Shown here: positions 1 through 64,000 of the stretch, one piece after another
Layout: every line of letters begins with the position of its first letter
Position numbering within the stretch: the first letter of the stretch is position 1
Origin: an uncultured Methanosarcinales archaeon
GTDB taxonomy: Archaea > Nanobdellota > Nanobdellia > Woesearchaeales > DSVV01
Direction of reading: 5' to 3'
Assembly (NCBI GenBank): GCA_964453185.1
Contig: CAYVNN010000002.1
Location: forward strand, 274,308-338,307
Length of the DNA: 64,000 nucleotides
Position numbers and translations under genes: made by a program
Notes under the pieces: generated by a model
The model's input: only the letters and a program-made list of their open reading frames with translations
Told to the model about the DNA's origin: nothing
Databases searched by the model: none

Positions 1-1270
1 AATTCTTAGAGATAGATTACGAAATGCAGAATATGATGCAAGAACAATTTCTGCTCAATTTAGTGTTACAAATTTAGGTTATATGATTGATTCAGGAGAA
101 TTTAGCACACATCCTGAAAAACTTGTACAAACAGCATTAAAAAGACATTATAGAGATGAAAGGAAAAAAACTCAGGGGAGAGTTAACTTTGTTGTTCCAG
201 GAACACAATTCCTAAGAGATGAAGTTGGTGTTTCAGGAACTAATCTTTTTAGAGCTAAAGAAGTTTGGCCAGAAATTGGAGTATCAAAATATGATTTATT
301 AAGAGATATAAGATTACCATTATCTATTGGCCTAATGGAAGCAATTCTATTAGGTGTGGTTATAGGAGATGGAAATATTCTTGGTATGGAAAAAAGGAAA
401 AAGAGATATAGATTAGAGTTATGGGGTAGAAATGATGACTTTGAATTATATGATTTATTACTTGATCCTTTATTTTTAGACATATTTAATTGTGATTTAC
501 AAGAATTAGAATCAAGTGGTGGAAAAGATAAAAATGGAGTTACTTATACTTATAATATTCCTGGAAGGATTATCTCATCAAAAGCTATCATGACTTGGTT
601 AACAGAACATCTTGATTTAAGTATAGATAGATCTCATAAACAATTACCTTCTCTTTTAACATATGATCCAAAAGCAACAAAGATTCATAAAAAAGGATTG
701 TTTATGGGATTAGTTGCTTCAGAAGCTAGAATATATTCTTTTGAAGAAGAAGGTAGGATAAGATGGAAAATGCAAATTCATTCATCTGATAGAAGATACT
801 TAACTCAAATTAGTCAATTAGCAAATACTCTTAGATATGACTCTAGAATAAATGGAAGGTCATCTAAAGGAGATAGAACATCATATTATTTAAGTTTCTC
901 TCCAGCAGATATTGTGGATATGTTATTTAATGGATTGTTTATTAATCCAAGACATGTTTTAGAAACAATTCCTCTAATGTTAGCTAATTGTCAACCAACT
1001 CATGTTTTTGATAGATTAGATCCTGCTCATAGAGATTTTTATGATAGACTTGTTGTACTTTATAATTGTGGTGTGCATACTGATGAAATCCATTCTCATC
1101 TAGATGTAAATCTATTCCATGATTCCTTAGGTACAGATGCTCTTGGTTCTGTTCTTCATGCAGGTAATCTGGGGTATAGGGTTGTTCATTCTCAAGGTGT
1201 ATTGACTATGCCATTAGAACCAGTATGTCGAGCCTATGATGAACTACTATTACAGCAAGAATCAGCTTAA
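1..1270 (+). CDS. LAGLIDADG-type homing-endonuclease-like protein, 5' end truncated by window edge
   Basis: The reading frame is open from window position 2 into the annotated ORF, so the gene continues upstream. Two LAGLIDADG-like motifs are present: LLGVVIGDGNI and KGLFMGLVASEA. No HN-(C/S/T) intein C-terminal junction was seen. Confidence 0.4.
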   Translation, partial: ILRDRLRNAEYDARTISAQFSVTNLGYMIDSGEFSTHPEKLVQTALKRHYRDERKKTQGRVNFVVPGTQFLRDEVGVSGTNLFRAKEVWPEIGVSKYDLLRDIRLPLSIGLMEAILLGVVIGDGNILGMEKRKKRYRLELWGRNDDFELYDLLLDPLFLDIFNCDLQELESSGGKDKNGVTYTYNIPGRIISSKAIMTWLTEHLDLSIDRSHKQLPSLLTYDPKATKIHKKGLFMGLVASEARIYSFEEEGRIRWKMQIHSSDRRYLTQISQLANTLRYDSRINGRSSKGDRTSYYLSFSPADIVDMLFNGLFINPRHVLETIPLMLANCQPTHVFDRLDPAHRDFYDRLVVLYNCGVHTDEIHSHLDVNLFHDSLGTDALGSVLHAGNLGYRVVHSQGVLTMPLEPVCRAYDELLLQQESA

Positions 1271-2455
1271 TCCATAATAATCTTCCAAAACTATTTTATC
1301 TATTTCTTCAACATCTTGAACAATGTACAACTTACCTTTACTTATACTCACAATCTTCTCAGCTAACTCTGTACCTTTATCATCCAAACTAATTCCAATT
1401 AAAGAAATAGTTATATCATTGTTAGCTGCTTCTTCTACAGCATTCAATGTCTCCTTTTCAGGGTCTTCACCTACAGTAGGTAATGCATCTGTTAATAATA
1501 TCAAATGTTTAGTATTTTGTAGAGAAGAAAATAATTCAACTGACTTTTTAACTGCACAAGTTATACTTGTTTCTTGCATTGCTTTTATTTGGGATATTTC
1601 TTTTAAAAACATTCCAAAGTCATCACAAGGTGCAACTGATTTAGAAACTTCTTTACCAAATATTATCAACCCAACATCATCCTTTTCTTCTATTGCTTTA
1701 AATGCCAATGCTATTCCTGCTTTTTTACATGTATCTATTTTTTTACCTTTCATACTACCTGAAGAATCTAATGCATATATTATTTCACATTTACCTTTTG
1801 CTTCTCTTGTATTAACTCTAAGATCTTCTTTTCTTAACTTATCATGACCTCTTCGAACTGCTAATTTAACAGATCTTCTTGTAGAAATATCTCTGTATCT
1901 ATCTCCTTTTCTATAATTTCGGTAATCAACCTTATCTCCATAATAACTTTCTTTCTTATGAAACTTTTCTCCAAGAAAACCATGTGCTTGTAATCTATCT
2001 ATCTCTTCAACATACATGACCAATGATGCCAATTCTATTCCCTTTTCAGTTATTGTATTACTTTTATCAATAAAATTCTTCTTCTTTAAATCTTTAATTT
2101 TTTCATTTATCTTTTTCTTCATCTCTCTTTGAAACTCAGGAATTTGTATATTCTTCTCAATATATTTTTCATCATAACCTGATAAGTGTTTTAATATTGA
2201 ATCACCATAAATATTCTTTGCTAAACTATAATCTTTAACAAACTGTTCAAACATAAGGTCAGGAGAAAATGCACCCATTGATTGGTTTAATGAATCTTTA
2301 ATTAACTTAGCATCATCTATTGTTTCTTTATCATTCTCCATTACAGAATTCATTAACTTATTTTTTTCATTTGTTGGTTTTAGTTTTCCATCTAATTCAT
2401 CAATCGCAGAGAGTTTTTTAGCCTTAGGCTTCTTCTTGGCTAACTTAGGGGTCAC
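1262..2455 (-). CDS. von Willebrand factor A (vWA) domain protein, partner of MoxR ATPase
   Basis: A MIDAS-type motif, IYALDSSGSM (DxSxS), is present. The K-rich N-terminus is followed by a vWA fold signature. The gene overlaps the upstream MoxR gene end by 11 nt. Confidence 0.65.
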   Translation of the reverse strand: MTPKLAKKKPKAKKLSAIDELDGKLKPTNEKNKLMNSVMENDKETIDDAKLIKDSLNQSMGAFSPDLMFEQFVKDYSLAKNIYGDSILKHLSGYDEKYIEKNIQIPEFQREMKKKINEKIKDLKKKNFIDKSNTITEKGIELASLVMYVEEIDRLQAHGFLGEKFHKKESYYGDKVDYRNYRKGDRYRDISTRRSVKLAVRRGHDKLRKEDLRVNTREAKGKCEIIYALDSSGSMKGKKIDTCKKAGIALAFKAIEEKDDVGLIIFGKEVSKSVAPCDDFGMFLKEISQIKAMQETSITCAVKKSVELFSSLQNTKHLILLTDALPTVGEDPEKETLNAVEEAANNDITISLIGISLDDKGTELAEKIVSISKGKLYIVQDVEEIDKIVLEDYYGLS

Positions 2456-3407
2456 CTTCTTTCTCGGAAGAAGGTGTGTTTAATGAAGAATATTTTTTAT
2501 TTTGTAAAAATTTGTCTAATTCTTCTCTAAGAAATTCTTTTGCATTTTTAAGATACTTAATGCTTGGCTTTAACTTAACTCTATGCGCAATTACTGATTC
2601 AATTATCTCTTCAATATCTTTGTACCCAACTTTATCCTTATTTTTTAACAATGCAATACTTTGACTTCTTTCATATAATCCTAATGTTGCCCTTACACTT
2701 GGTGTTTTTTCTAAATTTTTATTATCTCTTATGTTTCTAACAAAATCTACACAAAAGTTTAACAAATTATCTGGAAATTCAACATCTAAATTTTTCCCAT
2801 TTATTAATACAATCTCTTTTTCAATCTCAAATGTTTCTGGATAATCCATATATACAACATCTAATCTATCAAGTAAAACATCTGAAACCTTTTCAGTACT
2901 TGAATCTTGTGGATTCATTGTTGCAATAAAGATAAAGTTAACATCAAAATCAATATCATAACTTCCAATTGTTACAATTTTTTCTTGTAAAACTTGTAAT
3001 AAAGCATTTTGCAACTTTTCTGGACATCTATTTAACTCATCAAAAAACAAAACACCATTATCTGCTTTGAATAATTTACCTTTTGTGAATGCTTCAACAC
3101 TTAGTGGCCCATATTTTAAAGCTTTGATTGGATCAATATCTCCCAACAAATCTTCAGCAGTTAAATCAGGACTTCCTTGAATTCTAACAAAATTTAACTT
3201 TTCCTTTTTACCTTCTTTAATCTTTGGCATTAATGCTGCTACATTCTTTGCTATTGTTGTCTTTCCTACACCTGGTTTTCCAATTATAACAACATTCCTA
3301 TCTGCTAATATTGCAGACTTTATCTGTTGTTTTGCTTTGTACTGTCCTATGATGTCTTTAAGAACATCTTTCTTTAGTATTGTTTGTTTTAGTTTTGCGA
3401 TTGACAT
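2445..3407 (-). CDS. MoxR-family AAA+ ATPase
   Basis: Walker A GKPGVGKT, Walker B/sensor FFDELNRCPEKLQNALLQVLQE, and a FVRIQGSPDLTAEDLLG motif typical of MoxR/AAA_3. Confidence 0.8.
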   Translation of the reverse strand: MSIAKLKQTILKKDVLKDIIGQYKAKQQIKSAILADRNVVIIGKPGVGKTTIAKNVAALMPKIKEGKKEKLNFVRIQGSPDLTAEDLLGDIDPIKALKYGPLSVEAFTKGKLFKADNGVLFFDELNRCPEKLQNALLQVLQEKIVTIGSYDIDFDVNFIFIATMNPQDSSTEKVSDVLLDRLDVVYMDYPETFEIEKEIVLINGKNLDVEFPDNLLNFCVDFVRNIRDNKNLEKTPSVRATLGLYERSQSIALLKNKDKVGYKDIEEIIESVIAHRVKLKPSIKYLKNAKEFLREELDKFLQNKKYSSLNTPSSEKEGDP

Positions 3408-3440
3408 AAGGCCTGTAGAAGTAATATTTCTTTATAAAAG

Positions 3441-3866
3441 TTATTGTTCTAATAGTTCTTTTAGCTTATTATCTTTAATACTATTTTTTAACTGAAATAT
3501 CTTATTGATCATTTCTTTTCCTTGTTCATAATCAACTTTCTTACCATAATAATTAATACTAATCCTTGCATACCTAAATCTATCAAAACTATGGTAATCA
3601 AAGGCAGGGACTAATTCTCTTAGTAATTCACCCATACAAACATGGTTTGTAACATTATATCCTAGTATAAGACATAATGCTTCAAGTGTTTCTCTTAGAG
3701 CATCATAAGCCATTGGAAGAAATGCATTAACATTATTTTTATCAATATTTGCTGATCTAACTGCTTCTTCTTTTATGTCTGCAATTTCAATTAATGAAAT
3801 AGCTTTTGATTTATTTGGTATTGTAATTTTAATAAAACCTTTACTTTTACATTCGTTTATGTCCAT
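3441..3866 (-). CDS. HEPN-like domain protein, putative toxin partner of the MNT
   Basis: A 141-aa protein directly downstream of a minimal nucleotidyltransferase, overlapping it by 10 nt. This is the classic MNT-HEPN operon arrangement. The Rx4-6H motif is not clearly conserved, so confidence is low to moderate. Confidence 0.4.
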   Translation of the reverse strand: MDINECKSKGFIKITIPNKSKAISLIEIADIKEEAVRSANIDKNNVNAFLPMAYDALRETLEALCLILGYNVTNHVCMGELLRELVPAFDYHSFDRFRYARISINYYGKKVDYEQGKEMINKIFQLKNSIKDNKLKELLEQ

Positions 3867-4381
3867 TGTATTTGACCTTGTAATAATATTCCATTTAATA
3901 CATTATTGGTTAAATGTTTATTCTTTAAATCTTTTAATTCTTTCACAACAAATAATTGTAATGATTTATTAATTTTTTTTTCAAAATCTTTCTTTTCTGG
4001 GAAATCTTTTGTATTTTCGCTTATAATGACTAAATCAATATCACTTGTTTCAGTGTCGAGTCCATATGATGCAGAGCCAAATAGTATAATTGTTGGCTTT
4101 AGATAAAATATATTTAATGATTCAATTAATCCTGAATCTCTTATCTTTTTTATGCTATAGTATTTTTTAAGATCTTTATAATTATCAGATTCTAGATTTG
4201 CTTTGTATAAATCTAGTATTCTTTCTTTTCTATATTTTATTAAATCCTTTTTATTAAGTTCTTTTAATTTTTTACTTATTGTTGCAGGAGTCTTTTCAGT
4301 TATTCTAGCTACTTCTCTTACATTAAATTCTCTGTTTGGTTCTTCAAAGAATATTTTCATTATGTTTAATATTTTGAACAT
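3857..4381 (-). CDS. Minimal nucleotidyltransferase (MNT) with N-terminal wHTH
   Basis: The motif GSASYGLDTETSDIDLVI matches the G[SG]x9-13Dx[DE] nucleotidyltransferase signature. The N-terminal region, REVARITEKTPATISKKLKEL, looks HTH-like. Confidence 0.65.
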   Translation of the reverse strand: MFKILNIMKIFFEEPNREFNVREVARITEKTPATISKKLKELNKKDLIKYRKERILDLYKANLESDNYKDLKKYYSIKKIRDSGLIESLNIFYLKPTIILFGSASYGLDTETSDIDLVIISENTKDFPEKKDFEKKINKSLQLFVVKELKDLKNKHLTNNVLNGILLQGQIQWT

Positions 4382-4571
4382 ATGTTTAATAAAATAAACA
4401 TTTGTTTAAATAATTTTCTGTTTTTACTATGACTTTTTTGTCACATTAACATATCATTAACCTTAAGCATATTTAAATAAACTCCTTACTTCATAGTAAT
4501 CAATATAACAAAAATAACACACTAAACAAAATGAATATACGAAAAATTTATAATCAAGGATGTGAGTAAGA

Positions 4572-5315
4572 ATGACATTAAAATACAAAGGTGGTAATAT
4601 GGCAGATAGTCCAACATTAGATAGTATGGTTGGTGAACTTCAAGGTGGACCAGCAGGTGAAGCTCTTCAACAATATCATGATTTTATGAGTGAAGATAGA
4701 TTAAGAGCATTATCAAAAAATTGTTTTATTCCAGGTGCAGATGAATTTTATAAAACATTTGTAGCACAATTAAAAGAACAAAGTGTTGATGATGAAAAGC
4801 ATACTGTTAAAGATAAAGAAGCAGAAGTAAAAACCGCTTTAACACATGCATTAAAGTCATATTTTGGAAAGGTTAGTCCAGCTTTTCTTGAACATTTAGA
4901 AAATATTGATGAATCTGAACATTATGATGCTCTTGTTAAACACTTTGAAGATACCCATTTTGATAGAGATACTAGGAGAGGGATAAATCTGGATGCATTA
5001 ATCCTTAAACAAAATCAAAAGGCTAAGGTTGGCGAAGTAATAGAATATATGGGTAAGATGAAAGGTGATTTTGGTAAGTATGGTATGGATCATTTAAGTC
5101 AAAAAGTACACTCAAAATTTCTTGGTGCTTATAGATCACAAGATATTGCTGCAGCTTTACATGAGAAAGCTGAGGGCCAAGGTATGACATTAGAAGATCC
5201 AAGTCAATTATATACTAAAGATACAAATGATTTAATGGGTTTATCAACTTATCTTCATACAGGTAAAGGACGAATGGATCATGAACATTATGGATTAGCA
5301 CAACCTGGAAAATAA
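4572..5315 (+). CDS. Hypothetical protein with GC-richer, K-poor composition
   Basis: A long ORF (247 aa) with no recognisable motif. Its composition differs from neighbouring housekeeping genes. The true start may be at M10 (MADSPTLD). Confidence 0.4.
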   Translation: MTLKYKGGNMADSPTLDSMVGELQGGPAGEALQQYHDFMSEDRLRALSKNCFIPGADEFYKTFVAQLKEQSVDDEKHTVKDKEAEVKTALTHALKSYFGKVSPAFLEHLENIDESEHYDALVKHFEDTHFDRDTRRGINLDALILKQNQKAKVGEVIEYMGKMKGDFGKYGMDHLSQKVHSKFLGAYRSQDIAAALHEKAEGQGMTLEDPSQLYTKDTNDLMGLSTYLHTGKGRMDHEHYGLAQPGK

Positions 5316-5366
5316 CCCTAAACCTTTATATATTATCTTTCTTTTCTTTTATAATGTTGGGGTATT

Positions 5367-5945
5367 ATGAATAAAAAAAGATTAATCTCTTTAGTTTCAG
5401 TTAATATTTTATTTACAATAATAGTTATTATTCTAGTTATTATTCTATTAAAACTTAATTCTTCAGTTGAAATTCTAAAGGACAACAAAACAATAGAAAA
5501 TACAACAAATGATATAATAATAGAACAGAACATAGTGATTGAAGAACCCGAAGAAATAATTGAAGAACCAGAAGAACAAACATTAGAAATAACAGAAACA
5601 AACTTAACAGAAGAAAGTTGTGATGCTTGGATTGAAACATTAGATGAAAACAGAATAGATGCTGAACAAGATTACAATGATATTGAATATATGTACTATG
5701 AACAACAAGAAGAATTAAATGAAGCAGAAGAATATGTTCTTGAAATAGAAGCACAGATTGCAAATACAACAGATACAGAATTATTATCAATTCTTTATGA
5801 TGAATATAATGATGCAAAGGATGACTTAGACAGAGAAGAAGATCGTTTTAGAGAAGACAAATATGCACTTAAAATAGCAGACAGAGCAGTAACAGATACA
5901 TTAGATGCTTTAAGGGAAGCATATGATATATGTAGAGATATATAA
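5367..5945 (+). CDS. Membrane-anchored acidic coiled-coil protein (hypothetical)
   Basis: N-terminal TM helix LISLVSVNILFTIIVIILVIILL, followed by an E/D-rich low-complexity region that is probably coiled-coil. Confidence 0.4.
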   Translation: MNKKRLISLVSVNILFTIIVIILVIILLKLNSSVEILKDNKTIENTTNDIIIEQNIVIEEPEEIIEEPEEQTLEITETNLTEESCDAWIETLDENRIDAEQDYNDIEYMYYEQQEELNEAEEYVLEIEAQIANTTDTELLSILYDEYNDAKDDLDREEDRFREDKYALKIADRAVTDTLDALREAYDICRDI

Positions 5946-6126
5946 CATTATTGAAGCCTTTGCCCTTAAGGGCCAGTGAGCCCATTAATTTCTGCTTGCA
6001 CAACGAGGTTTAGCACAATTTTGAAATTGTATTGACATTGTGCGTAGCGAACGAAAAGGTTTCAATAAATGTACCATTACATTTTAACAAAAAACTAAGA
6101 ATTAATGAATTTTGTAAGGGTATAAA

Positions 6127-6696
6127 CTAACGTTCAACAACTTCTCCTTCTTTATCCAATCTAATTATCTTTGAGGGACTACCTTTTTTCTCTCCTTCAT
6201 ATATAATAAACTTAACTCTTGACTTAATCATTGAATCTAGATCTTCAATATTTGTCATAAAATTCATACCATGCATATTTGCACTTGTTGTTATAATTGG
6301 TTTTTCTAACTTTCTAACTATGTCAGTGAACCAATGATCTGGAAATCTTATTCCAATTGTTTCCATTCCATTATTAACTTCAGATGCAATTGCATCTTTA
6401 TTTTTTAATTTTAGAACTAATGTATAAGGTCCTGGTAATTTTTCTACCCATTCTCTTGCATTGTCGTCGACAAAACAATTCTCTAATATCCATTTTTTTG
6501 AAGGTGGTATTATTGAGAAAGGTGTATCTGTTCTTCCTTTTACATCTCTAAGTTTTTTAACTGCCTCTTTATCCTGCGCATTACATCCAATACCATATAT
6601 TGTATCTGTTGGGTAAATAAACAATGCTCCTTTCTCAATATCAAGAAGATAATCATGTAAATATACATTAAACTCATGTTTAGATATTGTTCTCAT
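6127..6696 (-). CDS. tsaC: L-threonylcarbamoyladenylate synthase, YrdC/TsaC/Sua5 family
   Basis: The YrdC motif IYPTDTIYGIGCNA is present, and the length (189 aa) fits a YrdC-only protein. Confidence 0.8.
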   Translation of the reverse strand: MRTISKHEFNVYLHDYLLDIEKGALFIYPTDTIYGIGCNAQDKEAVKKLRDVKGRTDTPFSIIPPSKKWILENCFVDDNAREWVEKLPGPYTLVLKLKNKDAIASEVNNGMETIGIRFPDHWFTDIVRKLEKPIITTSANMHGMNFMTNIEDLDSMIKSRVKFIIYEGEKKGSPSKIIRLDKEGEVVER

Positions 6697-6731
6697 GTAA
6701 AATACAAATTATTGATTACTTAAAAAGTTTT

Positions 6732-7802
6732 TCAAAACTCTGTCAACTTTTTTACACTCTGGAATGTAATTATACTTGTACTTCCTTCTGTTCCACCAGA
6801 TATTTTCTTTATAGAAACAAACTTACCTACTTTTAACTTATTTATCTTTCTATAGAATGTTTTATATGAACTCTTACCACCACTTTCTTGATATATTTTA
6901 AATAAATCCCCAATTTTCTTACCTGAATTTAATTTTATTATTTTCAAAATAAAATCTGTTTCCTGTTCTAATTCTAAATTTGCTTTTGTTGATAATTCAT
7001 CCAATTTACTAATTGCTTTATTGACATGATCAATTCTAATTGTTCTTGAGCTTTCATTTTCTGCAACAAAACCTGCTTCTTTCATTAAATGTAATCCCGA
7101 TCTAATATCTTGTAAATCAAATGTTCGTGCAGCAATTATATCAAATGATTCTTTTAACAAAACATTTGAATTAAATGCATAATCTCTTCTTTGTGCAAGG
7201 ATATCTTTTGTTTCATTTGCATTGTATTCTTTAAAATGTAATAATTCAGGTGATAATCTTGATTTAATTCTATGATCAAGATTAATTAACCACTCTCTAT
7301 AATTAGAAATTAAAACAATTGTTTTTCTATAAATATCTTCTAATAATGTATATAAAAAATCAAAATCTTCAACCTTATCTATTTCATCAAATGCAAAAAC
7401 AACATTTGTTTTATTTAATCTACTAATAACTTCTTTAAACAATTCTTGTGTTTTCTTATTCTGTATAAATTTATATCCTAATAAATCACACATTTCAACT
7501 GCAATCTTATATGTGGTGTTATGTTTCCAGCAATTGATATAGATCGGAGTTACTTCTTCATAATTTTCTTCAATTTCCTTAAATACATGCTTAATTGCTA
7601 GTGTCTTTCCAATACCTGGTTTGCCGTGTACTAATACATTCTTTCCAGTTCTACCTGTGAATAATGGTTTTATGCAGTTAGCTATGTAAAACTGCTCCTT
7701 TTCTCTATGCAGCAATAATTTCGGCTGAAAACTAAAATCTAAAGCTATTTCGTTCTTGAATATCGATTCCCCCTCTTTAAGCATTCCTTCAAATAAGCCC
7801 AT
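6732..7802 (-). CDS. cdc6: Orc1/Cdc6 replication initiator
   Basis: Walker A HGKPGIGKT and Walker B VFAFDEID, followed by a C-terminal winged-helix region. Typical archaeal Orc1/Cdc6 length and architecture. Confidence 0.85.
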   Translation of the reverse strand: MGLFEGMLKEGESIFKNEIALDFSFQPKLLLHREKEQFYIANCIKPLFTGRTGKNVLVHGKPGIGKTLAIKHVFKEIEENYEEVTPIYINCWKHNTTYKIAVEMCDLLGYKFIQNKKTQELFKEVISRLNKTNVVFAFDEIDKVEDFDFLYTLLEDIYRKTIVLISNYREWLINLDHRIKSRLSPELLHFKEYNANETKDILAQRRDYAFNSNVLLKESFDIIAARTFDLQDIRSGLHLMKEAGFVAENESSRTIRIDHVNKAISKLDELSTKANLELEQETDFILKIIKLNSGKKIGDLFKIYQESGGKSSYKTFYRKINKLKVGKFVSIKKISGGTEGSTSIITFQSVKKLTEF

Positions 7803-7842
7803 TTTATAATTGAGAAGTATATGATGTTTATATTGATTGTGC

Positions 7843-8697
7843 TTATTTTAATCTCTTTCTTTTCATAGATTCAATTTCATCATTATAATTATCAGAACTA
7901 ACTACTTTTTCGTTTGTTTCTATTTCTAATTGTTTTCTAGCAATACCTGCAACAGCCCCACCTCTTTTTGCTGTATCTTTATTTTCATTGAAACCTTGTG
8001 CATTCTTCTTTTTTGCAATCTTTGTAGTTGAAGCTTCTCCCAACATGGTAAATATTAATTCTAAATCATTCATATGATCTCTTAAATTTTCTCTTTTCAA
8101 TCCTTTATGTTTCTTGTATTCAGCAGGTGTTAAACCGAATGTTGCTTTGCTGATTTCTGCTGTTAATATTGAATATTCTTTCCCTTTTTTAACTCCTCTT
8201 TTATCCCATTCATCAGTTAATTCATCTCTTACTGCTATTCCTCTAACTCTTTTCTCAATCCAATCATCAGAATAACCTTTTGCTTTGTATAATTCTCTCA
8301 TTCGTTTTTGAGTAAGTTCAGGTTTTTCAATTTCTTGTACTCTTTCATAACCTACTTTAGCTAACCATTTTTTGAAAGGTTCTGCTTTTGGAGAAGGAAT
8401 TGATTGGATTATTCTAAAAATGCCTTCAGTATTAGCACAGTCAGTAACTCGCATTTTACCATCATCTGCGAGTAATTTCAACTGGTGACAAAATGTCACC
8501 ACTTCACTTCCTTCTTCTCTAAGTCTTTGACTAAGCTTATTCCAATATTTCCTTGATCTTTGATATTCTTGCTGATCTACTAAAATAGCAACAACATCAA
8601 TTACAGAAAAATACCATTCTTCATTATACCATTGTCTCCGAATCTTTTTGTCTTGAAATACAATTAGTGATTTATCTGATTCTTTAATGACTAACAC
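7843..8697 (-). CDS. Bro-N domain / DNA-damage-inducible protein D (DinD)-like protein, paralog 1
   Basis: An N-terminal Bro-N-like segment (IRRQWYNEEWYFSVIDVVAIL) is present. The C-terminal HKGLKRENLRDHMNDLEL...KKKNAQGF region resembles E. coli DinD (RKGLKKNQKILDHMGSTEL...). About 60% identical to the ORF at 40841..41680. Confidence 0.65.
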   Translation of the reverse strand: MLVIKESDKSLIVFQDKKIRRQWYNEEWYFSVIDVVAILVDQQEYQRSRKYWNKLSQRLREEGSEVVTFCHQLKLLADDGKMRVTDCANTEGIFRIIQSIPSPKAEPFKKWLAKVGYERVQEIEKPELTQKRMRELYKAKGYSDDWIEKRVRGIAVRDELTDEWDKRGVKKGKEYSILTAEISKATFGLTPAEYKKHKGLKRENLRDHMNDLELIFTMLGEASTTKIAKKKNAQGFNENKDTAKRGGAVAGIARKQLEIETNEKVVSSDNYNDEIESMKRKRLK

Positions 8698-8777
8698 CCC
8701 AAAAAGTTTAAAATCTTAGATATATATAAAATTTCCCAAGCATTTTCCGAATACAACAATAAAACTTCCGGATTTAT

Positions 8778-9146
8778 TTATCTAACTCTAAAACCACAAT
8801 GATTACAGAAATTACTACCTAATGCAATATGTTTTCTACAATTAGGACACACATGGAACTTAGGTTGTTGTTTGTAATAATTTTGTGTTTGTTGTGGATT
8901 TCTTCGCATTGCTTTTTGTTTCTGCATCATTACATCTCTTTGTCTTGCTTTTTCTTCTAACTTTTTTCTATGTTCATCATAGCTACTATGTTTTGGTGTT
9001 CTTAATCTAGTAAGCAAGAATTTAAATAATCCATATGCAAACATAATTATACCAATTATAACAAAAGCCCACATGTCTGTAAAGTATGAAGAAACAGTAA
9101 CAACAAGTCCAACTCCAACAAAGACTCCCCAATTAATGTTTGCCAT
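8778..9146 (-). CDS. Small membrane protein with C-terminal zinc-ribbon
   Basis: Two TM helices at the N-terminus, then CPNC...CNHC. Confidence 0.4.
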   Translation of the reverse strand: MANINWGVFVGVGLVVTVSSYFTDMWAFVIIGIIMFAYGLFKFLLTRLRTPKHSSYDEHRKKLEEKARQRDVMMQKQKAMRRNPQQTQNYYKQQPKFHVCPNCRKHIALGSNFCNHCGFRVR

Positions 9147-9191
9147 AATAGAATTTTTAGCATTAATCTATATAAATTTTACTAAACTTGT

Positions 9192-9533
9192 TTAAAATAT
9201 CATTGCTGACAAATAATTTTTATAGAATATCCATAAAAAAACTAATAAAATAATCCCATGCATAATAACTGTTAGAATTGATAATAATAATAGAAATCTA
9301 TACTTATTTTTTGATCTAATATTTCTTTCTAATAATTTAGATAAATCATCTACTAACCAAACAATAATAGTATATAAAACACAGAAAAAAGAAATTACTT
9401 GGATTTTTGTTTGATCACCAACTAATGTGATAAATAATGAGGCAATTAGTACCAATGATGATAATGCAAATAATGGTTTATAATATGCATTCAATCTTAG
9501 ATTTTTTAAAAATACATTAAATTGTTCAATCAT
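9192..9533 (-). CDS. Small polytopic membrane protein (hypothetical)
   Basis: Three predicted hydrophobic helices. It overlaps the serS stop by 4 nt, which suggests co-transcription. Confidence 0.3.
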   Translation of the reverse strand: MIEQFNVFLKNLRLNAYYKPLFALSSLVLIASLFITLVGDQTKIQVISFFCVLYTIIVWLVDDLSKLLERNIRSKNKYRFLLLLSILTVIMHGIILLVFLWIFYKNYLSAMIF

Positions 9534-10804
9534 TTTTCTATCTTCTTTATTCCATTCATATAAGGCAATAATACTTTAGGAATGTGTATTACTCCTTTCT
9601 TATCCTGGAAGTTTTCTAATATTGCAACAATTGCTCTTGATGTTGCAACACATGTAGAATTTAATGTATGAACAAGAACATTACTTTCTTTACCTCTTAA
9701 TCTAATCCCTAATCTTCTTGATTGATAATCTGTACAATTTGAACATGAAACAACCTCTCTATACTTCTGTTGTGCAGGCATCCAAACTTCTATGTCATAC
9801 TTCTTTGCTGCAACAGTTCCAATATCTCCAGTACAAATACTTTGTACTCTGAAATGTAATCCTAATGATTTAAAGAATTCTTTTGCATTATTCAATAATT
9901 CTTCATGATATTTCCAACTTTCTTCTGGTTTACATATTATTATCTGTTCGATTTTATTAAATTGATGTCCTCTAAAGATTCCTTTTGTATCTTTCCCATG
10001 TGATCCTGCTTCTTTTCTAAAACAACTACTAATCCCACAAGTCTTTATTGGTAAATCTTTTTCTTCCATTATTTCATTCATAAACATTGCTGTCAATGGG
10101 TGCTCTGATGTTGCAATTAAATACAAATCCTCGTCTTCAATCTTATACATGACATCTTCAAAATCTTTTAAATCAGTCACACCTTCATATGACTTTCTGT
10201 TCATCATAAATGGTGGTTGTACAATTATGTATCCTTTATTATACATAAAATCTAATGCATACTTTTGTAATGCAAAGTCTAGCATTGCTAATTTATCTTT
10301 TAAAAACCAAAATCTTGAACCAGAAATCTTTCCAGCTCTTGGAATATCTGCTTGATCATATTCATCAAGAATATCAACATGACTCTTTGTTTTAAAATCA
10401 TGTGTTATTAATTTCCCAACCTTTTCTATAGTTTCATTTTCATCTTCTCCTTCGCCGTAAGGAACAGATTCATGTAAAATATTTGGTAATGTTCTTAATC
10501 CATTTTTAAGTTTATCTTGGATCTTATTTTGTTCTTCTTCAATCTTCTTAATATCTTGAGGAATCTCTGCTGCTAATTTTAATTCTTTTGTAACATCTTT
10601 GCCTTGTTTCTTTAACATAGAAATAATCTTACTAACTTCATTTCGTTTACTTCTCATATGTTGTGCTTGTTGCATTAATTCTCTATTCTGTTTATCCAGC
10701 TCAATTACTTTATCTAACAGCTTTAACTTTTCATTATCTTTTCTTTTTTTTAGATCCTTTTTAATTATCTCAGGACTTTCCCTTATTAACTTTATATCTA
10801 ACAT
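9530..10804 (-). CDS. serS: Seryl-tRNA synthetase
   Basis: N-terminal coiled-coil arm, class II motifs (FRKEAGSHGKDTKGIFRGHQFNKIE), 424 aa. Confidence 0.9.
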   Translation of the reverse strand: MLDIKLIRESPEIIKKDLKKRKDNEKLKLLDKVIELDKQNRELMQQAQHMRSKRNEVSKIISMLKKQGKDVTKELKLAAEIPQDIKKIEEEQNKIQDKLKNGLRTLPNILHESVPYGEGEDENETIEKVGKLITHDFKTKSHVDILDEYDQADIPRAGKISGSRFWFLKDKLAMLDFALQKYALDFMYNKGYIIVQPPFMMNRKSYEGVTDLKDFEDVMYKIEDEDLYLIATSEHPLTAMFMNEIMEEKDLPIKTCGISSCFRKEAGSHGKDTKGIFRGHQFNKIEQIIICKPEESWKYHEELLNNAKEFFKSLGLHFRVQSICTGDIGTVAAKKYDIEVWMPAQQKYREVVSCSNCTDYQSRRLGIRLRGKESNVLVHTLNSTCVATSRAIVAILENFQDKKGVIHIPKVLLPYMNGIKKIEK

Positions 10805-10835
10805 ATGACTATTTAAATAGAACTTATATATAAAC

Positions 10836-12215
10836 TTAATGTGGTATTATACCTAATCTTTTCTGTTCTTTTACTGTTAATCTTACTGCCCTATTCGGAC
10901 CTATATGTTCTTCAAGAAATTCATTATATTCTTTTAAATGTAGGGATTTTCCAGCAATATCTCTTGCTTGTTGTTGTGTTTCATGATCACCAAATTCTTC
11001 AGCCATATCACCAAATGCATAAACTTGAACAGCTAAACGGTGGATACCAGGCAATATGGTATCTTCTCCTCCTTCATATCTTCTATTTAGATCTTGCAAA
11101 GCAATTTCTACACGTTCTAAATAAGAGTCAATATTCTTTAAATGTTGATTTAAGTACTCTCCTTTTGCAACATATTCATCTCTTATTTCTTCACCTGTTT
11201 CCCATCTTCTTAATCTAATCTCTCTTCCATGCATTGGAATTTCTCTTGAATATAATCTTTCATTATAAATATACCACTCACTAACAATATATGTTCCTGA
11301 TTTATGTAAGAATTGTACTTGTGCTCCATCTGGAATTTTTTTATTTTCCCATCTTGGTTCAATTCCAGTCTGTTCTATAAACCTTGCTCTTCTTTCTTCT
11401 GTATCTGTATACCTTCTTTTTTCTTCATCTGTTGCTTCATATTCACTTACTGGTCCATCATAGTTTCCATCTCTAAATCTAAGGAGAAGATATGTGTCCA
11501 TGCCTGCAAATACACAACTTGTTAATTTTGTTAAACCAAGCATTCTATTATCTGTTCTTAAACTAAATGGAGAATTAGCAATAAACTTTTTTCTAAAACC
11601 TGTTTTAACAACAGGATCTAGTGTCCATTGTCGTCTACAAACTTCTTCTACACTAAGTTTTCTTTTTAGTGTAAATTGATTTCTATCAATTTCTGCTTCA
11701 TACAATTCATTATCTTTTAAAACATACAATGGAATTCCTAGTGGTTGTATTCCAGTTAAGATCTTAGGTAAAACATCTTTTCCTTCATCTCCAACATTAT
11801 CTGTTACATAAAATCCCATTATTGTTGGATCATCTATTACAATTTCATTATATCCACCAGTTTCATTAGCTATTGCTTTTTTTACTCTTTCTTCTAATGT
11901 TCCAATACGCATAAATGGTGTTGTTCTTTCTCTTAATGATACAGGTTTTGTTGATCCATCACCTTGAAATGCTTCAGTTATTGTTCCTCTATTAACAACC
12001 ACACCCATAGTAGACCATAAAGCACGTTTAGAACCGCCAAGAACATGAGAACATGCTGCTAATGTAGGATCAAATGCCAAGGCAATCTCTAACTTTGATC
12101 TCCAATCAACTGCTCTGTGTAAATTAGTAATAGTACTAACATCTGTCCCATTCACAATCCCATGTAAGAATATTGCATTATATCTCTGCATAACTTCTTC
12201 TACATCCATAATCAT
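10836..12215 (-). CDS. Hypothetical protein (459 aa) with atypical composition
   Basis: A long ORF with no recognisable motif. It is transcribed divergently from the MTAP-like gene. It has GC-richer codons and is K/N/I-poor relative to its neighbours. Confidence 0.4.
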   Translation of the reverse strand: MIMDVEEVMQRYNAIFLHGIVNGTDVSTITNLHRAVDWRSKLEIALAFDPTLAACSHVLGGSKRALWSTMGVVVNRGTITEAFQGDGSTKPVSLRERTTPFMRIGTLEERVKKAIANETGGYNEIVIDDPTIMGFYVTDNVGDEGKDVLPKILTGIQPLGIPLYVLKDNELYEAEIDRNQFTLKRKLSVEEVCRRQWTLDPVVKTGFRKKFIANSPFSLRTDNRMLGLTKLTSCVFAGMDTYLLLRFRDGNYDGPVSEYEATDEEKRRYTDTEERRARFIEQTGIEPRWENKKIPDGAQVQFLHKSGTYIVSEWYIYNERLYSREIPMHGREIRLRRWETGEEIRDEYVAKGEYLNQHLKNIDSYLERVEIALQDLNRRYEGGEDTILPGIHRLAVQVYAFGDMAEEFGDHETQQQARDIAGKSLHLKEYNEFLEEHIGPNRAVRLTVKEQKRLGIIPH

Positions 12216-12321
12216 AAGGTAATCTAATGTTATTTTTAAATGTTGATAGTATAGTATAATTATATTTTTATATTAAACAATCATTACATTTTCTATTAAT
12301 CTTAAGAAAGGAGGGGATATT

Positions 12322-13254
12322 ATGCTTGATGGATGTAGGGTTGCAGTTATTGGTGGTTCTGGTGTACATGATAGTCCAGGATTTAAAGATTTAAAATGGA
12401 GAAAAATTGATACTAGATATAGAAAGGGAGGAGATGTTTCATTAACAGATAGAGTAGTTGCTAGAATGGGTGGATTAAGAAGAGGTGTTGTTGAATATCA
12501 ATTAAGAGATGATGGTGTTATTTTTATTCCTAGACACGGACATGAAAGAAGGTATGGTCCTTGTGTTACACAATATGGAGCTAATTTAATTGCAGCAAGT
12601 ATGTTGGGAGCTAATGTTGTTGTTGCAACAAGTGCAGTTGGTTCTCTTGATGAAAATATTCCTGTTAAATCACTTATTATTCCAGATGATTATGATGATC
12701 AGACAAATAGGAATGATAATTTATATGGAGAAGGCATTGTTTTACATAGTGATTCAAAACAGGCATTTTCAGAACCATTACGGAGAGTATTGTTAGATGA
12801 ATTGGCTTATTATAGTGATAGATTTGTTCATGTTCATGAGACTGGTACTTATGTTTGTATTCCAGGCGATAGATTTGGAACAAGAGCAGAAGGCCAGAGA
12901 AGAAGATTAGAAGGTGCAAATGTAGTTGGTATGACTGCATGTCCTGAAGCTTCTATGGCTGTTCAACTTGGACTGCATTATGCTATTCTTGCTTTTGCAG
13001 TTGATAATGATTTGGATGCTAATCATGAGCAAGGTACACTAGCAATAATGAGAGAATTATCTAAATCAGATAAAGTTCCTTATGTTGTTGGAAGAATTGT
13101 TGAACAAGCAAAGTCTTTTGCACAAGATGCTCCTCCTTTGCCTCAATTGGTTGGTAATATTATCCCTGGAGATACAACTAGGATTAGACATACATATCTA
13201 AGACAAGTTGCCAGAGAACAAATTGCTAGATATTGCAAAAAGGAAGCAGCATAA
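12322..13254 (+). CDS. Purine nucleoside / 5'-methylthioadenosine phosphorylase family (PNP family 2)
   Basis: Segments align to human MTAP: VAVIGGSGV, IPRHGHERRYGPCVTQYGANLIAASMLGANVVVATSAVGSLDE and GTRAEGQRRRLEGANVVGMTACPEASMAVQLGLHYAILAFAVDND. It has an N-terminal extension and a C-terminal tail. Confidence 0.7.
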   Translation: MLDGCRVAVIGGSGVHDSPGFKDLKWRKIDTRYRKGGDVSLTDRVVARMGGLRRGVVEYQLRDDGVIFIPRHGHERRYGPCVTQYGANLIAASMLGANVVVATSAVGSLDENIPVKSLIIPDDYDDQTNRNDNLYGEGIVLHSDSKQAFSEPLRRVLLDELAYYSDRFVHVHETGTYVCIPGDRFGTRAEGQRRRLEGANVVGMTACPEASMAVQLGLHYAILAFAVDNDLDANHEQGTLAIMRELSKSDKVPYVVGRIVEQAKSFAQDAPPLPQLVGNIIPGDTTRIRHTYLRQVAREQIARYCKKEAA

Positions 13255-13259
13255 CTTAT

Positions 13260-15140
13260 TCACTTAACCAACTCAACATCATGTCCTAGGTTAATAGCAT
13301 CTACTATTACTCTTCCTGGACCTGAATTCTTTTTTATTTTTATTATTCCTTTCTTACTGATTTTTGCAGTCATGTGAAAGTTTCCATTGATTAAAATATT
13401 AACTACTTTATTTCTTGTATTGTCATCTATGTAAAGATTAACATTTTTCTTTCCTATGTCATATCTAAATTCTATTCTTTTACCTTTAGAAACATTTACT
13501 TCTAATTCTCTTATATCAATTCCAATTCCAATATTTTTCTCAATCTCAGCTATTCTTTTTCCTTGCTTACCAATAAGAGAAGCAATCTTGTGTTCTGGAA
13601 CATAAACTATGCATTTGTGGTCGTCAACAACTTCAACTTTTGCATCTTCACAATATTGTTTTATTTCTTTCTCTATCTGTCTTGAAGCTAATTTCTTCGC
13701 AGGACTAGATCCACTATCACCTGAAACAGGAATAACAACAGTTTCTTCACCATAACTATATAATTCAAACTCCAGCTTCCCACTCTCAAAATCATTTACT
13801 ACAACAATTGGTCTTGCTAGATCTGCTTCAGTCATTCCTGAGGGAACTTTAACAACCATGCTTAAACTTAATATTTTACTAACATTACCATTCTTAATAA
13901 AAATAACAGTATCAATAACTTGTGGGATAACTCCTAATTCAATCCTACCAACAAACCTTTGGATTGCATCGATTGGATTAGTTGCGTGTACTATTCCAAT
14001 GAAACCAATTCCTGCTAATCTTAAATCTGCAAACAATTTGAAATCATCAGTATTTCTCATCTCATCAAAGAATGTATGATCAGGTCTACTTAATAACAGA
14101 ATGTCATGTACTTCTTGTGCATCTCCATGACTTATTGCATATTGTGTTATTGATTCAGGTAAAACTAAATCTCTTGGTGCTTCAACAGTCTTAACAACCT
14201 TATCCATTGAAGCATAATGTTCTGCTAGTGCTGCTGCAAATGTTGACTTACCCATCCCTGGAGATCCTGCAATCAATATTCCTTCTGCTTGTTCTCCAAC
14301 TCTGGTTAATAATTTTTCAGATAATTTATATTCTTTTAATGTTAATTTTTTAACAGGTCTAACTGCTGTAATTTCCCATGCATCTGAAAAAGGAGGTCTT
14401 GTTATAACTATTCTAAACTTATCTAACTGTACAATTGTAGATCCTGGTCTTTCAATCTCAATAAAACTATCTCTTCTAACATTTGCTTCTTCAATTATCT
14501 CTCTGCTTATATCTTGAATATCTTCTCTTGTTAATTTCTTTTTACCAACATGTTCAAATTTCCAGCTTCCTGGAAAACCTTTTTTAGCAAATGGTTGGAT
14601 ATTTTCTCTTAAATGCACAGACATGCTAGTTTTATCAAAGAACTTTTCTAATTTTAATTTTTTAGCTACAGAACCAACTTCAACAAAGATTGTTTGTATA
14701 CCTTTTGCTTCAGCAACTTTAGCTTGAACTTTATCAGCTGTCATTAACACAGCTCCTTTCTCATAAGCAAACTCTCTTATTAATGAATCAATCTCACCTA
14801 ATTTTGCATTTTGTATATCATAAAGTTTTGGTCGTGTACCAGCAAAGTCCAATTTTATATTATTCTTATCACAAACTTTTCTTATACTCTTTAATTCATT
14901 TAAACCAAGATAACCTATTGCTCTGTTACTATTAGCTTGATGTTCAAGTTCAGCAATGACTGCTTCATGTATCATAATAACCTGCGGAATTAAACTTTTA
15001 TCCAATATTTTTTTAGAAACATCTCCTTCAATGATTACTGATGTATCAGGAACTAGAATCTCAACTTTCTCTTTTTTTACCATATTCTCACCTTTTTTAG
15101 CATTTAAACCAGCGCCTTGAGTCATTATCAAATTATACAT
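13260..15140 (-). CDS. PIN domain - PhoH/PilT-like ATPase - KH domain protein (COG1855 family)
   Basis: An N-terminal PIN-like motif VEILVPDTSVIIEG, Walker A GSPGMGKST, and a C-terminal KH motif LIGKQGKRIAEIEKNIG. The real start is probably an internal Met near 15083. Confidence 0.7.
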   Translation of the reverse strand: MYNLIMTQGAGLNAKKGENMVKKEKVEILVPDTSVIIEGDVSKKILDKSLIPQVIMIHEAVIAELEHQANSNRAIGYLGLNELKSIRKVCDKNNIKLDFAGTRPKLYDIQNAKLGEIDSLIREFAYEKGAVLMTADKVQAKVAEAKGIQTIFVEVGSVAKKLKLEKFFDKTSMSVHLRENIQPFAKKGFPGSWKFEHVGKKKLTREDIQDISREIIEEANVRRDSFIEIERPGSTIVQLDKFRIVITRPPFSDAWEITAVRPVKKLTLKEYKLSEKLLTRVGEQAEGILIAGSPGMGKSTFAAALAEHYASMDKVVKTVEAPRDLVLPESITQYAISHGDAQEVHDILLLSRPDHTFFDEMRNTDDFKLFADLRLAGIGFIGIVHATNPIDAIQRFVGRIELGVIPQVIDTVIFIKNGNVSKILSLSMVVKVPSGMTEADLARPIVVVNDFESGKLEFELYSYGEETVVIPVSGDSGSSPAKKLASRQIEKEIKQYCEDAKVEVVDDHKCIVYVPEHKIASLIGKQGKRIAEIEKNIGIGIDIRELEVNVSKGKRIEFRYDIGKKNVNLYIDDNTRNKVVNILINGNFHMTAKISKKGIIKIKKNSGPGRVIVDAINLGHDVELVK

Positions 15141-15236
15141 GACACCGCACTAAAAGTCGTAGGCGTTTATCTTATTTCATTTTGAGTCAGACTCGCCCTG
15201 GTTTTAATGCGTTACTAAAACCGCCGTGGTACTAAT
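15100..15236 (+). repeat. Structured intergenic repeat, copy R1 (type-1 stem gcatttaaaccag/ctggttttaatgc), with 3' tail module
   Basis: gcatttaaaccag-CGCCTTGAGTCAtTATC...cgcactaaaagtcgtaggcg...cAGACTCGCC-ctggttttaatgc. A gccgtggtacta tail follows. Confidence 0.75.
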
Positions 15237-15237
15237 T

Positions 15238-17214
15238 TCACATTATTATTCTTTTAATAAACAATTTAACTTTATCCCAAAATGATAAATTAACTAATTC
15301 AACAACAAATGTTTGTTGTTCATTATAACTGTTTCCATATTCATCACTAAATTCAATAGATATCACAATTAAATTCTCTTGTTTAACAAAGTCATTACTA
15401 TTCATATTAATGGACACTGGTTCATCTTGAAATAATTCAACATATGTTATCATATGATTATTATTTCCAATCTCAATATTAACTTCAGCATTTAATGGAT
15501 TAGCTGTTGATTGTTTTAGTAATGTAAAATTAATTGTCATATTTTCTCCCAATCCAACTTCAGTTAATGCATTAATATCACTTATTTTGACACTTGGTTT
15601 ATCTATAACAACAAATTCAATTTCATCAGACTTTGAAATATCATCATTCTTTGCACTGATAAATATTTCATTTGTTCCAACAATAACTTCTTTCAAACCA
15701 AATTCAACAATATCTTCCTGTGCAATAGATAAACTTAATTCTTTACACTCGTCTTCATAACAAATTCCAATATTTTCCTGCATAGTATTGCCAACATTAC
15801 TTATGCTACATATTATTCCTGGTGTTTCTTCAATATAAAACAATTCACTTTCTATTCCACAATCTAAATAAACATCATCTGAATACACTTTTTCACTTTC
15901 TTCTGTTTTTTGTTCTTTGATTTCATTAATTTCCTCTAATGAATAATATCTATAATCTTTTCTTGATTGAAATACTACATCTTCTGATTCATTTGTTAAT
16001 GTGTATGCTCTGATATCAAAATAATATTCATATTGTTGTAGTAAACTGTCGTCGACAATCACTGTCCAGAACAATTTACCTTCTTCATTTGGTAATAATA
16101 ATACTTCTTGACTATAATCTTCTAAATAACTTAATCCTTCTGATCTTGAAACAAAGACAGTTAATGGAATATAATAATTAGCATTATTTTGAACAGTAAC
16201 CTCTAATAAATTATATGAACCAAAGCTTGTTGTTGTTTTAATTATTTCTGCATCTAATGTGTAAGGTGCTGTAAGTTCTTCACCTTTACTTATAACTCTT
16301 GCACTAATTTCTAAATCATGCACTAGTAAATTAACATTATTACCACTCCATTCATAATTAACACTTGTTTTGTCAGAATCTGCAGTATCTTTTAATTTAA
16401 TATGCGTTGCATCAATAAAACCTAATTGATTATATGTAACATCAAATGGTATCCATCCATATTCAGGAAAATAAACTTCAGCCCATCCATGTGCACCCCA
16501 ATTTTCAGTAAATAATTCAGATGTTGTGTATGAAACACCTGTAACAAATCTTGAAGGAACACCTATGCTTCTTAACATTGCAATAAACAAATTAGTCATC
16601 TCATCACAAACACCATATTTATTTTCAATAACCCAGCTTGCAGGTTGAGATGCTTCAGCTGTTACAGTGTTTAAATCATATTCAATATTATTATTAACCC
16701 ACTTAGCAATATCAAACACAACAACATAAAGATCATCTTCACCTGCAGCAATACTATTTGCTGTGTTTCTTATACTTGAATCACTATAATCAATTAAATC
16801 AGTTTCTTGTAAGTATGTAGAAACATTACTTGGTAAATCTAGTAATGGAAACTTTATTTTTTCATTAACCTCAACATATGCAGATTTTGTTTCAATATTA
16901 GAATCAAGTTCAAATTCTAATTTTGTTTCAATCGGGTTTTCCCATTCAAACTCAATTAGTCCTCCCACTTTTGTTGCAAAAGGTTCAGTATCAATGTTTG
17001 TAGGTATTTGTCTATAATCCTCTGCAGGATAAAACTCTAAGTTAGCTTTCACATAATTTAATTGATATCCAGTTGTTTTTGGTTCAATATCAATATAAGA
17101 ATCAATGTTTAGATGTAATGTTAATTCTTCATATGTATATAGTTCATCAGTTTCAGCAATAGCTAATGGAATAATTAATAGACATAATAGTAATATAATT
17201 GTTTTTTTAAACAT
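15238..17214 (-). CDS. Secreted transglutaminase-like (cysteine protease fold) large protein
   Basis: Signal peptide MFKKTIILLLCLLIIPLAIA. The transglutaminase core shows GVCDEMTNLFIAMLRSIGVPSRFVTGVSY then GAHGWAEVYF, placing the Cys and His residues in the expected spacing. Confidence 0.65.
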   Translation of the reverse strand: MFKKTIILLLCLLIIPLAIAETDELYTYEELTLHLNIDSYIDIEPKTTGYQLNYVKANLEFYPAEDYRQIPTNIDTEPFATKVGGLIEFEWENPIETKLEFELDSNIETKSAYVEVNEKIKFPLLDLPSNVSTYLQETDLIDYSDSSIRNTANSIAAGEDDLYVVVFDIAKWVNNNIEYDLNTVTAEASQPASWVIENKYGVCDEMTNLFIAMLRSIGVPSRFVTGVSYTTSELFTENWGAHGWAEVYFPEYGWIPFDVTYNQLGFIDATHIKLKDTADSDKTSVNYEWSGNNVNLLVHDLEISARVISKGEELTAPYTLDAEIIKTTTSFGSYNLLEVTVQNNANYYIPLTVFVSRSEGLSYLEDYSQEVLLLPNEEGKLFWTVIVDDSLLQQYEYYFDIRAYTLTNESEDVVFQSRKDYRYYSLEEINEIKEQKTEESEKVYSDDVYLDCGIESELFYIEETPGIICSISNVGNTMQENIGICYEDECKELSLSIAQEDIVEFGLKEVIVGTNEIFISAKNDDISKSDEIEFVVIDKPSVKISDINALTEVGLGENMTINFTLLKQSTANPLNAEVNIEIGNNNHMITYVELFQDEPVSINMNSNDFVKQENLIVISIEFSDEYGNSYNEQQTFVVELVNLSFWDKVKLFIKRIIM

Positions 17215-17290
17215 TATATAGTATATTTAAATAATCTATATAAATGTTTTTTGGAGAAGTAGATAAGATCATAATAATTAAAAAAGGTAA

Positions 17291-17529
17291 AGTTCGTACG
17301 ACTTTGCTTGCAAATGTCGTACTAGCTGGATTTTGGTTCAGCTTTTAGCTTGCCTAAAAGATGAGGGGATAGGGACTTTCAATGTCCTAAAATGAATTAG
17401 CACATCTTTGAACCCTAGTAGGCACTAAGCCAATAGATTGCTCAGTCATAGCTCCAGATGGAGCTCATCACTCAATGCCGTTTGATAACGCTTGAGTCTA
17501 TCCCGTTTGGCCACTCCGGCATCCCCTCA
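17291..17529. ncRNA. GC-rich structured ncRNA candidate of about 240 nt (class unresolved; RNase P RNA, SRP RNA or other)
   Basis: A sharp GC-rich island inside an otherwise AT-rich 350-nt intergenic gap. GAGGGGAU (17363-17370) pairs with AUCCCCUC (17521-17528). Several perfect local hairpins are present: CGUACGAC..GUCGUAC, CUUUUAG..CUAAAAG and AGCUCCA..UGGAGCU. Conserved SRP helix-8 (GGAAGGGAGCA) or RNase P P4 motifs were not convincingly found by eye. Confidence 0.35.
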
Positions 17530-17564
17530 ATATAAAACAAAAGAAATAAGTTTTATTTATAAAT

Positions 17565-17936
17565 TTAACTCAAACTTCTTAGATCAGATTCAATTGAAGC
17601 AAGATCATCTTCTAGTCTGTCTAACTGTGACTCTGTGAACTTAGGTAGAATCTTTTCATCGGTTTTTTTCTCAACAACAGATTTTACTCTCTTACTTTTT
17701 ACAACAGGTAACAACACCTTTAATCTTTCATTTGCCTCATTTATTTCAGAAACAGTTTGTTTTAACATTTCCATTTTTTGTATCTTTTGTGTTTTGAATT
17801 TTTTATACTTTTCTTCAAAACTTCTTAAACTGTCGATTGTAACTTTAGAACTCTCTAATAGATCTTTTTTAATCTGTTTGGGTTGTTCAATATGTACAAA
17901 ATATAATTTATCATCATCCATTTTATATGTTCTCAC
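17565..17936 (-). CDS. Coiled-coil protein (hypothetical), third gene of a three-gene operon
   Basis: 123 aa, K/E-rich with heptad-like pattern. It overlaps the upstream 77-aa ORF by 14 nt. Confidence 0.35.
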   Translation of the reverse strand: MRTYKMDDDKLYFVHIEQPKQIKKDLLESSKVTIDSLRSFEEKYKKFKTQKIQKMEMLKQTVSEINEANERLKVLLPVVKSKRVKSVVEKKTDEKILPKFTESQLDRLEDDLASIESDLRSLS

Positions 17937-18156
17937 ACTCGACTAAAACACTATCAATAAAGTTGATTTTATCTTCAACTTGATTTAAACTATTTTCCCA
18001 CATTTCTATCTCAGCTTCTTCATCTCTTTTTATCTTTTTAATGTCTTCAATTGTTCCTTTTGCTACCTCTATTTTTGTTTTCATTGTATTCAATAAAGAT
18101 AAAATTTCTTGATATGATTCAAGTTTTACAAAAACTGGTTTTTTATTCTCCATCAT
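17923..18156 (-). CDS. Small coiled-coil protein (hypothetical)
   Basis: 77 aa, helical and E/K-rich. It lies between the two other co-oriented genes. Confidence 0.3.
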   Translation of the reverse strand: MMENKKPVFVKLESYQEILSLLNTMKTKIEVAKGTIEDIKKIKRDEEAEIEMWENSLNQVEDKINFIDSVLVECENI

Positions 18157-18272
18157 TCATCACCTTTCAAATATAGCAAAATTAACAAATTTTGCTTATG
18201 CTCAAAAATTATAAATTTTTGGCACACCAAAAATGCTAATAGGATTTTTTAGTGTTACGAAAAACATTAAGT

Positions 18273-19037
18273 TTAATGCTTTGAGTATAATAACTTTTCT
18301 ACATCTTCTAATTGATCATTAAAATCTTCTAATGAGTTTTGCCATCTTTCAAATAACTTATCTTCTTCATCAGCTAAACTCTTTAATCTATATAATGTAT
18401 CATTTGATATGTTTGTTTCTTCACTTAATGAAGTGGAAACATTCATAAAATCAACAAAATCAGTGATTCTTATAAAATTAAAATTTTTACCTGGAATATG
18501 TTTAAGAACTGGTTGTTTGGGTTCTTCAATTTCTTCATTTAATTCTTGCATTGGTTCTTTTTCTAATTCTTCTTTTTCTTGCATTAATGCAGGGGGTTCA
18601 TCTAATTCTTTTTCTTGATCAGGTAATGGTGCAAACACTGGTTTCTTTTCCTCTACTGGTTTTTCAACCACTGGTTCTTTAATTGGTGCAGGTTTCATAT
18701 TTGAATTATCCATAAAATGATCTTCTTCGTGCGGTACTGGTTTTTCAGGTATAGTAGTTTCTACTTGAGTTTCACTTAAATCCATTGCAGTTCCTGCTAA
18801 GTTAGGTGGTAATGGAAACTCAGGTACTTCTTGACCTGACTTACTAAGTGCTCTTGGCAATTTTGGTGTTCCACCTTCTCTTCCTTTAGGTATGGATGGA
18901 GTATCATCAAAATCTAGAGAAGAATCATGACTAAGCCCTCCACCTTTCATAAGGCTAGGCTCTTCTAATGGCTGTGCTGTATTCCCAGAACTAGCTAGAT
19001 TTGGTTCACTCTTCTTTTTTTTACTAAAAAATCCCAC
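18273..19037 (-). CDS. Hypothetical protein with N-terminal amphipathic/basic segment, Pro/Glu-rich linker and C-terminal globular domain
   Basis: MGFFSKKKK at the N-terminus, then a roughly 150-aa P/E-rich low-complexity region, then a C-terminal domain NFNFIRITDFVDFMNV...LYRLKSLADEEDKLFERW. Confidence 0.35.
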   Translation of the reverse strand: MGFFSKKKKSEPNLASSGNTAQPLEEPSLMKGGGLSHDSSLDFDDTPSIPKGREGGTPKLPRALSKSGQEVPEFPLPPNLAGTAMDLSETQVETTIPEKPVPHEEDHFMDNSNMKPAPIKEPVVEKPVEEKKPVFAPLPDQEKELDEPPALMQEKEELEKEPMQELNEEIEEPKQPVLKHIPGKNFNFIRITDFVDFMNVSTSLSEETNISNDTLYRLKSLADEEDKLFERWQNSLEDFNDQLEDVEKLLYSKH

Positions 19038-19257
19038 ATAGTCACCCCTAATTTATAAATACTAAACACCTCAGTATTAAAACTTTTTGTACTATTGTTT
19101 GATAACAACAGCAAAACCACATAAACAAGAAGAGATACTAACCATTCTATATTTAACTTACTTTTATTTATTCTCATGTTGAAAAATACAAGTTCCCGTA
19201 TACCTATTCTATAATAGTAATCCATTTAAATTATATAGTCATGAAAGAATATTTAAG

Positions 19258-20214
19258 ATGTTTAAAAAAAAGAGAAAAACAACAAAACCTAATTTTAAGA
19301 ACAGAGACATTATTTCTATAAACGATTTATCTAAGCAAGATATTGTTTATGTATTGGAAACAGCGAAGAAGATAGAATCAATGGATATTATAAAGAAATC
19401 AAAACTTTTAAAGAACAAAATAATGGCTTCTTTGTTTTTTGAACCAAGTACAAGAACAAGGCTCAGCTTTGAATCAGCTATGACTCAACTTGGTGGTGAA
19501 ATTATTGGATTTGCAGATCCAAAAGTAAGTTCAGCCACAAAAGGTGAGACAGTCTTTGATACTATCAAGATGTTGGATGTATATTCTAATGTTATTATTA
19601 TGCGGCATCCGTTAGAGGGTGCAGCACGAGTTGCTTCAGAAGCAACAGGTAAACCAGTTATAAATGGAGGAGATGGTGCTAATCAACATCCAACTCAAAC
19701 ATTACTTGATCTTTATAGTATTAAAAAAACACAAGGTAGAATTTCTGGATTAAAAGTAGCATTAGTTGGTGATCTAAAGTATGGAAGAACAGTACATAGT
19801 TTAGCAATTGCTTTAACACATTTTGGATGTAAACAATATTTTGTTTCTCCTTCTATTCTTAAAATGCCAAGTTCAATTTGTGCAGCACTTAAGGATAAAA
19901 ATATTGACTTTAGTCTTCATGAAAAAATTGTAGACATTCTTGATGAAGTTGATATTTTATATATGACGAGAATACAAAAGGAAAGATTTGGTGATCCATT
20001 AGAATATGAAAAGGTAAAAGATGTTTATGTCTTGACAAAAGATATGCTTAAGAATGCAAAAAAGAATTTGAAAGTAATGCATCCATTACCAAGAGTTAAT
20101 GAGATTAGTGTTGATGTTGACACCACACCTCATGCTTATTATTTTCAACAAGCCGCTAATGGAATTCCAATAAGACAAGCATTATTATCATTAACAACAG
20201 GGGTGCTAAAATGA
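19258..20214 (+). CDS. pyrB: Aspartate carbamoyltransferase catalytic subunit
   Basis: The STRTR motif (FFEPSTRTRLSFE), a HPTQ-like motif (ANQHPTQTLLDL) and a C-terminal HPLP motif. Confidence 0.9.
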   Translation: MFKKKRKTTKPNFKNRDIISINDLSKQDIVYVLETAKKIESMDIIKKSKLLKNKIMASLFFEPSTRTRLSFESAMTQLGGEIIGFADPKVSSATKGETVFDTIKMLDVYSNVIIMRHPLEGAARVASEATGKPVINGGDGANQHPTQTLLDLYSIKKTQGRISGLKVALVGDLKYGRTVHSLAIALTHFGCKQYFVSPSILKMPSSICAALKDKNIDFSLHEKIVDILDEVDILYMTRIQKERFGDPLEYEKVKDVYVLTKDMLKNAKKNLKVMHPLPRVNEISVDVDTTPHAYYFQQAANGIPIRQALLSLTTGVLK

Positions 20215-20660
20215 GAGCATACAAAGTTTTTGCAATTGAAAATGGTACAGTTATTGACCATATCAGTAAAGGTTGTGCATTAAAAGTTATTAATATCTTA
20301 AATCTTCAACAATATGATCAAATTGTCACTGTTGGTATTAATCTTGAGAGTAAAAAAGAGGGTAAAAAGGACATTATTAAGATTGAAGACAAGACACTAA
20401 CAAAAAACGAACTTAATAAGATTGCATTAGTTGCACCAGATGCTAGTATTAACATCATCAAAGATCATAAAGTAGTGAAGAAGTTTAAAGTAAATGTACC
20501 TGATGAAATTTTAACAACAATAAAATGCAATAATCCAAAATGTATTACAAACCACCAAGGTGTTGAAACAATCTTTAACAAAGTCTCTGTTTCTCCTCTT
20601 AAACTTAAATGTCATTATTGTGAAAGAATAGTTGAAAACTCAGAAATACATTTAATTTAG
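20211..20660 (+). CDS. pyrI: Aspartate carbamoyltransferase regulatory subunit
   Basis: 149 aa with C-terminal zinc-domain cysteines (CNNPKCITNH...CHYCE). The start overlaps the pyrB stop by 4 nt. Confidence 0.9.
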   Translation: MRAYKVFAIENGTVIDHISKGCALKVINILNLQQYDQIVTVGINLESKKEGKKDIIKIEDKTLTKNELNKIALVAPDASINIIKDHKVVKKFKVNVPDEILTTIKCNNPKCITNHQGVETIFNKVSVSPLKLKCHYCERIVENSEIHLI

Positions 20661-20679
20661 TTTATTGTTAGCACAGTTA

Positions 20680-20817
20680 GCATTTAAACCAGCGCCTTGA
20701 GTCATTATCAAATATCCACATCACATCGCACTAAAAGTCGCAGGCGTTAGTCTTGTTTCACTTTGTACCAGACTCGCCCTGGTTTAAATGCGTACTAAAA
20801 GAGCCGTTGTGGTACTA
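20680..20817 (+). repeat. Structured intergenic repeat, copy R2 (type-1 stem), between pyrI and pyrD
   Basis: Same block order as R1 and 85-90% identical to it. The stem gcatttaaaccag/ctggtttaaatgc is perfect. The tail is agagccgttgtggtacta. Confidence 0.75.
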
Positions 20818-20841
20818 TTTATTATTTTTATGAGGAACTAA

Positions 20842-21756
20842 ATGTTAAAAACAAAATTATTAGGTGTTGAACTAAATAATCCTACTATTTTAGCCTCTGG
20901 TGTTTTGGGAGTGACTTCTGCATCATTATTAAAAATACTAAACCAAGGAGCAGGTGCAGTTACATTAAAATCATTAAGTCTTAAGCCAAGAACAGGACAT
21001 AATAATCCAGTTATTATTACTAATGAAAATTGGATTATGAATGCAGTTGGGTTATCTAATTCTGGAATTAATCATGGCATTGAGATAATTAATGAATTAA
21101 AAAAGAAATCACCAAAACCAGTTATTGCAAGTATATTTGCTTCTTCAATTGAAGAATTTGGATTACTTGCTCAGAAGATTTCTAAGTCATGCCCTGATTT
21201 AGTTGAAGCAAACATTTCATGTCCTAATGTTGAAGACGAGTTTGGTACACCATTCGCAGCAGAAGGTAAAGCAGCAGCTAAGGTTACAAAATTAATTAAA
21301 TCAAAGCTTGGCAAAATTCCGTTGAGTATAAAACTTTCTCCAAATGTATCAAATATTGCATTTATTGCAAAAGAAGTTGAAAAGGCTGGAGCAGATTGTA
21401 TAACTGCATGTAATACTGCAGGTCCTGCAATGTGTATAAATCTTGAAACAGCTAGGCCCATTCTTAAAAATAAGAGAGGGGGACTAAGTGGTCCAGCAAT
21501 TAGACCAATCGTTGTAAGGTGTGTTTATGATATTTATGAGGCAGTTAACATACCAATAATTGCAACAGGCGGAATAACAACAGGTAAGGATGCAATTGAA
21601 ATGATAATGGCTGGAGCAACAGGTATTGGAATTGGTTCAGGTGTTCATTATCGTGGTGTTGATATTTTTAAGAAGATAACTAAAGAAATGGAACAATGGA
21701 TGAAAAAAAATAATTACAAATCATTGGATGAGATAAGAGGGATTGCACATGTGTAA
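20842..21756 (+). CDS. pyrD: Dihydroorotate dehydrogenase (type 1B) catalytic subunit
   Basis: TIM-barrel DHOD motifs: ILASGVLG, NISCPN, GGITTGKDAIEMIMAGATGIGIGS. Confidence 0.85.
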   Translation: MLKTKLLGVELNNPTILASGVLGVTSASLLKILNQGAGAVTLKSLSLKPRTGHNNPVIITNENWIMNAVGLSNSGINHGIEIINELKKKSPKPVIASIFASSIEEFGLLAQKISKSCPDLVEANISCPNVEDEFGTPFAAEGKAAAKVTKLIKSKLGKIPLSIKLSPNVSNIAFIAKEVEKAGADCITACNTAGPAMCINLETARPILKNKRGGLSGPAIRPIVVRCVYDIYEAVNIPIIATGGITTGKDAIEMIMAGATGIGIGSGVHYRGVDIFKKITKEMEQWMKKNNYKSLDEIRGIAHV

Positions 21757-22555
21757 TAATAAACACCTTCCTATTGTGTTAAAGATTGATAAAATTGTTG
21801 AAGAGAGTAGTTTAATTAAAACATTTGTATTTAAGTATTCATTAAAAGCTTCACCTGGACAATTTATTAATGTTTGGCTTCCTGGTTTAGATGAAAAACC
21901 AATGAGTATTAGTTATCAAGATAATAACAGATTTGCATTTAGTGCTGCTGCTGTTGGTCCTTTTACAAAAACTTTACATAAACTAAAACAAGGGGATAAA
22001 TTAGGTATTCGTGGACCATATGGTAATGGGTTTGATGTAAAAGATTACAAAGATATTGTTATTATTGGTGGTGGTTGTGGTTGTGCTCCAATTATGTTTT
22101 TAGCAAATTATGCAAAATTGAAAGGGATTAACCCATTATTGATCATTGGTGCAAAAACAAAAGATGAAATTGCATTTAGAGAAAGAGTTTCAAATGCTTA
22201 TATTAAAACATTGTATTCAACTGATGATGGTAGTTTTGGTTTTAAAGGATTCACAACACAACTATTAGAAAAATTAATCTTAGAAAAAAGAAAGATTGAT
22301 TGTGTGTTTTGTTGTGGCCCAGAAATTATGATGAAAAAAATTGTTGAGTTATGTAATAAGTACAATATTAATTGTCAAGTTTCTTTAGAAAGAATGATGA
22401 AGTGTTCAATTGGTATATGTGGTAGTTGTTGTTTAGATAATACTGGTTGGAGAGTATGTAAAGAAGGACCTGTTTTTGATAAAGAAAAGGTTATTCAAAT
22501 AACTGAGTTTGGGGAATACAAAAGAGATAAATCTGGTTCAAAGGTGTTATTATGA
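21743..22555 (+). CDS. pyrK: Dihydroorotate dehydrogenase electron-transfer subunit
   Basis: FAD/NAD-binding ferredoxin-reductase-like fold with a C-terminal 2Fe-2S cysteine cluster (CSIGICGSCC...C). It overlaps pyrD. Confidence 0.85.
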   Translation: MHMCNNKHLPIVLKIDKIVEESSLIKTFVFKYSLKASPGQFINVWLPGLDEKPMSISYQDNNRFAFSAAAVGPFTKTLHKLKQGDKLGIRGPYGNGFDVKDYKDIVIIGGGCGCAPIMFLANYAKLKGINPLLIIGAKTKDEIAFRERVSNAYIKTLYSTDDGSFGFKGFTTQLLEKLILEKRKIDCVFCCGPEIMMKKIVELCNKYNINCQVSLERMMKCSIGICGSCCLDNTGWRVCKEGPVFDKEKVIQITEFGEYKRDKSGSKVLL

Positions 22556-23724
22556 ATGATTTATTAATTAAGAATTGTAAATTATCTACAAAAGATTTAA
22601 ATGTTATTAGGGATATTTTAATTGTTGATGGTAAAATAAGAAAAATTGGTAAAAATTTGATTAGTAATGTTAAAACATTTGATGTTTGTTATAATCATGT
22701 TATTCCTGGATTAGTTGATTCTCATGTTCATTTCAGAGACTTTGAACAAAAACATAAAGAAGATTGGCTTTCAGGATCAATTGCAGCATTATCTGGAGGA
22801 GTAACAACTGTTATGGATATGCCAAATAATAATCCTTCAATGTTAACTCTTGATTTACTTAAACAAAAAAGAAGATTAGCTAAAAAAACAAAGATTAATT
22901 CTTTCTTTCATTTTGGTTCTAGTAAAGATAATCTTGATGAAATCAGAAAAGCTTCATTAGAACATGATGTTGTTTCTACAAAGATTTACATGAATCATAC
23001 TACTGGGAATTTATTATTAAATAAAGATGAAGATTTAGATCTAATTTTTAGAACAGCCAAAATAATTTCTGTTCATGCTGAAAGTGAAATGCTAAAAAAG
23101 GCAATAAAATTAGCAAAAAAATATCATAATTATCTTTATGTTTGTCATGTTTCTTCAAGACAAGATCTGGATATTGTAAAGAAAGCTAAACAAGAATTAA
23201 AAAATAGAATCTTTTGTGAAGTAACACCTCATCATTTATTTTTAACAGAAAATGAAGAAAAAAAGCAAGGTGTATTTGCTAGGATGATGCCTTCATTAAA
23301 ATCTGGTAGAGATGTTCAGGCTTTATGGAAAGCTATTGCAGATGGTTATGTTGACACTATTGGTACAGACCATGCTCCGCATACTATTGAGGAAAAGAAA
23401 AAAGGAGCATTTGGTGTTCCTGGTGTTGAAACAATACTACCTTTATTATTGGATTCTGTTAACAATGGTGTTTTATCATTAACACAGGTTGTTAGGTTAT
23501 GTTCATCAAATCCAGCAGAGATTTTTGGTTTAAAAAATAAAGGGAAAATTAAACCTGGATATGATGGGGATTTAGTGGTTATTGATATGAATAAAAGAAA
23601 GAAAGTAGAACATTTAAAAACAAAATGTGGATGGAGTCCTTTTACAGGTAAAATATTAAAAGGATGGCCTCTATTAACTATAATAAAAGGGGAGATTTTG
23701 TGGGGGGATACAAGTGTCTTTTGA
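22552..23724 (+). CDS. pyrC: Dihydroorotase
   Basis: Amidohydrolase metal-binding motifs (DSHVHFRD, VHAE, GTDHAPH). Its position in the pyr operon supports the assignment. Confidence 0.75.
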   Translation: MNDLLIKNCKLSTKDLNVIRDILIVDGKIRKIGKNLISNVKTFDVCYNHVIPGLVDSHVHFRDFEQKHKEDWLSGSIAALSGGVTTVMDMPNNNPSMLTLDLLKQKRRLAKKTKINSFFHFGSSKDNLDEIRKASLEHDVVSTKIYMNHTTGNLLLNKDEDLDLIFRTAKIISVHAESEMLKKAIKLAKKYHNYLYVCHVSSRQDLDIVKKAKQELKNRIFCEVTPHHLFLTENEEKKQGVFARMMPSLKSGRDVQALWKAIADGYVDTIGTDHAPHTIEEKKKGAFGVPGVETILPLLLDSVNNGVLSLTQVVRLCSSNPAEIFGLKNKGKIKPGYDGDLVVIDMNKRKKVEHLKTKCGWSPFTGKILKGWPLLTIIKGEILWGDTSVF

Positions 23725-24391
23725 TGTGCATAAATTTGATGAGTTTCTTTTAAGAAATAATGTTGTTGGTTTTTTTGAGAATGAAATAACTTTAGTATCT
23801 GGTAGAAAATCACACTGGTATGCTAATTGTAGGGTTTTACAAGATAATGTTAATAATATTAATAGGTTATCTAAATTTATATTAAATTTTGTTGATGAAA
23901 GAAATCTTAGATTTGACTATTTTTTTGGTGTTCCAGAAGGTGTAACAAAATTAGCAACAGTTCTTAATTATAAAAGAGGGGTTATTAATGTTGACATGGA
24001 ACATAGATTAGTTATTGGCAGAGCAAAACCAAAATTGCATGGTATGCCCAAGGATAAATATTTTGTAGGTGATGTCAGACAAGATGATAGGGTTGTTATG
24101 ATTGAAGATGTTACAACAACAGGTGGATCATTATTAAGATCAATAGATAAGTTAAATGAAGTTGGTTTAAACATTGTTGCAGTGATTGGAATTGTGAACA
24201 GAATGGAAAAAAGGGATGATGGTAAATCAGTTGAACAAGCAATTGCAGCTAAAGGCATTCCTTACTTTTACTTAAGCAATTCATTAAGATTATTGCCAGT
24301 TGTTGCAAGAGATAAAAAGATTGATAAAGATATATTAAACAAAGTAGAACAAGGCTTTGAACAGTATGGTGTTGAGGTTTTAAAATTTTAA
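23714..24391 (+). CDS. pyrE: Orotate phosphoribosyltransferase
   Basis: PRPP-binding motif VVMIEDVTTTGGS and an N-terminal FxLxSGRxS region (ITLVSGRKSHWY). Confidence 0.75.
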   Translation: MSFDVHKFDEFLLRNNVVGFFENEITLVSGRKSHWYANCRVLQDNVNNINRLSKFILNFVDERNLRFDYFFGVPEGVTKLATVLNYKRGVINVDMEHRLVIGRAKPKLHGMPKDKYFVGDVRQDDRVVMIEDVTTTGGSLLRSIDKLNEVGLNIVAVIGIVNRMEKRDDGKSVEQAIAAKGIPYFYLSNSLRLLPVVARDKKIDKDILNKVEQGFEQYGVEVLKF

Positions 24392-24392
24392 A

Positions 24393-25253
24393 ATGGATTT
24401 CATAGAAAAACTAAAACAAAGAACAAAAGAAGTTAATTCCATTGTTTGCATGGGCTTAGATCCAGTTATTGATAAAATTCCTTTTCCTGAAGACGAGAAA
24501 AAAGAATCTCCGGGAAGAGTTATTGCATATTTTTATCTAGACATTCTTGAAGAAATGAAAAAACAAAATGTTTTCCCAGCAATTGTCAAACCAAACATCG
24601 CATTCTATGAACAATATGGTTTTGAAGGATTACATGCTCTAAAACTTATAATTACAAAATATAAAGAAGCAGGTATTCCTATTTTATTAGATGCAAAACG
24701 TGGTGATATTGGAAAAACCTCTAGAGCATATGCAAGAGCATTGTTTGACTTTTGGGATGCAGATGCAATCACAATTGCTCCTTACATGGGTTCAGATTCT
24801 GTTAGTCCATTTTTAGAATATTGTGAACAAGGAAAAGGTGTTTATGTTTTATGTAGAACTTCAAATAAAGGAGCTATTGACATGCAAAATTTAGTTGTTG
24901 GTGATGTTCCAATTTATATGAAAACAGCTGAAAAGATTTCTAATGATTGGTTTAAGCAAGGAATTGGTGCAGTAATTGGTGCAACATATCCTAAGGAGTT
25001 GGAAGAAATCTCTAAGTTTATGCAAAACAAACAAGTTCCGTTTTTAATACCTGGTGTAGGTGCGCAAGGTGGTTCAGCAACAGAAGTTGTTAAAGCATTG
25101 AAGAACTCTGGACAAGACATAAGTATTCATAGAATTAACTCTAGCAGTGGTATAAATTATGCTTATCTTAAGAAAAACACAGACAACTATGCCAAAGCAG
25201 CAGTAGATGCACTGAAAGAGTTAAATGAAGAAATAAATAAAAATTTAATTTAA
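24393..25253 (+). CDS. pyrF: Orotidine 5'-phosphate decarboxylase (long type-2 form)
   Basis: The LDAKRGDIGKTS catalytic Asp/Lys motif and a 286-aa length. It is the last gene of the pyr cluster. Confidence 0.75.
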   Translation: MDFIEKLKQRTKEVNSIVCMGLDPVIDKIPFPEDEKKESPGRVIAYFYLDILEEMKKQNVFPAIVKPNIAFYEQYGFEGLHALKLIITKYKEAGIPILLDAKRGDIGKTSRAYARALFDFWDADAITIAPYMGSDSVSPFLEYCEQGKGVYVLCRTSNKGAIDMQNLVVGDVPIYMKTAEKISNDWFKQGIGAVIGATYPKELEEISKFMQNKQVPFLIPGVGAQGGSATEVVKALKNSGQDISIHRINSSSGINYAYLKKNTDNYAKAAVDALKELNEEINKNLI

Positions 25254-26219
25254 TTCATATGTTGTTTTTACTTTATCCCTCATTTCTCTAACATGTCTTA
25301 AAAATGCAGGTTGCATTCCAGCGTTATCTCTCAAATATTCATCCCATAATTCAACAGCTCTTCTAGCTGTTCCTCTTAAATGTTCTTCACTAGAATCATC
25401 TTTTAGGGCATTAATGTATTCTTGGACATATGTTTTAGTAGATTCCATTTCTCTTTTAGCTTGTTCATTTGCTCTAACTGGGATTGAACCATTTTCTCCA
25501 TACCTTCTTTCTATTTGCTCAACAATTCCTTGAAAATATATACCATACATTGCAATATGTCTTGCATCATCAAAGGAATCTTTGAATGCTTTTTTTATTC
25601 CACCAGCTCGTCCAGTTTTAATTCTAGTATATGTATGTAAAGATGTTTGAGCTAACTTACTTACTATGTTTGCTGCAACTGTTGCATATCTACTTACTGC
25701 TGTTTCAATTGCATGTCCTTCTATTTCTACATAAGGAAGTAAAGCTTTTCTTGGAATTAATTCTCTACATACTGCTTCAGTTTCATCCCCAAATATGAAT
25801 ACTAATTTACTTACTCCTCTTGATAATTCTGTTACTTTAATTGCTCTTCCAATTCTATTATTAATAGCATGAACATTAACTCTTCCATCTCCATCATAAA
25901 ACGAAGAAATTCTTGTTTCTAAAACATCTGCTGATGTTTCAAGAACACTTGTAGCTAATGTTGTCATTGGAACGAGTTCAGCAACAGCACTAGCTTGATA
26001 TTCTGAAACAGTTCCATCAGTAATATTTGGATAAAAACTTAATTTTCTAACAAGGTCATCTCTTATTACTTCTGCTTCAGTATCTCTATCATCTTTTGGC
26101 TTTAATTTTCCAATATATTGTTCCCATAATTTGGTTGATTTACTAAAATCTGTTTCAGCTATAGCTGCTTCTTGTAATTGTGTTTTATTTTTTCCAAATA
26201 ATATATTCCATAATCCCAT
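25245..26219 (-). CDS. Hypothetical protein (324 aa) with atypical composition
   Basis: A long ORF with no recognised motif. It is GC-richer and K-poor. Confidence 0.4.
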   Translation of the reverse strand: MGLWNILFGKNKTQLQEAAIAETDFSKSTKLWEQYIGKLKPKDDRDTEAEVIRDDLVRKLSFYPNITDGTVSEYQASAVAELVPMTTLATSVLETSADVLETRISSFYDGDGRVNVHAINNRIGRAIKVTELSRGVSKLVFIFGDETEAVCRELIPRKALLPYVEIEGHAIETAVSRYATVAANIVSKLAQTSLHTYTRIKTGRAGGIKKAFKDSFDDARHIAMYGIYFQGIVEQIERRYGENGSIPVRANEQAKREMESTKTYVQEYINALKDDSSEEHLRGTARRAVELWDEYLRDNAGMQPAFLRHVREMRDKVKTTYELN

Positions 26220-26327
26220 TTGTATCCCTCATAAGTATTAATATAAATAAGAAATAGAGTTTTATTTATAAACGTTACTACTTTTGCCACTATTTAGTGA
26301 TTTAAAAACAAAAGAAAAATAAAATAA

Positions 26328-26978
26328 TTATTTACCTTCGAACTTTGCCCATCCATCTAAGAATTCTTTAATAGTTGATTCTGTTCTTGGATGATATACA
26401 CTTTTTAATAACAATGGTCCTGGTACTGTTAAGATGTGTGCACCTGATGCCATTGATTTATTCAAATCAGTATTTGTTCTTATACTTCCTAAAATAATTT
26501 CAGTGTCATATCCATGTAAATCAAGCATTGCTCTTAATTCATTTGTAACTTGTTCTGCATCATATCCCATGTCTTCAATTCTTCCCCAGAATAAACTTGC
26601 ATATGTTGCACCTGCTTTTGCAGCTAGAATACATTGTCTTGCATTCATACATACAGTTACATTTGTTTTAATGCCTTCTTTACTTAGTACAGTTACTGCT
26701 TTTAATCCTTCAGGTGTTATAGGTATTTTAATAGCAATATCATCACACCAAGCATTATATTCTCTTGCTTCTCTTATTATTCCTTCAGCATCTTCAGCAA
26801 TAACTTCAACACTAAGTGGTCCTTTAACAATTTGTCTTATTTCTAAGATTCTTTGTTTAAAATTACAATCCTTTTCTTTCGCTACAATCAATGGATTGGT
26901 TGTTACACCATCAATAATTCCCCATGTAGCTAATTCTCTAAGTTCTTCTAAGTTTGCGGTATCTGCAAATATTTTCAT
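26328..26978 (-). CDS. Transaldolase / fructose-6-phosphate aldolase (MipB/TalC subfamily)
   Basis: MKIFADTANLEEL N-terminus, an active-site Lys region (KIPITPEGLKA), and 216 aa. Confidence 0.8.
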   Translation of the reverse strand: MKIFADTANLEELRELATWGIIDGVTTNPLIVAKEKDCNFKQRILEIRQIVKGPLSVEVIAEDAEGIIREAREYNAWCDDIAIKIPITPEGLKAVTVLSKEGIKTNVTVCMNARQCILAAKAGATYASLFWGRIEDMGYDAEQVTNELRAMLDLHGYDTEIILGSIRTNTDLNKSMASGAHILTVPGPLLLKSVYHPRTESTIKEFLDGWAKFEGK

Positions 26979-27010
26979 TTTATCCCTCCAATTTAATTAA
27001 TGCCATTAAT

Positions 27011-27117
27011 AATAGTGCCACCGCCTTGGCTCACTATCGGAATTATTTTCCAATAGCGACAAATGCTCGGATTCGTTCATCATATATTTGTATTGAATCA
27101 GAGCCGCTGTGGTACTA
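27011..27117 (+). repeat. Structured intergenic repeat, copy R6 (type-3 stem agtgccaccgcc/gccgctgtggtact; inner stem GGCTC/GAGCC)
   Basis: Block B is conserved (CGCCTTGGCTCACTATC). The 3' arm is cAGAGCCGC-tgtggtactatta, and both stems show compensatory changes relative to R1-R3. Confidence 0.65.
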
Positions 27118-27771
27118 TTATTTCACTACAGTATCTGATATTTCATTATCAAATACTTCCATTTCACCTTTATAGTTTTTAATTAATTCTTTCAACCTAA
27201 ATATAATTAAATGTTGAATATCACAATGGAATCCTTCTACTAATGGTGTTGAATCTTTTGGAACAATTATACATGCATCTGCTATTTCTTTGAATGCACC
27301 ACCATCAAATCCAGACATTCCTATAACTTGTCCACCTTTGTCTTTTATGAATTGCATTGCTTTTGTCAAGTTCTGACTCCATGGTCCACCTTTGTCTCTT
27401 CCTTTTCCACCATGTACACTTATAGCAATTCCAATATCTCCTGGCTGACAAAAGTTTTCTAATTGTCCAACATAAACATTTTCCCACCCTGAATCATTTA
27501 TCCATGCAGTTACTAATGGAACATTATCAAACAATGAGATTCCTTTGAATCTTCTTTTTCCTTCAATGATTGTTGTTTTTGTTAAGTCTGCTGCAAAATG
27601 TGTTGCAGTTGACGCACTTCCACCATTTCCAAACAAGAAAATTTGTTTATCATTTTTCCAAGCTTCAAATAAAATATTAATTGCTTTATCAATTTCATTC
27701 TTATCAATTGTTTCTGTAATATTAACAACTTCTTTCATATAATTTTCAATATATCCTATGTTATTTACCAT
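27118..27771 (-). CDS. gmhA: SIS-domain D-sedoheptulose-7-phosphate isomerase
   Basis: GNGGSASTATHFAADL is a GmhA-like SIS motif. The protein is 217 aa and sits next to heptose kinase, phosphatase and nucleotidyltransferase genes. Confidence 0.7.
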   Translation of the reverse strand: MVNNIGYIENYMKEVVNITETIDKNEIDKAINILFEAWKNDKQIFLFGNGGSASTATHFAADLTKTTIIEGKRRFKGISLFDNVPLVTAWINDSGWENVYVGQLENFCQPGDIGIAISVHGGKGRDKGGPWSQNLTKAMQFIKDKGGQVIGMSGFDGGAFKEIADACIIVPKDSTPLVEGFHCDIQHLIIFRLKELIKNYKGEMEVFDNEISDTVVK

Positions 27772-27782
27772 TTTAATTCCTC

Positions 27783-28790
27783 CTAAAACATATCTCCTTT
27801 GAATAATACTCTTGATCCATCAAAATCAAATTCAATAGGTGTATAGACTAATCCTTCTTTTTCAAATAACTCTTTGATTCTTTCATGGTTAGATTCTGCA
27901 TATAACATTAAGAACCCTCCTCCTCCAGCACCAATTATCTTTCCACCTAATGCACCATTTGCTAATGCCATTGTGTACCATTCATTGATTTTTTGATTAG
28001 ACATTTTGCTAGAAATTCCTCTCTTTAATTCCCAATGGATATTCATCCATTCTCCAAATCTTCTTAGGTTTCCTGTTTCTAAAGCTTTTTTACTTTCATC
28101 TCCTATTTTTTTAATTTCATGATAATAATCAAAGATATCTTTTTCACTTCTTTCTTCCTTTTTCTCTTCAGATTTATCTTTTTGATCTTTTAATACAGGA
28201 TCTGCACTTCTTCTGAATCCAGTATAAAACATCATTAAGTTTTTCTGTAGTTTTTTAATATCTTCAAAACTCATGTTTAATGGAGAAGCTGTAACTCTTC
28301 CTGATTGAGAAATTTTGAAATGATTAATGTTTCCAAATGCACATGCATATTGATCTTGTTTACCGCAATGTTCTTTTAGAATTTCCATTGTGATCTTTGA
28401 TGTATCTTCTGCTAATTTGTACTTGGAAACAATTTCTCCTTTGTAATAATATAATGCATTAAGTAACCCTACTAAGAATGAACCTGATGAACCAAGTCCT
28501 GTTCCAGATGGTATTTCAGCCATTGAATGAATCTCAATTCCGCCAGTAATACCAACTAATTTTAATGCTTCCCTAATCAAAGGGTGTTGTATTTCATCTA
28601 CTGTGTTTACTATTTCTGTTTTGGAGTAATTAAGTTTAATATCTCCTTGTACTCTGTCTCCAACCATAATGTAGATATACTTCTTTATTGCTCCTGAAAG
28701 CAAGGAAGCTCCAAATTTGTCTGCATAGAAGGGAAGGTCAGTGCCTCCGCCCCCCATGGATATTCTCAAAGGTGTTCTTGTAACAATCAT
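27783..28790 (-). CDS. hddA: GHMP kinase, D-glycero-alpha-D-manno-heptose 7-phosphate kinase (HddA-like)
   Basis: The N-terminal RTPLRISMGGGGTD motif is diagnostic of HddA/fucokinase-type GHMP kinases. The ATP-binding loop PSGTGLGSSGS is present. Confidence 0.7.
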   Translation of the reverse strand: MIVTRTPLRISMGGGGTDLPFYADKFGASLLSGAIKKYIYIMVGDRVQGDIKLNYSKTEIVNTVDEIQHPLIREALKLVGITGGIEIHSMAEIPSGTGLGSSGSFLVGLLNALYYYKGEIVSKYKLAEDTSKITMEILKEHCGKQDQYACAFGNINHFKISQSGRVTASPLNMSFEDIKKLQKNLMMFYTGFRRSADPVLKDQKDKSEEKKEERSEKDIFDYYHEIKKIGDESKKALETGNLRRFGEWMNIHWELKRGISSKMSNQKINEWYTMALANGALGGKIIGAGGGGFLMLYAESNHERIKELFEKEGLVYTPIEFDFDGSRVLFKGDMF

Positions 28791-28923
28791 TGTAATTTCT
28801 TTCAGAAATTTACTCCTATATAAAGCTTTCGCAGAAAGGTTTAAAAAGGGGAAATGTTTATTACTTAGTTTAAGTGTAATTATGTCGGAATGTTTATATA
28901 TATCAATTATTTGGAAGTTTGAT

Positions 28924-29967
28924 ATGAAACAAATAAGCCTTTATTGGATAACATTGCTTCTTATGTTTATTTGTGTATTATTCCTAACCAGTTGTTCCAC
29001 TAATAATAATGAATCAAATGACTTCTTAATCAATATCTATGACCAAGACAAAGCTCAGGATGGAACAACATTATTCTTTACAGATATTGATGGTTCTCTT
29101 TGTATTGTTGAAGTAGATATGGAAGGAAATATTATTTGGAGATATGATTTAGAAGGAGAAATAAAGGAACATACATCTCCTGGTTTTGATATTGAAATAT
29201 TAGACAATAATAACTTACAATTATTAGCTCCAAAACTTGGTGTTTTTGAAATCACAAGAAATGGTGAAATAGTACGGTCATATTATGATGAAAAGGTTTC
29301 ACATGATGCAGACAGATTAGATAATGGTAATGTACTGATTGCATATGGAGCATCGGACACAAAAGAAGATGCTCAGGCTAAAGAAATTGATCATGAAGGA
29401 AATGTTGTGTGGGAATGGTATGCTGCTGAACACTTTGATTATGATATTTCTTGTTCTGGATTTACACATACAAATGCGGTTGAAAGATTAAAAAATGGAA
29501 ATACTTTGATCAGCTTAAGAAATTTTAATTTTTTAGTTATTGTTGATGAAGAGGGGGAAATAGTTCGTAAAGTTGGAGAAGGTATCTTGTATTCTCCTCA
29601 TGATCCTGAAGTTCTAGGCAATACAATTACTGTTGCATCACAAGGTACCTTAGATTGTTATCTTAATCAAATGGATGATTACACTGCAGCAATGGAGATG
29701 AATCTTTATAATGATGAAATCCTTTGGCAGTATGATGAGGGAGAGTGGAGTGATTCTCTTTGTGGTCAAAAAAAGCCATGTGATAATCAGTTAGTAAGAG
29801 ACGTTAATAAATTATCCAATGGAAATTATCTTATTGTGGGTACAGCTAAAATAATTGAAGTAACAACTAATGGAGAAATTGTTTGGGAGTTAGAAACTAA
29901 TAACGAGATCAACAATGATTCTAAGGCAAGACTTGGATTCTATAAAGCTATAAGAATAGAAAGTTAG
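28924..29967 (+). CDS. Secreted/lipoprotein beta-propeller protein with NGN-repeat (arylsulfotransferase/PQQ-like)
   Basis: The likely true start is MKQISLYWITLLLMFICVLFLTSC, giving a lipobox-like LTSC. The upstream part of the annotated ORF overlaps hddA. Repeated blades carry DNGNVLI, KNGNTLI and SNGNYLI. Confidence 0.45.
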   Translation: MKQISLYWITLLLMFICVLFLTSCSTNNNESNDFLINIYDQDKAQDGTTLFFTDIDGSLCIVEVDMEGNIIWRYDLEGEIKEHTSPGFDIEILDNNNLQLLAPKLGVFEITRNGEIVRSYYDEKVSHDADRLDNGNVLIAYGASDTKEDAQAKEIDHEGNVVWEWYAAEHFDYDISCSGFTHTNAVERLKNGNTLISLRNFNFLVIVDEEGEIVRKVGEGILYSPHDPEVLGNTITVASQGTLDCYLNQMDDYTAAMEMNLYNDEILWQYDEGEWSDSLCGQKKPCDNQLVRDVNKLSNGNYLIVGTAKIIEVTTNGEIVWELETNNEINNDSKARLGFYKAIRIES

Positions 29968-30542
29968 TTCCCTAGTATCTTCTCTACTGCTTCTAATAAA
30001 TCTTTTACAACAAAGTCAGGTGTAGCTTCTAAACCTTGTTCATGTCTTGCTCCAGACCCTCCGCCTAAAACAAACACAGTTTTACATCCTGCTTTTTGAC
30101 CTGCAACAATGTCTGACTTAGAATCACCTATCATCCAAGAATTATTTAAATCAATATCATGTTCTTTTGCAGCCTTTAACAACATTCCTGGCTTTGGTTT
30201 TCTACAATCACAATCTATCTTTAACTCAACAATTTCACCTTCAAAACCTTTTTCAGGATGATGTGGACAATAATAAATATCATCAATCTTTGCATCTACT
30301 AATTCTTTTAGTTTAATATGTATTGCATCAATCTGTTCAAATGTAATAAATCCTTTTGAAACTTTTGGTTGGTTTGTAACTACAATAGCCAAATAACCTG
30401 CATCATTAATCATCTTAACAGCTTTACTTGTTCTTTTTCTATCTATTAATGAATATTTTTCAGGTGTTAATTCTATTTTTTCTTGTGTTTTATAATTTCT
30501 ATTAAAAATCCCATCTCTGTCAATAAATATTGCTTTGTTCAT
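29964..30542 (-). CDS. gmhB: D,D-heptose 1,7-bisphosphate phosphatase (HAD family, GmhB-like)
   Basis: HAD motif I FIDRDG, HAD motif II VTNQ, and a CxHxxxxC zinc site (YYCPHHPEKG...CDCRKP) typical of GmhB. Confidence 0.7.
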   Translation of the reverse strand: MNKAIFIDRDGIFNRNYKTQEKIELTPEKYSLIDRKRTSKAVKMINDAGYLAIVVTNQPKVSKGFITFEQIDAIHIKLKELVDAKIDDIYYCPHHPEKGFEGEIVELKIDCDCRKPKPGMLLKAAKEHDIDLNNSWMIGDSKSDIVAGQKAGCKTVFVLGGGSGARHEQGLEATPDFVVKDLLEAVEKILGN

Positions 30543-31306
30543 AATATTACCTCTTTATCTTTGAATTCTTCTAAAAACTTTTCATACTTTTCAACTCTTC
30601 CAATTTCTCTAAAGAATTCTTCTGTTGGATATCCTTGAAATTTCAAACCCTTTTCCATTAACAAAGGAAATAATTGTTTACAAAAATCAAACTTAGTATT
30701 TTCAGGTATTAATTCAAATATTTCTTTCTTAAAAGCATATATTCCTGAATTAATATATCTTTTCTCATCCTTATACTTCTCAATTTCTTCTATAGGTGGT
30801 TTTTCTAAAAATACTTTAATACTATCATTATCATTTAATGTTATTACGCTTGAACTTTTATAGCCAGAAGGCAGAGGCCTCATACATATTGTTGCAATTG
30901 CTCCACTTTCTTTATGTGCTTGTAAAAACTTATCAAAATCCATGTTTGTTAAGTTGTCTCCATAATAAACAATAAAATCATCTTCAACTAATCCTTCAAC
31001 TAATTTAACACTACCTGCTGTTCCCATTAACTCATCTGTTTCTTGTACATATTGAACATTTAATCCAAACCGACCTCCATCTCCAAAATGTTCTTTAACC
31101 TTCTCAGCTAGATGTGCAACACAAAATATAATCTCAGTATATCCTTTTTTCTTTAGAAAGTTTAGTTGTCTTTCAATCAATGGTATTCCATTAATATCAA
31201 TTAAACATTTAGGAATCTCTTCAGTTATTGGCTTCATTCTAGTAGCAAGGCCACCTGCAACAATTATTATTTTAGTCATTTTTACTTTTCCAATATTCAA
31301 GAACAT
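30539..31306 (-). CDS. hddC: Sugar-1-phosphate nucleotidyltransferase (D-glycero-alpha-D-manno-heptose 1-phosphate guanylyltransferase-like)
   Basis: N-terminal IIVAGGLATRMKPITEEIPKCLIDI, matching the GxGxRL-type motif. The likely start is at the MTKIII Met. It lies in the heptose pathway cluster. Confidence 0.65.
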   Translation of the reverse strand: MFLNIGKVKMTKIIIVAGGLATRMKPITEEIPKCLIDINGIPLIERQLNFLKKKGYTEIIFCVAHLAEKVKEHFGDGGRFGLNVQYVQETDELMGTAGSVKLVEGLVEDDFIVYYGDNLTNMDFDKFLQAHKESGAIATICMRPLPSGYKSSSVITLNDNDSIKVFLEKPPIEEIEKYKDEKRYINSGIYAFKKEIFELIPENTKFDFCKQLFPLLMEKGLKFQGYPTEEFFREIGRVEKYEKFLEEFKDKEVIL

Positions 31307-32171
31307 CTTTTAATGTATCTTTTATATTAATCTCTGGCTTCCATCCTGTATCTTTGTTAAATTTTGAATAATCTCCAATTAATTTTAAAATATCATTTTT
31401 CCTTAATTTTGATTCATCTATTTTAATTTCAAAATTATTATCACTTAACTCTTTATATGCATCTAATATTTTCCTTCCAGTTAACTCTTGTCCTGAACAA
31501 ATATTATACACTTCACCTTTTCCACCTTTCATAACAGCTAAAACATATGCTCTAACAACATCTCTAACATCAGTATAATCTCGTTTTGTATCAATGTTTC
31601 CTACTAATATTGTTTTATTACCATCAACAATTTGTTTAGCAAAATCACTTGCTATGAACCCCAGTGGTTGTCCTGGTCCTATGTGATTAAAGCTTCTAGA
31701 AATAACTATATGTAATTCAGGAAATTCTTTACATACTTGTTCTTGCATTAATTTACTTCTTGTGTATGCATTTAATGCATCCTCTCCTTTGATTGGTGTT
31801 TCTTCTGTAATAACACCATCTTCAGGTATTTCATAAACATATGAAGAACTTATTACTAATGTCTTACAATCTATCTCTAATTCTTTAACACACAACAAAA
31901 CATTTCTTGTTCCATTTTCTGCAATATCCATTGCTATTTCAGGAATTTCTTCACATCTACTTGGAACACTGATTGCTGCAAGATGAAATACTAGATCTGG
32001 TTTAATTTTCTCTAAGATGCTTTTTAATTCTTCTTTATTCAAAATATCACACTTAAGAGCACCATTATTCCCTACTCTATCAACACCAAAAACTTCAATG
32101 TTATTTCTCTCTAATTCTTTTCTTAAATAATTTCCAACAAATCCATTTATTCCTGTAATAAACGCCTTCAT
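31272..32171 (-). CDS. NAD(P)-dependent sugar-nucleotide reductase/epimerase (Rmd/GDP-4-keto-6-deoxy-mannose reductase-like)
   Basis: Rossmann motif [10 protein letters not shown] and a YxxxK catalytic region. It is co-oriented with the downstream GMD gene and overlaps it by 4 nt. Confidence 0.65.
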
Positions 32172-33208
32172 TTGCCTAACTCTTTTAGATCTGCTTCATA
32201 CATTATTTTAACTAATTCTTTAAATGTAACTCTTGGTACCCAACCAAGTTCAGTCTTTGCTTTTGTTGGATCTCCAAGTAATATTTCAACTTCTGCTGGT
32301 CTAAAATATTTTGGATTAATCTTTAACACAACTTCACCATTATCAGTTCTAGTATATTCTTCTTCTAATCCTGTTTTACCATTACTTTTTACTTCAATAC
32401 CTGCCGCTTCAAATGCAGCTTCGACAAACTCTCTTACAGTATGTGTTTCTCCTGTTGCTAACACATAATCATCTGGTTTTTCTTGCTGTAACATTAACCA
32501 CATTCCTTCAACATAGTCTTTAGCATATCCCCAATCTCTTTTAGCATCAATATTTCCAAGAGAGAAACATTTACTCTTTCCTAACTTAATCTTTGCTACT
32601 TCTCTTGTTATTTTTCTAGTTACAAAGTTTTCTCCTCTTCTTGGGGATTCATGATTAAACAAGATACCATTACATGTAAACATATCATAACTTTCTTTAT
32701 AATTTTTACAAATCCAGAATGCATACAACTTTGCACAACCATATGGACTTCTTGGATAGAATGGTGTTGTTTCTTTTTGTGGTGTTTCAACTACTTTTCC
32801 AAACAATTCAGATGTTGATGCTTGGTAGAATTTAATCTTTTTACCTGTTTCATTAATTATTGTTCTTATTGCTTCTAACAATCTTACTGTTCCTAAAGCA
32901 TTAACATCTCCAGTGTATTCTGGTTGATCAAAACTAATCTTAACATGACTCTGTGCAGCTAGGTTATATACTTCATCAGGGGTATATTTTCTCATTATAT
33001 TATTTATTGAACTAGAATCACTTAAATCTCCATATTCAAGAATTAAATTAGGGTTATTTCTTAAATGATCTATTCTTTGTCTGTTAAATATAGATATTCT
33101 TCTTACAATTCCTATAACTTTGTACCCTTTTTCAAGTAAAAATTCAACTAGATAAGATCCATCCTGACCTGTAACTCCAGTAATTAATGCTGTTTTCATA
33201 ATAATCAC
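32168..33208 (-). CDS. gmd: GDP-mannose 4,6-dehydratase family
   Basis: [31 protein letters not shown] then an Sx(24)YxxxK arrangement (STSELFG...[10 protein letters not shown]), and 346 aa. Confidence 0.8.
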
Positions 33209-33259
33209 CTGTTTATTTATTAATTAAATATCAGAATTATACTTGTTATATAAAGTTTA

Positions 33260-34306
33260 TTATATATTATTTAATATCTTATACAACTTCTCAGCACTTT
33301 TCTTCCAGCTGAACCTTTTTGCATTTTTAAGGCCTTTTTTAATCAAAATTTCTCTTAATTTCTTATTTTTAAGAACTTTATTTACTTCTTTAGTAATCTC
33401 TTTTTCATTAATATCTCTTAATATGATTGCTGCATCTCCTACTACTTCTTTTAATGATGTTTTATGTGTGGTAATAACTGGACAACCGCAAGCCATTGCT
33501 TCTAATGGTGGGATACCGAATCCTTCAAAAACACTGGGGAAAACAAATACCTTAGCTATGTTATAGAAAGAAACAAGATCTTCTTCACAAACATTTTCTA
33601 GTATAAATACTCTCTTTTCTAATTTTAATTCTTTAATTAACTCAAGATTTTTCTTTCTATTCTCAGAATTTTGATGTACTCCAATTTTAACAAAGATAAT
33701 ATCTTTTAACAAACTCATTGCTTTGATTATTTTATCAACATTTTTTCTGTTTTGTTCAGTTCCTACATATAGTATAATCTTTTTATCAGGTAAGTTATAC
33801 TTTTTTAATAATGATTTTTTATTAACTTTCTTTTGCTTATGTATTGAATGATTAATTGCAGGATTAACAATTTCAATATTATATGTTTTTAATTTTTTAA
33901 TTATCTCTTGTTTTGAATATTCACTTATTGTAATTATTTTATCAGCTTTTTTCATATATCTCCAATTAATGATTGTTAAAAAATATCCTAATTTTTGCAT
34001 TAAACTACCTTCTTTTTTCGCATTTAAATCATAACATACAATTACCTTTTTCCCTGGACAAAATAATAAATTTAGTCCTAAGGATGGGTCAAGAAAGTAG
34101 TTTAATTCATAGCTGTAATTAAAGAATAATTTTGTTGGTAAAATAACATACTGTTTAAATAGTCTTATTAAACCAAATTGTTTTGCTTTGTAAGAATATT
34201 CATTTATTTTTATTTTATTTTTTATCTCAGAAAATAATGAATTATTATATTTATCTATGCTGTTAATATATTCTCTTTTTAATCCTCTAACTAAATTAAT
34301 TTTCAT
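33260..34306 (-). CDS. Glycosyltransferase family 4
   Basis: C-terminal EX7E-type motif [25 protein letters not shown]. Confidence 0.7.
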
Positions 34307-35277
34307 GTTCTGCCTTCTTCTCTCTCTAAAACTTCAGGATTTTCAAGAATATATCTTGCAGTCATTCTGATTGCTTCTTTCACAGGTGTCTTTGCTTCCC
34401 ATCCTAATTCTTTTAATCGCTTTGTACATAACTTTACAAATGGTGCATCTCCTTTCCATCCTCTGTCTCCACCTGTAAATGTGTATTTAACATCTTTTAA
34501 TCCCATCTCTTCACATACTATGTTTGCAAGTTCAATAACATTTAGATGATCTTTATGACCTAAGTTAAAGACATTTTTATTACCTTTTGCATTCTTAATT
34601 GCAAAAAACATTCCTTCAATTCCATCCTTAACATATAGATAAGATTTCTTTTGTTGTCCATCTCCTAATATCTCCATTTCTTTTGGATTATTTTTTAATT
34701 TTTTAATAAAATCAAAAACAGCTCCATGGGTATATCGTTCACCCATCCAAGAAACAAAACGGAAAATCCATGATCTCATATCATAGTATTCACAATATGC
34801 TTGTATCATTCCTTCTCCAGCTAACTTTGATGCTCCATATAATGATGTTTGGATTAATGGATAATCTTCTGGTGTTGGAAAAACATCAGGCTCACCATAA
34901 ACACAAGAGGTACTTGAGAATACTATGTTTTTGATATTATTTATTCTCATTGCTTCAAGAACATTCCATGTTGCAATTGTATTCTGTTCAAGATCAACTC
35001 TTGTTTTATTAATTCCACCTCTAACATCAGCATTAGCTTGGAGATGAAAAACAAAATCATGTCCTTTCATAGATTCAGTTAATGTTTTTAGATCTAATAC
35101 ATCAGCTTTAATTACTTTAAACTTAGGATTGTCTTGATTATGTTTGATGAATAGTTTTCTTCCAGTACAAAAGTTATCATATACAGTAACCTCATTACCC
35201 TCTTCTAATAACTTATCCACAATATGTGAGCCAATAAACCCTGCTCCACCTGTAACAAATGCTTTCATAATAATCAC
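34303..35277 (-). CDS. NAD-dependent epimerase/dehydratase (UDP-sugar 4-epimerase-like)
   Basis: Rossmann motif VTGGAGFIGSH, a YxxxK motif (YGASKLAGE) and 324 aa. Confidence 0.75.
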   Translation of the reverse strand: MIIMKAFVTGGAGFIGSHIVDKLLEEGNEVTVYDNFCTGRKLFIKHNQDNPKFKVIKADVLDLKTLTESMKGHDFVFHLQANADVRGGINKTRVDLEQNTIATWNVLEAMRINNIKNIVFSSTSCVYGEPDVFPTPEDYPLIQTSLYGASKLAGEGMIQAYCEYYDMRSWIFRFVSWMGERYTHGAVFDFIKKLKNNPKEMEILGDGQQKKSYLYVKDGIEGMFFAIKNAKGNKNVFNLGHKDHLNVIELANIVCEEMGLKDVKYTFTGGDRGWKGDAPFVKLCTKRLKELGWEAKTPVKEAIRMTARYILENPEVLEREEGRT

Positions 35278-35279
35278 CT

Positions 35280-36269
35280 TTATTTTATATTATCCAATAA
35301 AAACTTAGGAAAGTATGTCATTTTATATGTTTTTTCTAATTGTAAACTCTCTATATTTTGGATAAGTAGTCCGAACTTGCTTCTGATTTCTCTCTCAACC
35401 TTTTTGAATTGAATCATATCTTCTGTTTCAATCATTATTTCAATATCCCATTCCCCTAATGTCTTAACTAAACTTGTTACATAAGGATGCATTTTTAGAT
35501 AATTTACTAGATTATTTTCTAATTTTGTAGAAACATTATGGTATTTGATTAATAATATTATTGCTGTTCTATTTATTTCTCTTGGATCAACTAGCATTCT
35601 AAATCCTTTTATTATATTTCTTTTTTTTAATTCTTTAATTCGATTAATAATTGTTTTAGGTGTTAGTTCTAATTCTTGACTTAATTTTACAGAACTAGTC
35701 CTAGCATCTTCAGAAAGTTTTTTTAACAGTTTTATATCTATGTTATTCAACTTCTCTGGTTCTTTATCTCCTCCTATCATCATCTGAGGTGTTTTTGACA
35801 TATCTTTAAACAAATACTTTTTTCCAAATAATCTTATTACAATGGTAGTTAATATTGTATAATTTTGTAATTGTTTAGGAAATTCTTCCATAATTGATCT
35901 AAGAATCTTGTTAAATAAAGAAACATTTGATGCAAGGAATGTACATATTAGATCATATCTTCCACTACATGTTTTAACCCAATATGTGTTAGGATGTGAT
36001 TCAAAGAATTCTAATAATTTATCAAATCTTTTTTCACTCATATAATTAATTCGAAAATAAACTCTAAATCCTATAAGATTTAGTTTTGAATAATCAATTC
36101 CAGTATAAAATCCTTTAATAATTCCTCTTTTCTTTAGTGAATTAACAATATAACTAACTCTTTGTTGACTCATTCTTGTTTTTTTACCTATCTTAGAAAA
36201 TGCTATTCTTGAGTTTATTTCTAATTCTCGCAACACAGAAATTTCAGTTTTTTTCAACTTTGAAGCCAT
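35280..36269 (-). CDS. Tandem Lrp/AsnC-type transcriptional regulator (two HTH-RAM units fused)
   Basis: Two HTH_AsnC-like segments, ISVLRELEINSRIAFSKIGKKTRMSQQRV and IKLLKKLSEDARTSSVKLSQELELTPKTIINRI, each followed by a RAM-like region. 329 aa. Confidence 0.6.
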   Translation of the reverse strand: MASKLKKTEISVLRELEINSRIAFSKIGKKTRMSQQRVSYIVNSLKKRGIIKGFYTGIDYSKLNLIGFRVYFRINYMSEKRFDKLLEFFESHPNTYWVKTCSGRYDLICTFLASNVSLFNKILRSIMEEFPKQLQNYTILTTIVIRLFGKKYLFKDMSKTPQMMIGGDKEPEKLNNIDIKLLKKLSEDARTSSVKLSQELELTPKTIINRIKELKKRNIIKGFRMLVDPREINRTAIILLIKYHNVSTKLENNLVNYLKMHPYVTSLVKTLGEWDIEIMIETEDMIQFKKVEREIRSKFGLLIQNIESLQLEKTYKMTYFPKFLLDNIK

Positions 36270-36486
36270 ATCTTTGTGATATTGTACTTTTAGTATATAA
36301 AATCTATGTTTTTACAAAAAAGTATGTGTTATTATATTATAAATAAGTGTCTTGATTATTAATAATATTAATTAATATGTGAAGGAATAATATGTCTCAT
36401 TTAATCGGGTGGGGAAAATCTTTTTAAATGAGCACTCATTACTCTAAAGTAGTATTTAACAAATTTAATATTGGTGGTGAATAATA

Positions 36487-37074
36487 ATGGATGGTGGAAG
36501 TCAAAATACAAGTGGTCCGTATGGAGGAGATGTAGCTCAAAGACCTACTCTTGAAACAGTAGGTAGAATTGTTATTCAAATGTATAAACCAGCTTATTTT
36601 TCTGCAGATGGATTCAGAGAAATAACAGGAAGCCACGGTTTGGGTGGATTAGAAGCAGAACTAGTTGGTGATAAGGAGATGTTAGATAGGTTCCAAGAGG
36701 GTTCTGGTTTTGCTATGCATCACCTTGCTAAACCAGAAGTAGATATGATTATGTTACAATTATATACAACTTGGATTATGTACAAGGGTGTTCAAGGTCA
36801 TTTTCCTAATATGGAGGCAAGTTCTCCAGAAGAATGGTTTGATACTCAGGTTGAAAGGTATGTTATTAAAGGTGGTACTTTTCAATTTAATAGAAGAATA
36901 GACCCTAATGAGGAAATAACTGCTCGTATGGATGTAACTGCTTTGGAAGAAAGAGGAAGGAATGGTAATTATCACTTAGAATTCACTTACACTATAACAG
37001 GTCATGAATCAGGTAATACACATACTGGATCATATTGTATGGTGATTTTGAAGGAAGATTTAAAACAAAATTAA
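36487..37074 (+). CDS. Hypothetical protein (195 aa), atypical composition
   Basis: A long ORF that is G/T/H/Y-rich and K-poor. No known motif recognised. Confidence 0.4.
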   Translation: MDGGSQNTSGPYGGDVAQRPTLETVGRIVIQMYKPAYFSADGFREITGSHGLGGLEAELVGDKEMLDRFQEGSGFAMHHLAKPEVDMIMLQLYTTWIMYKGVQGHFPNMEASSPEEWFDTQVERYVIKGGTFQFNRRIDPNEEITARMDVTALEERGRNGNYHLEFTYTITGHESGNTHTGSYCMVILKEDLKQN

Positions 37075-37194
37075 TTTTTCTTTTCCCTTCTCTTTCATTA
37101 CCAACCAGTAATCTTATTTTCTTATCATTATGATTCCAAAACCTTTATATACTTCTCCCTAATGAATTCTCTCTGTAAAGAGGGGATAATTTTA

Positions 37195-40100
37195 ATGACT
37201 AGGATTCAAAAGATAGTAATGAAGGGCTTTAAGTCATTTGGAGAGAAAACTGAACTAGTTTTTGATAGTAATTTTAGCTGTATTCTTGGACCAAATGGAT
37301 CTGGAAAATCTAATGTTGGTGATGCACTTTGCTTTGTTCTAGGAAAAGGTTCTGCTAAGGGTATGAGAGCTGAAAAATCAGCAAATCTAATATACAATGG
37401 TGGAAAAACAAAAAATCCAGCAAAATCAGGTGAAGTTTCTATTTTCTTTGACAATTCAAGTAAAATATTCCCAGCAGACACTGACATAATAAAATTAACA
37501 AGAACAATAAAAAATAGTGGACAAAGTATTTACAGAATTAATGATAAAAGAAGAACAAGACATGAAATACGTGAACTTCTAAGCATTGCAAACATTGATC
37601 CAGATGGTTATAATGTAATTCTTCAAGGTGATATTGTAAGGTTTGTTGAAATGTCTACAAATGACAGAAGACTAGTTATTGAAGATATTGCAGGCATTGG
37701 TGTATATGAAGAAAAAAAGAAAAAAGCCTTGAAAGAATTAGAAAAAGTTGAAACTAGACTAAATGAAGCAGAAATTATTCTTACAGAAAGAAAAACATAT
37801 CTTAAGGAATTAAAAAAAGAAAGAGATCAAGCTGCTAAGTATAAAGAATTAGGAGATAAAATAAATAGAAATAAAGCAACATACCTTAAAGCAAGATTTG
37901 ATACAAGAAATAAAAAGATTGAACAAATCAATAAATACATAACAAATCACCAAGATAATATTGACAAGATGCAGGAAAAGATTAACAAATTAAAACAAGA
38001 TGTTGTAACAAATAAAGAAGGGGTTCGTCAAATAACAAAAGAAGTTGAACAAAAAGGTGAAAAAGAACAAGTTGAAATGTTAAAAGTTATAGAAAAACTT
38101 AAGGTTGATGTTGCATCTGACAAAAACAGGATCAGTACATGTGAAAATGAACTTCAAAGAGTTTCTACAAGAAAAGATCAATTAAATGCTTCATTCTCAG
38201 AAATTGAATCTAAAATTAAGGAATTAAGTAATGAAACCAATGAAATAAACAAAGAAAAAGCAAGAGTTCAAAAAGATATTTCTTTGATTGAATCCAAAAT
38301 TCAGCAATTTAGAAAAAAGAATAAACTTGATGGAGCAGAAGGTATTGATAAAGAGATTGAAACTATTGATAAAGAAGCTGAAGAAAAACAAAAAGAAATT
38401 CAGGAATTAAGAGAAAAACAACAAAATCTTTTAAGAGAAAAAGATAAAGTTGAATATCAAATTCATTCTATTGATGAGAAAATTAACAAGGTTCTTGAGG
38501 TTGAGAAACAAAACAAAGGCGAAATACAAAAACTTAAACAAATGAAAGAAGAGTTTAAGAAAGCCACATCTGAACTTAACAAATGTTTAAATGAAGATTC
38601 TAACTTAGCTGCTCAAATAGGTAATGCACGTGATAAATTATCAAGTGCTCAATCAGAACTTGCAAAATTAAATGCTAAAAATACAAGTATAAAAGAATCA
38701 GCTGCTTTAAGCATTGGTATTAAATCAATTTTAGACAATAAAAAGAAACTTGGCAATGTATTTGGTACTGTTTCTGAATTAGGTAAAGTAAAAAGTAAGT
38801 TTGCTTTGGCATTAGAAATAGCAGCAGGTTCAAGGTTAAAGAGTATTGTTGTTGATAATGATAAAACAGCATCAGATTGTATTAAATATTTAAAAAATAA
38901 GAAACTAGGTACTGCTACTTTTTTACCTTTAAACAAAATAAAAGCACCAAAAGAGGTTTCTAACATTGATTCTCTTAAAAAAGCAAATGGTGTTTATGGA
39001 AAGGCTGTTGATCTTGTTGATTATGATAATAAATTTAGAAATGTATTCAAATATATTTATGGAAGTACGCTTGTAGTTGATAATATTGATGTTGCTAGAA
39101 GGATTGGTATTGGAAGTACAAGGATGGTAACATTAGATGGGGATATGACAGAACTAAGCGGTGCAATGCATGGCGGATTTAGAGATAAAAAGAGAGCTTC
39201 CCTTGGTTTCCAAGAAAAAGAAGTTGTTGAAGATATTAATAAGAATGAAAAGATTGTTGGAGATTTAACAAGATTAATGGATGTATTACAAAAAAAGAGA
39301 AATGAAAACGAGCAGAATATTACAAGATTAAGAACTTTTAAAGCAAATCTTGAAGGAGACATTATCACAAAAGAAAAATCATTACATCTTGAATCCGGGG
39401 ATCTTGATGCTTCAAGAAATCTTAAGAAAGATTTATCAAAACAAGTTGATGAATATGGAAAAAAGTTAATGCAAGATAATATGAAGATCTCTGCTTGTAA
39501 CAAATCACTTGCAGAACTTAAAATTAAGAAGCAACAATTAAGAGGAAGAATCTCAGAACTAAGAAATCCAAGGTTAATCGCAGAATTAAATACATTTGAA
39601 CAAAAGAGGGGTGAATTAAAAGAAACAGTTATGACTCTTGATGGTAATCTTAAGAATATTAATATGCAGACTAAGAACATTCTCTCTCCTGAACAAAATA
39701 ATATTTTAAAAATATTAAAACAACATGATAAAGAAGAAGAAGGATTTAGAGAAGAAATAAAGGATCTTAAAGAAAAGATAAAATTAGAAGAAGTTGATCT
39801 TAAAGAAAAGGAAAAATTACAAAAACAATTCTATGGTCAATTTAAAGGATTATTCCAACAGAGAGAAAAACTTAATGAAATTATACAGAAATTAGAAAAT
39901 AAAATTATTATACTTGAAGAGAACATTAGAGCAACAGAAGGAAAGAAAAATACTTATTCAATTGAAAATGCTAAGATTAAAGCAGAACTTGCAGGTATTG
40001 AAGAAGAATACAAGAGATATGAGAAATATCCTGTTTATACAAACAAATCAGAAGAACAACTTAAGAAAGAAATCTGGGAATTTGAAAGAATGGTTGAAAG

Positions 40101-40692
40101 ACTAGGTAATGTAAATCTTAAAGCTCTTGAAATCTATGATTCTGTTGAAAAAGAATATAATCGTTTATTAGATAAAAAGAATTTATTATTAAAAGAAAAA
40201 GATGTAGTTTTTGTAATGATTAATGAGATTGAAACAAAGAAAACAGAACTTTTCATGAAAACATTTGAAATAATCAATGAACACTTTAAAGAAATGTTTA
40301 AAGCAATCTCTTCAAAAGGTGAAGCATTCCTTGATCTAGAAAATCCAAAAGATCCATTGTCAGAAGGAGTCAGGATTAAAGTAAGGATTTCAGGTAAAAA
40401 GTTCTTAGATATTAGAAGTTTAAGTGGTGGAGAAAAAACAATGACTGCTTTAGCATTCATCTTTGCAATCCAGGAACATGAACCAGCATCATTCTATATC
40501 TTTGATGAAGTCGATGCAGCATTAGATAAACATAACTCAGATAAATTATCTAAATTAATCAAAAACTACACAGACAAAGCACAATACATCATTATCACAC
40601 ACAATGATGGTTTAATCTCAGAAGCAGACACATTATATGGTGTTTCAATGACTTCAAACAGCATGAGTAAAGTTGTTAGTTTGAAAGTATAA
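37195..40692 (+). CDS. smc: Chromosome segregation protein SMC
   Basis: N-terminal Walker A (GPNGSGKSN), long coiled-coil arms, a hinge, and a C-terminal signature LSGGEKTMTALAFIFAIQ plus Walker B FYIFDEVDAALD. The start is set to MTRIQKIVMKGFKSF. Confidence 0.9.
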   Translation: MTRIQKIVMKGFKSFGEKTELVFDSNFSCILGPNGSGKSNVGDALCFVLGKGSAKGMRAEKSANLIYNGGKTKNPAKSGEVSIFFDNSSKIFPADTDIIKLTRTIKNSGQSIYRINDKRRTRHEIRELLSIANIDPDGYNVILQGDIVRFVEMSTNDRRLVIEDIAGIGVYEEKKKKALKELEKVETRLNEAEIILTERKTYLKELKKERDQAAKYKELGDKINRNKATYLKARFDTRNKKIEQINKYITNHQDNIDKMQEKINKLKQDVVTNKEGVRQITKEVEQKGEKEQVEMLKVIEKLKVDVASDKNRISTCENELQRVSTRKDQLNASFSEIESKIKELSNETNEINKEKARVQKDISLIESKIQQFRKKNKLDGAEGIDKEIETIDKEAEEKQKEIQELREKQQNLLREKDKVEYQIHSIDEKINKVLEVEKQNKGEIQKLKQMKEEFKKATSELNKCLNEDSNLAAQIGNARDKLSSAQSELAKLNAKNTSIKESAALSIGIKSILDNKKKLGNVFGTVSELGKVKSKFALALEIAAGSRLKSIVVDNDKTASDCIKYLKNKKLGTATFLPLNKIKAPKEVSNIDSLKKANGVYGKAVDLVDYDNKFRNVFKYIYGSTLVVDNIDVARRIGIGSTRMVTLDGDMTELSGAMHGGFRDKKRASLGFQEKEVVEDINKNEKIVGDLTRLMDVLQKKRNENEQNITRLRTFKANLEGDIITKEKSLHLESGDLDASRNLKKDLSKQVDEYGKKLMQDNMKISACNKSLAELKIKKQQLRGRISELRNPRLIAELNTFEQKRGELKETVMTLDGNLKNINMQTKNILSPEQNNILKILKQHDKEEEGFREEIKDLKEKIKLEEVDLKEKEKLQKQFYGQFKGLFQQREKLNEIIQKLENKIIILEENIRATEGKKNTYSIENAKIKAELAGIEEEYKRYEKYPVYTNKSEEQLKKEIWEFERMVERLGNVNLKALEIYDSVEKEYNRLLDKKNLLLKEKDVVFVMINEIETKKTELFMKTFEIINEHFKEMFKAISSKGEAFLDLENPKDPLSEGVRIKVRISGKKFLDIRSLSGGEKTMTALAFIFAIQEHEPASFYIFDEVDAALDKHNSDKLSKLIKNYTDKAQYIIITHNDGLISEADTLYGVSMTSNSMSKVVSLKV

Positions 40693-40701
40693 TCTTTTCT
40701 A

Positions 40702-40840
40702 GCATTTAAACCAGCGCCTTGAGTCACTATCTAAATATTTATCAAATCGCACTAAAAAATGTTGCGGTAGTAATATTATTTCTTAGAATCAGACTCGCCC
40801 TGGTTTAAATGTACTATTTATCAGAGCCGTTGTAGTATTA
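40702..40840 (+). repeat. Structured intergenic repeat, copy R3 (type-1 stem), between smc and dinD-like paralog 2
   Basis: gcatttaaaccag-CGCCTTGAGTCACTATC...cgcactaaaaaatgttgcg...cAGACTCGCC-ctggtttaaatg. The tail is cagagccgttgtagtatta. Confidence 0.75.
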
Positions 40841-41680
40841 TTATTTTAACTTCTTTTTATCTTTATTTTTTAAATAATTATCTTTAGATATAATTGATTC
40901 TCCTAAATTATTTTCTAAATCTTTTCTTGTTCTTTTTGCAATATTTCCACCTTTCTTAGCAGAATCTTTACATTCATCAAATCCTTGGGAATCTTTTTTC
41001 TTTGTTATGTCTGTAGTTGCTTTTTCTCCAATCATGTTTAAGATCAATTCCCAATCAGTCATGTGATCTCTTAAGTTTTGATTTGGTCTTTTTAGTCCTT
41101 TGTAATTCTTATATTCTCCTACTGTTTTTCCAAATGTAGCTTTACTAATTTCATTTGTTAATATTGCAAACTCTTTGCCTTCCTTAACATTTCTATTCTT
41201 CCATTCTTCTGTTAAATCTTGCCGTATTGCAATTCCTCTTAACCTTTTATCTATCCATTCCTTTGGATAACCTTTAAGTTCGTAATATTTTTTAATTCTA
41301 TCTTGTCCTAATTCAGGATTTTCTATTTCTTCAATTCTTTCATATCCAATCTGAGCTAACCATTGTTTAAATGGCTCTGCTTTCTTAGAAGGAATTGATT
41401 GAATAATTCTAAACATAGATTTAGTATTAGCACAGTCTGTAAGTCTCATTTTACCATCTTCTGCTTGTAGTTTCAACTGTACGATTATATCGTACACTTC
41501 AAATCCTTCTTCTTTTAATGTCCTTTTTAAATCAGACCAATACCTTTTTGGAATAGAACTTACTTCTAATGCTGTAACTACATCTACTACAGAAAAATAC
41601 CATTCATCATTATGCCATGTCCTTCTTATGTTTTTACCTTGAAAAACTACTAGTTTATTGACTTCCCCCATAAAAACCAC
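40841..41680 (-). CDS. Bro-N / DinD-like protein, paralog 2
   Basis: About 60% identical over its full length to the ORF at 7843..8697. The shared motifs are the same: NIRRTWHNDEWYFSVVDVV and YKGLKRPNQNLRDHMTDWELI. Confidence 0.65.
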   Translation of the reverse strand: MVFMGEVNKLVVFQGKNIRRTWHNDEWYFSVVDVVTALEVSSIPKRYWSDLKRTLKEEGFEVYDIIVQLKLQAEDGKMRLTDCANTKSMFRIIQSIPSKKAEPFKQWLAQIGYERIEEIENPELGQDRIKKYYELKGYPKEWIDKRLRGIAIRQDLTEEWKNRNVKEGKEFAILTNEISKATFGKTVGEYKNYKGLKRPNQNLRDHMTDWELILNMIGEKATTDITKKKDSQGFDECKDSAKKGGNIAKRTRKDLENNLGESIISKDNYLKNKDKKKLK

Positions 41681-41828
41681 TATGTATAATTAATATAAAA
41701 AATGAATTATTTTAAGCTTAAATCTTATTATCAGAGTGCATAATTTGTAATTTTCAATATTTCCTTTACCCAGAAGTAATCAAAAGAATAAACCTTTATA
41801 AACGTATATTCATTCCTTTATTATTAAC

Positions 41829-42872
41829 ATGAGAAGAACATTATTATTGACAAGTCTTTTATTTGGATCTGCGCAGGCAGCAGAACCTTCTTTTCTTAGA
41901 CCTCTTGAGTTAGAACAACAAGTTTTATCTGATCCTACAACTTCAGTTGTACCAGCAGTACAATCTTCTCTTGAATTTGCTCAAAGAATTGAAGAAACAC
42001 TTAGAGCTCAACAAGTATTTAGTTGGGAAGCCGTTGCAGGATATCAAACATGTGAAGGGGTAGTTTTACAAATCCAACAATTTGATCCTCATTCACCAAG
42101 TCACATTTCATTGTATAGAATTGTGAATAGAAATAATGACCCACAAGATATAAATAATTTACACGTTTTAAAATATGATCCTGATTCAATTGATCCAACT
42201 TTATTTCATCCAGTCCTTGGTTACAGTGGGAATTATTTAGAATTACAAGAACCTCTAAAAGCTAGAGCAATAGCTTCTAGATATGAAATCTTTTTAGATG
42301 GTTTAAGGACAACAGTATATGAAATTAATTCAGACCTTAAAGAAAGAAGATTAGCATTGCTTCGTGAAGAAGATATTGACTATGCTAGGGCAGTTGGTCA
42401 AATTGACGAACAACATAAAACTTTTGAAGATGTTTTTCATGATTATTTTACCAATCTTAGAGGTTTAGAACATACTTCTCAATTATCTGATAAAACATAT
42501 AAAAAAACACGTTATTCTCATGGTTGGAAACTAACACCAAGAAGAAGTTCTCCTTGTAGAGAAACTGCAAAGAACGCTATGATTATGAAAAATCTTGCAG
42601 GAATTGATCGTGATGAATATGTAACTGTTATGTATGCTGATGGAGATAATTATGTTGTTTATAATGAAGCAACTGGTTTAACATATGACATTGAACAAAG
42701 AAGGGATAAACCTATTCAAGATATTTTACCAACAATACTTAGAAGACTAGAGGGACCTGTTCTTTTAGATGAGAGTATTTTTCCAGAGGGATTATCTACA
42801 AGACTTCCAAAATCAACTAGTATTCGACCACTAGGTTCTGAGAATTACAGATTTCTTTTATTAGAAGATTAA
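41829..42872 (+). CDS. Secreted hypothetical protein with bacterial-type signal peptide
   Basis: MRRTLLLTSLLFGSAQA|AEP is a classic Sec signal with an AxA cleavage site. The composition is atypical, and no known domain was recognised. Confidence 0.4.
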   Translation: MRRTLLLTSLLFGSAQAAEPSFLRPLELEQQVLSDPTTSVVPAVQSSLEFAQRIEETLRAQQVFSWEAVAGYQTCEGVVLQIQQFDPHSPSHISLYRIVNRNNDPQDINNLHVLKYDPDSIDPTLFHPVLGYSGNYLELQEPLKARAIASRYEIFLDGLRTTVYEINSDLKERRLALLREEDIDYARAVGQIDEQHKTFEDVFHDYFTNLRGLEHTSQLSDKTYKKTRYSHGWKLTPRRSSPCRETAKNAMIMKNLAGIDRDEYVTVMYADGDNYVVYNEATGLTYDIEQRRDKPIQDILPTILRRLEGPVLLDESIFPEGLSTRLPKSTSIRPLGSENYRFLLLED

Positions 42873-44008
42873 TCTTCTTTTGGTGTATACTTCTCAACTA
42901 TTTTAATAATTTCTTTAGCTGTTTTTTTCCAATTATAATTCTTAACAATTGTTTCTCTAGCTTTTCGACCTAAATATTCTCTTAACTCTTTGTCTTTATA
43001 CAGAATTTCAATTTTCATAGCTAATACTGTTGGGTTTTTGAACGGAAACAACATACCATTCTCTCTTTCTTTAATATATTCTTTAACATAACCAACTGGT
43101 GTAACAACAGGAGGAATACCACAAGCCATTGCTTCCATTGTTGCTAATGATGTTGTCTCAGTTAAACTTGACAATACAAAAACATCCATTGTTTGAAGAT
43201 AAGGAACAACATTATCTTGTGAACCAACCATAATAATATTTCTTGAAGAACTAAACTCTTCTTCTAAATCTTTTATTCCTTTTCCAACAATAAGTAATTT
43301 AACATTATCATATTTTCTTTCTAACCTTCTAAATGCTCTATATAATGTTATTAAATTTTTTTCTCTACCTATTCTTCCACAAAAGCCAATAACAAATGTT
43401 CCTTTCTCAACAGCCAATAAATCTTTAGCCTTTTCTTTATTTTTTGTTGGAACAAATATTTCTGTATCAGTTCCTAACGCAACAACCTCTTTGCTTGCTT
43501 TAATACCTACTTTTGTTAATTTTTCTAATGTTTCAAGAGAAGGACATATTAATAAATCACATTTACTATAGAAATATTTAGCTAATGTTTTTGTTCCGAT
43601 ATTAATTGCATGTTTAAATCTGTCAATACTTTTTGTTGTTAATTCCCAATCAATTGAATGTATGTATGAAATAACAGGTTTATTATATTTTTTTGCAGCT
43701 AAAATTCCACACATTCCAATTGGACCAATGCATTGATTAAATACAACATCTGCTTTTTCAATTATTTTTTTAATTTTTGAATATTCAAATTTACTAAAAT
43801 AAATATCTGCAACTTCCATATTGTACAATGGCAATCTAATAACAACTGCTCCAGTGATTCCTTTAAACTTACCTGGAAACTTAGGTGCTAAGACAGTTAT
43901 CTTATATTCATCTTTTAGTTTTGGAATTATCTCTGATAAAAACCTAGTTACACCATCCCATCTGGGCATAAAACAATCAGTTGTTATTACAAGATGTTTT
44001 TTCTTCAT
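42869..44008 (-). CDS. Glycosyltransferase family 4 (PIG-A/BshA/MshA-like)
   Basis: C-terminal motif SSLTETTSLATMEAMACGIPPVVTPVG. The likely start is MKKKHLVITTD. The longer annotated start would overlap a repeat element. Confidence 0.7.
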   Translation of the reverse strand: MKKKHLVITTDCFMPRWDGVTRFLSEIIPKLKDEYKITVLAPKFPGKFKGITGAVVIRLPLYNMEVADIYFSKFEYSKIKKIIEKADVVFNQCIGPIGMCGILAAKKYNKPVISYIHSIDWELTTKSIDRFKHAINIGTKTLAKYFYSKCDLLICPSLETLEKLTKVGIKASKEVVALGTDTEIFVPTKNKEKAKDLLAVEKGTFVIGFCGRIGREKNLITLYRAFRRLERKYDNVKLLIVGKGIKDLEEEFSSSRNIIMVGSQDNVVPYLQTMDVFVLSSLTETTSLATMEAMACGIPPVVTPVGYVKEYIKERENGMLFPFKNPTVLAMKIEILYKDKELREYLGRKARETIVKNYNWKKTAKEIIKIVEKYTPKED

Positions 44009-44025
44009 TTTTATTACCTTAACTA

Positions 44026-44154
44026 ATAATGCCACCGCTTTAAGCATTAGTACTGTCGCCTTGGCTCACTATCAAATAAAATCATAAGTACGCACTAAAC
44101 TATGTTGCGTTAGTAGTATCTGCACATATAGTCAGAGCCGCCACAGTACTAGTG
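44026..44154 (+). repeat. Structured intergenic repeat, copy R7 (composite: partial type-3 5' arm + type-4 element gcattagtactgt/acagtactagtgc)
   Basis: aataatgccaccgc, then gcattagtactgt-CGCCTTGGCTCACTATC...cgcactaaactatgttgcg...cAGAGCCGCC-acagtactagtgc. Confidence 0.65.
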
Positions 44155-44165
44155 CCTTGCTATTA

Positions 44166-44831
44166 TTATTTTATTTTAGTAAATACCTCAGCATATCTAT
44201 ATCCATATTCTAAACCATTTAATATTGCTCTAGTATAAATTATTGGTATCATTTGTAATAATACCATCTTCTGGCTGTTATGTAATTTAAATGCTTTGAT
44301 CATAACATCTAAAGTTTTAGTAATATCTACAACAAGTTTTGGTTCATTTCTTTTTCTAATATTAATTGGGTTCCATACATCAAATGAATAGACATCACAT
44401 TTATACTTTAATTCATTTAATATTTCTAATATTATTTTTAATACTGCTTGATGATCTGGGTGTGGGTCATCTATTGAATGCGTAAAGATTTTTGTTGGCT
44501 TTTTTTCTTTTATCACTCTTGTAACACTTTTTTTAAGATCTTTATTCTTGAACTCTTCTTTAAACTTTCCTTCCTTTAATCCATAGTATATAACTCCACT
44601 TCCTCCCATTACTTTATCACATTTCTGTGATTCAACAACTCTTGTTTCAACAATTGCCTTTCTATTGTAATGTGGATGAGAGCTTTCACCATATGAAAAT
44701 ATGTATGTATAGAAATTCTTGCCTTCTTTTGCATATTTAACTAATGTTCCACCACAACCAATTACTTGGTCATCATTATGTGCACAGAAAACAAACACAT
44801 TTTCTTCTTTCTTACTATCTTGATTCTTCAT
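44166..44831 (-). CDS. PIG-L / LmbE family N-acetylglucosaminyl deacetylase
   Basis: VFCAHNDDQVIGCGG matches the AHPDDE motif, and HPDH is also present. 221 aa. Confidence 0.7.
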   Translation of the reverse strand: MKNQDSKKEENVFVFCAHNDDQVIGCGGTLVKYAKEGKNFYTYIFSYGESSHPHYNRKAIVETRVVESQKCDKVMGGSGVIYYGLKEGKFKEEFKNKDLKKSVTRVIKEKKPTKIFTHSIDDPHPDHQAVLKIILEILNELKYKCDVYSFDVWNPINIRKRNEPKLVVDITKTLDVMIKAFKLHNSQKMVLLQMIPIIYTRAILNGLEYGYRYAEVFTKIK

Positions 44832-44882
44832 ATGTAATAGGTATTTATAAATTAATTAATAAAGTTTGTTAATATTAGTATT

Positions 44883-44998
44883 AAAACCAGCATTTGTACT
44901 AGCGCCTTAACTCACTATATATTAACCCATGTGTTGCTCTAAAAAATGTTGCGGTAATAAGAATATACTTAGAGCCAGAGTCGCCCTAGTACAAATGC
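44883..44998 (+). repeat. Structured intergenic repeat, copy R4 (type-2 stem gcatttgtactag/ctagtacaaatgc, preceded by aaaaccag remnant)
   Basis: aaaaccag-catttgtactag-CGCCTTAACTCACTAT...gttgctctaaaaaatgttgcg...cAGAGTCGCC-ctagtacaaatgc. It lies in the divergent promoter region between the PIG-L gene and ppdK. Confidence 0.7.
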
Positions 44999-45096
44999 AT
45001 ATTCTTATAATCACTATATGTTCTATTTCCACAACATTTTTTAACAAGAACACTGTCCATATTTAGATAATTACTATTATAGGGAGGGATTTAAAA

Positions 45097-47721
45097 ATGG
45101 AGAAAAATGTATACTTTTTTGGAGCAGGAAAAACAGATGGAAATCAATCAATGAAGGAAGAATTGGGAGGAAAAGGTGCAAATCTAGCAGAAATGGCTAA
45201 TTTAGGAATAAATGTTCCACCTGGCTTTACAATCTCAACAAAGGCATGTGAATTATTTTATGAATCTAATAAAACATTACCACTTAATGTTCTTGAAGAA
45301 ATTCATCAGAATCTAGAACAACTAGAATCTTCTATGGGTAAAAAACTAGGAGATATAAATGATCCATTGCTAGTATCAGTAAGAAGTGGAGCAGCTATCT
45401 CAATGCCAGGAATGATGGATACTGTTCTTAATTTGGGGCTAAATGATACAACAATACAAGCATTAATACAAAAGAGTAATAATCCCAGATTTGCTTATGA
45501 TGCATACAGACGATTATTACAAATGTTTGGAGATGTTGTAATGAATGTTTCCCATACTAAGTTTGAACATGCATTAACAAAATTAAAAGAGACAAAAGGA
45601 GTTAAGTATGATACAGAATTAAATTCAGATGATCTAAAATCTTTAATTGAATCATATAAACAAATAATTAAAGAAACCACTGGTAAAGATTTTCCACAAG
45701 AACCAATTGAACAGCTTAATATGGCTGTCTCTGCGGTTTTCTCTTCGTGGAATAATAATAGAGCAATTTCATACAGAAGGATTAATAAAATTCATGGATT
45801 AAAAGGAACAGCAGTTAATGTTCAATCAATGGTATTTGGTAATATGGGTGAATCATCAGGTACAGGTGTTTGTTTTACAAGAGATCCATCAACAGGTGCA
45901 AAAGTATTTTATGGTGAATATTTAATGAATGCACAAGGTGAAGATGTTGTTGCAGGTACCAGAACACCACAACCACTTGATACACTAAATAATGTAATGA
46001 CAAACTGTTATCAAGAACTTACTGCTATTATGGACAAATTAGAAAAACATTATACAGATATGCAAGACATGGAATTTACAATTCAGGAAGGTAAATTATA
46101 TATTTTACAGACAAGAACAGGTAAAAGAACAGCACATGCAGCAGTTAAGATTGCAGTCGACATGGAACAGGAAGGATTAATTAACAAAGAAACTGCAATA
46201 TTAAGAGTTCAACCTGATCAATTAGATCAATTATTACATAAACAATTAGATGCTGTTGCAAAACAAGAAGCAGAGATTGTTGCCAAAGGTTTACCTGCTT
46301 CACCTGGTGCAGCTGTTGGCCAGGTTGTGTTTAATGCAGATGATGCGAAGAAATGGGCAGATGAAGGTAAAATTGTTATTTTAGTAAGAACAGAAACATC
46401 ACCTGAAGATATTGAAGGTATGCATGCAGCTCAAGGTATCTTAACATCACGAGGAGGGATGACTTCACATGCAGCAGTTGTTGCAAGAGGAATGGGTAAA
46501 TGTTGTGTTGCAGGTTGTGATGATGTTTTGATTAAAGAAAATGAAAGATTCATGCAGGTTGCTGATTTAAAAATAAATGAAGGTGATTGGATTACACTTG
46601 ATGGTTCAACAGGTGAAGTTATTAATGGTAAAATGCCTGTTGTTGATCCTGAGTTAAAGAGTGAGTTTAAAACATTAATGTCGTGGGCAGATGAAGTTAA
46701 GACATTAATTGTTAGAACAAACGCTGACACACCATATGATTCAAAAGTTGCTAGGGATTTTGGTGCAGAAGGAATTGGCTTATGTAGAACTGAGCATATG
46801 TTTTTTGAAGGTGACAGAATTAAAGCAGTTAGAGAGATGATTCTTTCAAAAGATCTCGACGGAAGAAAAAATGCTTTGGCAAAACTTAAACCAATGCAAA
46901 AGAATGATTTTAAAGGATTGTTTGAAGTAATGAGTGGTCATCCAGTTGTAATTAGATTACTTGATCCTCCATTACACGAATTCTTACCAAAAGAAGATGA
47001 AGATATTAAAACAATGGCAACAGAGATGAATATTGAAGTTAATAAAATCAAAGACTTAATCAAATCATTACATGAGTTCAATCCTATGCTTGGTTTCAGA
47101 GGATGTAGATTAGCAGTAAGATATCCAGAGATTGGAGAAATGCAAGCTCAGGCAATACTTGAAGCAGCAGTAGAAGCAAAACAACAAGGACATGATGCAC
47201 AACCATGGATTGAAGTTCCATTGATTGGAGATGTTAAAGAGTTTACATTGGTTAAAGACATTATTGAAAATGTTGCAAATGGATTAAATTTAGAGAGAGG
47301 GAGAGATTATCAAATTGGAACAATGATTGAAGTTCCGAGAGCAGCATTAACAGCAGACGAGATTGCAAAAGAAACAGACTTTATGTCTTTCGGTACAAAT
47401 GATTTAACTCAAATGGGTTGTGGATTTAGTAGAGATGATTCAGGTAAATTTCTTAGTGAATATGTTGAAAAAGGGATCTATGCTGTAGATCCTTTCCAAA
47501 GCATTGATCAGCAAGGAATTGGTGAGTTGATGAAGATTTGTGTTAACAAAGCTAGATCAATTAAACCTGATATACATATTGGTATTTGCGGTGAACATGC
47601 TGGTGAACCTGTATCAGTTGAATTCTGTCATAAGATAGGATTAAACGATGTAAGCTGTTCTCCATACAGGGTACCAATAGCTAGACTAGCAGCAGCACAT
47701 GCAGTTATTAAAGGTAAGTAA
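45097..47721 (+). CDS. ppdK: Pyruvate, phosphate dikinase
   Basis: The 874-aa length, the N-terminal GGKGANLAEM ATP-grasp region, the phospho-His region GGMTSHAAVVARGMG, and the C-terminal PEP-utilising TIM barrel with GICGE. Confidence 0.85.
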   Translation: MEKNVYFFGAGKTDGNQSMKEELGGKGANLAEMANLGINVPPGFTISTKACELFYESNKTLPLNVLEEIHQNLEQLESSMGKKLGDINDPLLVSVRSGAAISMPGMMDTVLNLGLNDTTIQALIQKSNNPRFAYDAYRRLLQMFGDVVMNVSHTKFEHALTKLKETKGVKYDTELNSDDLKSLIESYKQIIKETTGKDFPQEPIEQLNMAVSAVFSSWNNNRAISYRRINKIHGLKGTAVNVQSMVFGNMGESSGTGVCFTRDPSTGAKVFYGEYLMNAQGEDVVAGTRTPQPLDTLNNVMTNCYQELTAIMDKLEKHYTDMQDMEFTIQEGKLYILQTRTGKRTAHAAVKIAVDMEQEGLINKETAILRVQPDQLDQLLHKQLDAVAKQEAEIVAKGLPASPGAAVGQVVFNADDAKKWADEGKIVILVRTETSPEDIEGMHAAQGILTSRGGMTSHAAVVARGMGKCCVAGCDDVLIKENERFMQVADLKINEGDWITLDGSTGEVINGKMPVVDPELKSEFKTLMSWADEVKTLIVRTNADTPYDSKVARDFGAEGIGLCRTEHMFFEGDRIKAVREMILSKDLDGRKNALAKLKPMQKNDFKGLFEVMSGHPVVIRLLDPPLHEFLPKEDEDIKTMATEMNIEVNKIKDLIKSLHEFNPMLGFRGCRLAVRYPEIGEMQAQAILEAAVEAKQQGHDAQPWIEVPLIGDVKEFTLVKDIIENVANGLNLERGRDYQIGTMIEVPRAALTADEIAKETDFMSFGTNDLTQMGCGFSRDDSGKFLSEYVEKGIYAVDPFQSIDQQGIGELMKICVNKARSIKPDIHIGICGEHAGEPVSVEFCHKIGLNDVSCSPYRVPIARLAAAHAVIKGK

Positions 47722-47749
47722 TTAGCACCACTTTAATTAGCATTTGTAC

Positions 47750-47850
47750 TGGCGCCTTGAGTCACTATCTAATAACTTATAATACCGCACTAAAATATGT
47801 TGCGTTGATAATATAATTACATAGAATCAGACTCGCCCTAGTACAAATGC
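47750..47850 (+). repeat. Structured intergenic repeat, copy R5 (type-2 stem gcatttgtactgg/ctagtacaaatgc), downstream of ppdK
   Basis: gcatttgtactgg-CGCCTTGAGTCACTATC...cgcactaaaatatgttgcg...cAGACTCGCC-ctagtacaaatgc. Confidence 0.75.
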
Positions 47851-48039
47851 ATTTTAAGGCTAAGATAATTAATAATCTTTCTCAGAATCAAAAATCGATC
47901 AATCACATCTTTCGAGTAAGGTTTTTACCGCCGTAAGACGAACCTATAGGATTCAACTCCGAAAACCTCTGCTTTCGAATGCGATTGACCAAGACTATTT
48001 CTGACAGAACTCATATTTAAATTTATTGAAAATAAAGAA

Positions 48040-48156
48040 TGCGCCGGCCGAGATTCGAATTTCCGGTTGCTTTAGGCAACGCTCGGATCAACGGCTCCCT
48101 TCTTAGCTATTAAGCCAAATGGAAGGCCGCTATACTAGCCATTGTACTACCGGCGC
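48040..48156 (-). tRNA. tRNA-Gly (anticodon UCC) with two putative introns (anticodon loop 37/38 and T-arm 53/54)
   Basis: The minus-strand transcript is GCGCCGG UA GUAC AAUGGCUA GUAU A GCGGC CUUCCA[23-nt intron]A GCCGU UGAU CCGAG[22-nt intron with GUUGC-CUAAA-GCAAC hairpin] UUCGAAU CUCGG CCGGCGC A. It has a perfect acceptor stem, the consensus T-loop UUCGAAU and the archaeal tRNA-Gly 5' end GCGCCGGUAG. No CCA is encoded. Confidence 0.6.
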
Positions 48157-48190
48157 ATACAACCGTAAGAAATGTGATTTATTTATAAAT

Positions 48191-48634
48191 TTAACGTTCA
48201 ATCATATCAATTCTTCTTTGATGTCTTCCACCTTCAAATTCTGTAGATAAAAATGTATCTATCATTCTATAAGCATCTTCAGGACTTAAACCATTCCCAT
48301 CTATTCCTCTAGCACCTAAACATAATATATTAGCATTATTATGTCCTTTTGCCATTCTAACTAAATAATCAGAATTACATACTGCTGCTCTTATTCCACT
48401 GTATTTATTAGCAGTCATTGCCATACCTTGTCCTGTTCCACATATAAGAATGCCTATGTCATCTTCACCTTTTTGTACTGCTTCAGCAACTTTATGAGCA
48501 TAATCTGGATAATGACAACTCTCTGCACTATAACAACCAACATCTTCATAAGTTAATCCTTTGCCTTCAAACCACTCAATTATCTTTTGTTTTAGATCAA
48601 ATCCACCATGATCACATCCAATGTAAACTTTCAT
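48191..48634 (-). CDS. rpiB: Ribose-5-phosphate isomerase B
   Basis: MKVYIGCDHGGFDLK N-terminus in a 147-aa RpiB/LacAB-family protein. Confidence 0.8.
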   Translation of the reverse strand: MKVYIGCDHGGFDLKQKIIEWFEGKGLTYEDVGCYSAESCHYPDYAHKVAEAVQKGEDDIGILICGTGQGMAMTANKYSGIRAAVCNSDYLVRMAKGHNNANILCLGARGIDGNGLSPEDAYRMIDTFLSTEFEGGRHQRRIDMIER

Positions 48635-49296
48635 TATCTTTCACCTTTCATTTTTTTAATAACTGTAGAATAATCTTCACTCTTAAATATCCCTGAACCA
48701 GAAACTAGAACATCTACTCCTGCTTCTATAGGTATCCAAGCATTCTCTGCCTTGATTCCACCGTCTACCTCAATAATCACTTTATTATTAAAGAATCTAC
48801 TGTCATTCTTGAGATCAAATATCTTATCATTTATTTTATCTATATATTCTTGTCCACCTTTACCTGGAACAACAGACATAAACAACACCAGATCAATTTT
48901 CTCTAAAAATGGATAAATTATTTCTAGTTGTGTTTCTGGATTTAATGAAATGCCAACTTTAATATTTCTTTTTTTAATCTCTTTGATAACTTCTTCAGCT
49001 TCATCATCACTTTCAATGTGAAATGTAATTATTGAAGCCCCTGCTTTAGCAAATGAGTCAATATATTTTAATGGGTTTTTAACCATTAAATGAACATCTA
49101 AACAGATTCCTTCAAAGTTCTCATTTAATATATCTGTATATTTTGGATCTAATAACCAATTTTCCTTCTCGACAAACCCACTTTCATCCATTACATCAAT
49201 ATGTATCCAATCTGCACCAGCATCTAATACTTTCTTTGTTTCATAAACTAAATCATCTTTATTAAGTCCTAATACTGAGGGTGCAATTATTACCAT
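48634..49296 (-). CDS. rpe: Ribulose-phosphate 3-epimerase
   Basis: IAPSVLGLNKDDL...HIDVMDESGFV matches the RPE N-terminal motif. The start shares a nucleotide with rpiB. Confidence 0.8.
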   Translation of the reverse strand: MVIIAPSVLGLNKDDLVYETKKVLDAGADWIHIDVMDESGFVEKENWLLDPKYTDILNENFEGICLDVHLMVKNPLKYIDSFAKAGASIITFHIESDDEAEEVIKEIKKRNIKVGISLNPETQLEIIYPFLEKIDLVLFMSVVPGKGGQEYIDKINDKIFDLKNDSRFFNNKVIIEVDGGIKAENAWIPIEAGVDVLVSGSGIFKSEDYSTVIKKMKGER

Positions 49297-49563
49297 AATT
49301 CTAAATAATAATTTAATTTTTATAAATTTAATTAATCTGGATTTTTTCCAAAACCAGAACTTTTAAATACAAGTTAGTACTTTATGTTTTATAGATTTTT
49401 GACTCTGAAGTTAAAACTTAAGTTCATCTTTCGTGGGTGAACACACAGAGGATGTTGAAAATCGTAACATTTTAATAGTAGTACTACGAATTTGTCTTTT
49501 GTTGGGGTCGAAAAATACTTTTTTTTATGGGACCTAAAGACAAAAAAAGTAGGGGTGATTTAA

Positions 49564-50379
49564 ATGATTGTGAAAGAAGAATTTTTAAGTAAATTGAGAA
49601 GATATTTCTCATTAAACCTATACGAGGTTAAGATCTGGGCAGCTCTTTTGTCAAGAGGAGTTTCTACAGCAGGTGAACTAAGCGACATTGCTAATGTTCC
49701 TAGATCCAGGAGTTATGATGTTTTAGAGAGCTTAGAAAAGAAAGGGTTTGTTGTTATGAAATTAGGAAAGCCAATTAAATATATGGCAGTTCCACCTACT
49801 GAAGTTCTTGAACGAGTTAAGAAAAACATGAGACAAGAAGCAGAAGGTAAAGTAAAAAGACTTGATGAATTAAAAGATACTGAAGTATTGAATGAGTTAA
49901 ACTCATTACATTCACAAGGAATTGAACTTGTTGAACCATCTGATTTATCAGGAAGTTTAAGAGGACGACATAATTTATACAACCATTTAGAATTAACAAT
50001 TAGAAATGCAGAAGAAACAGTAACAATAATGACAACATCTCAAGGCTTGATGAGAAAAATTGAAGGTTTAAAACCTACCTTTGAAAAAATCAAGAAGAGA
50101 GGAGTTAAAATTAGGATTGCAGCACCATTAACAAAAGAAACCTTTAATGCAGTTAAAGATATTCAAGATGTTGCTGAAGTCAGACACACAGATAACAAAG
50201 CAAGATTCTGCGTAGTTGATGGAAAAGAAATTGTTTTCATGGTCTTAGATGATCAAGAAGTTCATCCAACATATGATATAGGTATCTGGATAAACACACC
50301 ATTCTTTGCAGGTGCAATGGATGAATTATTCGACCTTGCATGGAAAGGAATGAAACCATCAAACAAACTAGTTAAGTAA
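49564..50379 (+). CDS. TrmB-family transcriptional regulator
   Basis: N-terminal TrmB wHTH (LYEVKIWAALLSRGVSTAGELSDIANVPRSRSYDVLESLEKKGFV) and a C-terminal TrmB-like domain. A 10-bp palindrome GTAGTACTAC lies about 85 bp upstream. Confidence 0.7.
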   Translation: MIVKEEFLSKLRRYFSLNLYEVKIWAALLSRGVSTAGELSDIANVPRSRSYDVLESLEKKGFVVMKLGKPIKYMAVPPTEVLERVKKNMRQEAEGKVKRLDELKDTEVLNELNSLHSQGIELVEPSDLSGSLRGRHNLYNHLELTIRNAEETVTIMTTSQGLMRKIEGLKPTFEKIKKRGVKIRIAAPLTKETFNAVKDIQDVAEVRHTDNKARFCVVDGKEIVFMVLDDQEVHPTYDIGIWINTPFFAGAMDELFDLAWKGMKPSNKLVK

Positions 50380-50477
50380 TTTTTTATTACTTTCTTTTTT
50401 TCTATTTCTTATTATATTCTCAACACAGCTTCTCTACCCAAAACTTTATATATAAATCATATATATACAATCATTCT

Positions 50478-52031
50478 ATGGGAGAAGATATTCAAGGATT
50501 AATAGAGAAATTGCATCCATTAGAAAGAAAAGTAGTTCCATTTCTAAATAAACATAAACAATTCAATGATTTAGTTAAAGAATCAAAGCTTAAAGAGATT
50601 GAAGTAATGCGAGCATTGCAGTGGTTACAAAACAAGCAGGTTCTAAAAATAAATGAACAAGTAACACAAGTTGTGTCCCTAGACAAAAATGGTTTATTAT
50701 ATCAGAAACAGGGCTTCCCTGAAAAGAGGTTTTTAAAAGTATTAAATAATTCAAAGGATTTAACATTACCAATGGATGAAATTGCAAAAAAAGCAAAGCT
50801 TGACAAAAATGAAATCAATGTTTGCATTGGTGCACTAAAAAGAAAAGCAGCAATTGATGTTTTAAAAGATAAAGGATTAAAAGCAAAATTATCAGATAAT
50901 GGAAAAAGATTATTAGAAAAAGATTCATTAGAAGAACTTTTCATTAAATCTTTAAAACAACCAAGAGATTTAGAAAAACTTAAAGATGAAGAAAAATTTG
51001 CACTTAATGAATTAAAAAAGAGAAAAGAAATTATTAAACTTGATGTTATAAAAACAATTTCTATTAAACTTTCATCTTTAGGAAAAAATTTAGTACAAGA
51101 AAAGATTGAAGACACTGGAGTTATTGATAGATTAACACCAGCAATGCTTAAATCTGGTCAATGGAAAAATAAAAAGTTTCGAAAATATGATGTTGGTATT
51201 AATGTTCCTAATGTTTCTGGAGGAAAAAGACATTTTGTTAATCAAACAATGGAATATGTTAAACAAATATGGCTTGACCTTGGTTTTAAAGAAATGGAAG
51301 GTAATATGATTCATACTTCATTCTGGGATTTGGATAGTTTATTTGTTCCACAAGATCATCCAGCAAGAGCAATGCAAGATACTTTTTATATTAAAGAACC
51401 AAAATCAGGAAAACTTCCAAAAAATTTTTACAAAACAATAAAAGCTGTTCATGAAAATGGTGGAGATACTGGAAGTACTGGTTGGAAAATGCCATGGTCA
51501 GAGGAAAAAGCTAAAGAATTATTATTAAGAACACATACTACTGTGCTTAGTGCACAAACCTTACATAAATTAAAAACAGAACAATTACCTGCAAAGTTTT
51601 TTGCAGTAGGTAAAGTTTTTAGAAATGAAAACCTTGATTGGAAACATTTGTTTGAATTTTATCAAGTTGAAGGTATTGTTGTTGATCCTGACGGTAATTT
51701 TAAAAATTTAATTGGATATTTGAAAGAATTTTTTGGTAAAATGGGATATAAAGATGCACGTATTCGTCCTGCTCATTTTCCATATACAGAGCCTTCAGCA
51801 GAAATTGATGTTTTACATCCAGAAAAGGATGAATGGATTGAACTTGGTGGATGTGGTATATTTAGACCAGAGGTAACAAAATCATTGATTGGAATAGAAG
51901 TTCCAGTACTTGCTTGGGGTTTTGGCTTAGGAAGAATACTTTGTCCTTATTATGGTATAAAAGATTTAAGAGATCTTTATAAGAATGATCTTAAACAATT
52001 AAGAGAGATGAAATCATGGATGAGATTATAA
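50478..52031 (+). CDS. pheS: Phenylalanyl-tRNA synthetase alpha subunit (archaeal/eukaryal type)
   Basis: The class II core (FRNENLDWKHLFEFYQVEG, GLGRILCPYYGI) with an approximately 250-aa N-terminal wHTH extension. Confidence 0.9.
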   Translation: MGEDIQGLIEKLHPLERKVVPFLNKHKQFNDLVKESKLKEIEVMRALQWLQNKQVLKINEQVTQVVSLDKNGLLYQKQGFPEKRFLKVLNNSKDLTLPMDEIAKKAKLDKNEINVCIGALKRKAAIDVLKDKGLKAKLSDNGKRLLEKDSLEELFIKSLKQPRDLEKLKDEEKFALNELKKRKEIIKLDVIKTISIKLSSLGKNLVQEKIEDTGVIDRLTPAMLKSGQWKNKKFRKYDVGINVPNVSGGKRHFVNQTMEYVKQIWLDLGFKEMEGNMIHTSFWDLDSLFVPQDHPARAMQDTFYIKEPKSGKLPKNFYKTIKAVHENGGDTGSTGWKMPWSEEKAKELLLRTHTTVLSAQTLHKLKTEQLPAKFFAVGKVFRNENLDWKHLFEFYQVEGIVVDPDGNFKNLIGYLKEFFGKMGYKDARIRPAHFPYTEPSAEIDVLHPEKDEWIELGGCGIFRPEVTKSLIGIEVPVLAWGFGLGRILCPYYGIKDLRDLYKNDLKQLREMKSWMRL

Positions 52032-52630
52032 CTAAAACTATTGAAAATTTGAAAAATCATAATATAGACGCATTTTATGTAGAAAATAAAGAAGATGCTG
52101 TAAAGAAAGTTTTAGAACTTATCCCATCAAATACAAAGATTGGTTTTGGAGGAAGCATGACACTTAAAGATCTAAACATATTTAACCATTTAAGAGAGAA
52201 AGGTTGTGAAATATTAGATTGGACTGATCCAACAAAATCAATAGAAGAGAATGTTAAAACAAGAAAAATGAACTTTTTTGCAGATTATTATTTATCATCA
52301 TCAAATGCAGTAACAATGGAAGGAGAATTAGTTAATATTGATGGGAGAGGAAATAGGGTTGCAGCAATGACTTATGGTCCAGAAAAAGTTATTGTTATTA
52401 TAGGTAAGAATAAGATTGTTAAAGATAGGGAAGCAGCCTTTGAAAGAATCAGAAAAACAGCTGCACCGCTTAATGCAAAAAGATTAAACAAAAAAACACC
52501 ATGTACTGCAAAAGGAGAATGTCAAGATTGTAATTCTCCAGACAGAATTTGCAGAACAACAGTGATTCATAACAACCAATACACAAACAGGATGAGTGTA
52601 ATTATAATTAATGAGGATTTAGGTTATTAA
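52016..52630 (+). CDS. LUD-domain (LutC/YkgG-like, DUF162) protein
   Basis: A VTMEGELVNIDGRGNRVAAMTYGPEKVIVIIGKNKIV segment characteristic of the LUD/YkgG fold. A C-terminal cysteine cluster (CTAKGECQDCNSPDRIC) is also present. The start overlaps the pheS stop by 16 nt and ends 1 nt before pheT. Confidence 0.55.
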   Translation: MDEIITKTIENLKNHNIDAFYVENKEDAVKKVLELIPSNTKIGFGGSMTLKDLNIFNHLREKGCEILDWTDPTKSIEENVKTRKMNFFADYYLSSSNAVTMEGELVNIDGRGNRVAAMTYGPEKVIVIIGKNKIVKDREAAFERIRKTAAPLNAKRLNKKTPCTAKGECQDCNSPDRICRTTVIHNNQYTNRMSVIIINEDLGY

Positions 52631-52631
52631 A

Positions 52632-54275
52632 ATGCCAACAGTAACATTAAGTAAAAAGGTTTTTGAAAAACTAGTTGGAAAAAAGCTTTCATTAGATAAA
52701 CTTAAAGATAGAATTAGTTATCTTGGTACAGATTTGGAAAAGATTGAAGGCGATGAAATCCACGTAGAGATCTTTCCAAATAGACCTGATATGTTATCTG
52801 AGCAAGGCTTAGCTAGAGCATTCTCTTCATTTATTGGAGTAAAGACAGGATTGAGAAAGTATGATGTTAAAAAATCCGGACATAAAGTAATTGTTGATCC
52901 TTCAGTTTCAATGCGTCCTTATACTGCATGTGCTATTGTAAAAAATATTAAATTTAATGATGAAAGAATAAGAGAAATTATGCAGATGCAAGAAAAACTT
53001 GCAAAAACTCATGGTAGAAACAGATTAAAGTCTGCTTATGGTGTTTATCCAATCAACAATGTTAAGTTTCCAGTAACATATATTGCTAAAGATCCTAAAA
53101 AAGTTATGTTTCAGCCTTTGGGCTTTGATAAAAAAATGCCTGCTCATAAAGTAGAACAACTTCATCCAAAGGGAAGAGAATATGCTTATGTTGCAGAAGG
53201 TTGGAAAAAATATCCTTTCTTTATTGATAGTAATGAAAATGTTATGTGTATGTTACCTTATACTAATTCCCACGATACAGGAAAGGTTGATGAAAATACA
53301 AGTGAAGTATTTATTGAATGTACTGGTACTGATTTAGAGAATGTACAAATTGCTTTAAATATCTTTGTTACAATGTTTGCTGATATGGGTGCTGATATTT
53401 ATAGTTTAGATATTGTTTATAAAAATAAGACAATAACTACACCAAATCTTTCTCCAAGAAAAATGAAGATAGATCTTAACTACGTAAACAAAAGATTAGG
53501 ATTAGAATTAAAAGAAAAAGACCTAAAACAACTTTTAGAAAGAATGGGCTTTGGTTATGAAAAGAAAACAGTTTTAATTCCAGCTTATAGAAATGACATT
53601 TTACATCAAATTGACTTTATTGAAGATATTGCAATTGCTTATGGTTATGAAAATTTTGAAGCAGTCATACCAAAAGTAGCAACTATTGCTGACGAGAGTA
53701 AACTTGAAAAATTCAAAAAGAAAATCGCTTACTTATTATGTGGTTTAGGATTACAAGAGGTAAGTACATATCATTTATTGTCTAAAGAAGATTTAATGGA
53801 TAACATGAACTCAGATTATCCAGGGATAATGCTTGCAAATTCATTGTCAAAAGAATATGATACATTAAGAAGTTGGATGATTCCTAGTTTAATGTGTGTT
53901 TTAAAGACTAATAAACACAATGAGTATCCTCAGAATATATTTGATATTGGTAGAGTTTTTGTTAAAGATAAAAAAACAGAATCATTAACAAATGAATTTG
54001 AAAGATTAGCAGTAATTCTTTGCGATAAAAAAACAGACCTTACAAATGCAAGACAGGTATTAGACTATCTAATGAGAATGATTGATATAAAATATGAAGT
54101 AATTGATACTAAACATAATTCATTTATTCCAGGGAGAGTAGGAAGAGTGGTTGTCAAAGGCAAAGAGGTAGCATATATTGGAGAAATCAATCCTGCAGTC
54201 CTAGAAAACTTTGAATTAGAAATGCCTGTAGCAGGCTTTGAATTGAATCTAACTGAGTTATTTAAGTTGATTTAA
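52632..54275 (+). CDS. pheT: Phenylalanyl-tRNA synthetase beta subunit (archaeal type)
   Basis: 547 aa, with B3/B4 and B5 domains and an archaeal beta core. It sits immediately after pheS and the LUD gene. Confidence 0.9.
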   Translation: MPTVTLSKKVFEKLVGKKLSLDKLKDRISYLGTDLEKIEGDEIHVEIFPNRPDMLSEQGLARAFSSFIGVKTGLRKYDVKKSGHKVIVDPSVSMRPYTACAIVKNIKFNDERIREIMQMQEKLAKTHGRNRLKSAYGVYPINNVKFPVTYIAKDPKKVMFQPLGFDKKMPAHKVEQLHPKGREYAYVAEGWKKYPFFIDSNENVMCMLPYTNSHDTGKVDENTSEVFIECTGTDLENVQIALNIFVTMFADMGADIYSLDIVYKNKTITTPNLSPRKMKIDLNYVNKRLGLELKEKDLKQLLERMGFGYEKKTVLIPAYRNDILHQIDFIEDIAIAYGYENFEAVIPKVATIADESKLEKFKKKIAYLLCGLGLQEVSTYHLLSKEDLMDNMNSDYPGIMLANSLSKEYDTLRSWMIPSLMCVLKTNKHNEYPQNIFDIGRVFVKDKKTESLTNEFERLAVILCDKKTDLTNARQVLDYLMRMIDIKYEVIDTKHNSFIPGRVGRVVVKGKEVAYIGEINPAVLENFELEMPVAGFELNLTELFKLI

Positions 54276-55220
54276 TCACTTTCTAGCTTTTGTATAAAAT
54301 AAATACATATAATTAACATAGAAGACACTAAATGGTAAAAGAATAACTGCTATTGAAAATATAAATAATAATAACAATATAAAACCTACAGGAATACCTA
54401 ATATTATTAATGGTATTAGTAATACTTTAGATAATGATACCAACAAAACACCAATTAAAACTAATATCAAACAAATAAATAATAATATTAACAATAATGG
54501 TACTATTAATAACAATGAAATAATTCCAGTAACAAATCCTAATAATACCCTCATTACAAAATATATTATCACATCGATAAAGTTTTCTTTAACAACATTT
54601 AGTGAATAAATAAATGAAGGCCAAAACATCTTATTCTTTATATACATTTCAATAACAGTAAAATTAAACATAATTGCACTAATAAACATAAATAACATTA
54701 TCATTAAACCTAAATAAAATGCATACAAGATAATAAAGAATAGACTTATTCCAAGGGCAGATAGACTAAGATCACCCACATTTCTTAAAACTGAAATAAT
54801 TATTGGGATAGATGGAACTACTAATAACACTATCAAACATACAAACAATAACATATTCCATAAAAACAATGATGTTCCTTTTTTACTATGTTTATTAAAA
54901 TAATCTTTTATCAATGTCTTCTTTGTAATTATAGAATCAACAAAGACAAAAGTAAAAATACATGAAATCCATTGAAATGCAAGAATAAATAATGATAAAA
55001 CACCTGTGGCTGCTAAAACAGTTGCTAGGTTTGACATAAGGATATCAAACAGGGATTCATCCAAAAGATTTGATGGCCCTCTTATGCTGTTAATTGAAGA
55101 ATTCTTCTTACTCAGCAAAGAAACTAGTCCTAATTTCAACCATTCCTTATATTTAATTGGAAATAATAGATTCTTGGTATTATTAATTGCAGGTTTGATT
55201 AAATTAATAGCTATGCTCAT
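54276..55220 (-). CDS. Polytopic membrane protein (hypothetical)
   Basis: Six to eight strongly hydrophobic helices. No known motif recognised. Confidence 0.4.
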   Translation of the reverse strand: MSIAINLIKPAINNTKNLLFPIKYKEWLKLGLVSLLSKKNSSINSIRGPSNLLDESLFDILMSNLATVLAATGVLSLFILAFQWISCIFTFVFVDSIITKKTLIKDYFNKHSKKGTSLFLWNMLLFVCLIVLLVVPSIPIIISVLRNVGDLSLSALGISLFFIILYAFYLGLMIMLFMFISAIMFNFTVIEMYIKNKMFWPSFIYSLNVVKENFIDVIIYFVMRVLLGFVTGIISLLLIVPLLLILLFICLILVLIGVLLVSLSKVLLIPLIILGIPVGFILLLLFIFSIAVILLPFSVFYVNYMYLFYTKARK

Positions 55221-55252
55221 TAATAAAATAATAAAAGAAATAATATAAAAAC

Positions 55253-55708
55253 TTATTGTTTAGCTTCTTCAACTGGTTTGGTTTCAACTTTTGCTTTTTC
55301 TTCAGTCTTAGGCTTTTCTACTTTAGCTTCTGCTTTTTTCTCTACAACCTTTTCTTCTTTTTTAGGTTTCTCTTTCTTCTCTGCTTTTGGCTTTGCTTTC
55401 TTTTCTAGTTTCTCTTTAACCTTTCTTTGTTTTCTTGGTCTTTCTGTATTCTTTGTTTCTTTTGCTTTTCTTTCTTTGCATTCAATACCTGCTTCAGTTA
55501 AAGCTTTAACAACTTCAGCATTAGAAGCTCCCTTTTTAATCTTTAAAACTTGATTTAATGGTTCAAGATGTGATATATTACACTTCTTTCTTCTTGTTTG
55601 TCCATCTAACATGACATAACCATTCTCTAGAACATCTACAATAACACCTTTCTTTCTAGCATCTCTGCCAGCAATCTTAATAACTAATCTTCCTACTTCA
55701 AATACCAT
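55253..55708 (-). CDS. rpl14e: Ribosomal protein eL14 with long Lys/Glu/Ala-rich C-terminal extension
   Basis: KOW-like N-terminus MVFEVGRLVIKIAGRDARKKGVIVDV...ISHLEP, then a roughly 70-aa KEKxxK repeat tail. Confidence 0.8.
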   Translation of the reverse strand: MVFEVGRLVIKIAGRDARKKGVIVDVLENGYVMLDGQTRRKKCNISHLEPLNQVLKIKKGASNAEVVKALTEAGIECKERKAKETKNTERPRKQRKVKEKLEKKAKPKAEKKEKPKKEEKVVEKKAEAKVEKPKTEEKAKVETKPVEEAKQ

Positions 55709-55767
55709 TCTTTCTCACCCTTAATCTCTCATTTCTTGCTCTACAGTCGCCTGTATAGAGAAGAGAC

Positions 55768-56037
55768 TTATTCTGCTCTGACTTCTGCAATTATTTTCTT
55801 TCTACTACAAGGACTACACAATACACCACCAAAAGGTCTTTCTGGTCTTTTAGCTGTTTTTGGCATATTTCTCATTTTTGCACGACTTTCTCTAGGAACT
55901 CCTGGAAGTACTTTTCCACAGTCTGCACATTGAGGTTTTCCAGTCTTCTTACTTCTATAATGTGTAACTGTCTTTCCTCCTGGGGTCCTAACTTTGACTC
56001 TTTTAACTGATCTTGATCTTAATCCTGGTCTTGGCAT
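55768..56037 (-). CDS. rpl34e: Ribosomal protein eL34
   Basis: RSRSVKRVKVRTPGGK...C..C...C..C zinc-ribbon pattern in an 89-aa protein. Confidence 0.8.
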   Translation of the reverse strand: MPRPGLRSRSVKRVKVRTPGGKTVTHYRSKKTGKPQCADCGKVLPGVPRESRAKMRNMPKTAKRPERPFGGVLCSPCSRKKIIAEVRAE

Positions 56038-56192
56038 ATTTAATCACCTTATATTATTTATATTAACTCAAGAATCAGGGCTTATTTAAAAAGCTTGTGG
56101 ATTTATATATATGACTGACTTTTCTCCAATAACCTTTATATATTATACCCACTTCCCCTACTATATTAATTATACTATATGGGGGGATATAG

Positions 56193-56804
56193 ATGGGTAG
56201 AGGATTTAATTTTTTTATGTTAGGTTGCGCAGTAGCTATGCCTTTAGGATATATAGAACGACACAATGATTGGTTTGGTATTCACACACCTGAACCAATA
56301 GCACAAGCACCTGAAGCACCAGCTGAGGGATTAGAAGGCACACTAGGACCTAGTCCAGATGCAGCTAAACCAGTACCACCACCAAAAGCATTGCCAACAT
56401 TTGAACCAGATTCTAATTTAAGTAGTGATAAACTACTAGCAAATACATCAGAACCTGGTTGTATAACTGTTTACTTTGATACAGCATATAAAGATGGTAA
56501 ATTAGTACTTGATGGAGCTAATTCTGATTCATTAACAGGCAGAGATCAATCTGATTTAGCAGGATATTGTAGAGCAGTTAAAGAATATGAAGCAGATGGT
56601 CTAAGTTTCTTAGTAACTGGATACAGAGGTAAAGATGAAGCTAGAATGTCAGGACCTAGAGCAGATGCAGTAATTGGATATGTTACTAAGTCAAGTCAAG
56701 ACTGTAAAGGATTAGTTAAAGAAGGTAATTTAACTAGAAACATTGTTGCTCTTGAAGAAAAAGGACCAACAACTAGATATGCTACTGTTTGTATTACAAA
56801 ATAA
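56193..56804 (+). CDS. Hypothetical membrane-anchored protein with possible OmpA/MotB-like C-terminal domain
   Basis: N-terminal hydrophobic segment, a Pro/Ala-rich linker, then VYFDTAYKDGKLVLD...FLVTGYRGKDEARMSGPRADAVIGYV resembling the OmpA_C core (V.F...L......GhTD..G....N..LS..RA..V..YL). It has GC-richer composition. It is embedded on the opposite strand inside the r-protein cluster. Confidence 0.35.
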   Translation: MGRGFNFFMLGCAVAMPLGYIERHNDWFGIHTPEPIAQAPEAPAEGLEGTLGPSPDAAKPVPPPKALPTFEPDSNLSSDKLLANTSEPGCITVYFDTAYKDGKLVLDGANSDSLTGRDQSDLAGYCRAVKEYEADGLSFLVTGYRGKDEARMSGPRADAVIGYVTKSSQDCKGLVKEGNLTRNIVALEEKGPTTRYATVCITK

Positions 56805-56818
56805 TTTCTTTTTTTCTT

Positions 56819-57583
56819 TTAATATACTTTAAACAGTTTTCTAAATAATATACTAAATACTAAAGAAAACACTATGTATGATGCTAACCATCCTGGATTC
56901 CATCCAAATATACTTAGATCTCCGAATGGAGTCATTTTCTTATTAGAAACAACTATTGAATCAAGAACACCATCTTTTGATTTAGTCAAAGGTTGTTCAT
57001 ATCTTTTATCTTTAATATCTTCAGTAATTATAATGTTCTGACTATAATCTTTCGAATTAAAATTAAAATACAAGGTATATTCACCTGGAATTCCTTTCAT
57101 TGTCCAGTCAGCTTTACTTTCATAAATCTCTTGATCTATTTCACTTAATAGTGTTATTCCATCTGGTGTAACAATTGAAACATTGCCATTAAAACCTTCT
57201 TCAAAATTAAGTGTAGTACTAAACTCTTGTCCATCGATTATTGGTAAGAATGCCATATGTGCATTTAACCATCCAAAGATTATAATGATTGGTATAAATG
57301 TATATAATGTTGGTTTTAATGAATGCATCATATACTTCATATTAGTTTCCATTGCTTTTTTCTGTACAGCCATCATTTTTTCAGGATGACTCTTTAACTC
57401 TTTAGCTTCTGCTTGTAATTCTTTAATTTCTGTTTTTAATCTTTTCATTAAATCTTGGTCAGTAACATACTTATACACTAGAACAATTATCAATGAAATA
57501 ATAATAGAAATAATAAATATAGCTAATAATGTTGGTAAATACAATAACGGTGATAATACTGGATTAAGTAAATTAGCAAACAT
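56819..57583 (-). CDS. DUF106 / EMC3-TMCO1-Oxa1-like membrane protein (archaeal YidC-like) with C-terminal extension
   Basis: Three TM helices with a coiled-coil between TM1 and TM2 (KRLKTEIKELQAEAKELK). It holds the conserved post-secY position seen in archaea. At 254 aa it is longer than the usual roughly 190 aa. Confidence 0.6.
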   Translation of the reverse strand: MFANLLNPVLSPLLYLPTLLAIFIISIIISLIIVLVYKYVTDQDLMKRLKTEIKELQAEAKELKSHPEKMMAVQKKAMETNMKYMMHSLKPTLYTFIPIIIIFGWLNAHMAFLPIIDGQEFSTTLNFEEGFNGNVSIVTPDGITLLSEIDQEIYESKADWTMKGIPGEYTLYFNFNSKDYSQNIIITEDIKDKRYEQPLTKSKDGVLDSIVVSNKKMTPFGDLSIFGWNPGWLASYIVFSLVFSILFRKLFKVY

Positions 57584-57601
57584 TCTTTTTTAACCTCTTT
57601 T

Positions 57602-59074
57602 TTATTCCATCATTTGCCTTAACATAGGATGCATATCCATCATATGTTGTTTAGCAATTTCTTCATATAATCTATAAATAATCATAACACAAAGTAATAG
57701 TCCTGTTCCTCTTCCTAATGCACCAGTCACATCTGCAATTGCTGCTAAGAAACCAATTACTGCTCCACCCATTATTGTTAAAGGATTAATATATCTATTT
57801 AGTAATCTTTGTAAAATTCTTTCATCTCTTCTAAATCCAGGAATTTGTAATCCTGATGACATAATATTTTTAGCTTGACTCTTTGCATCCATACCTGAGG
57901 TTTGTACCCAGAAATATGAAAATACAACACAACCAATTATCATTATAACCATATAAACAATTGTTTGTAAATAAGGTTTCCATCCAATTAATAATGTACC
58001 TTGACTAATAACCATACCAACTAATCCATTTTGTCCACCTGGACCACTAAACCATGCGACAATACCTGATTGTGCTACACCATTAGCACCAATATGTCCT
58101 AATAATGGATAACCCCAGTTTTCTAAGAATTTAGCTAATAATTGTACATTAGCAAGTAATGCTGAAACTAAGATAACTGGAATAACATTTGCGTATGTAA
58201 AACTTAATGGCCATCTTATTCCATGTCCTCTTATTCTACCAAATGATAAAGGTATTTCAATTTTCATAGCCTGTACATATACAGCAATAACAAACACTAA
58301 TATGGTTGAAACAAGAGCAGCTCCTGCTACTAGTGCTGTTTGTGGATCTCCATTATATAATGCTTGAAATAATTGAGGTACTTTTCCTGAAGCATATGAG
58401 AAATCTCCTCCTACACCTTGTCCACTCATCCAACTAAATGCTCTAACAAAGATAGACTTTGATACACCTGCTGCGATGAATAAACTGATACCTGAACCAA
58501 ATCCCCATTTACTTACAACTTCATCCATTAACATAATAATTAATCCACCTAATGTAAGTTGTACTATTAATAATAATTTTAATGAAAATATCATTGAAGC
58601 TGATAATGAGATAACTCCTGCTACAGCTTGAGCTGTGAATTGTTGTGTTGCTGGATTAAAAAATAATCCTGGAGATAATCCTCCCATCATTACATAAATA
58701 ATTGCTTCAAATACAATAAAGAATATTGATAATAATTTTTGTACTCCTTGGAATGTTCTTTTTCCTTCAGCAGTCGCCAAATCAAATTTAAATATTCCAG
58801 AACCATTTAATAATTGTAATACAATGGATGCAGTAACAATTGGACCAATACCTAATGATATAATTGAACCAAACTCAGCACCTAGAATCATAGATAAGTA
58901 TTCAAACTGTGCTAATGCATTTTCTCCTAAACCAAATAATGGAATAATTCCAAGAACAAAATAAACAACAAGAATAATTCCTGTCCATTTTAATTTCTCT
59001 TTAAAAGAAAGTCTTTTTTGTGTTGGGCCTGAAACCTCAGGCAGATTCATCAGAATACTTTTCCAAGCTGACAT
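57602..59074 (-). CDS. secY: Preprotein translocase subunit SecY
   Basis: A 490-aa, 10-TM protein. It follows uL15 directly, which is the conserved gene order. Confidence 0.9.
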   Translation of the reverse strand: MSAWKSILMNLPEVSGPTQKRLSFKEKLKWTGIILVVYFVLGIIPLFGLGENALAQFEYLSMILGAEFGSIISLGIGPIVTASIVLQLLNGSGIFKFDLATAEGKRTFQGVQKLLSIFFIVFEAIIYVMMGGLSPGLFFNPATQQFTAQAVAGVISLSASMIFSLKLLLIVQLTLGGLIIMLMDEVVSKWGFGSGISLFIAAGVSKSIFVRAFSWMSGQGVGGDFSYASGKVPQLFQALYNGDPQTALVAGAALVSTILVFVIAVYVQAMKIEIPLSFGRIRGHGIRWPLSFTYANVIPVILVSALLANVQLLAKFLENWGYPLLGHIGANGVAQSGIVAWFSGPGGQNGLVGMVISQGTLLIGWKPYLQTIVYMVIMIIGCVVFSYFWVQTSGMDAKSQAKNIMSSGLQIPGFRRDERILQRLLNRYINPLTIMGGAVIGFLAAIADVTGALGRGTGLLLCVMIIYRLYEEIAKQHMMDMHPMLRQMME

Positions 59075-59080
59075 ATTTTA

Positions 59081-59599
59081 TTATTCCTCTTTAACTTTAG
59101 GCTCTTCTTTCTTAGTTTTCTCTATTTTTTCCTTTGGTTTTTTTGTTGTCTCTTTACCTGCGGAGATAATAACTTCTCCCCCTTTTTTCTTAATTTTTTC
59201 AATAACATTAGGTGTAGCATATTTTACTGTGATTTTATATTTTCTGCTAATATTTCCTTTGCTTAATAACTTATCAAATCCAAGTTCTTTTAAATTAATA
59301 ATAATTAATCCATTGTTTTCTTTAATTTTTCCTTCTTTTAGTAATGTTTCACAACTCTTTTCAATATAAAACATATTACATGATTTAATTTCAGGACTAT
59401 TCTTAGATTTAAATCCATATTTTCCAAAATATTTTGGATTTCTATGTGTCATCTTTGACTTTTTACAGTCTCCTCTTTTACCTGAGCCTGCATTACCTCT
59501 ACCTCCTCTATTTCCAGCACCTCGATGCTTTTTCATAGAGCCCCATCCATGGGTTTTGCTTCCTCTCTGTTTAATATTTTTCTTTGGTTTGAATCTCAT
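59081..59599 (-). CDS. rpl15: Ribosomal protein uL15 with K/E-rich C-terminal tail
   Basis: Gly/Arg-rich N-terminus GAGNRGGRGNAGSGKRG typical of uL15. A C-terminal KKPKEKIEKTKKEEPKVKEE extension follows. Confidence 0.85.
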   Translation of the reverse strand: MRFKPKKNIKQRGSKTHGWGSMKKHRGAGNRGGRGNAGSGKRGDCKKSKMTHRNPKYFGKYGFKSKNSPEIKSCNMFYIEKSCETLLKEGKIKENNGLIIINLKELGFDKLLSKGNISRKYKITVKYATPNVIEKIKKKGGEVIISAGKETTKKPKEKIEKTKKEEPKVKEE

Positions 59600-59600
59600 T

Positions 59601-59981
59601 TTACAACATTCTCATTATTAAATCATTAATTTTATCTTTTCTATATCCTAATGCTCCGCCTTGAACAAGAGTTTTCTTAATTCCTCCCTTTTCAAGACCT
59701 TTTTTAGGTGAATTTAATCTAAAATATGCTTTTAATTTTTTTGAATCTTTTGGGTCTGGTTGTCCTCTTTTATCTTTAAGTTCTTTTAATGTTTCTTCAT
59801 TAATTTCTCCCCATGTGATAAAATCTTTTGCTTTGTTAACCATTCCCATGATACTTGGTGTTTTTTCATATACAACACAAACATTTCTCTTTTGTAATCT
59901 TAACATTTTTAGTGTATCCTTTACTTCAGTTCTTGCGCCAATGGTTCCTCTTAATTGAATAATTGCGATTTTTTCTGCCAT
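59601..59981 (-). CDS. rpl30: Ribosomal protein uL30
   Basis: MAEKIAIIQLRGTIGARTEVKDTLKMLRL is a uL30 ferredoxin-like N-terminal motif. Confidence 0.85.
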   Translation of the reverse strand: MAEKIAIIQLRGTIGARTEVKDTLKMLRLQKRNVCVVYEKTPSIMGMVNKAKDFITWGEINEETLKELKDKRGQPDPKDSKKLKAYFRLNSPKKGLEKGGIKKTLVQGGALGYRKDKINDLIMRML

Positions 59982-59983
59982 TT

Positions 59984-60883
59984 TTATTCATCTACTTCCT
60001 TTTCCTTTACAGGTGATTTTCCTTCAACAATATTTAACTTTTCGTTGTGTTCTATAAAGGTTTTTGTTGCTATTAATTTTTTTAATGCTTTTTCACAAGC
60101 TTTAATAGTATTAATCTTTGTTTTTGTTTGTCCAATTGTTTTTGACCAAACATCTTTGATTCCAGCAACCCCTAATATCTTTGCACATTCTTTTTCAACA
60201 CAAAGACCTGTACCTTTAGGTGCTGGGATTAATTTAATAATAACTGATCCACATTTCCCTTCAACACTAAACGGGATTGAATGGTGATCTTTACAATTAC
60301 ATTCCCAAGACCCACATCCTCTTCTAATTTTGAAGACATTAAGCTTAGCATTTCTCAATGCTTTTTCTCTAGCAGGAACAGTTTCTTTTGCTTTTCCATA
60401 ACCAACACCCACAATACCATTCTTATTACCGGCTAATGCATATGTTGCGAACTTAGGTTTATTTCCTTCTTTTGTCTTTTTTTGTGTTTGTCTAAAAACT
60501 CTTCTTTGACCGCCACCAAACTTTCCTTTTGATTGACCAATTAATAATAAATCTGTTTGAATATCTTTAACTAAAACATCAACAATTTCTGATTCTAATA
60601 TATTATACCCATTATTGAATAAATCTTCAATATCAGTAATTTCACCATTTTTAACTTGTTTTCCAACTTCAGTCTTAGGATTCCATCCACCCATATCAAA
60701 TTTTTTCTCATATCTATTAGGTTTACGTTTATCATCTTTTTCTTTAACTTCGACTACCTCAGCATCTTTTTCTTCAACTTCAATTACTTTTTCATCATCA
60801 TTAACTACTTTTTCTTGAACAGGCTCAGTCTTTTCTTCTTCTGCCTTTGTTTCAACTTTTTCTTTCGGTTCTTCTTTTGTCAT
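59984..60883 (-). CDS. rps5: Ribosomal protein uS5 with about 80-aa acidic/Lys-rich N-terminal extension
   Basis: The uS5 core is GWNPKTEVGKQV...KFATYALAGNKNGIVGVGYGKAKE. The N-terminal E/K/V low-complexity region is not typical for archaeal uS5. Confidence 0.85.
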   Translation of the reverse strand: MTKEEPKEKVETKAEEEKTEPVQEKVVNDDEKVIEVEEKDAEVVEVKEKDDKRKPNRYEKKFDMGGWNPKTEVGKQVKNGEITDIEDLFNNGYNILESEIVDVLVKDIQTDLLLIGQSKGKFGGGQRRVFRQTQKKTKEGNKPKFATYALAGNKNGIVGVGYGKAKETVPAREKALRNAKLNVFKIRRGCGSWECNCKDHHSIPFSVEGKCGSVIIKLIPAPKGTGLCVEKECAKILGVAGIKDVWSKTIGQTKTKINTIKACEKALKKLIATKTFIEHNEKLNIVEGKSPVKEKEVDE

Positions 60884-60884
60884 T

Positions 60885-61403
60885 TTATTTCTCCATGATC
60901 TTTTGTTTTAATGATTCAAAATCTTTTGTGATATCCTTTGATTTTTGATTATAATCACTAATATGTTTACCCTTTATTCTTTCTTCAGAAGGCATTATCT
61001 CTTCAGAATATGGTATTTTTAGTCCTGCATCAGTTGCACCTTTAACAACTGCAAATAATTTTGATCCTTTTATAATTGTTTGTAAACCTGTATCTACAAT
61101 AGCTTCCTTAACTTTATTATTTAATGCCATTTTACCAAGCAATAATCCAACAAGATAACATGCAGGGATATTATTCTTTGAATGTTTCCATCCTAATTTA
61201 ACAATATTACTTGAATGTGAACTTGCTAATATCTTATCGCCTTTTTCATCATATCCCACAATTTGAGCAGTCATATTTTTAAGACTCTTTCTAATAACTA
61301 ATCTAGGTTTTCTTGATATTAATAAAGATAGTCTCTTCTTATAATCTGTTTTTCCTTCAGATTTTCTTCTAAATTCTATCTTCTTAATTGTTTTTCTTGC
61401 CAT
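60885..61403 (-). CDS. rpl18: Ribosomal protein uL18
   Basis: RLVIRKSLKNMTAQIV...NIPACYLVGLLLG, which is the eL5/uL18 pattern. Confidence 0.85.
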   Translation of the reverse strand: MARKTIKKIEFRRKSEGKTDYKKRLSLLISRKPRLVIRKSLKNMTAQIVGYDEKGDKILASSHSSNIVKLGWKHSKNNIPACYLVGLLLGKMALNNKVKEAIVDTGLQTIIKGSKLFAVVKGATDAGLKIPYSEEIMPSEERIKGKHISDYNQKSKDITKDFESLKQKIMEK

Positions 61404-61854
61404 CTTTAGTATTCACCAAATTATGTTCATTAATATAAAGGTCAATATGTCTTTTACTTCTAAAATATCCACCTTTTGCTTTGTTATATAACATTCTATA
61501 TGATTCTAAATTGATAATTTTTTTCTCTTTTAATTTTGCTAAAAATGCTCTTTGTGATCTTATTTTATTAATCCATGTTCTTTTTCTAGGTTCTCTTGCA
61601 TTCTTTGTTCCTTTTCTCTTACCTTGTCCTCTTTGTCTTCCTTTCTTTTTCTGTTCTTTCTTTTTTCTGGTTCTTCCTTTAGAAACTCCTTTTGACTTCT
61701 CAATAACTATTGCTTTATCTTTGATTAATCCTCTAATATCAATCTTCGTAATAGCCTCTTTAATATCCTTAAGACTATCTAAGTTAAACTTGACTTTCTT
61801 TTCAGAGCATCCTGAGATTGTTGCTGCTAATCTTTTTTGTAATGATAATTTCAT
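61384..61854 (-). CDS. rpl19e: Ribosomal protein eL19
   Basis: MKLSLQKRLAATISGCSEKKVKF at the N-terminus, with a basic central region. Confidence 0.85.
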   Translation of the reverse strand: MKLSLQKRLAATISGCSEKKVKFNLDSLKDIKEAITKIDIRGLIKDKAIVIEKSKGVSKGRTRKKKEQKKKGRQRGQGKRKGTKNAREPRKRTWINKIRSQRAFLAKLKEKKIINLESYRMLYNKAKGGYFRSKRHIDLYINEHNLVNTKDGKKNN

Positions 61855-61865
61855 TTTTTTAACCT

Positions 61866-62465
61866 TTATTGATTTTGAGCTAGGAATTTATCCATTTTTT
61901 TCTTTTCTTCAGCTTTTTTCTCTTCACTTAGTTCTGTTTCTGCAATACTATCAATGCTTTTGTCTTTCTTCTTAGCTTCTTTTTCCTTTTCTTTAGATTT
62001 CTTTTCCTTTACTTTTGTCTTTTTTGCTTTTTCTTCAGCTTTTTTCTTTAATTTATCCTCAACTGATTTTAAATAATCTTGAGGATTCTTTAAATTACAA
62101 ATGATCATGTTTGATTTTAATGCTTCTTTTACAATGTCAATTTTTTTCTTTTGTCCAACAGTACCACTTATTTTTACAGCTTGTGTTTTAATGTCTTTAA
62201 TATTCTTTAGATCATTAACATTCTTAACCATTATTTCTTCATGTCCTTCTCTATTTAAACCTCGAACCAGTTTTGGTGATTTATATCCTTTTGAAACCAT
62301 CTTATTGTATCCTTTCTTATGTAATCTCATCTTACTTTGGATACCTCTTGGTCTTCTCCACCCTTTCTTAATTCTTGGTTTTTTATGAGTATCTTGACTA
62401 TTAAATTCAGGTTTTTTCTTTTTCAATTGTTTTCTTATTCTTAGTAATGTTTCTTTGTTTGACAT
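61866..62465 (-). CDS. rpl32e: Ribosomal protein eL32 with long Lys/Glu-rich C-terminal extension
   Basis: The core is HKKPRIKKGWRRPRGIQSKMR. A roughly 70-aa KEK-repeat tail follows. Confidence 0.8.
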   Translation of the reverse strand: MSNKETLLRIRKQLKKKKPEFNSQDTHKKPRIKKGWRRPRGIQSKMRLHKKGYNKMVSKGYKSPKLVRGLNREGHEEIMVKNVNDLKNIKDIKTQAVKISGTVGQKKKIDIVKEALKSNMIICNLKNPQDYLKSVEDKLKKKAEEKAKKTKVKEKKSKEKEKEAKKKDKSIDSIAETELSEEKKAEEKKKMDKFLAQNQ

Positions 62466-62474
62466 TTTTTTAAC

Positions 62475-63023
62475 CTACATAATTTTTCCAGCTTTTTCAG
62501 TAATATATATTCCTGGTTGAAATATTCTTCTATCAAAGCCAGGTCTTTTACATAATTGTTCAATTGAAGCTGCTGTTTGTCCAGAAACTTCTTTATTAAT
62601 ATGTGTTACAGTGATGATATCTCCTTCAACTTTTAAATCAACACCTTGTTGAATCTTAAGTTTTCTTGGAATCTTTTCTCCAATAAAATTTTTAACACTT
62701 AATTCATTGTTTGAATATGATACATTCATTGGAAAATGACCTGAACAAATCTTTAATTTGTATACGTATGGTTCTTTTACTCCTTTTAACATATTTTTAA
62801 TATGTGATTTAAATGTTCCAACCATTGTTTTTTCATTTTTTGTTAAAACTTTAACAAAAATAATTACTTTATTATTTTCTACACTAATTTTAATTTTAGG
62901 ATCACGAAGAGCTCTCTTAATTTCACCTTTTTCTCCTTTTACATAAATAAGATTACCTTCACTAACTGTAACTTCAACACCTTCTGGGATTTCAATTTCT
63001 TCTTTATAATCTTTAAATTTCAT
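62475..63023 (-). CDS. rpl6: Ribosomal protein uL6
   Basis: A two-domain uL6 pattern of 182 aa, in its canonical position between eL32 and uS8. Confidence 0.85.
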   Translation of the reverse strand: MKFKDYKEEIEIPEGVEVTVSEGNLIYVKGEKGEIKRALRDPKIKISVENNKVIIFVKVLTKNEKTMVGTFKSHIKNMLKGVKEPYVYKLKICSGHFPMNVSYSNNELSVKNFIGEKIPRKLKIQQGVDLKVEGDIITVTHINKEVSGQTAASIEQLCKRPGFDRRIFQPGIYITEKAGKIM

Positions 63024-63034
63024 TTTTTCTTACC

Positions 63035-63427
63035 TTAGTAACAATATGCTATTAGTTTTCCACCCATCTTTTGTTTCTTTGCTTCATCATGTGTCATAAC
63101 TCCTTTTGGAGTTGATACAATCAATAAACCGAAATCTTTTGCAGGTAAAAACCTTTTCTCGAATTTAATAAATTCTGTGTGTTTCACATTAAATCTTGGT
63201 TTAATAACTCCACATTTATTTAAATTACCTAATAAATTTATTTTAATAATATTACCTTTTCCGTCAATAATTTCTTCGAAACTACCAATATATTTATTAT
63301 CATTCATGATTGTTAATATTTTTTTGATTATCTTTGATGAATGTTTAACTACACACTCATTTTTACCTAATCTTTCGTAATTAAGCATGTTTGATAATAC
63401 ATTTGCGATTGGATCATTTAATGTCAT
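63035..63427 (-). CDS. rps8: Ribosomal protein uS8
   Basis: MTLNDPIANVLSNMLNYERLGK N-terminus and a C-terminal STPKGVMTHDEA. Confidence 0.85.
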   Translation of the reverse strand: MTLNDPIANVLSNMLNYERLGKNECVVKHSSKIIKKILTIMNDNKYIGSFEEIIDGKGNIIKINLLGNLNKCGVIKPRFNVKHTEFIKFEKRFLPAKDFGLLIVSTPKGVMTHDEAKKQKMGGKLIAYCY

Positions 63428-63439
63428 ATTTTTTACACC

Positions 63440-63682
63440 TTATCTATATTTTTTAAAACCTAAATCAACTGCAACCTCTCTAAAACATTGTCTGCAAAAG
63501 TCTAAGCCATATTTTTTAATGACTGCTCTTATTCTTCCACATCTTCTACATTTATATTTGCTGTAGCCAGTGGTTCTTTCCTTCGGAGCATTATGTTTTT
63601 TAAACTTTTGAAGTTTTTCAGGCTTAACCTTTAATTGTTTGAATGTTTTTTTATGATCGCTATAACTCACTTTATTCCTCAC
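63440..63682 (-). CDS. rps14: Ribosomal protein uS14 (zinc-binding type)
   Basis: C-terminal [25 protein letters not shown] zinc ribbon. Confidence 0.8.
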
Positions 63683-64000
63683 CTACATTGATTTTAAATT
63701 CTTTTTTCATAAATTCAATTGCATCTTCTTTGTTAACTCTGTGTTTGTTTGGAACTTTTTTATTCTTAATTCTTCTATTTTTGATTCTATATCCATTTCT
63801 TTTAAGTGTAATGCAAATTTCAAAACCCATAATTCCAATGTCTGGGTTATATTTTGTATCTGGAATGTCAATATACTCATGAATTCCAAATGCCACATTT
63901 CCTTGATTATCGAATTGTTTAATAACTAATTTGTTATCTTTAGCTTTTAGGAATCTTGATAATAAATCTTTAGTTAATTTTGGATCTCTTATTGTAAGTT
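63672..64000 (-). CDS. rpl5: Ribosomal protein uL5, 5' end (N-terminus) beyond window
   Basis: The frame is open to the window end. The C-terminal uL5 sequence present is ...[29 protein letters not shown].... The annotated start is a GTG inside the real gene. Confidence 0.8.

Follow-up and report, generated by a model that had tools for sequence, protein, structure and literature searches.

A candidate surface-glycan precursor island in a Woesearchaeota-type archaeon, with a conserved heptose module and an inserted GMD-Rmd block

Organization of the locus

The window, the whole 64,000-nucleotide stretch of DNA analysed, carries a group of sugar-nucleotide genes on its minus strand (Table 1), whose products were assigned to families with NCBIfam and Pfam profiles and by sequence searches of the PDB. 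The six open reading frames (ORFs) drawn in the preliminary description are real, with boundaries that agree exactly with ours, and all lie on the minus strand. Three more genes on the same strand, missing from that description, belong to the unit: a transaldolase, a GT4-family glycosyltransferase and a 4-epimerase-type SDR. The genes for the GDP-mannose 4,6-dehydratase (GMD), the Rmd-like reductase, the nucleotidyltransferase (NT) and GmhB are tightly packed in one operon, with 4-bp overlaps at two junctions and an ambiguous start codon at the Rmd/NT junction. On this strand GMD and Rmd sit upstream (5′) of NT and GmhB, not downstream as had been stated. The isomerase, kinase, phosphatase and NT genes had also been called adjacent; all four are present, but they are not contiguous, as a plus-strand ORF separates GmhB from the kinase and there are therefore two transcription units.

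Table 1. Features of the cluster and its immediate surroundings (positions in the window)
Feature	Position	Strand	Matches and remarks
Fsa/TalC-class short transaldolase, 216 aa	26328–26978	−	TIGR00875 226.8 bits (cut-off 246)
SIS-domain GmhA-like sedoheptulose-7-P isomerase, variant clade	27118–27771	−	TIGR00441 94.6 bits (cut-off 209); PDB GmhA 48–66 bits
HddA-like GHMP anomeric kinase	27783–28790	−	Begins MIVTRTPLRISMGGGGTD; NCBIfam HddA best match, 154 bits (cut-off 600)
Arylsulfotransferase-like beta-propeller with lipoprotein-type signal	28921–29967	+	Pfam Arylsulfotrans, Arylsulfotran_2
GmhB-type HAD-IIIA heptose-1,7-bisphosphate 7-phosphatase	29964–30542	−	NF006506 143 bits; TIGR01656 116 (cut-off 84); TIGR01662 84 (cut-off 44.6)
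Sugar-1-phosphate nucleotidyltransferase (NT)	30539–31306	−	Pfam NTP_transferase; 4 bp overlap with GmhB; likely true start 31279
Rmd-like C4 reductase, GDP-4-keto-6-deoxy-D-mannose reductase type	31272–32171	−	PDB 2PK3 187 bits, 6X3B 134 bits; 4 bp overlap with GMD
GDP-mannose 4,6-dehydratase (GMD)	32168–33208	−	TIGR01472 531.6 bits (cut-off 415); likely true start ATG at 33199
GT4-family glycosyltransferase	33260–34306	−	Pfam Glycos_transf_1 121 bits; 4 bp overlap with epimerase stop
SDR, archaeal GDP-sugar 4-epimerase subgroup ("SDR2")	34303–35277	−	PDB 3EHE 317 bits; PhGal4E_1 (8RDG/8RDH) 277 bits; E. coli GalE ~80
Lrp/AsnC-type two-domain transcriptional regulator	35280–36269	−	Pfam HTH_AsnC-type, HTH_24, MarR_2, AsnC_trans_reg

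The intervening arylsulfotransferase-like ORF interrupts the cluster and lies outside the pathway. It has a counterpart in none of the related loci but is also present on other contigs of the same species. Directly upstream of the cluster, the Lrp/AsnC-type gene stops 3 bp short of where the epimerase gene starts; it is not conserved across the related loci, and it may open the operon or regulate it. Elsewhere in the window, L32e, an archaeal-type uL30, uS5, uL18, uL6, uS8 and SecY mark the host as archaeal, and the best named relatives of SecY are from Woesearchaeota (72–76% identity), in line with a Woesearchaeota-type DPANN archaeon.

A probable heptose module conserved in archaea and bacteria

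Gene neighborhoods were compared around the kinase in 59 loci (11 archaeal, 48 bacterial), each at least 12 kb long. The kinase is accompanied by NT in 54 of them, the SIS isomerase in 52, GmhB in 46, the transaldolase in 45 (at a median distance of 2–3 kb) and the 4-epimerase in 38, whereas GMD occurs in three and Rmd in none. As the same genes come together again in dozens of unrelated genomes, the clustering is not due to chance; transaldolase, isomerase, kinase, GmhB, NT and 4-epimerase form one ancient module common to archaea and bacteria. In a Thermoplasmatales MAG (L067), the epimerase, kinase, isomerase, GmhB and transaldolase genes follow one another in a tight operon. The earlier view that heptose nucleotide sugars are rare in archaea was overstated, since the kinase family is widespread there (DPANN, Asgard, Nitrososphaerales, Thermoplasmatota and Methanospirillum) and the N-glycans of Thermoplasma contain heptose, namely D-glycero-D-galacto-heptose (PMC12448462).

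The preliminary description had proposed a four-step, HddA-type route to an NDP-heptose, and this is supported by the affinity of the kinase, the conservation of the module and fusions that involve GmhB and the transaldolase. The kinase scores 124–136 bits to three HddA/WcbL structures (3K85, 4USK and 4N3O), against 56 bits to fucokinase and 47 bits to galactokinase, so the affinity to galacto- or fucokinases that the preliminary description had named as a refutation is not seen; it would convert heptose-7-P to heptose-1,7-bisphosphate. GmhB retains the DRDG motif together with a zinc loop of the form CPHH...CDC, and matches GmhB structures in the PDB at 66–83 bits. The transaldolase probably supplies sedoheptulose-7-P to the pathway; one protein (P0111) is a natural transaldolase::kinase fusion with 46% and 50% identity to the two window proteins.

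That the kinase, isomerase and phosphatase act instead on the phosphate of some other sugar, for example a hexose or an octose, and have no role in heptose synthesis is very improbable. All three do score under curated equivalog cut-offs, and several NCBI MAG records name the kinase homologues galactokinase. However, their best matches are consistently heptose enzymes (~130 bits for the kinase, as against ~47 for galactokinase), the combination of isomerase, anomeric kinase, GmhB-type phosphatase and NT is specific to the heptose route, and both the transaldolase linkage and the fusion point to sedoheptulose-7-P.

The isomerase is altered at two of the four conserved active-site/metal positions. 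Its tetrad, checked against alignments with GmhA structures in the PDB, is His-Asp-Glu-His versus His-Glu-Gln-His in canonical GmhA, so that Asp replaces the catalytic Glu, and Glu replaces Gln. Both substitutions are found in all 56 of the 56 module-linked SIS proteins, and they make the C2 configuration of the heptose uncertain.

The 4-epimerase-type SDR retains YxxxK (Y145/K149), R83, H182 and the tryptophan of the RGWKGD motif. Orthologues with ~50% identity lie within 2.5 kb of a heptose gene in 27 of the kinase loci and at most 300 bp away in 15, yet none is present in 45 polysaccharide loci that were centered on Rmd relatives and served as controls. From its sequence and neighborhood, the SDR appears to be a conserved part of the heptose module, with a modifying role. 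Its subgroup, which includes PhGal4E_1 and 3EHE, prefers GDP-sugars experimentally (PMC12171764), which supports GDP as the nucleotide of the module. The same paper gives no physiological substrate for the subgroup, and heptose is absent from its text.

Together, these two enzymes raise the prospect of a heptose other than the manno isomer: the variant isomerase would yield D-glycero-D-gluco-heptose-7-P, and the 4-epimerase would produce GDP-D-glycero-D-galacto-heptose, the sugar of Thermoplasma N-glycans. We consider this unlikely. It would account for the invariant Asp and Glu and for the activity of the epimerase subgroup on GDP-glucose (PMC12171764), and it fits the tight operon of the Thermoplasmatales MAG and the occurrence of this heptose in Thermoplasma glycans (PMC12448462), for whose biosynthesis a literature search found no account. 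The proposal is nevertheless purely inferential; Asp for Glu and Glu for Gln are conservative replacements that could leave the stereochemistry unchanged, and the epimerase subgroup is promiscuous.

The nucleotidyltransferase

Like the kinase and isomerase, NT scores under the NCBIfam equivalog cut-offs, with 138 bits to mannose-1-P guanylyltransferase and 99.5 bits to HddC. By profile score it is slightly nearer the mannose enzymes, but natural NT::GmhB fusions, which make up 20 of the best 120 NT orthologue clusters, tie it to heptose-1-P. We infer that NT is a heptose-1-P guanylyltransferase, a functional analogue of HddC. The NTs of the bacterial loci score best to MurU-type uridylyltransferases, so the nucleotide may differ from GDP across parts of the family.

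A single NT could in principle serve two branches, accepting GTP with both mannose-1-P and heptose-1-P, such that one operon would yield GDP-heptose (and its 4-epimer) and, via GMD/Rmd, GDP-D-rhamnose without a separate ManC. This seems rather improbable, even though by HMM the enzyme is as close to mannose-1-P guanylyltransferases as to HddC, JGI labels its orthologues mannose-1-phosphate guanylyltransferase, its gene immediately follows GMD-Rmd, and the window holds no second NT. One relative (L172) has a separate ManC-type gene, complete with the ManC beta-helix domain, beside its NT::GmhB fusion, which suggests a division of labor, and the repeated fusion to GmhB argues for an NT dedicated to heptose-1-P. 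Moreover, the genome measures at least 405 kb, of which only ~84 kb was inspected.

The GT4-GMD-Rmd block

The dehydratase exceeds the NCBIfam equivalog cut-off for GMD and carries the catalytic motifs TSE and YxxxK. In the PDB it matches GMDs, including the human and E. coli enzymes, at 450–458 bits, versus 126 bits for the GDP-heptose 4,6-dehydratase of C. jejuni (7US5). The reductase has YxxxK, but Tyr replaces the Glu of the dehydratases, and its top PDB matches are Rmd of A. thermoaerophilus (2PK3), followed by that of P. aeruginosa (6X3B). It is divergent, with its best metagenomic relatives at no more than 42% identity; none of these Rmd relatives lies beside heptose genes.

The GT4-GMD-Rmd block is a lineage-specific insertion between epimerase and NT. 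It is found in 0 of 15 archaeal relatives examined, and in L002, a Nanoarchaeia relative, the genes for epimerase, NT and GmhB adjoin and overlap one another, and GT4, GMD and Rmd are missing. Relatives L169–L172 also lack GMD and Rmd, and two loci (L127 and L149) have a GMD and Rmd-like pair without heptose genes.

The preliminary description had put forward GMD and Rmd as DmhA and DmhB, which would convert GDP-heptose to GDP-6-deoxy-heptose. The comparisons do not support this, and we regard it as unlikely. In its favor, the packing of GMD, Rmd, NT and GmhB in one operon also fits the use of the NT product by GMD/Rmd; NT, with orthologues fused to GmhB, is apparently dedicated to heptose; neither ManC nor phosphomannomutase (PMM) is present in the window; and a 6-deoxy-D-manno-heptose reductase needs stereochemistry of the Rmd type. 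Enzymes of heptose pathways also cross-react with mannose-based substrates, C6 with C7 series (PMC7949155), which makes substrate calls from homology soft. Against this, the dehydratase is firmly in the canonical GMD clade and distant from 7US5, the one heptose 4,6-dehydratase with a solved structure. Of the 59 loci, only three have a GMD close to the module and none has an Rmd orthologue there; in L048, one of the three, genes for an aminotransferase and an acetyltransferase come after GMD, an order of the perosamine type. The closest archaeal relatives have no such pair, and the metagenomic relatives of Rmd keep apart from heptose genes. The alternative named in the same description, GDP-D-rhamnose from GDP-mannose, is the better reading. 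ManC, PMM and phosphomannose isomerase were not found in the 64-kb window or in a further 10 kb checked at one end, so the source of GDP-mannose is unseen.

Proposed pathway

We lean, if only modestly, toward region 26328–35277 being a surface-glycan precursor island of two modules, one for a GDP-heptose and its 4-epimer and a separate one for GDP-D-rhamnose. In the first, sedoheptulose-7-P from the transaldolase would be isomerized by the SIS protein to D-glycero-D-heptose-7-P, the HddA-like kinase would add the anomeric phosphate in the alpha configuration, GmhB would remove the 7-phosphate, and NT would activate the heptose-1-P, most probably with GTP. The SDR would then invert C4 of the activated heptose. 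In the second, GMD and the Rmd-type reductase would turn GDP-mannose into GDP-D-rhamnose. One of these sugars may be transferred by the GT4 enzyme, presumably to a surface glycan. As the proposed 6-deoxy-heptose product is not supported, the cluster would encode a rather unremarkable sugar route with some features not yet studied. We know of no report of D-rhamnose from archaea.

Comparison with known systems

The heptose module has the families and chemical logic of the four-step HddA-type route, namely an SIS isomerase, a GHMP anomeric kinase, a HAD-IIIA 7-phosphatase and an NT, and the best PDB relatives of its kinase are HddA/WcbL. It differs in that the proteins are at the ~30% identity level and under NCBIfam equivalog cut-offs, the isomerase has His-Asp-Glu-His, not His-Glu-Gln-His, and the NT is not clearly HddC. 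It also adds a transaldolase and a GDP-sugar 4-epimerase and is encoded in an archaeon. As summarized in PMC11461863, Tang et al. (2024) reported HldE/HldA-HldC-type enzymes for NDP-beta-D-manno-heptose from archaea, viruses and eukaryotes alike, which shows that functional heptose-nucleotide synthesis from sedoheptulose-7-P is encoded in archaea. The beta-anomer is made there by a kinase of the ribokinase family and an adenylyltransferase with the cytidylyltransferase fold, whereas the window has a GHMP-kinase, alpha-anomer route.

The SDR aligns end to end, at 277–317 bits, with PhGal4E_1 of Pyrococcus horikoshii (8RDG/8RDH), 3EHE of A. fulgidus and 3AW9 of P. calidifontis. It shares Y145/K149, R83, H182 and the guanine-stacking Trp motif with this subgroup, but has Ala for P80 and is encoded within a heptose module.

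As with DmhA/DmhB of Yersinia and DdahA (WcbK) and the reductases of Campylobacter, a pair of SDR 4,6-dehydratase and C4-reductase adjoins heptose-activation genes. Here, however, the dehydratase is a canonical GMD and falls outside the clade of heptose dehydratases (126 bits to 7US5 versus ~455 to GMDs), and the pair is not a conserved partner of the heptose module. The locus also resembles the Gmd and Rmd pathway to GDP-D-rhamnose of Pseudomonas aeruginosa and A. thermoaerophilus: GMD is above its equivalog cut-off, the GMD and Rmd genes are adjacent and overlapping, and the two best solved relatives of the reductase are the Rmd enzymes of these same two organisms. It differs in that the window reductase is divergent and genes for GDP-mannose supply were not found nearby.

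Gene layout and host

The window has a G+C content of ~30% and encodes the archaeal ribosomal proteins L32e, archaeal-type uL30, uS5, uL18, uL6 and uS8, along with SecY, whose closest named relatives belong to Candidatus Woesearchaeota and Nanoarchaeota (72-76% identity). The ribosomal proteins and the relatives of SecY thus identify the host as a DPANN archaeon. Scans of the 64-kb window for tRNAs and Rfam families found no RNA genes.

Six minus-strand open reading frames (ORFs) span 27118-33208, and their coordinates are exactly those given in the preliminary description. Three further genes of the same unit had been overlooked there: a short transaldolase, a GT4 glycosyltransferase and a 324-aa SDR, referred to below as the epimerase. 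Overlaps of 4 bp occur at three junctions, namely epimerase/GT4, GMD/Rmd and NT (nucleotidyltransferase)/GmhB. Contrary to the preliminary description, the four heptose genes are not all adjacent, since a plus-strand ORF splits GmhB from the kinase, and NT-GmhB is preceded on its 5' side by GMD and Rmd rather than followed by them. The intervening ORF encodes an arylsulfotransferase-like β-propeller protein that has no counterpart in related loci, where the position is either empty or occupied by a UDP-Glc/GDP-Man dehydrogenase and a classical SDR.

The surroundings are varied. Only 3 bp separate the epimerase gene from an upstream regulator gene that is not conserved in related loci, while the ORF directly after the transaldolase is found at the same place in contigs L163, L164 and L167, which belong to the same species. 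The sugar cluster also adjoins a nearly complete pyrimidine biosynthesis cluster. Bro-N domains are typical of viruses and phages; one is encoded here on an archaeal contig, with an unannotated ORF and a second GT4 glycosyltransferase as neighbors.

Genes of the sugar unit and its surroundings in the window
Feature	Position	Strand	Remark
Large ORF	83-1270		no family match
MoxR-type AAA+ ATPase with adjoining VWA/DUF58 protein	1262-3407	-	
Large ORF	10836-12215		no family match
Transglutaminase-core protein	15238-17214	-	658 aa
Pyrimidine biosynthesis cluster	19258-25253	+	pyrB, pyrI, pyrD, pyrK-like Fe-S subunit, dihydroorotase-like amidohydrolase, pyrF
ORF	25245-26219	-	324 aa; no Pfam or NCBIfam match
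Short transaldolase	26328-26978	-	sugar unit
SIS/GmhA-like isomerase	27118-27771	-	sugar unit
GHMP kinase	27783-28790	-	sugar unit
Arylsulfotransferase-like β-propeller	28921-29967	+	lipoprotein-type signal (…LFLTSCSTNN)
HAD-IIIA GmhB	29964-30542	-	sugar unit
NT	30539-31306	-	sugar unit
Rmd-like SDR	31272-32171	-	sugar unit
GMD	32168-33208	-	sugar unit
GT4 glycosyltransferase	33260-34306	-	sugar unit
324-aa SDR (epimerase)	34303-35277	-	sugar unit
Regulator	35280-36269	-	329 aa; two tandem winged-helix/Lrp-AsnC units
Bro-N domain protein	40841-41680	-	
Unannotated ORF	41829-42872		347 aa
Second GT4 glycosyltransferase	42869-44047		

A conserved module, probably for heptose

Homologs of the kinase with 50-72% identity are found in Nano-, Aenigm-, Woese- and Pacearchaeota, Asgard archaea and Nitrososphaerales. 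A kinase-anchored scan of GTDB species genomes yielded 80 loci, which add Undinarchaeota, Methanospirillum, Thermoplasmatota and Bathyarchaeota to the archaeal groups; many of the 80 are bacterial (Acidobacteriota, Verrucomicrobiota, Planctomycetota, Actinomycetota and others). Partner genes were sought by tblastn with the window proteins, and the counts cover the 59 loci that are 12 kb or longer. The NT is present in 54 of these, the SIS isomerase in 52, GmhB in 46, the transaldolase in 45 and the epimerase in 38. These counts define the conserved unit as kinase, NT, SIS, GmhB, transaldolase and epimerase, and in several Acidobacteriota (L018, L079 and L080) the six genes form a tight operon.

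Many archaeal and bacterial modules carry an additional redox trio, consisting of an adh_short SDR, a UDP-Glc/GDP-Man dehydrogenase-family enzyme and a GFO/IDH/MocA oxidoreductase (L002 7817-9938; L171 7784-9947 and 12354-13334; L172 12310-15416; L043 8134-10004; L048 9004-10017). None of the three genes is in the window. The trio suggests that the activated heptose may undergo further changes, such as oxidation at C7.

Kinase, phosphatase and nucleotidyltransferase

The best solved relatives of the kinase are the HddA-type heptose-7-phosphate kinases 3K85, WcbL (4USK) and 4N3O, at 124-136 bits, as opposed to 56 bits for fucokinase and 47 bits for galactokinase. HddA is also its top NCBIfam model (154 bits, far under the strict cut-off of 600). 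The protein is therefore an HddA-type GHMP anomeric kinase, as first proposed, and not a galacto- or fucokinase. Several homologs in metagenome-assembled genomes (MAGs) bear the NCBI name galactokinase, an assignment rejected for the window kinase on its NCBIfam and PDB scores. The phosphatase likewise proves to be a GmhB-type HAD-IIIA enzyme with a zinc site: its best PDB matches are GmhB structures, DRDG and CPHH..CDC zinc-loop motifs are present, and it scores 143 bits against NF006506. The models matched over their cut-offs, TIGR01656 and TIGR01662 among them, are HAD-IIIA and histidinol-phosphatase-domain models.

By score alone, the identity of the NT is ambiguous. Among NCBIfam models it matches mannose-1-phosphate guanylyltransferase with 138 bits and HddC with 99.5 bits (cut-off 300), and among PDB entries a UGPase-like chain with 139 bits and HddC structures with only 75 bits. 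Gene fusions are more informative. NT::GmhB fusions of ~440 aa account for 20 of the best 120 NT ortholog clusters (P0145, P0161 and P0162 are examples), and in P0161, where the fusion was verified, the C-terminal half matches the window GmhB at 51% identity. This gene sits in an operon of the order epimerase - NT::GmhB - kinase - SIS - transaldolase, with a separate ManC-type gene in the same locus (L172). A second fusion, of transaldolase to kinase (P0111; L162 2062-3708), is 46% and 50% identical to the respective window proteins; it is known from one 4-kb contig and thus serves as supporting evidence only. Together, the fusions tie the NT to heptose-1-phosphate as its probable substrate and the pathway to sedoheptulose-7-phosphate, and this evidence outweighs the equivocal HMM scores.

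A variant isomerase

GmhA is the best family match of the SIS protein, though at 94.6 bits against a TIGR00441 cut-off of 209, and PDB GmhA structures are its best solved matches (48-66 bits). Canonical GmhA has a His/Glu/Gln/His tetrad that includes the catalytic base and that binds zinc in Burkholderia. The window protein instead has His/Asp/Glu/His, and so do all 56 kinase-linked SIS proteins, archaeal and bacterial (L002-L081). The module-linked proteins also carry Val for Thr 120 and Pro for Asp 169 (E. coli numbering); the tetrad positions were checked by HMMER alignments to GmhA structures from C. jejuni, V. cholerae and B. pseudomallei in the PDB. By these residues, the module-linked isomerases form a distinct clade.

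D-glycero-D-galacto-heptose is the 4-epimer of gluco-heptose, not of manno-heptose. It is present in Thermoplasma N-glycans (PMC12448462; PMC11407970), and we found no study of its biosynthesis in the literature searched. In the Thermoplasmatales MAG L067, epimerase, kinase, SIS, GmhB and transaldolase genes form one operon. Because of this operon, the Thermoplasma sugar and its 4-epimer relation to gluco-heptose, it is worth asking whether the variant tetrad changes the stereochemistry at C2.

An SDR of the GDP-sugar 4-epimerase subgroup

The 324-aa SDR can be aligned over its whole length with the archaeal subgroup of promiscuous GDP-sugar 4-epimerases (GDP-Gal4E), scoring 317 bits with A. 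fulgidus 3EHE, 277 bits with P. horikoshii PhGal4E_1 (8RDG/8RDH) and 213-232 bits with P. calidifontis 3ICP and 3AW9; E. coli GalE gives ~80 bits. It retains the catalytic Tyr/Lys, R83, H182 and the tryptophan of RGWKGD, and has Ala in place of P80. The retained residues have been linked to catalysis, sugar rotation and guanine stacking in GDP-Gal4E, a subgroup that prefers GDP-sugars; the same study does not name a physiological substrate or mention heptose (PMC12171764). An identity as an HldD-like heptose 6-epimerase was considered and rejected (68 bits with TIGR02197 versus 277-317 bits with the GDP-sugar 4-epimerases).

Orthologs with ~50% identity lie within 300 bp of a heptose gene in 15 kinase-anchored loci and within 2.5 kb in 27, and none was found in 45 control polysaccharide loci anchored on Rmd relatives. 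We infer that the activated heptose is 4-epimerized by this enzyme and, at least in modules containing it, is linked to GDP.

The dehydratase and reductase

The dehydratase, described previously as a GMD homolog, is a bona fide GDP-mannose 4,6-dehydratase (GMD), with 531.6 bits against the NCBIfam equivalog TIGR01472 (cut-off 415) and TSE and YxxxK motifs. Canonical GMDs in the PDB match it with 450-458 bits, but the heptose-dehydratase reference, C. jejuni GDP-heptose 4,6-dehydratase (7US5), with 126 bits, which on this comparison places it outside the heptose 4,6-dehydratase clade. The best solved relatives of the reductase are the two characterized Rmds of A. thermoaerophilus (187 bits) and P. 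aeruginosa (134 bits). It keeps YxxxK and has Tyr in place of the dehydratase catalytic Glu. As had been supposed, it is probably an Rmd-type GDP-4-keto-6-deoxy-D-mannose reductase, a membership called from best matches because there is no curated model. Such a reductase suits GDP-D-rhamnose and 6-deoxy-D-manno-heptose alike and hence does not discriminate between them.

Gene context does bear on the choice. GMD is found in three of the 59 loci, all bacterial, and an Rmd ortholog in none. In L002 (Nanoarchaeia), the closest GTDB relative with flanking DNA sufficient for gene order, the epimerase, NT and GmhB genes are contiguous and overlapping without GT4, GMD or Rmd, and the pair is also absent from L169-L172, whose kinases are 67-72% identical to that of the window. 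L048, a gammaproteobacterial MAG and one of the three loci with GMD, has the heptose module followed by GMD, a hexapeptide acetyltransferase and a DegT aminotransferase (14056-16849), a set that may make a GDP-N-acetylperosamine-type sugar or a heptose analog. A metagenome scan with the Rmd-like protein as anchor returned only relatives of at most 42% identity, none in a heptose context, and served as a control; in L127 and L149, such distant relatives are paired with canonical GMD and heptose genes are absent. Taken together, these loci indicate that the GT4-GMD-Rmd block was inserted into a pre-existing heptose operon in a lineage-specific event.

GDP-D-rhamnose is accordingly the economical product of GMD and Rmd. 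Production of GDP-6-deoxy-heptose by the pair would be more striking but is less likely. In its favor, a search of the 64-kb window and of 10 kb beyond one end, a stretch occupied by a ribosomal-protein operon, found no ManC, ManB, PMM or PMI for GDP-mannose supply; GMD, Rmd, NT and GmhB are close-packed in one operon; and cross-reaction between heptose and mannose enzymes is documented (PMC7949155). However, the GMD scores are canonical and the pair is not conserved with the heptose module. Thus, the heptose route of the preliminary description probably stands, while its DmhA/DmhB-type 6-deoxy-heptose step failed on both features tested, clade and coupling.

Implications

If GDP-D-rhamnose is made beside the heptose, a small-genome DPANN archaeon devotes resources to activating two rare sugars for its cell surface. 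Since DPANN cells are attached to hosts, their surface glycans are candidates for recognition. Beyond this organism, the value of the result is comparative, as an HddA-type module with built-in transaldolase and GDP-sugar 4-epimerase is common in archaea and in Acidobacteriota, Verrucomicrobiota, Planctomycetota and Actinomycetota. We tentatively suggest, as a possibility held at less than even confidence, that transaldolase, variant SIS, HddA-like kinase, GmhB, NT and GDP-sugar 4-epimerase constitute a widespread uncharacterized pathway in archaea and many soil and aquatic bacteria, the most interesting version of which would yield GDP-D-glycero-D-galacto-heptose via a gluco-configured intermediate. 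If true, that version would explain how Thermoplasma makes its N-glycan heptose and would give the GDP-Gal4E subgroup its missing physiological substrate. The module is a testable candidate on both counts, and its main interest lies in the testable link between a heptose module, GDP-Gal4E epimerases and galacto- or talo-configured heptoses.

Comparison with known systems

Heptose is not new to archaea: Thermoplasma glycans contain it, and β-NDP-heptose enzymes of the HldE type have been demonstrated in archaea (PMC11461863). For a GHMP-kinase route with transaldolase and GDP 4-epimerase, the literature searched contained no characterization in any organism. The α-GDP-heptose route of A. thermoaerophilus and C. 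jejuni (PMC10680097) has similar chemistry, and its kinase and phosphatase features match those of the window. Unlike in the DmhA/DmhB and DdahA/WcbK systems, the window dehydratase lies outside the heptose clade and the pair is uncoupled from heptose genes across relatives, whereas both enzyme types of the Gmd and Rmd pathway to GDP-D-rhamnose are present. The SDR resembles archaeal GDP-Gal4E (PhGal4E_1/3EHE) over its full length and shares its key residues, but differs at P80.

Follow-up and report, generated by a model that had tools for sequence, protein, structure and literature searches.

The window, by which the whole stretch of 64,000 nucleotides analysed here is meant, contains seven copies (R1–R7) of a hairpin-forming repeat of ~118 nt. 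The copies were located by repeat finding and motif searches in intergenic DNA between 15 and 48 kb of the window, and all seven are read from the + strand (Table 1). R1 is situated between two genes of the − strand, R2 between pyrI and pyrD (both + strand) and R3 between SMC and Bro-N, two genes that converge. The final bases of R6 form the stop codon of a − strand SIS-domain gene. R7 and R4 flank the PIG-L gene (44166–44831, − strand), as the original prediction had stated. The genes between the sites are Bro-N (−), an ORF of 347 aa (+), GT4 (−), PIG-L (−) and PPDK (+).

The window encodes archaeal-type uS5 and SecY, and the best matches of its PPDK, PIG-L and Bro-N proteins were found in MAGs of Woesearchaeota and Nanoarchaeota. 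Exact copies of window proteins are present on groundwater metagenome contigs (ENA SCRA20 and SUTE22; JGI 3300009106 and 3300009374). Window and contigs belong to a single population of an uncultured archaeon of the DPANN group, and beyond it the most similar PPDK is only 70% identical.

Table 1. Positions of the repeats, of fragments adjoining them and of associated features in the window.
Feature	Position	Strand	Characteristics
R1	15099..15215	+	Type-1 arms GCATTTAAACCAG / CTGGTTTTAATGC; 117.9 bits; fold
Degraded solo R6-type 3′ half-arm after R1	15221..15234	+	CCGCCGTGGTACTA; 13/14 bases match
R2	20679..20796	+	Type-1 arms; 109.3 bits; fold
Solo R6-type 3′ half-arm after R2	20799..20823	+	AAGAGCCGTTGTGGTACTATTTATT
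R6	27008..27122	+	Own arms AATAATAGTGCCAC / GTGGTACTATTATT; 98.6 bits; fold
R3	40701..40817	+	Type-1 arms, R5-like interior; 129.6 bits
Solo R6-type 3′ half-arm after R3	40822..40845	+	CAGAGCCGTTGTAGTATTATTATT
Candidate left target-site duplication copy	44005..44015	+	TCATTTTTATT; contains GT4 start codon
R7 composite insertion	44016..44165	+	R6-type half-arm, R7 and ATTATT end; ~150 nt
R6-type 5′ half-arm before R7	44024..44041	+	TAATAATGCCACCGCTTT; 16/18 bases match
R7	44043..44160	+	Full hairpin; 113.7 bits
Candidate right target-site duplication copy	44166..44175	+	TTATTTTATT; contains PIG-L stop codon
Type-1 5′ arm remnant (probable)	44880..44891	+	ATTAAAACCAGC; overlaps R4 start, left edge of relocated block
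R4	44889..45003	+	Type-2 arms GCATTTGTACTAG / CTAGTACAAATGC; 104.4 bits; fold
PPDK (pyruvate phosphate dikinase)	45097..47721	+	TIGR01828, 1368 bits; bracketed by R4 and R5
R5	47739..47855	+	Type-2 arms; 132.8 bits

A covariance model was built from R1–R7 and run over the whole window. The seven copies scored 99–133 bits, and the rest of the window reached at most 12 bits, the reverse strands of the copies themselves excepted. The observation of R1–R7 was confirmed as genuine, and the repeat family is previously undescribed. All copies are short (<~500 bp), multicopy, devoid of coding capacity and placed between annotated genes, as is broadly required of MITEs or foldback elements. Overall identity among the copies is 60–87%. 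On average there is one copy per ~5 kb across 33 kb, and R3, R7, R4 and R5 are gathered inside 7.2 kb.

Known RNA families were searched with Rfam (Rfam 15), which gave no match over the window at gathering thresholds. A permissive Rfam search around R7 and R4 returned matches of chance level only (best snoZ157, E = 0.16). Homologues were sought with a two-part motif in 185,579 species (one genome each), JGI metagenomes and viral contigs. Only exact occurrences of the motif counted, and diverged relatives would escape such a scan. It yielded 36 genome matches, 42 metagenome matches and 1 viral match, all of which were single occurrences in unrelated organisms at about the rate expected by chance, and all were rejected by the covariance model.

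The occurrence of all seven copies in the same orientation corresponds to a two-sided p of ~0.016. Neighbouring genes are arranged in tandem on the − strand at R1, R6 and R7 and on the + strand at R2, converge at R3 and R5, and diverge at R4. Since every arrangement of neighbours is represented, the orientation follows the chromosome and not the adjacent genes. An Orc1/Cdc6 gene at 6732–7802 implies that an origin may be near and that R1–R7 may share one replichore. GC skew tracked gene orientation in the window and did not locate an origin.

A common fold was obtained for all seven copies (z-scores −4 to −6). Its outer stem of 13–14 bp is followed by a 1×1 C•C mismatch (C•U in R6). Inward of the mismatch, a G-C/C-G step is followed by three bulged nucleotides (CUU) of the 5′ strand and by a 5-bp helix, above which a 4×4 internal loop with invariant UCAYUAU and CA leads into a short helix. 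The interior is variable: R6 has three hairpins there, the other six copies a small CGCAC...GCG hairpin. A spacing of 57–61 nt separates the invariant motifs CGCCTTNNNTCAYTAT and CAGANNCGC in every copy. Copies end in AGCATT...AATGC or AATAAT...ATTATT. No additional conserved outer helix is contributed by the half-arms, and flanks of 25–45 nt fold only into idiosyncratic AT-rich pairings.

The pairing is maintained by compensatory change. In the outer helix including the GC step (15 pairs), both sides have changed in 9 pairs, and pairing is kept in 99% of cells. In the 5-bp helix (helix 2), two of five pairs covary (GAGUC/GACUC, GGCUC/GAGCC, AACUC/GAGU). The observed values were reached by 0 of 500 shuffles, and shifted registers left 29–40% of cells paired. 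This result bears on the four arm types that had been proposed as independent modules. Because the 5′ and 3′ arms always change together, most of the apparent modularity is hairpin covariation, and the arm types are compensatory variants of one helix. The terminal 13–14 nt are complementary in every copy, as terminal inverted repeats are. The sequence of the arms differs between copies, which would be unusual if a transposase read the arm sequence itself.

The ratio of G·U to A·C was 6:1 in helices 1–3, and 12:1 when the less well aligned helix 4 was counted. These wobble pairs favour the + strand as the folding strand. As single-stranded DNA, the hairpin is predicted on either strand, and folding energetics therefore do not separate a role as RNA from a role as DNA.

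Several known structural elements were compared with the folds and the alignment by eye. A K-turn was rejected, the 5-bp helix past the CUU bulge being Watson-Crick paired, covarying and free of tandem G·A. The unpaired bases do not form two 3-nt bulges 4 bp apart as in a bulge-helix-bulge. H/ACA and C/D RNAs were rejected for lack of ACA, RUGAUGA or CUGA boxes.

R1–R7 could be structured small RNAs or RNA-level cis elements made from the + strand. The hairpin would then be a signal for protein binding or for processing, and selection would maintain the copies. Past dispersal by transposition may be combined with such a present role at the RNA level. The strong covariation and the strand preference of the G·U pairs agree with this, as does the GC content of 38–42%, which would be expected of structured RNAs in AT-rich archaea (29.9% GC in the window). 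T-rich tracts lie 3′ of most copies. Base and arms are far better kept between copies than interiors (R3 compared with R1/R2: 93–94% and 54–55% identity, respectively), and transcription and action as RNA are frequent among comparable bacterial repeats (PMC3184786). However, no conserved upstream sequence usable as an archaeal promoter was present in the alignment of the copies, and the family is absent from Rfam. R2 stands in sense within one operon and R1, R6 and R7 in antisense within three, so that a cis role on mRNA would need both orientations. Together with the truncated half-copies that adjoin full ones and the situation in relatives (both described below), these points make an RNA function rather unlikely, though it is the main rival of the reading favoured below.

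Partial copies were found beside complete ones, as the original prediction had proposed. A partial 5′ arm of R6 type is fused ahead of R7, and solo 3′ arms of the same type follow R2 and R3 and, in degraded form, R1 (p ~0.001 against random windows). The number of R6-type half-arm matches expected by chance beside R1, R2, R3 and R7 was 0. All solo fragments abutting these four copies are of R6 type. Their breakpoints coincide with conserved motifs at four separate loci: the fragment ahead of R7 reaches through the bulge (...CGCTTT), and the tails after R2 and R3 begin at (C)AGAGCC, the 3′ strand of the 5-bp helix. The remnant of a type-1 arm suggested for R4 is weaker than the other half-arms and probably real; ATTAAAACCAGC is the sole type-1 near-match in the window outside the type-1 arms themselves. 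A weak resemblance to the upstream half-arm of R6/R7 was noted in the 17 nt between the PPDK stop codon and R5 (TTAGCACCACTTTAATT). GAGCCGTTG is common to the tails and to the adjacent tRNA-Gly. Local alignments of each copy to the tRNA, on both strands, all gave z < 2, and a tRNA origin was rejected in favour of coincidence.

R3 has the base and arms of R1/R2, and its interior is 75% identical to that of R5. By these identities R3 is a true mosaic of type-1 arms and an R5-like interior. The composites retained after covariation is allowed for are this mosaic and the half-arms at R1, R2, R3 and R7, and both look like traces of recombination among the copies. Nested insertion, which had been named as the mechanism, found less support. 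Both halves of an outer element around an inner one were seen in 0 cases, and classical nesting is therefore not demonstrated. Recombination or cleavage at the conserved motifs fits the observed breaks at least as well.

For comparison of orthologous loci, the closest relative reached was a genome from the same groundwater sites (L094/L095), with a PIG-L protein 74% identical to that of the window. Its gene order is TrmB, Rpe-RpiB, tRNA-Gly, PIG-L, GT4, and the PIG-L stop and GT4 start codons overlap as ATGA. A second relative from another site (L097/L098; PIG-L 61% identical) has the same order, and PIG-L and GT4 are 1 nt apart. The window holds ~150 extra nt precisely at this junction. Neither relative contains a copy detectable with the covariance model, and R7, R4 and R5 are absent there. 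Given the tight PIG-L/GT4 junction in two relatives, the whole R7 composite is a derived insertion. Presence and absence at an orthologous site, a hallmark of MITEs, was thereby found for R7, and the empty sites in two relatives bear out the behaviour of a miniature mobile element that had been predicted.

At the borders of the R7 composite, the relative holds a single TCATTTT where the window has TCATTTTTATT and TTATTTTATT. This pair hints at a candidate target duplication of 9–10 bp at this single site. Across all seven copies, flanking direct repeats were no better than chance in the AT-rich DNA (P = 0.15–0.56). Contigs of the sampled populations (~8 samples) are 99.9–100% identical to the window, and no current insertion polymorphism was seen among them. 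Mobility is read entirely from comparison with relatives at 61–74% protein identity.

The lack of polymorphism would also suit immobile relics of old local duplications, in which case deletions would account for the differences in relatives and decay for the half-arms. All copies lie within 33 kb, and their overall identity of 60–87% is in keeping with this. Against it, two independent relatives have the tight PIG-L/GT4 junction, which is a typical ancestral operon state and an unlikely product of precise deletion. Neutral decay would break the pairing, yet nearly all outer-helix cells pair, and the ends of the half-arms coincide with one set of conserved motifs at all four of their loci. Relics of this kind are very improbable.

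Copies were not found in any of five relatives. L097 carries two unrelated long foldback repeat families instead, one of ~160 nt (7625–7784 and 9031–9190, bracketing Rpe-RpiB) and one of ~110 nt (6447–6559 and 20570–20680). Hairpin repeats therefore look general in these genomes, with lineage-specific sequences. Such lineage-specific families look like selfish repeats and not like conserved RNA genes. The absence of copies from every relative examined, orthologous sites included, the unrelated families in one of them and the insertion of one copy between translationally coupled genes all speak against the RNA function considered above. A relative sharing Bro-N (L099) was not syntenic with the window.

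A second rearrangement concerns PPDK. In three relatives (L085, L087 and L100) PPDK follows GatD/GatB, and in L094 and L097 it is absent from the RpiB-tRNA-PIG-L locus; the R4-PPDK-R5 block is therefore derived. GatB was not found in the gene tables of the window. Alignment of L094 to the window placed the limits of the extra block at ~44870 and ~47897, within ~20 nt of R4 (arm remnant counted) and ~40 nt of R5. The distance from the end of R4 to the PPDK start is 94 nt, and R5 begins 17 nt after the PPDK stop. From this comparison, PPDK has been relocated with its promoter region as a single gene, bracketed by two repeats of the same orientation. R4 and R5 have type-2 arms in common, and their base regions are 89% identical, the highest value of any pair outside the type-1 group. 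The two copies may have carried PPDK, may have mediated the rearrangement by recombination or may have colonised the new intergenic DNA. According to PMC3184786, which cites Gillings 2009 and Poirel 2009, other DNA can be straddled and mobilised by pairs of MITEs.

A single relocated gene tightly bounded by two sites, and four sites in 7.2 kb, are also what would be expected if the repeats were attC-like structure-specific recombination sites, PIG-L and PPDK were cassettes and R3-R7-R4-R5 formed an integrase-less cluster. The folded single strand and its extrahelical bases would in that case be what a recombinase recognises. The ends of integron attC sites read RYYYAAC (R″) and GTTRRRY (R′). 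The repeats resemble attC sites in being imperfect hairpins whose apex varies and some of whose unpaired bases are conserved, and their 118 nt fall in the range of attC lengths. All copies have one orientation, they are alike within the genome and not found elsewhere, and the half-arms break at conserved motifs. Unlike attC sites, the repeats have a different stem geometry, with a paired outer stem of 13 bp in place of a 7-bp R box, and their ends depart from the R″/R′ consensus. AAC/GTT occurs only in the type-1 arms, which read ATTTAAAC / GTTTAAAT and have one extra base relative to the attC boxes; R4, R5, R6 and R7 (4/7 copies) read ...GTAC... / ...GTAC... without AAC/GTT. R7 was inserted alone, without cargo, between ancestrally adjacent genes, and both relatives lack a recipient site at the locus. 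No IntI or other tyrosine recombinase is encoded in the window, and no transposase, integrase or HUH/Y1 enzyme was found in its 64 kb or in the adjoining 10 kb on the right (74 kb in all). Archaeal integrons, mostly integrase-less clusters, have been reported in Nanoarchaeota/DPANN, and an integron array consists of short ORFs, generally in one orientation and separated by sites (PMC9668308). Here, the genes between the sites are housekeeping genes in mixed orientation. An attC-like nature of R1–R7 is quite improbable on these grounds.

The repeats were further compared with bacterial intergenic elements. ERIC/RU and Correia MITEs (~100–160 bp) are like R1–R7 in size, in the lack of an ORF, in their intergenic position and in forming one long imperfect hairpin (ERIC ~127 bp, Correia ~104–157 bp; PMC3184786). 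They likewise differ in presence or absence between related genomes and mark sites of genome plasticity. R1–R7 differ from them in having an archaeal (DPANN) host, no sequence similarity and no known cognate transposase. The arms of R1–R7 are free to vary and an internal asymmetric motif is invariant, and 7/7 copies have one orientation. A duplication of TA or another target is typical of ERIC and Correia elements; here R7 gives one candidate, and over all seven copies flanking repeats are no better than chance.

REP/BIME sequences and their RAYT partners (tyrosine transposases of IS200/IS605 type) offer a second parallel. RAYT binds single-stranded REP DNA, and a perfect palindrome abolishes cleavage (PMC3733652). 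Recognition of a folded single strand with hairpin imperfections would be common to both cases. REPs likewise form mosaic clusters in which complete units stand beside partial ones, and a uniform orientation could result from strand-specific chemistry. REPs measure 20–40 bp, bear GTAG or CGTC as a terminal tag and usually form inverted dimers (PMC3733652), whereas R1–R7 are single, of 118 nt and without a GTAG/CGTC tag, and do not qualify as REPs. The Pfam family of RAYT (IS200/IS605-like Y1) is not represented in the gene tables covering the window.

On balance, and with some reserve, we take R1–R7 for a non-autonomous foldback element of MITE/ERIC-like type, specific to its lineage and mobilised in trans. 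The best reading is an archaeal counterpart of the bacterial MITE/ERIC-type intergenic palindromic units in a DPANN host of Woesearchaeota type. The functional unit of such an element would be the + strand hairpin, whose 13-bp outer stem is free in sequence provided that pairing is kept. The outer stem closes on the invariant base module (mismatch, GC step, CUU bulge, 5-bp helix and UCAYUAU/CA). A transposase or nuclease whose gene lies elsewhere in the genome would recognise this module and move or recombine the elements. Insertion would occur into AT-rich intergenic DNA, preferentially beside or into existing copies, and would result in solo half-arms cut at conserved motifs and in mosaics of arms and interiors. 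Pairs of copies could carry an intervening gene or mark its breakpoints, as with R4-PPDK-R5.

For this element, the base motif is a putative site of protein recognition or cleavage, and mobilisation in trans is likewise putative. A single-stranded intermediate may take part in the movement, because all copies share one orientation and the wobble pairs are workable only on the + strand. The free arms, the invariant asymmetric motif, the breaks at this motif, the + strand wobbles and the one orientation together suggest a protein that recognises a single strand once it is folded. From analogy, this would resemble REP/RAYT or attC/IntI and not the reading of terminal inverted repeats by a classical transposase. 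In a bolder version, the base module would be the cleavage or strand-exchange site of an undescribed archaeal enzyme acting on folded ssDNA, with a logic like that of attC/IntI or REP/RAYT and an unrelated sequence. The elements would then be portable recombination sites by which individual housekeeping genes, PPDK among them, are relocated as cassettes. The strand of replication would account for the uniform orientation of the elements, and half-reactions at the motif for the solo half-arms. We regard this version as improbable.

Genomic parasites of this kind are already known, and R1–R7 add a new family to them, not a new type of system. The genomes of DPANN archaea are tiny and streamlined, and mobile DNA is usually said to be scarce in them. 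In this genome the repeats sit at two derived rearrangements, one of which is the relocation of a gene of central metabolism (PPDK). Small non-coding repeats may accordingly reshape gene order and operon structure in DPANN genomes. Annotation of such genomes calls for caution, as strongly covarying intergenic hairpins need not be RNA genes and relatives differ in their families. If the base motif were indeed the site of an enzyme acting on ssDNA hairpins, the family would be an archaeal addition to the few structure-specific DNA recombination systems.

On its right-hand side, the PPDK block, a derived insertion comprising the PPDK gene and the flanking hairpin repeats R4 and R5, has its limit marked by a conserved stretch of approximately 90–100 nt between R5 and a tRNA-Gly gene (coordinates are listed in the table). 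This stretch contains two UUCGAAAG / CUCGAAAG segments that pair with each other, and covariation was found at 6 of the 16 predicted pairs when the window was compared with L094, a contig of a relative without R1–R7. No Rfam match was obtained for the region, which may encode an unannotated small RNA adjoining tRNA-Gly.

The tRNA-Gly(UCC) gene is broken by two inserts of ~25 and ~29 nt, placed in the anticodon loop and T-arm region. It was called neither by ARAGORN nor by the Rfam pass at gathering thresholds; a permissive search scored it at 35.2 bits (model gathering score, 29). Since the 64-kb window is otherwise devoid of tRNAs, gene calling in this genome probably overlooks tRNAs that contain introns.

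Differences from the window were seen in two contigs of its own population. L096 (sample SCRA20, scaffold_32237) was identical to the window over the start of PPDK, over R4 and, in the PIG-L gene located between R7 and R4, over the first ~135 codons. Beyond this point it continued into unrelated AT-rich sequence, by which PIG-L was cut to 152 aa. This divergence could reflect a rearrangement or insertion in a subpopulation, or an assembly break. In L090, a short indel was present in the ribosomal protein L6 gene region, where the gene call was 151 aa vs 182 aa in the window. Apart from this indel, the populations were 99.9–100% identical.

Coordinates of features in the window and in contigs of strains and relatives
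Feature	Window	Strand	Other contig
Conserved stretch	47898-48000	-	L094 3350-3463
tRNA-Gly(UCC)	48040-48156	-	
PIG-L divergence	left of 44425		L096 2027-2211
L6-region indel	62607-62641		L090 10787-10849
Orc1/Cdc6 gene	6732-7802	-	
Bro-N gene	7843-8697	-	
R3-adjoining Bro-N gene	40841-41680		
TTTAAA in type-1 arms	15103-15108, 20683-20688, 20781-20786, 40705-40710, 40802-40807		
~160-nt foldback repeat			L097 7625-7784, 9031-9190
~110-nt foldback repeat			L097 6447-6559, 20570-20680

An Orc1/Cdc6 gene and a Bro-N domain gene immediately adjoin each other in the window. The latter is a paralog of the Bro-N gene next to R3 (72% DNA identity). A replication origin may lie near the Orc1/Cdc6 gene; none was mapped.

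Two further families of long foldback intergenic repeats were observed in L097, a contig of a different Woesearchaeota relative. The ~160-nt copies share the same orientation and have the Rpe-RpiB genes between them. Both families are unrelated in sequence to R1–R7.

The type-1 arms, which form the outer stems of R1, R2 and R3, carry TTTAAA on both strands, fitting the TATA-box consensus of archaea. The motif in the 3' arm of R2 precedes the start codon of pyrD by ~55 nt. Judged by these motifs, repeats with type-1 arms might be a source of putative outward-facing promoters.

Follow-up and report, generated by a model that had tools for sequence, protein, structure and literature searches.

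Sequence Evidence for a tRNA-Gly(UCC) Gene with a Canonical and a T-arm Intron in a DPANN-type Archaeon

INTRODUCTION

The presence of up to three introns in archaeal tRNA genes, including introns at non-canonical positions, is well documented, above all in the Thermoproteales (PMC4033280, PMC8450103). The multi-intron tRNAs of that order (Sugahara 2008, Fujishima 2010), taken here as they are presented in these two reviews, form a system with which the present locus is compared. The requirements of the splicing endonuclease EndA depend on its type: α4 and α2 enzymes require a strict hBHBh′ (bulge-helix-bulge, BHB) motif, and (αβ)2 and ε2 enzymes also cleave relaxed motifs, the strict form being reported as cleaved by every archaeal EndA type (PMC3239211).

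Among DPANN archaea, an intron at position 53/54 with a strict BHB has been described in the tRNA-Pro(GGG) of ARMAN-2 (PMC3239211, Fig. 1C). Kaneta et al. (2018) predicted the tRNA genes of Pacearchaeota and Woesearchaeota genomes (PMC5829648), and tRNA gene disruption is markedly raised in those DPANN lineages that carry an “L3” loop in their α4-type EndA (PMC5829648). Multiple and non-canonical introns, the 53/54 site, and the raised tRNA disruption of DPANN archaea are already published, and conceptually nothing new is required by the gene described here. A clade-wide 53/54 intron of DPANN tRNA-Gly(UCC) was not found described in a literature search.

The present gene lies in a 64-kb stretch of archaeal DNA, the whole of which is referred to below as the window. 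It shares with the ARMAN-2 tRNA-Pro gene a DPANN-type host, a 53/54 intron with a strict BHB, and the presence of more than one intron (PMC3239211). The two differ in that the present gene specifies glycine rather than proline and has its other intron at 37/38 rather than 59/60. The EndA of ARMAN-2 is of the ε2 type.

RESULTS

Structure of the tRNA-Gly(UCC) Gene

All three exons were delimited from the Rfam alignment, from ARAGORN analysis of the spliced sequence, and from alignment with an intron-less orthologue, which gave the following features.

48156..48040, minus strand (RNA 5′ end at 48156, 3′ end at 48040): tRNA-Gly(UCC) gene, 117 nt, three exons and two introns
48120..48156, minus strand: exon 1, 37 nt, acceptor 5′ strand, D-arm, anticodon stem 5′ strand, and C32-A37 with the anticodon UCC
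48097..48119, minus strand: intron 1, 23 nt, UUUGGCUUAAUAGCUAAGAAGGG, canonical position 37/38
48082..48096, minus strand: exon 2, 15 nt, AGCCGUUGAUCCGAG, A38, anticodon stem 3′ strand, 4-nt variable loop, and T-stem 5′ strand (49-53)
48060..48081, minus strand: intron 2, 22 nt, CGUUGCCUAAAGCAACCGGAAA, non-canonical position 53/54
48040..48059, minus strand: exon 3, 20 nt, UUCGAAUCUCGGCCGGCGCA, T-loop, T-stem 3′ strand, acceptor 3′ strand, and discriminator A73

The full 117-nt layout, 5′ to 3′ from 48156 to 48040 with introns in brackets, is as follows.

GCGCCGG UA GUAC AAUGGCUA GUAU A GCGGC CUUCCA [UUUGGCUUAAUAGCUAAGAAGGG] A GCCGU UGAU CCGAG [CGUUGCCUAAAGCAACCGGAAA] UUCGAAU CUCGG CCGGCGC A

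Splicing of this sequence in silico, which joins exons of 37, 15, and 20 nt, yields a canonical 72-nt tRNA. The textbook tRNA-Gly exons claimed in an earlier note on this DNA (acceptor, D-arm, anticodon stem, and T-loop) are all present, on the minus strand: the acceptor stem is GCGCCGG/CCGGCGC, the D-arm GUAC/GUAU, the anticodon stem GCGGC/GCCGU, and the T-stem CCGAG/CUCGG, with UUCGAAU as the T-loop. The two inserts, put in that note at roughly 23 nt after position 37 and roughly 22 nt between the T-stem 5′ strand and the T-loop, measure exactly 23 nt (48119..48097) and 22 nt (48081..48060). The spliced anticodon loop, CUUCCAA, places UCC at positions 34-36 between U33 and a purine at 37 and is identical to the loop of intron-less homologues. 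Inspection of the spliced sequence also reveals U8, A14, G18G19, G53:C61, U54U55C56, and A58. CCA is not encoded at the 3′ end of the gene.

The discriminator A73 and the base pairs C2:G71 and G3:C70 can likewise be read from the spliced sequence. Together they make up the archaeal and eukaryal glycine identity set recognized by GlyRS, and the identity elements of the spliced tRNA would be expected to suffice for charging with glycine.

Two other kinds of interrupted gene were considered and rejected. A split or permuted tRNA gene is out, the three exons being collinear on one strand within 117 nt. Group I and group II introns are hundreds of nucleotides long and contain a ribozyme core; self-splicing introns of these groups are also out, as the inserts comprise just 23 and 22 nt and no Rfam intron family was matched.

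BHB Motifs and Splice Junctions

A script that searches for BHB motifs (a 4-bp helix, 3-nt bulges on opposite strands, and closing helices on both sides) identified a strict 3-4-3 hBHBh′ at each of the two inserts. At intron 1, the H helix is CUUC/GAAG, the bulges are CAU and GGA, the inner helix has 6 bp, and the 7-bp outer helix corresponds to the anticodon stem. At intron 2, the H helix is UCCG/CGGA, the bulges are AGC and AAU, and the inner helix (h) consists of the 5 bp GUUGC/GCAAC, which is the GUUGC-CUAAA-GCAAC hairpin that the earlier note had considered compatible with a BHB. The 4-bp outer helix of this second motif is formed by the variable loop with nucleotides of the T-loop, and 3 of its 4 bp can form alongside a full anticodon stem.

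Cuts between bulge nucleotides 2 and 3 excise exactly 48119..48097 and 48081..48060, leaving a CUUCCAA anticodon loop and the T-arm CCGAG-UUCGAAU-CUCGG. Neither junction is rendered ambiguous by sliding. For intron 1, homologues lacking the 37/38 intron read CTTCCA|AGCCG. An alternative register of 25 nt, in which A37 and A38 would both be removed, was rejected given that intron-less homologues read CUUCCAA and that the 3-4-3 geometry cuts at 37|38; the placement of intron 1 returned by ARAGORN itself (loop CUUCCGA) was rejected on the same grounds.

The two BHBs are compatible with one another in a single fold of −40.7 kcal/mol. The nearest-neighbour minimum free energy (MFE) fold, at −48.4 kcal/mol, includes the H helix, 5′ bulge, and inner helix of intron 2, and its register at intron 1 is shifted by one nucleotide from the BHB register. 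The cloverleaf of the spliced 72-mer lies within 1.2 kcal/mol of its own MFE. When the 117-mer was shuffled at the mononucleotide level, 11.9% of the resulting sequences had one or more BHB-like motifs and just 1.3% had at least two strict motifs, tRNA-compatible junctions not being demanded of them.

Detection by Covariance Model and tRNA Finders

The Rfam tRNA family RF00005 matched 48040-48156 (minus strand) over the full length of the model (positions 1-71) with a score of 35.2 bits, as compared with a gathering score of 29. The E-value was 1.1e-5 in the local search and 0.0012 when the whole window was searched on both strands with all 4227 families. In the alignment, the anticodon loop accommodates 25 nt instead of 2 and the T-loop 29 nt instead of 7, so that the covariance model, which could have placed the tRNA differently, puts both insertions at the proposed sites. 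The match was recovered only in a permissive-filter mode, in which it was the sole RNA-family match in the window across all families; with gathering thresholds and default filters, Rfam returned nothing in the window.

ARAGORN likewise reported no genes in the whole window or in the local region, and nothing was found in the raw gene or after removal of insert 1 alone. Once both inserts had been removed, tRNA-Gly(tcc) was called, and with the -i option the removal of insert 2 alone gave tRNA-Gly(tcc) with a 23-nt intron in the anticodon loop. The ARAGORN check on the proposed gene is positive, but only after the T-arm insert is taken out. The same program finds no homologue that carries the T-arm intron, including L010, L023, and L075. 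The BHB intron models of tRNAscan-SE 2.0 were trained on Crenarchaeota/Euryarchaeota and Thaumarchaeota, and DPANN is unmentioned in the paper that describes them (PMC8450103).

Because ARAGORN and Rfam with default filters miss the window gene, and ARAGORN also misses its homologues with a T-arm intron, the tRNA complements of such metagenome-assembled genomes (MAGs) are likely under-counted. Under-counting of tRNA-Gly(UCC) would affect tRNA complements and the completeness and auxotrophy inferences drawn for DPANN MAGs.

Conservation of the 53/54 Intron

One genome per GTDB species was scanned with a pattern that required the same anticodon arm, the T-loop, a 3′ end reading ...CGCA, and extra sequence before the T-loop. 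This yielded 23 loci, namely four of Thermoproteus/Pyrobaculum type (L009, L017, L018, and L024) and 19 in low- or mid-GC MAGs. The labels of the latter are Woesearchaeota, Nanoarchaeota/Nanoarchaeia, “Euryarchaeota SM23-78,” “uncultured Methanosarcinales,” and one bacterial phylum, the last labels being doubtful. L012 (JAFCCF010000022.1), labelled an Aminicenantes bacterium, has a DPANN-type multi-intron archaeal tRNA-Gly, and its label or binning looks doubtful. The same can be said of the labels or binning of the “uncultured Methanosarcinales” binchicken loci L007, L010, L011, L014, L022, and L025-L029, which also have DPANN-type multi-intron tRNA-Gly genes.

A 3-4-3 BHB lies exactly at 53/54 in 23 of 24 sequences (window included), and its removal restores a 5-bp T-stem and a 7-nt T-loop. 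In L024, the T-arm intron is in a different register (∼51/52). Roughly half of the loci have a 37/38 intron. In ten loci (L008, L012, L014, L016, L019, L020, L021, L023, L025, and L028), the 5′ acceptor strand lies 45-115 nt, and not 25-29 nt, upstream of position 27, which implies a third intron; this further intron, of 21-89 nt, is located in the D-arm (D-loop or D-stem). L020 and L021 resolve cleanly into three-intron tRNA-Gly(UCC) genes with a BHB at all three sites.

Covariation at intron 2, and at this intron only, was assessed in 23 sequences, comprising 22 homologues and that of the window. There are 20 distinct inner-helix strands at 53/54, with pairing maintained. Each strand pairs with its own partner at 5.64 of 6 positions, as opposed to 3.57 of 6 with the partners from other sequences, and none of 5000 permutations reached the observed value. 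In a register-fixed alignment, 99.4% of cells were paired, a percentage that is inflated because the comparative BHB register was picked by the motif search itself, and slid controls were at most 56% paired. Six of the eight pairs had changed on both sides. The double-change count, which is free of that inflation, was 42 cells as compared with 10.9 in shuffles (0 of 500 reached the observed count). In addition, one H-helix pair covaries jointly with the T-stem (CUGGG/CCCAG).

When an outer helix of at least 2 bp was demanded of the homologues, most loci failed; relaxing this demand gave 53/54 motifs of the relaxed type. The outer helix has just 0-1 bp in most relatives, compared with 4 bp in the window, L010, and L023. 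Nine loci (L007, L008, L014, L016, L017, L018, L022, L023, and L029) gave no complete automatic solution, which is attributed to relaxed motifs of their 37/38 or D-arm introns; the 53/54 intron was still parsed in each.

Comparison of the window gene with the Woesearchaeota/Nanoarchaeota-type MAG loci (L007-L029 without the four Thermoproteales loci, and L075, which was found in a second scan described below) shows that they share the 53/54 intron, the H helix UCCG/CGGA, the 3′ bulge AAU, a TATA box at about −32, and often PIG-L/GT4 neighbours. L010 and L023 resemble the window further in the type of D-arm and variable loop and in the 4-bp outer helix. The window differs from the DPANN set in having the shortest intron 2 (22 nt as compared with 26-32 nt), a 5′ bulge of AGC rather than GGA, and A-U as T-stem pair 52:62. 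Many DPANN relatives have a relaxed outer helix and the third, D-arm intron that the window gene lacks, and about half are without the 37/38 intron.

The Pyrobaculum/Thermoproteus tRNA-Gly(UCC) genes (L009, L017, L018, and L024) agree with the window in isoacceptor, anticodon arm, and intron positions 37/38 and 53/54. The layout of the 53/54 BHB is also alike, the H helix being formed by the T-stem 5′ strand and the 3′ end of the intron, with GGA as the 5′ bulge in the Thermoproteales. By contrast, the Thermoproteales are high-GC, hyperthermophilic Thermoproteota with an (αβ)2 EndA, and their 53/54 intron, which has a 3-bp G-C inner helix, is mostly 17-19 nt long (28 nt in L024). The introns of the two groups have no sequence similarity beyond what the exons constrain, which fits either a common origin or parallel insertion.

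Intron-less Relatives

A first scan of metagenomes, with a pattern anchored on the D-arm, yielded 0 matches; given that a JGI contig carries the locus, the JGI sample evidently lies outside the scanned collection. In a second scan of metagenome contigs, either intron was allowed to be absent, and 71 loci (L030-L100) were recovered. Eight of the 71 genes are intron-less. Six of these are on low-GC contigs (L045, L049, L050, L064, L089, and L099 are included among the intron-less low-GC genes), five of the six having the acceptor stem of the window gene. A further 36 genes, of Thermoproteales type, have the 37/38 intron alone and 24 have both the 37/38 and the 53/54 intron, a split that indicates presence of the 53/54 intron in some relatives and its absence in others. 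On Thermoproteales-type high-GC contigs, the exon sequence within the matched region (anticodon stem through T-loop) is identical whether or not the 53/54 intron is present. Eight homologues (gap-2 length 3) and the 36 Thermoproteales-type loci (gap-2 length 4) have an uninterrupted CCGGG|TTCGAAT.

L050 and L064 show synteny with the window: their genes for PheRS-alpha, TrmB (73-74% identity), tRNA-Gly, PIG-L deacetylase, and GT4 glycosyltransferase are ordered and oriented as they are there. Their tRNA-Gly(UCC) gene has no introns; ARAGORN detects it, and its Rfam score is 67.8 bits. It is identical to the in silico spliced window gene at 65 of 72 positions, and the gaps introduced by MAFFT when the window gene is aligned with this orthologue fall exactly at both predicted introns. 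The T-stem difference between the two is compensatory (A52-U62 in the window, G-C in L050/L064).

Linkage of tRNA-Gly(UCC) to a PIG-L gene was observed in the window (42869-44831) and in L008, L011, L012, L020, L049, L050, L064, L075, L089, L095, and L099. A GT4 glycosyltransferase gene is also present in 8 of 11 PIG-L-linked loci, and L011 and L012 share the PIG-L/GT4 neighbours of the window. Among the loci compared, only the window has a PPDK gene (45097-47721) between the tRNA gene and PIG-L.

Genomic Context, Promoter, and Terminator

The tRNA gene is located in a 470-nt spacer between rpiB (48191-48634, minus strand) and the PPDK gene (45097-47721, plus strand). Two elements flank it.

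48182..48189, minus strand: TATA-box-like sequence TTTATAAA, −33 to −26 from the mature 5′ end and 2 nt past the rpiB stop codon (48193..48191)
48029..48039, minus strand: T-rich tract TTCTTTATTTT, read from the sequence directly after A73

By its sequence and position, TTTATAAA may act as an archaeal TATA box, which would leave a short leader. A TATA box (at least a 7/8 match to TTTAWATA) starting between −35 and −30 was found in 14 of 20 DPANN-type homologous loci, the window counted. The T-rich tract is a probable archaeal transcription terminator, a function suggested by its composition and placement, and T-rich tracts are also present at most homologous loci. A scan for sigma-70 promoters and intrinsic terminators gave nothing, the models used not being applicable to archaea.

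Six independent assemblies (JGI, ENA, Logan) agree at 100% identity over the tRNA gene and 120 nt on each side of it, which indicates that the locus is not an assembly artefact. The window is ∼30% G+C and, by a simple ORF call, ∼92% coding. Archaeal markers in it include L34e, L19e, L32e, L18/L5e, L30, Sec61-type SecY, Orc1/Cdc6, SMC, SerRS, and archaeal PheRS alpha and beta. The host is a low-GC, small-genome, DPANN-type archaeon. No Pfam match to tRNA_int_endo (EndA) or RtcB was obtained for the 60 of 68 window ORFs scanned, together with five covered by another search. The 64-kb window is a small fraction of the genome for such a search, and the EndA and RtcB genes, absent from the window, are assumed to lie elsewhere.

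DISCUSSION

Proposed Processing of the Precursor

The observed structure of the gene, the geometry of its BHB motifs, and its exact junctions, together with conservation and covariation, support the interpretation of the locus as a genuine tRNA-Gly(UCC) gene with a canonical 37/38 intron and a non-canonical 53/54 T-arm intron, each with a BHB. In our judgement it is very probably a functional, independently transcribed gene of a low-GC DPANN-type archaeon, the two introns of which are spliced by proteins.

Expression of the gene, the enzymes involved, and the order of the steps are inferred, and we envisage them as follows. Transcription would be driven by the putative TATA box at −33, start a few nucleotides upstream of G1, and terminate within the T-rich tract. 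The anticodon loop of the precursor would pair with the 3′ portion of intron 1 (CUUC/GAAG), and U48-G51, of the variable loop and T-stem, would pair with the 3′ portion of intron 2 (UCCG/CGGA). EndA could then cut each of the four bulges of the two coexisting 3-4-3 BHBs between nucleotides 2 and 3, after which an RtcB-type ligase would join the exons of 37, 15, and 20 nt. The ends would be trimmed by RNase P and RNase Z, with CCA supplied by the CCA-adding enzyme. Given that the second H helix uses T-stem nucleotides 49-51 and that its outer helix uses the T-loop, the T-arm would be expected to fold only after intron 2 has been removed.

Alternative Interpretations

The locus might instead be a decaying tRNA pseudogene that has acquired two insertions and lost the ability to be processed to a functional tRNA. 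Such an origin would fit with the failure of the standard finders (ARAGORN and Rfam with default filters) to detect it, with a covariance model score about half of that of the intron-less orthologue (35.2 versus 67.8 bits), and with the fact that close syntenic relatives do without introns. However, none of the three exons is damaged, and splicing leaves a tRNA with all conserved positions and stems in place. The inserts are moreover not random, as each forms a strict BHB, cutting of which regenerates the tRNA with no nucleotide lost or gained. Across ∼20 species, compensatory changes have preserved the T-arm intron together with its BHB; the promoter box is conserved, and the sequence is invariant in six samples. 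Decay of the gene is, on this evidence, highly unlikely.

We also consider it highly improbable that only the 37/38 intron is spliced and that the T-arm insert is either retained, giving an expanded T-region, or removed by a mechanism other than EndA. The classical α4 and α2 enzymes were first described at the canonical site (PMC3239211), and the 53/54 outer helix of 0-1 bp in most relatives would also be in line with retention. Against this, an insert between G53 and U54 would block the T-stem and T-loop that a functional tRNA needs, and the exact 3-4-3 geometry with cuts at 53|54 recurs in 23 of 24 sequences. The motif in the window is, furthermore, a strict hBHBh′, the type of substrate reported as cleaved by all EndA types (PMC3239211), strict-BHB introns at 53/54 are documented in the ARMAN-2 tRNA-Pro (PMC3239211, Fig. 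1C), and the uninterrupted CCGGG|TTCGAAT is present in the eight homologues and 36 Thermoproteales-type loci.

A chance resemblance or an assembly artefact, for which could be cited the frequency of TATA-like strings in an AT-rich genome and the 11.9% of 117-mer shuffles with at least one BHB-like motif, is effectively refuted by the Rfam E-value of 0.0012 for the whole window and all families, by the six identical independent assemblies, and by the orthologues at the syntenic position.

Endonuclease Type and Age of the 53/54 Intron

The earlier note took multiple and non-canonical introns to be informative about the type of splicing endonuclease. This does not hold for the window gene, which by itself does not discriminate the EndA type, as both of its motifs are strict. 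It does hold for the relatives, where the relaxed motifs, with just 0-1 bp in the outer helix, suggest that the clade has an enzyme of broad specificity.

More speculatively, the 53/54 intron could be an old, selectively maintained trait of tRNA-Gly(UCC) across much of the Woesearchaeota/Pacearchaeota/Nanoarchaeota radiation, possibly with an origin shared with the Thermoproteales and with repeated lineage-specific loss (L050/L064). We regard this as a tentative proposal that is more probably wrong than right. If it were true, the α4-type EndA with an L3 loop that these DPANN lineages are reported to have would routinely handle relaxed T-arm motifs. It would also fit with disruption of the T-arm or 3′ half being kept because a favoured integrase attachment site is destroyed or a maturation checkpoint is provided.

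The ∼20 DPANN tRNA-Gly loci with one, two, or three introns and the intron-less syntenic orthologue form a compact comparative set, which may serve the study of intron gain and loss and of the substrate range of DPANN splicing endonucleases. The practical value is mainly in annotation.

Other Features of the Window

In the 318-nt spacer downstream of the tRNA gene, the segment 47823-47911 (minus strand) gave weak Rfam matches to eukaryotic C/D-box snoRNA families (15-19 bits, E-values of 2-9). CUGA-like and UGAU-rich boxes are visible in it. The segment may encode an archaeal C/D sRNA, or it may have no significance.

Two ORFs contain Bro-N domains, as is typical of viruses and mobile elements, and one 395-aa ORF has a sub-threshold match to LAGLIDADG_3 (20.2 bits, as compared with a cut-off of 22.5 bits). 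The Bro-N and LAGLIDADG_3-like ORFs are the following.

7843-8454, minus strand
40841-41671, minus strand
83-1270, plus strand

A pyrimidine biosynthesis cluster at 19258-25253 (plus strand) comprises pyrB, pyrI, pyrD, pyrK-like, pyrC-like, and pyrF genes. Within this interval, a phosphoribosyltransferase-like ORF at 23996-24391 is short (131 aa) and falls short of the Pfam cut-off. A gap of 272 nt lies directly upstream of it, and either truncation or a mis-called start may account for this.
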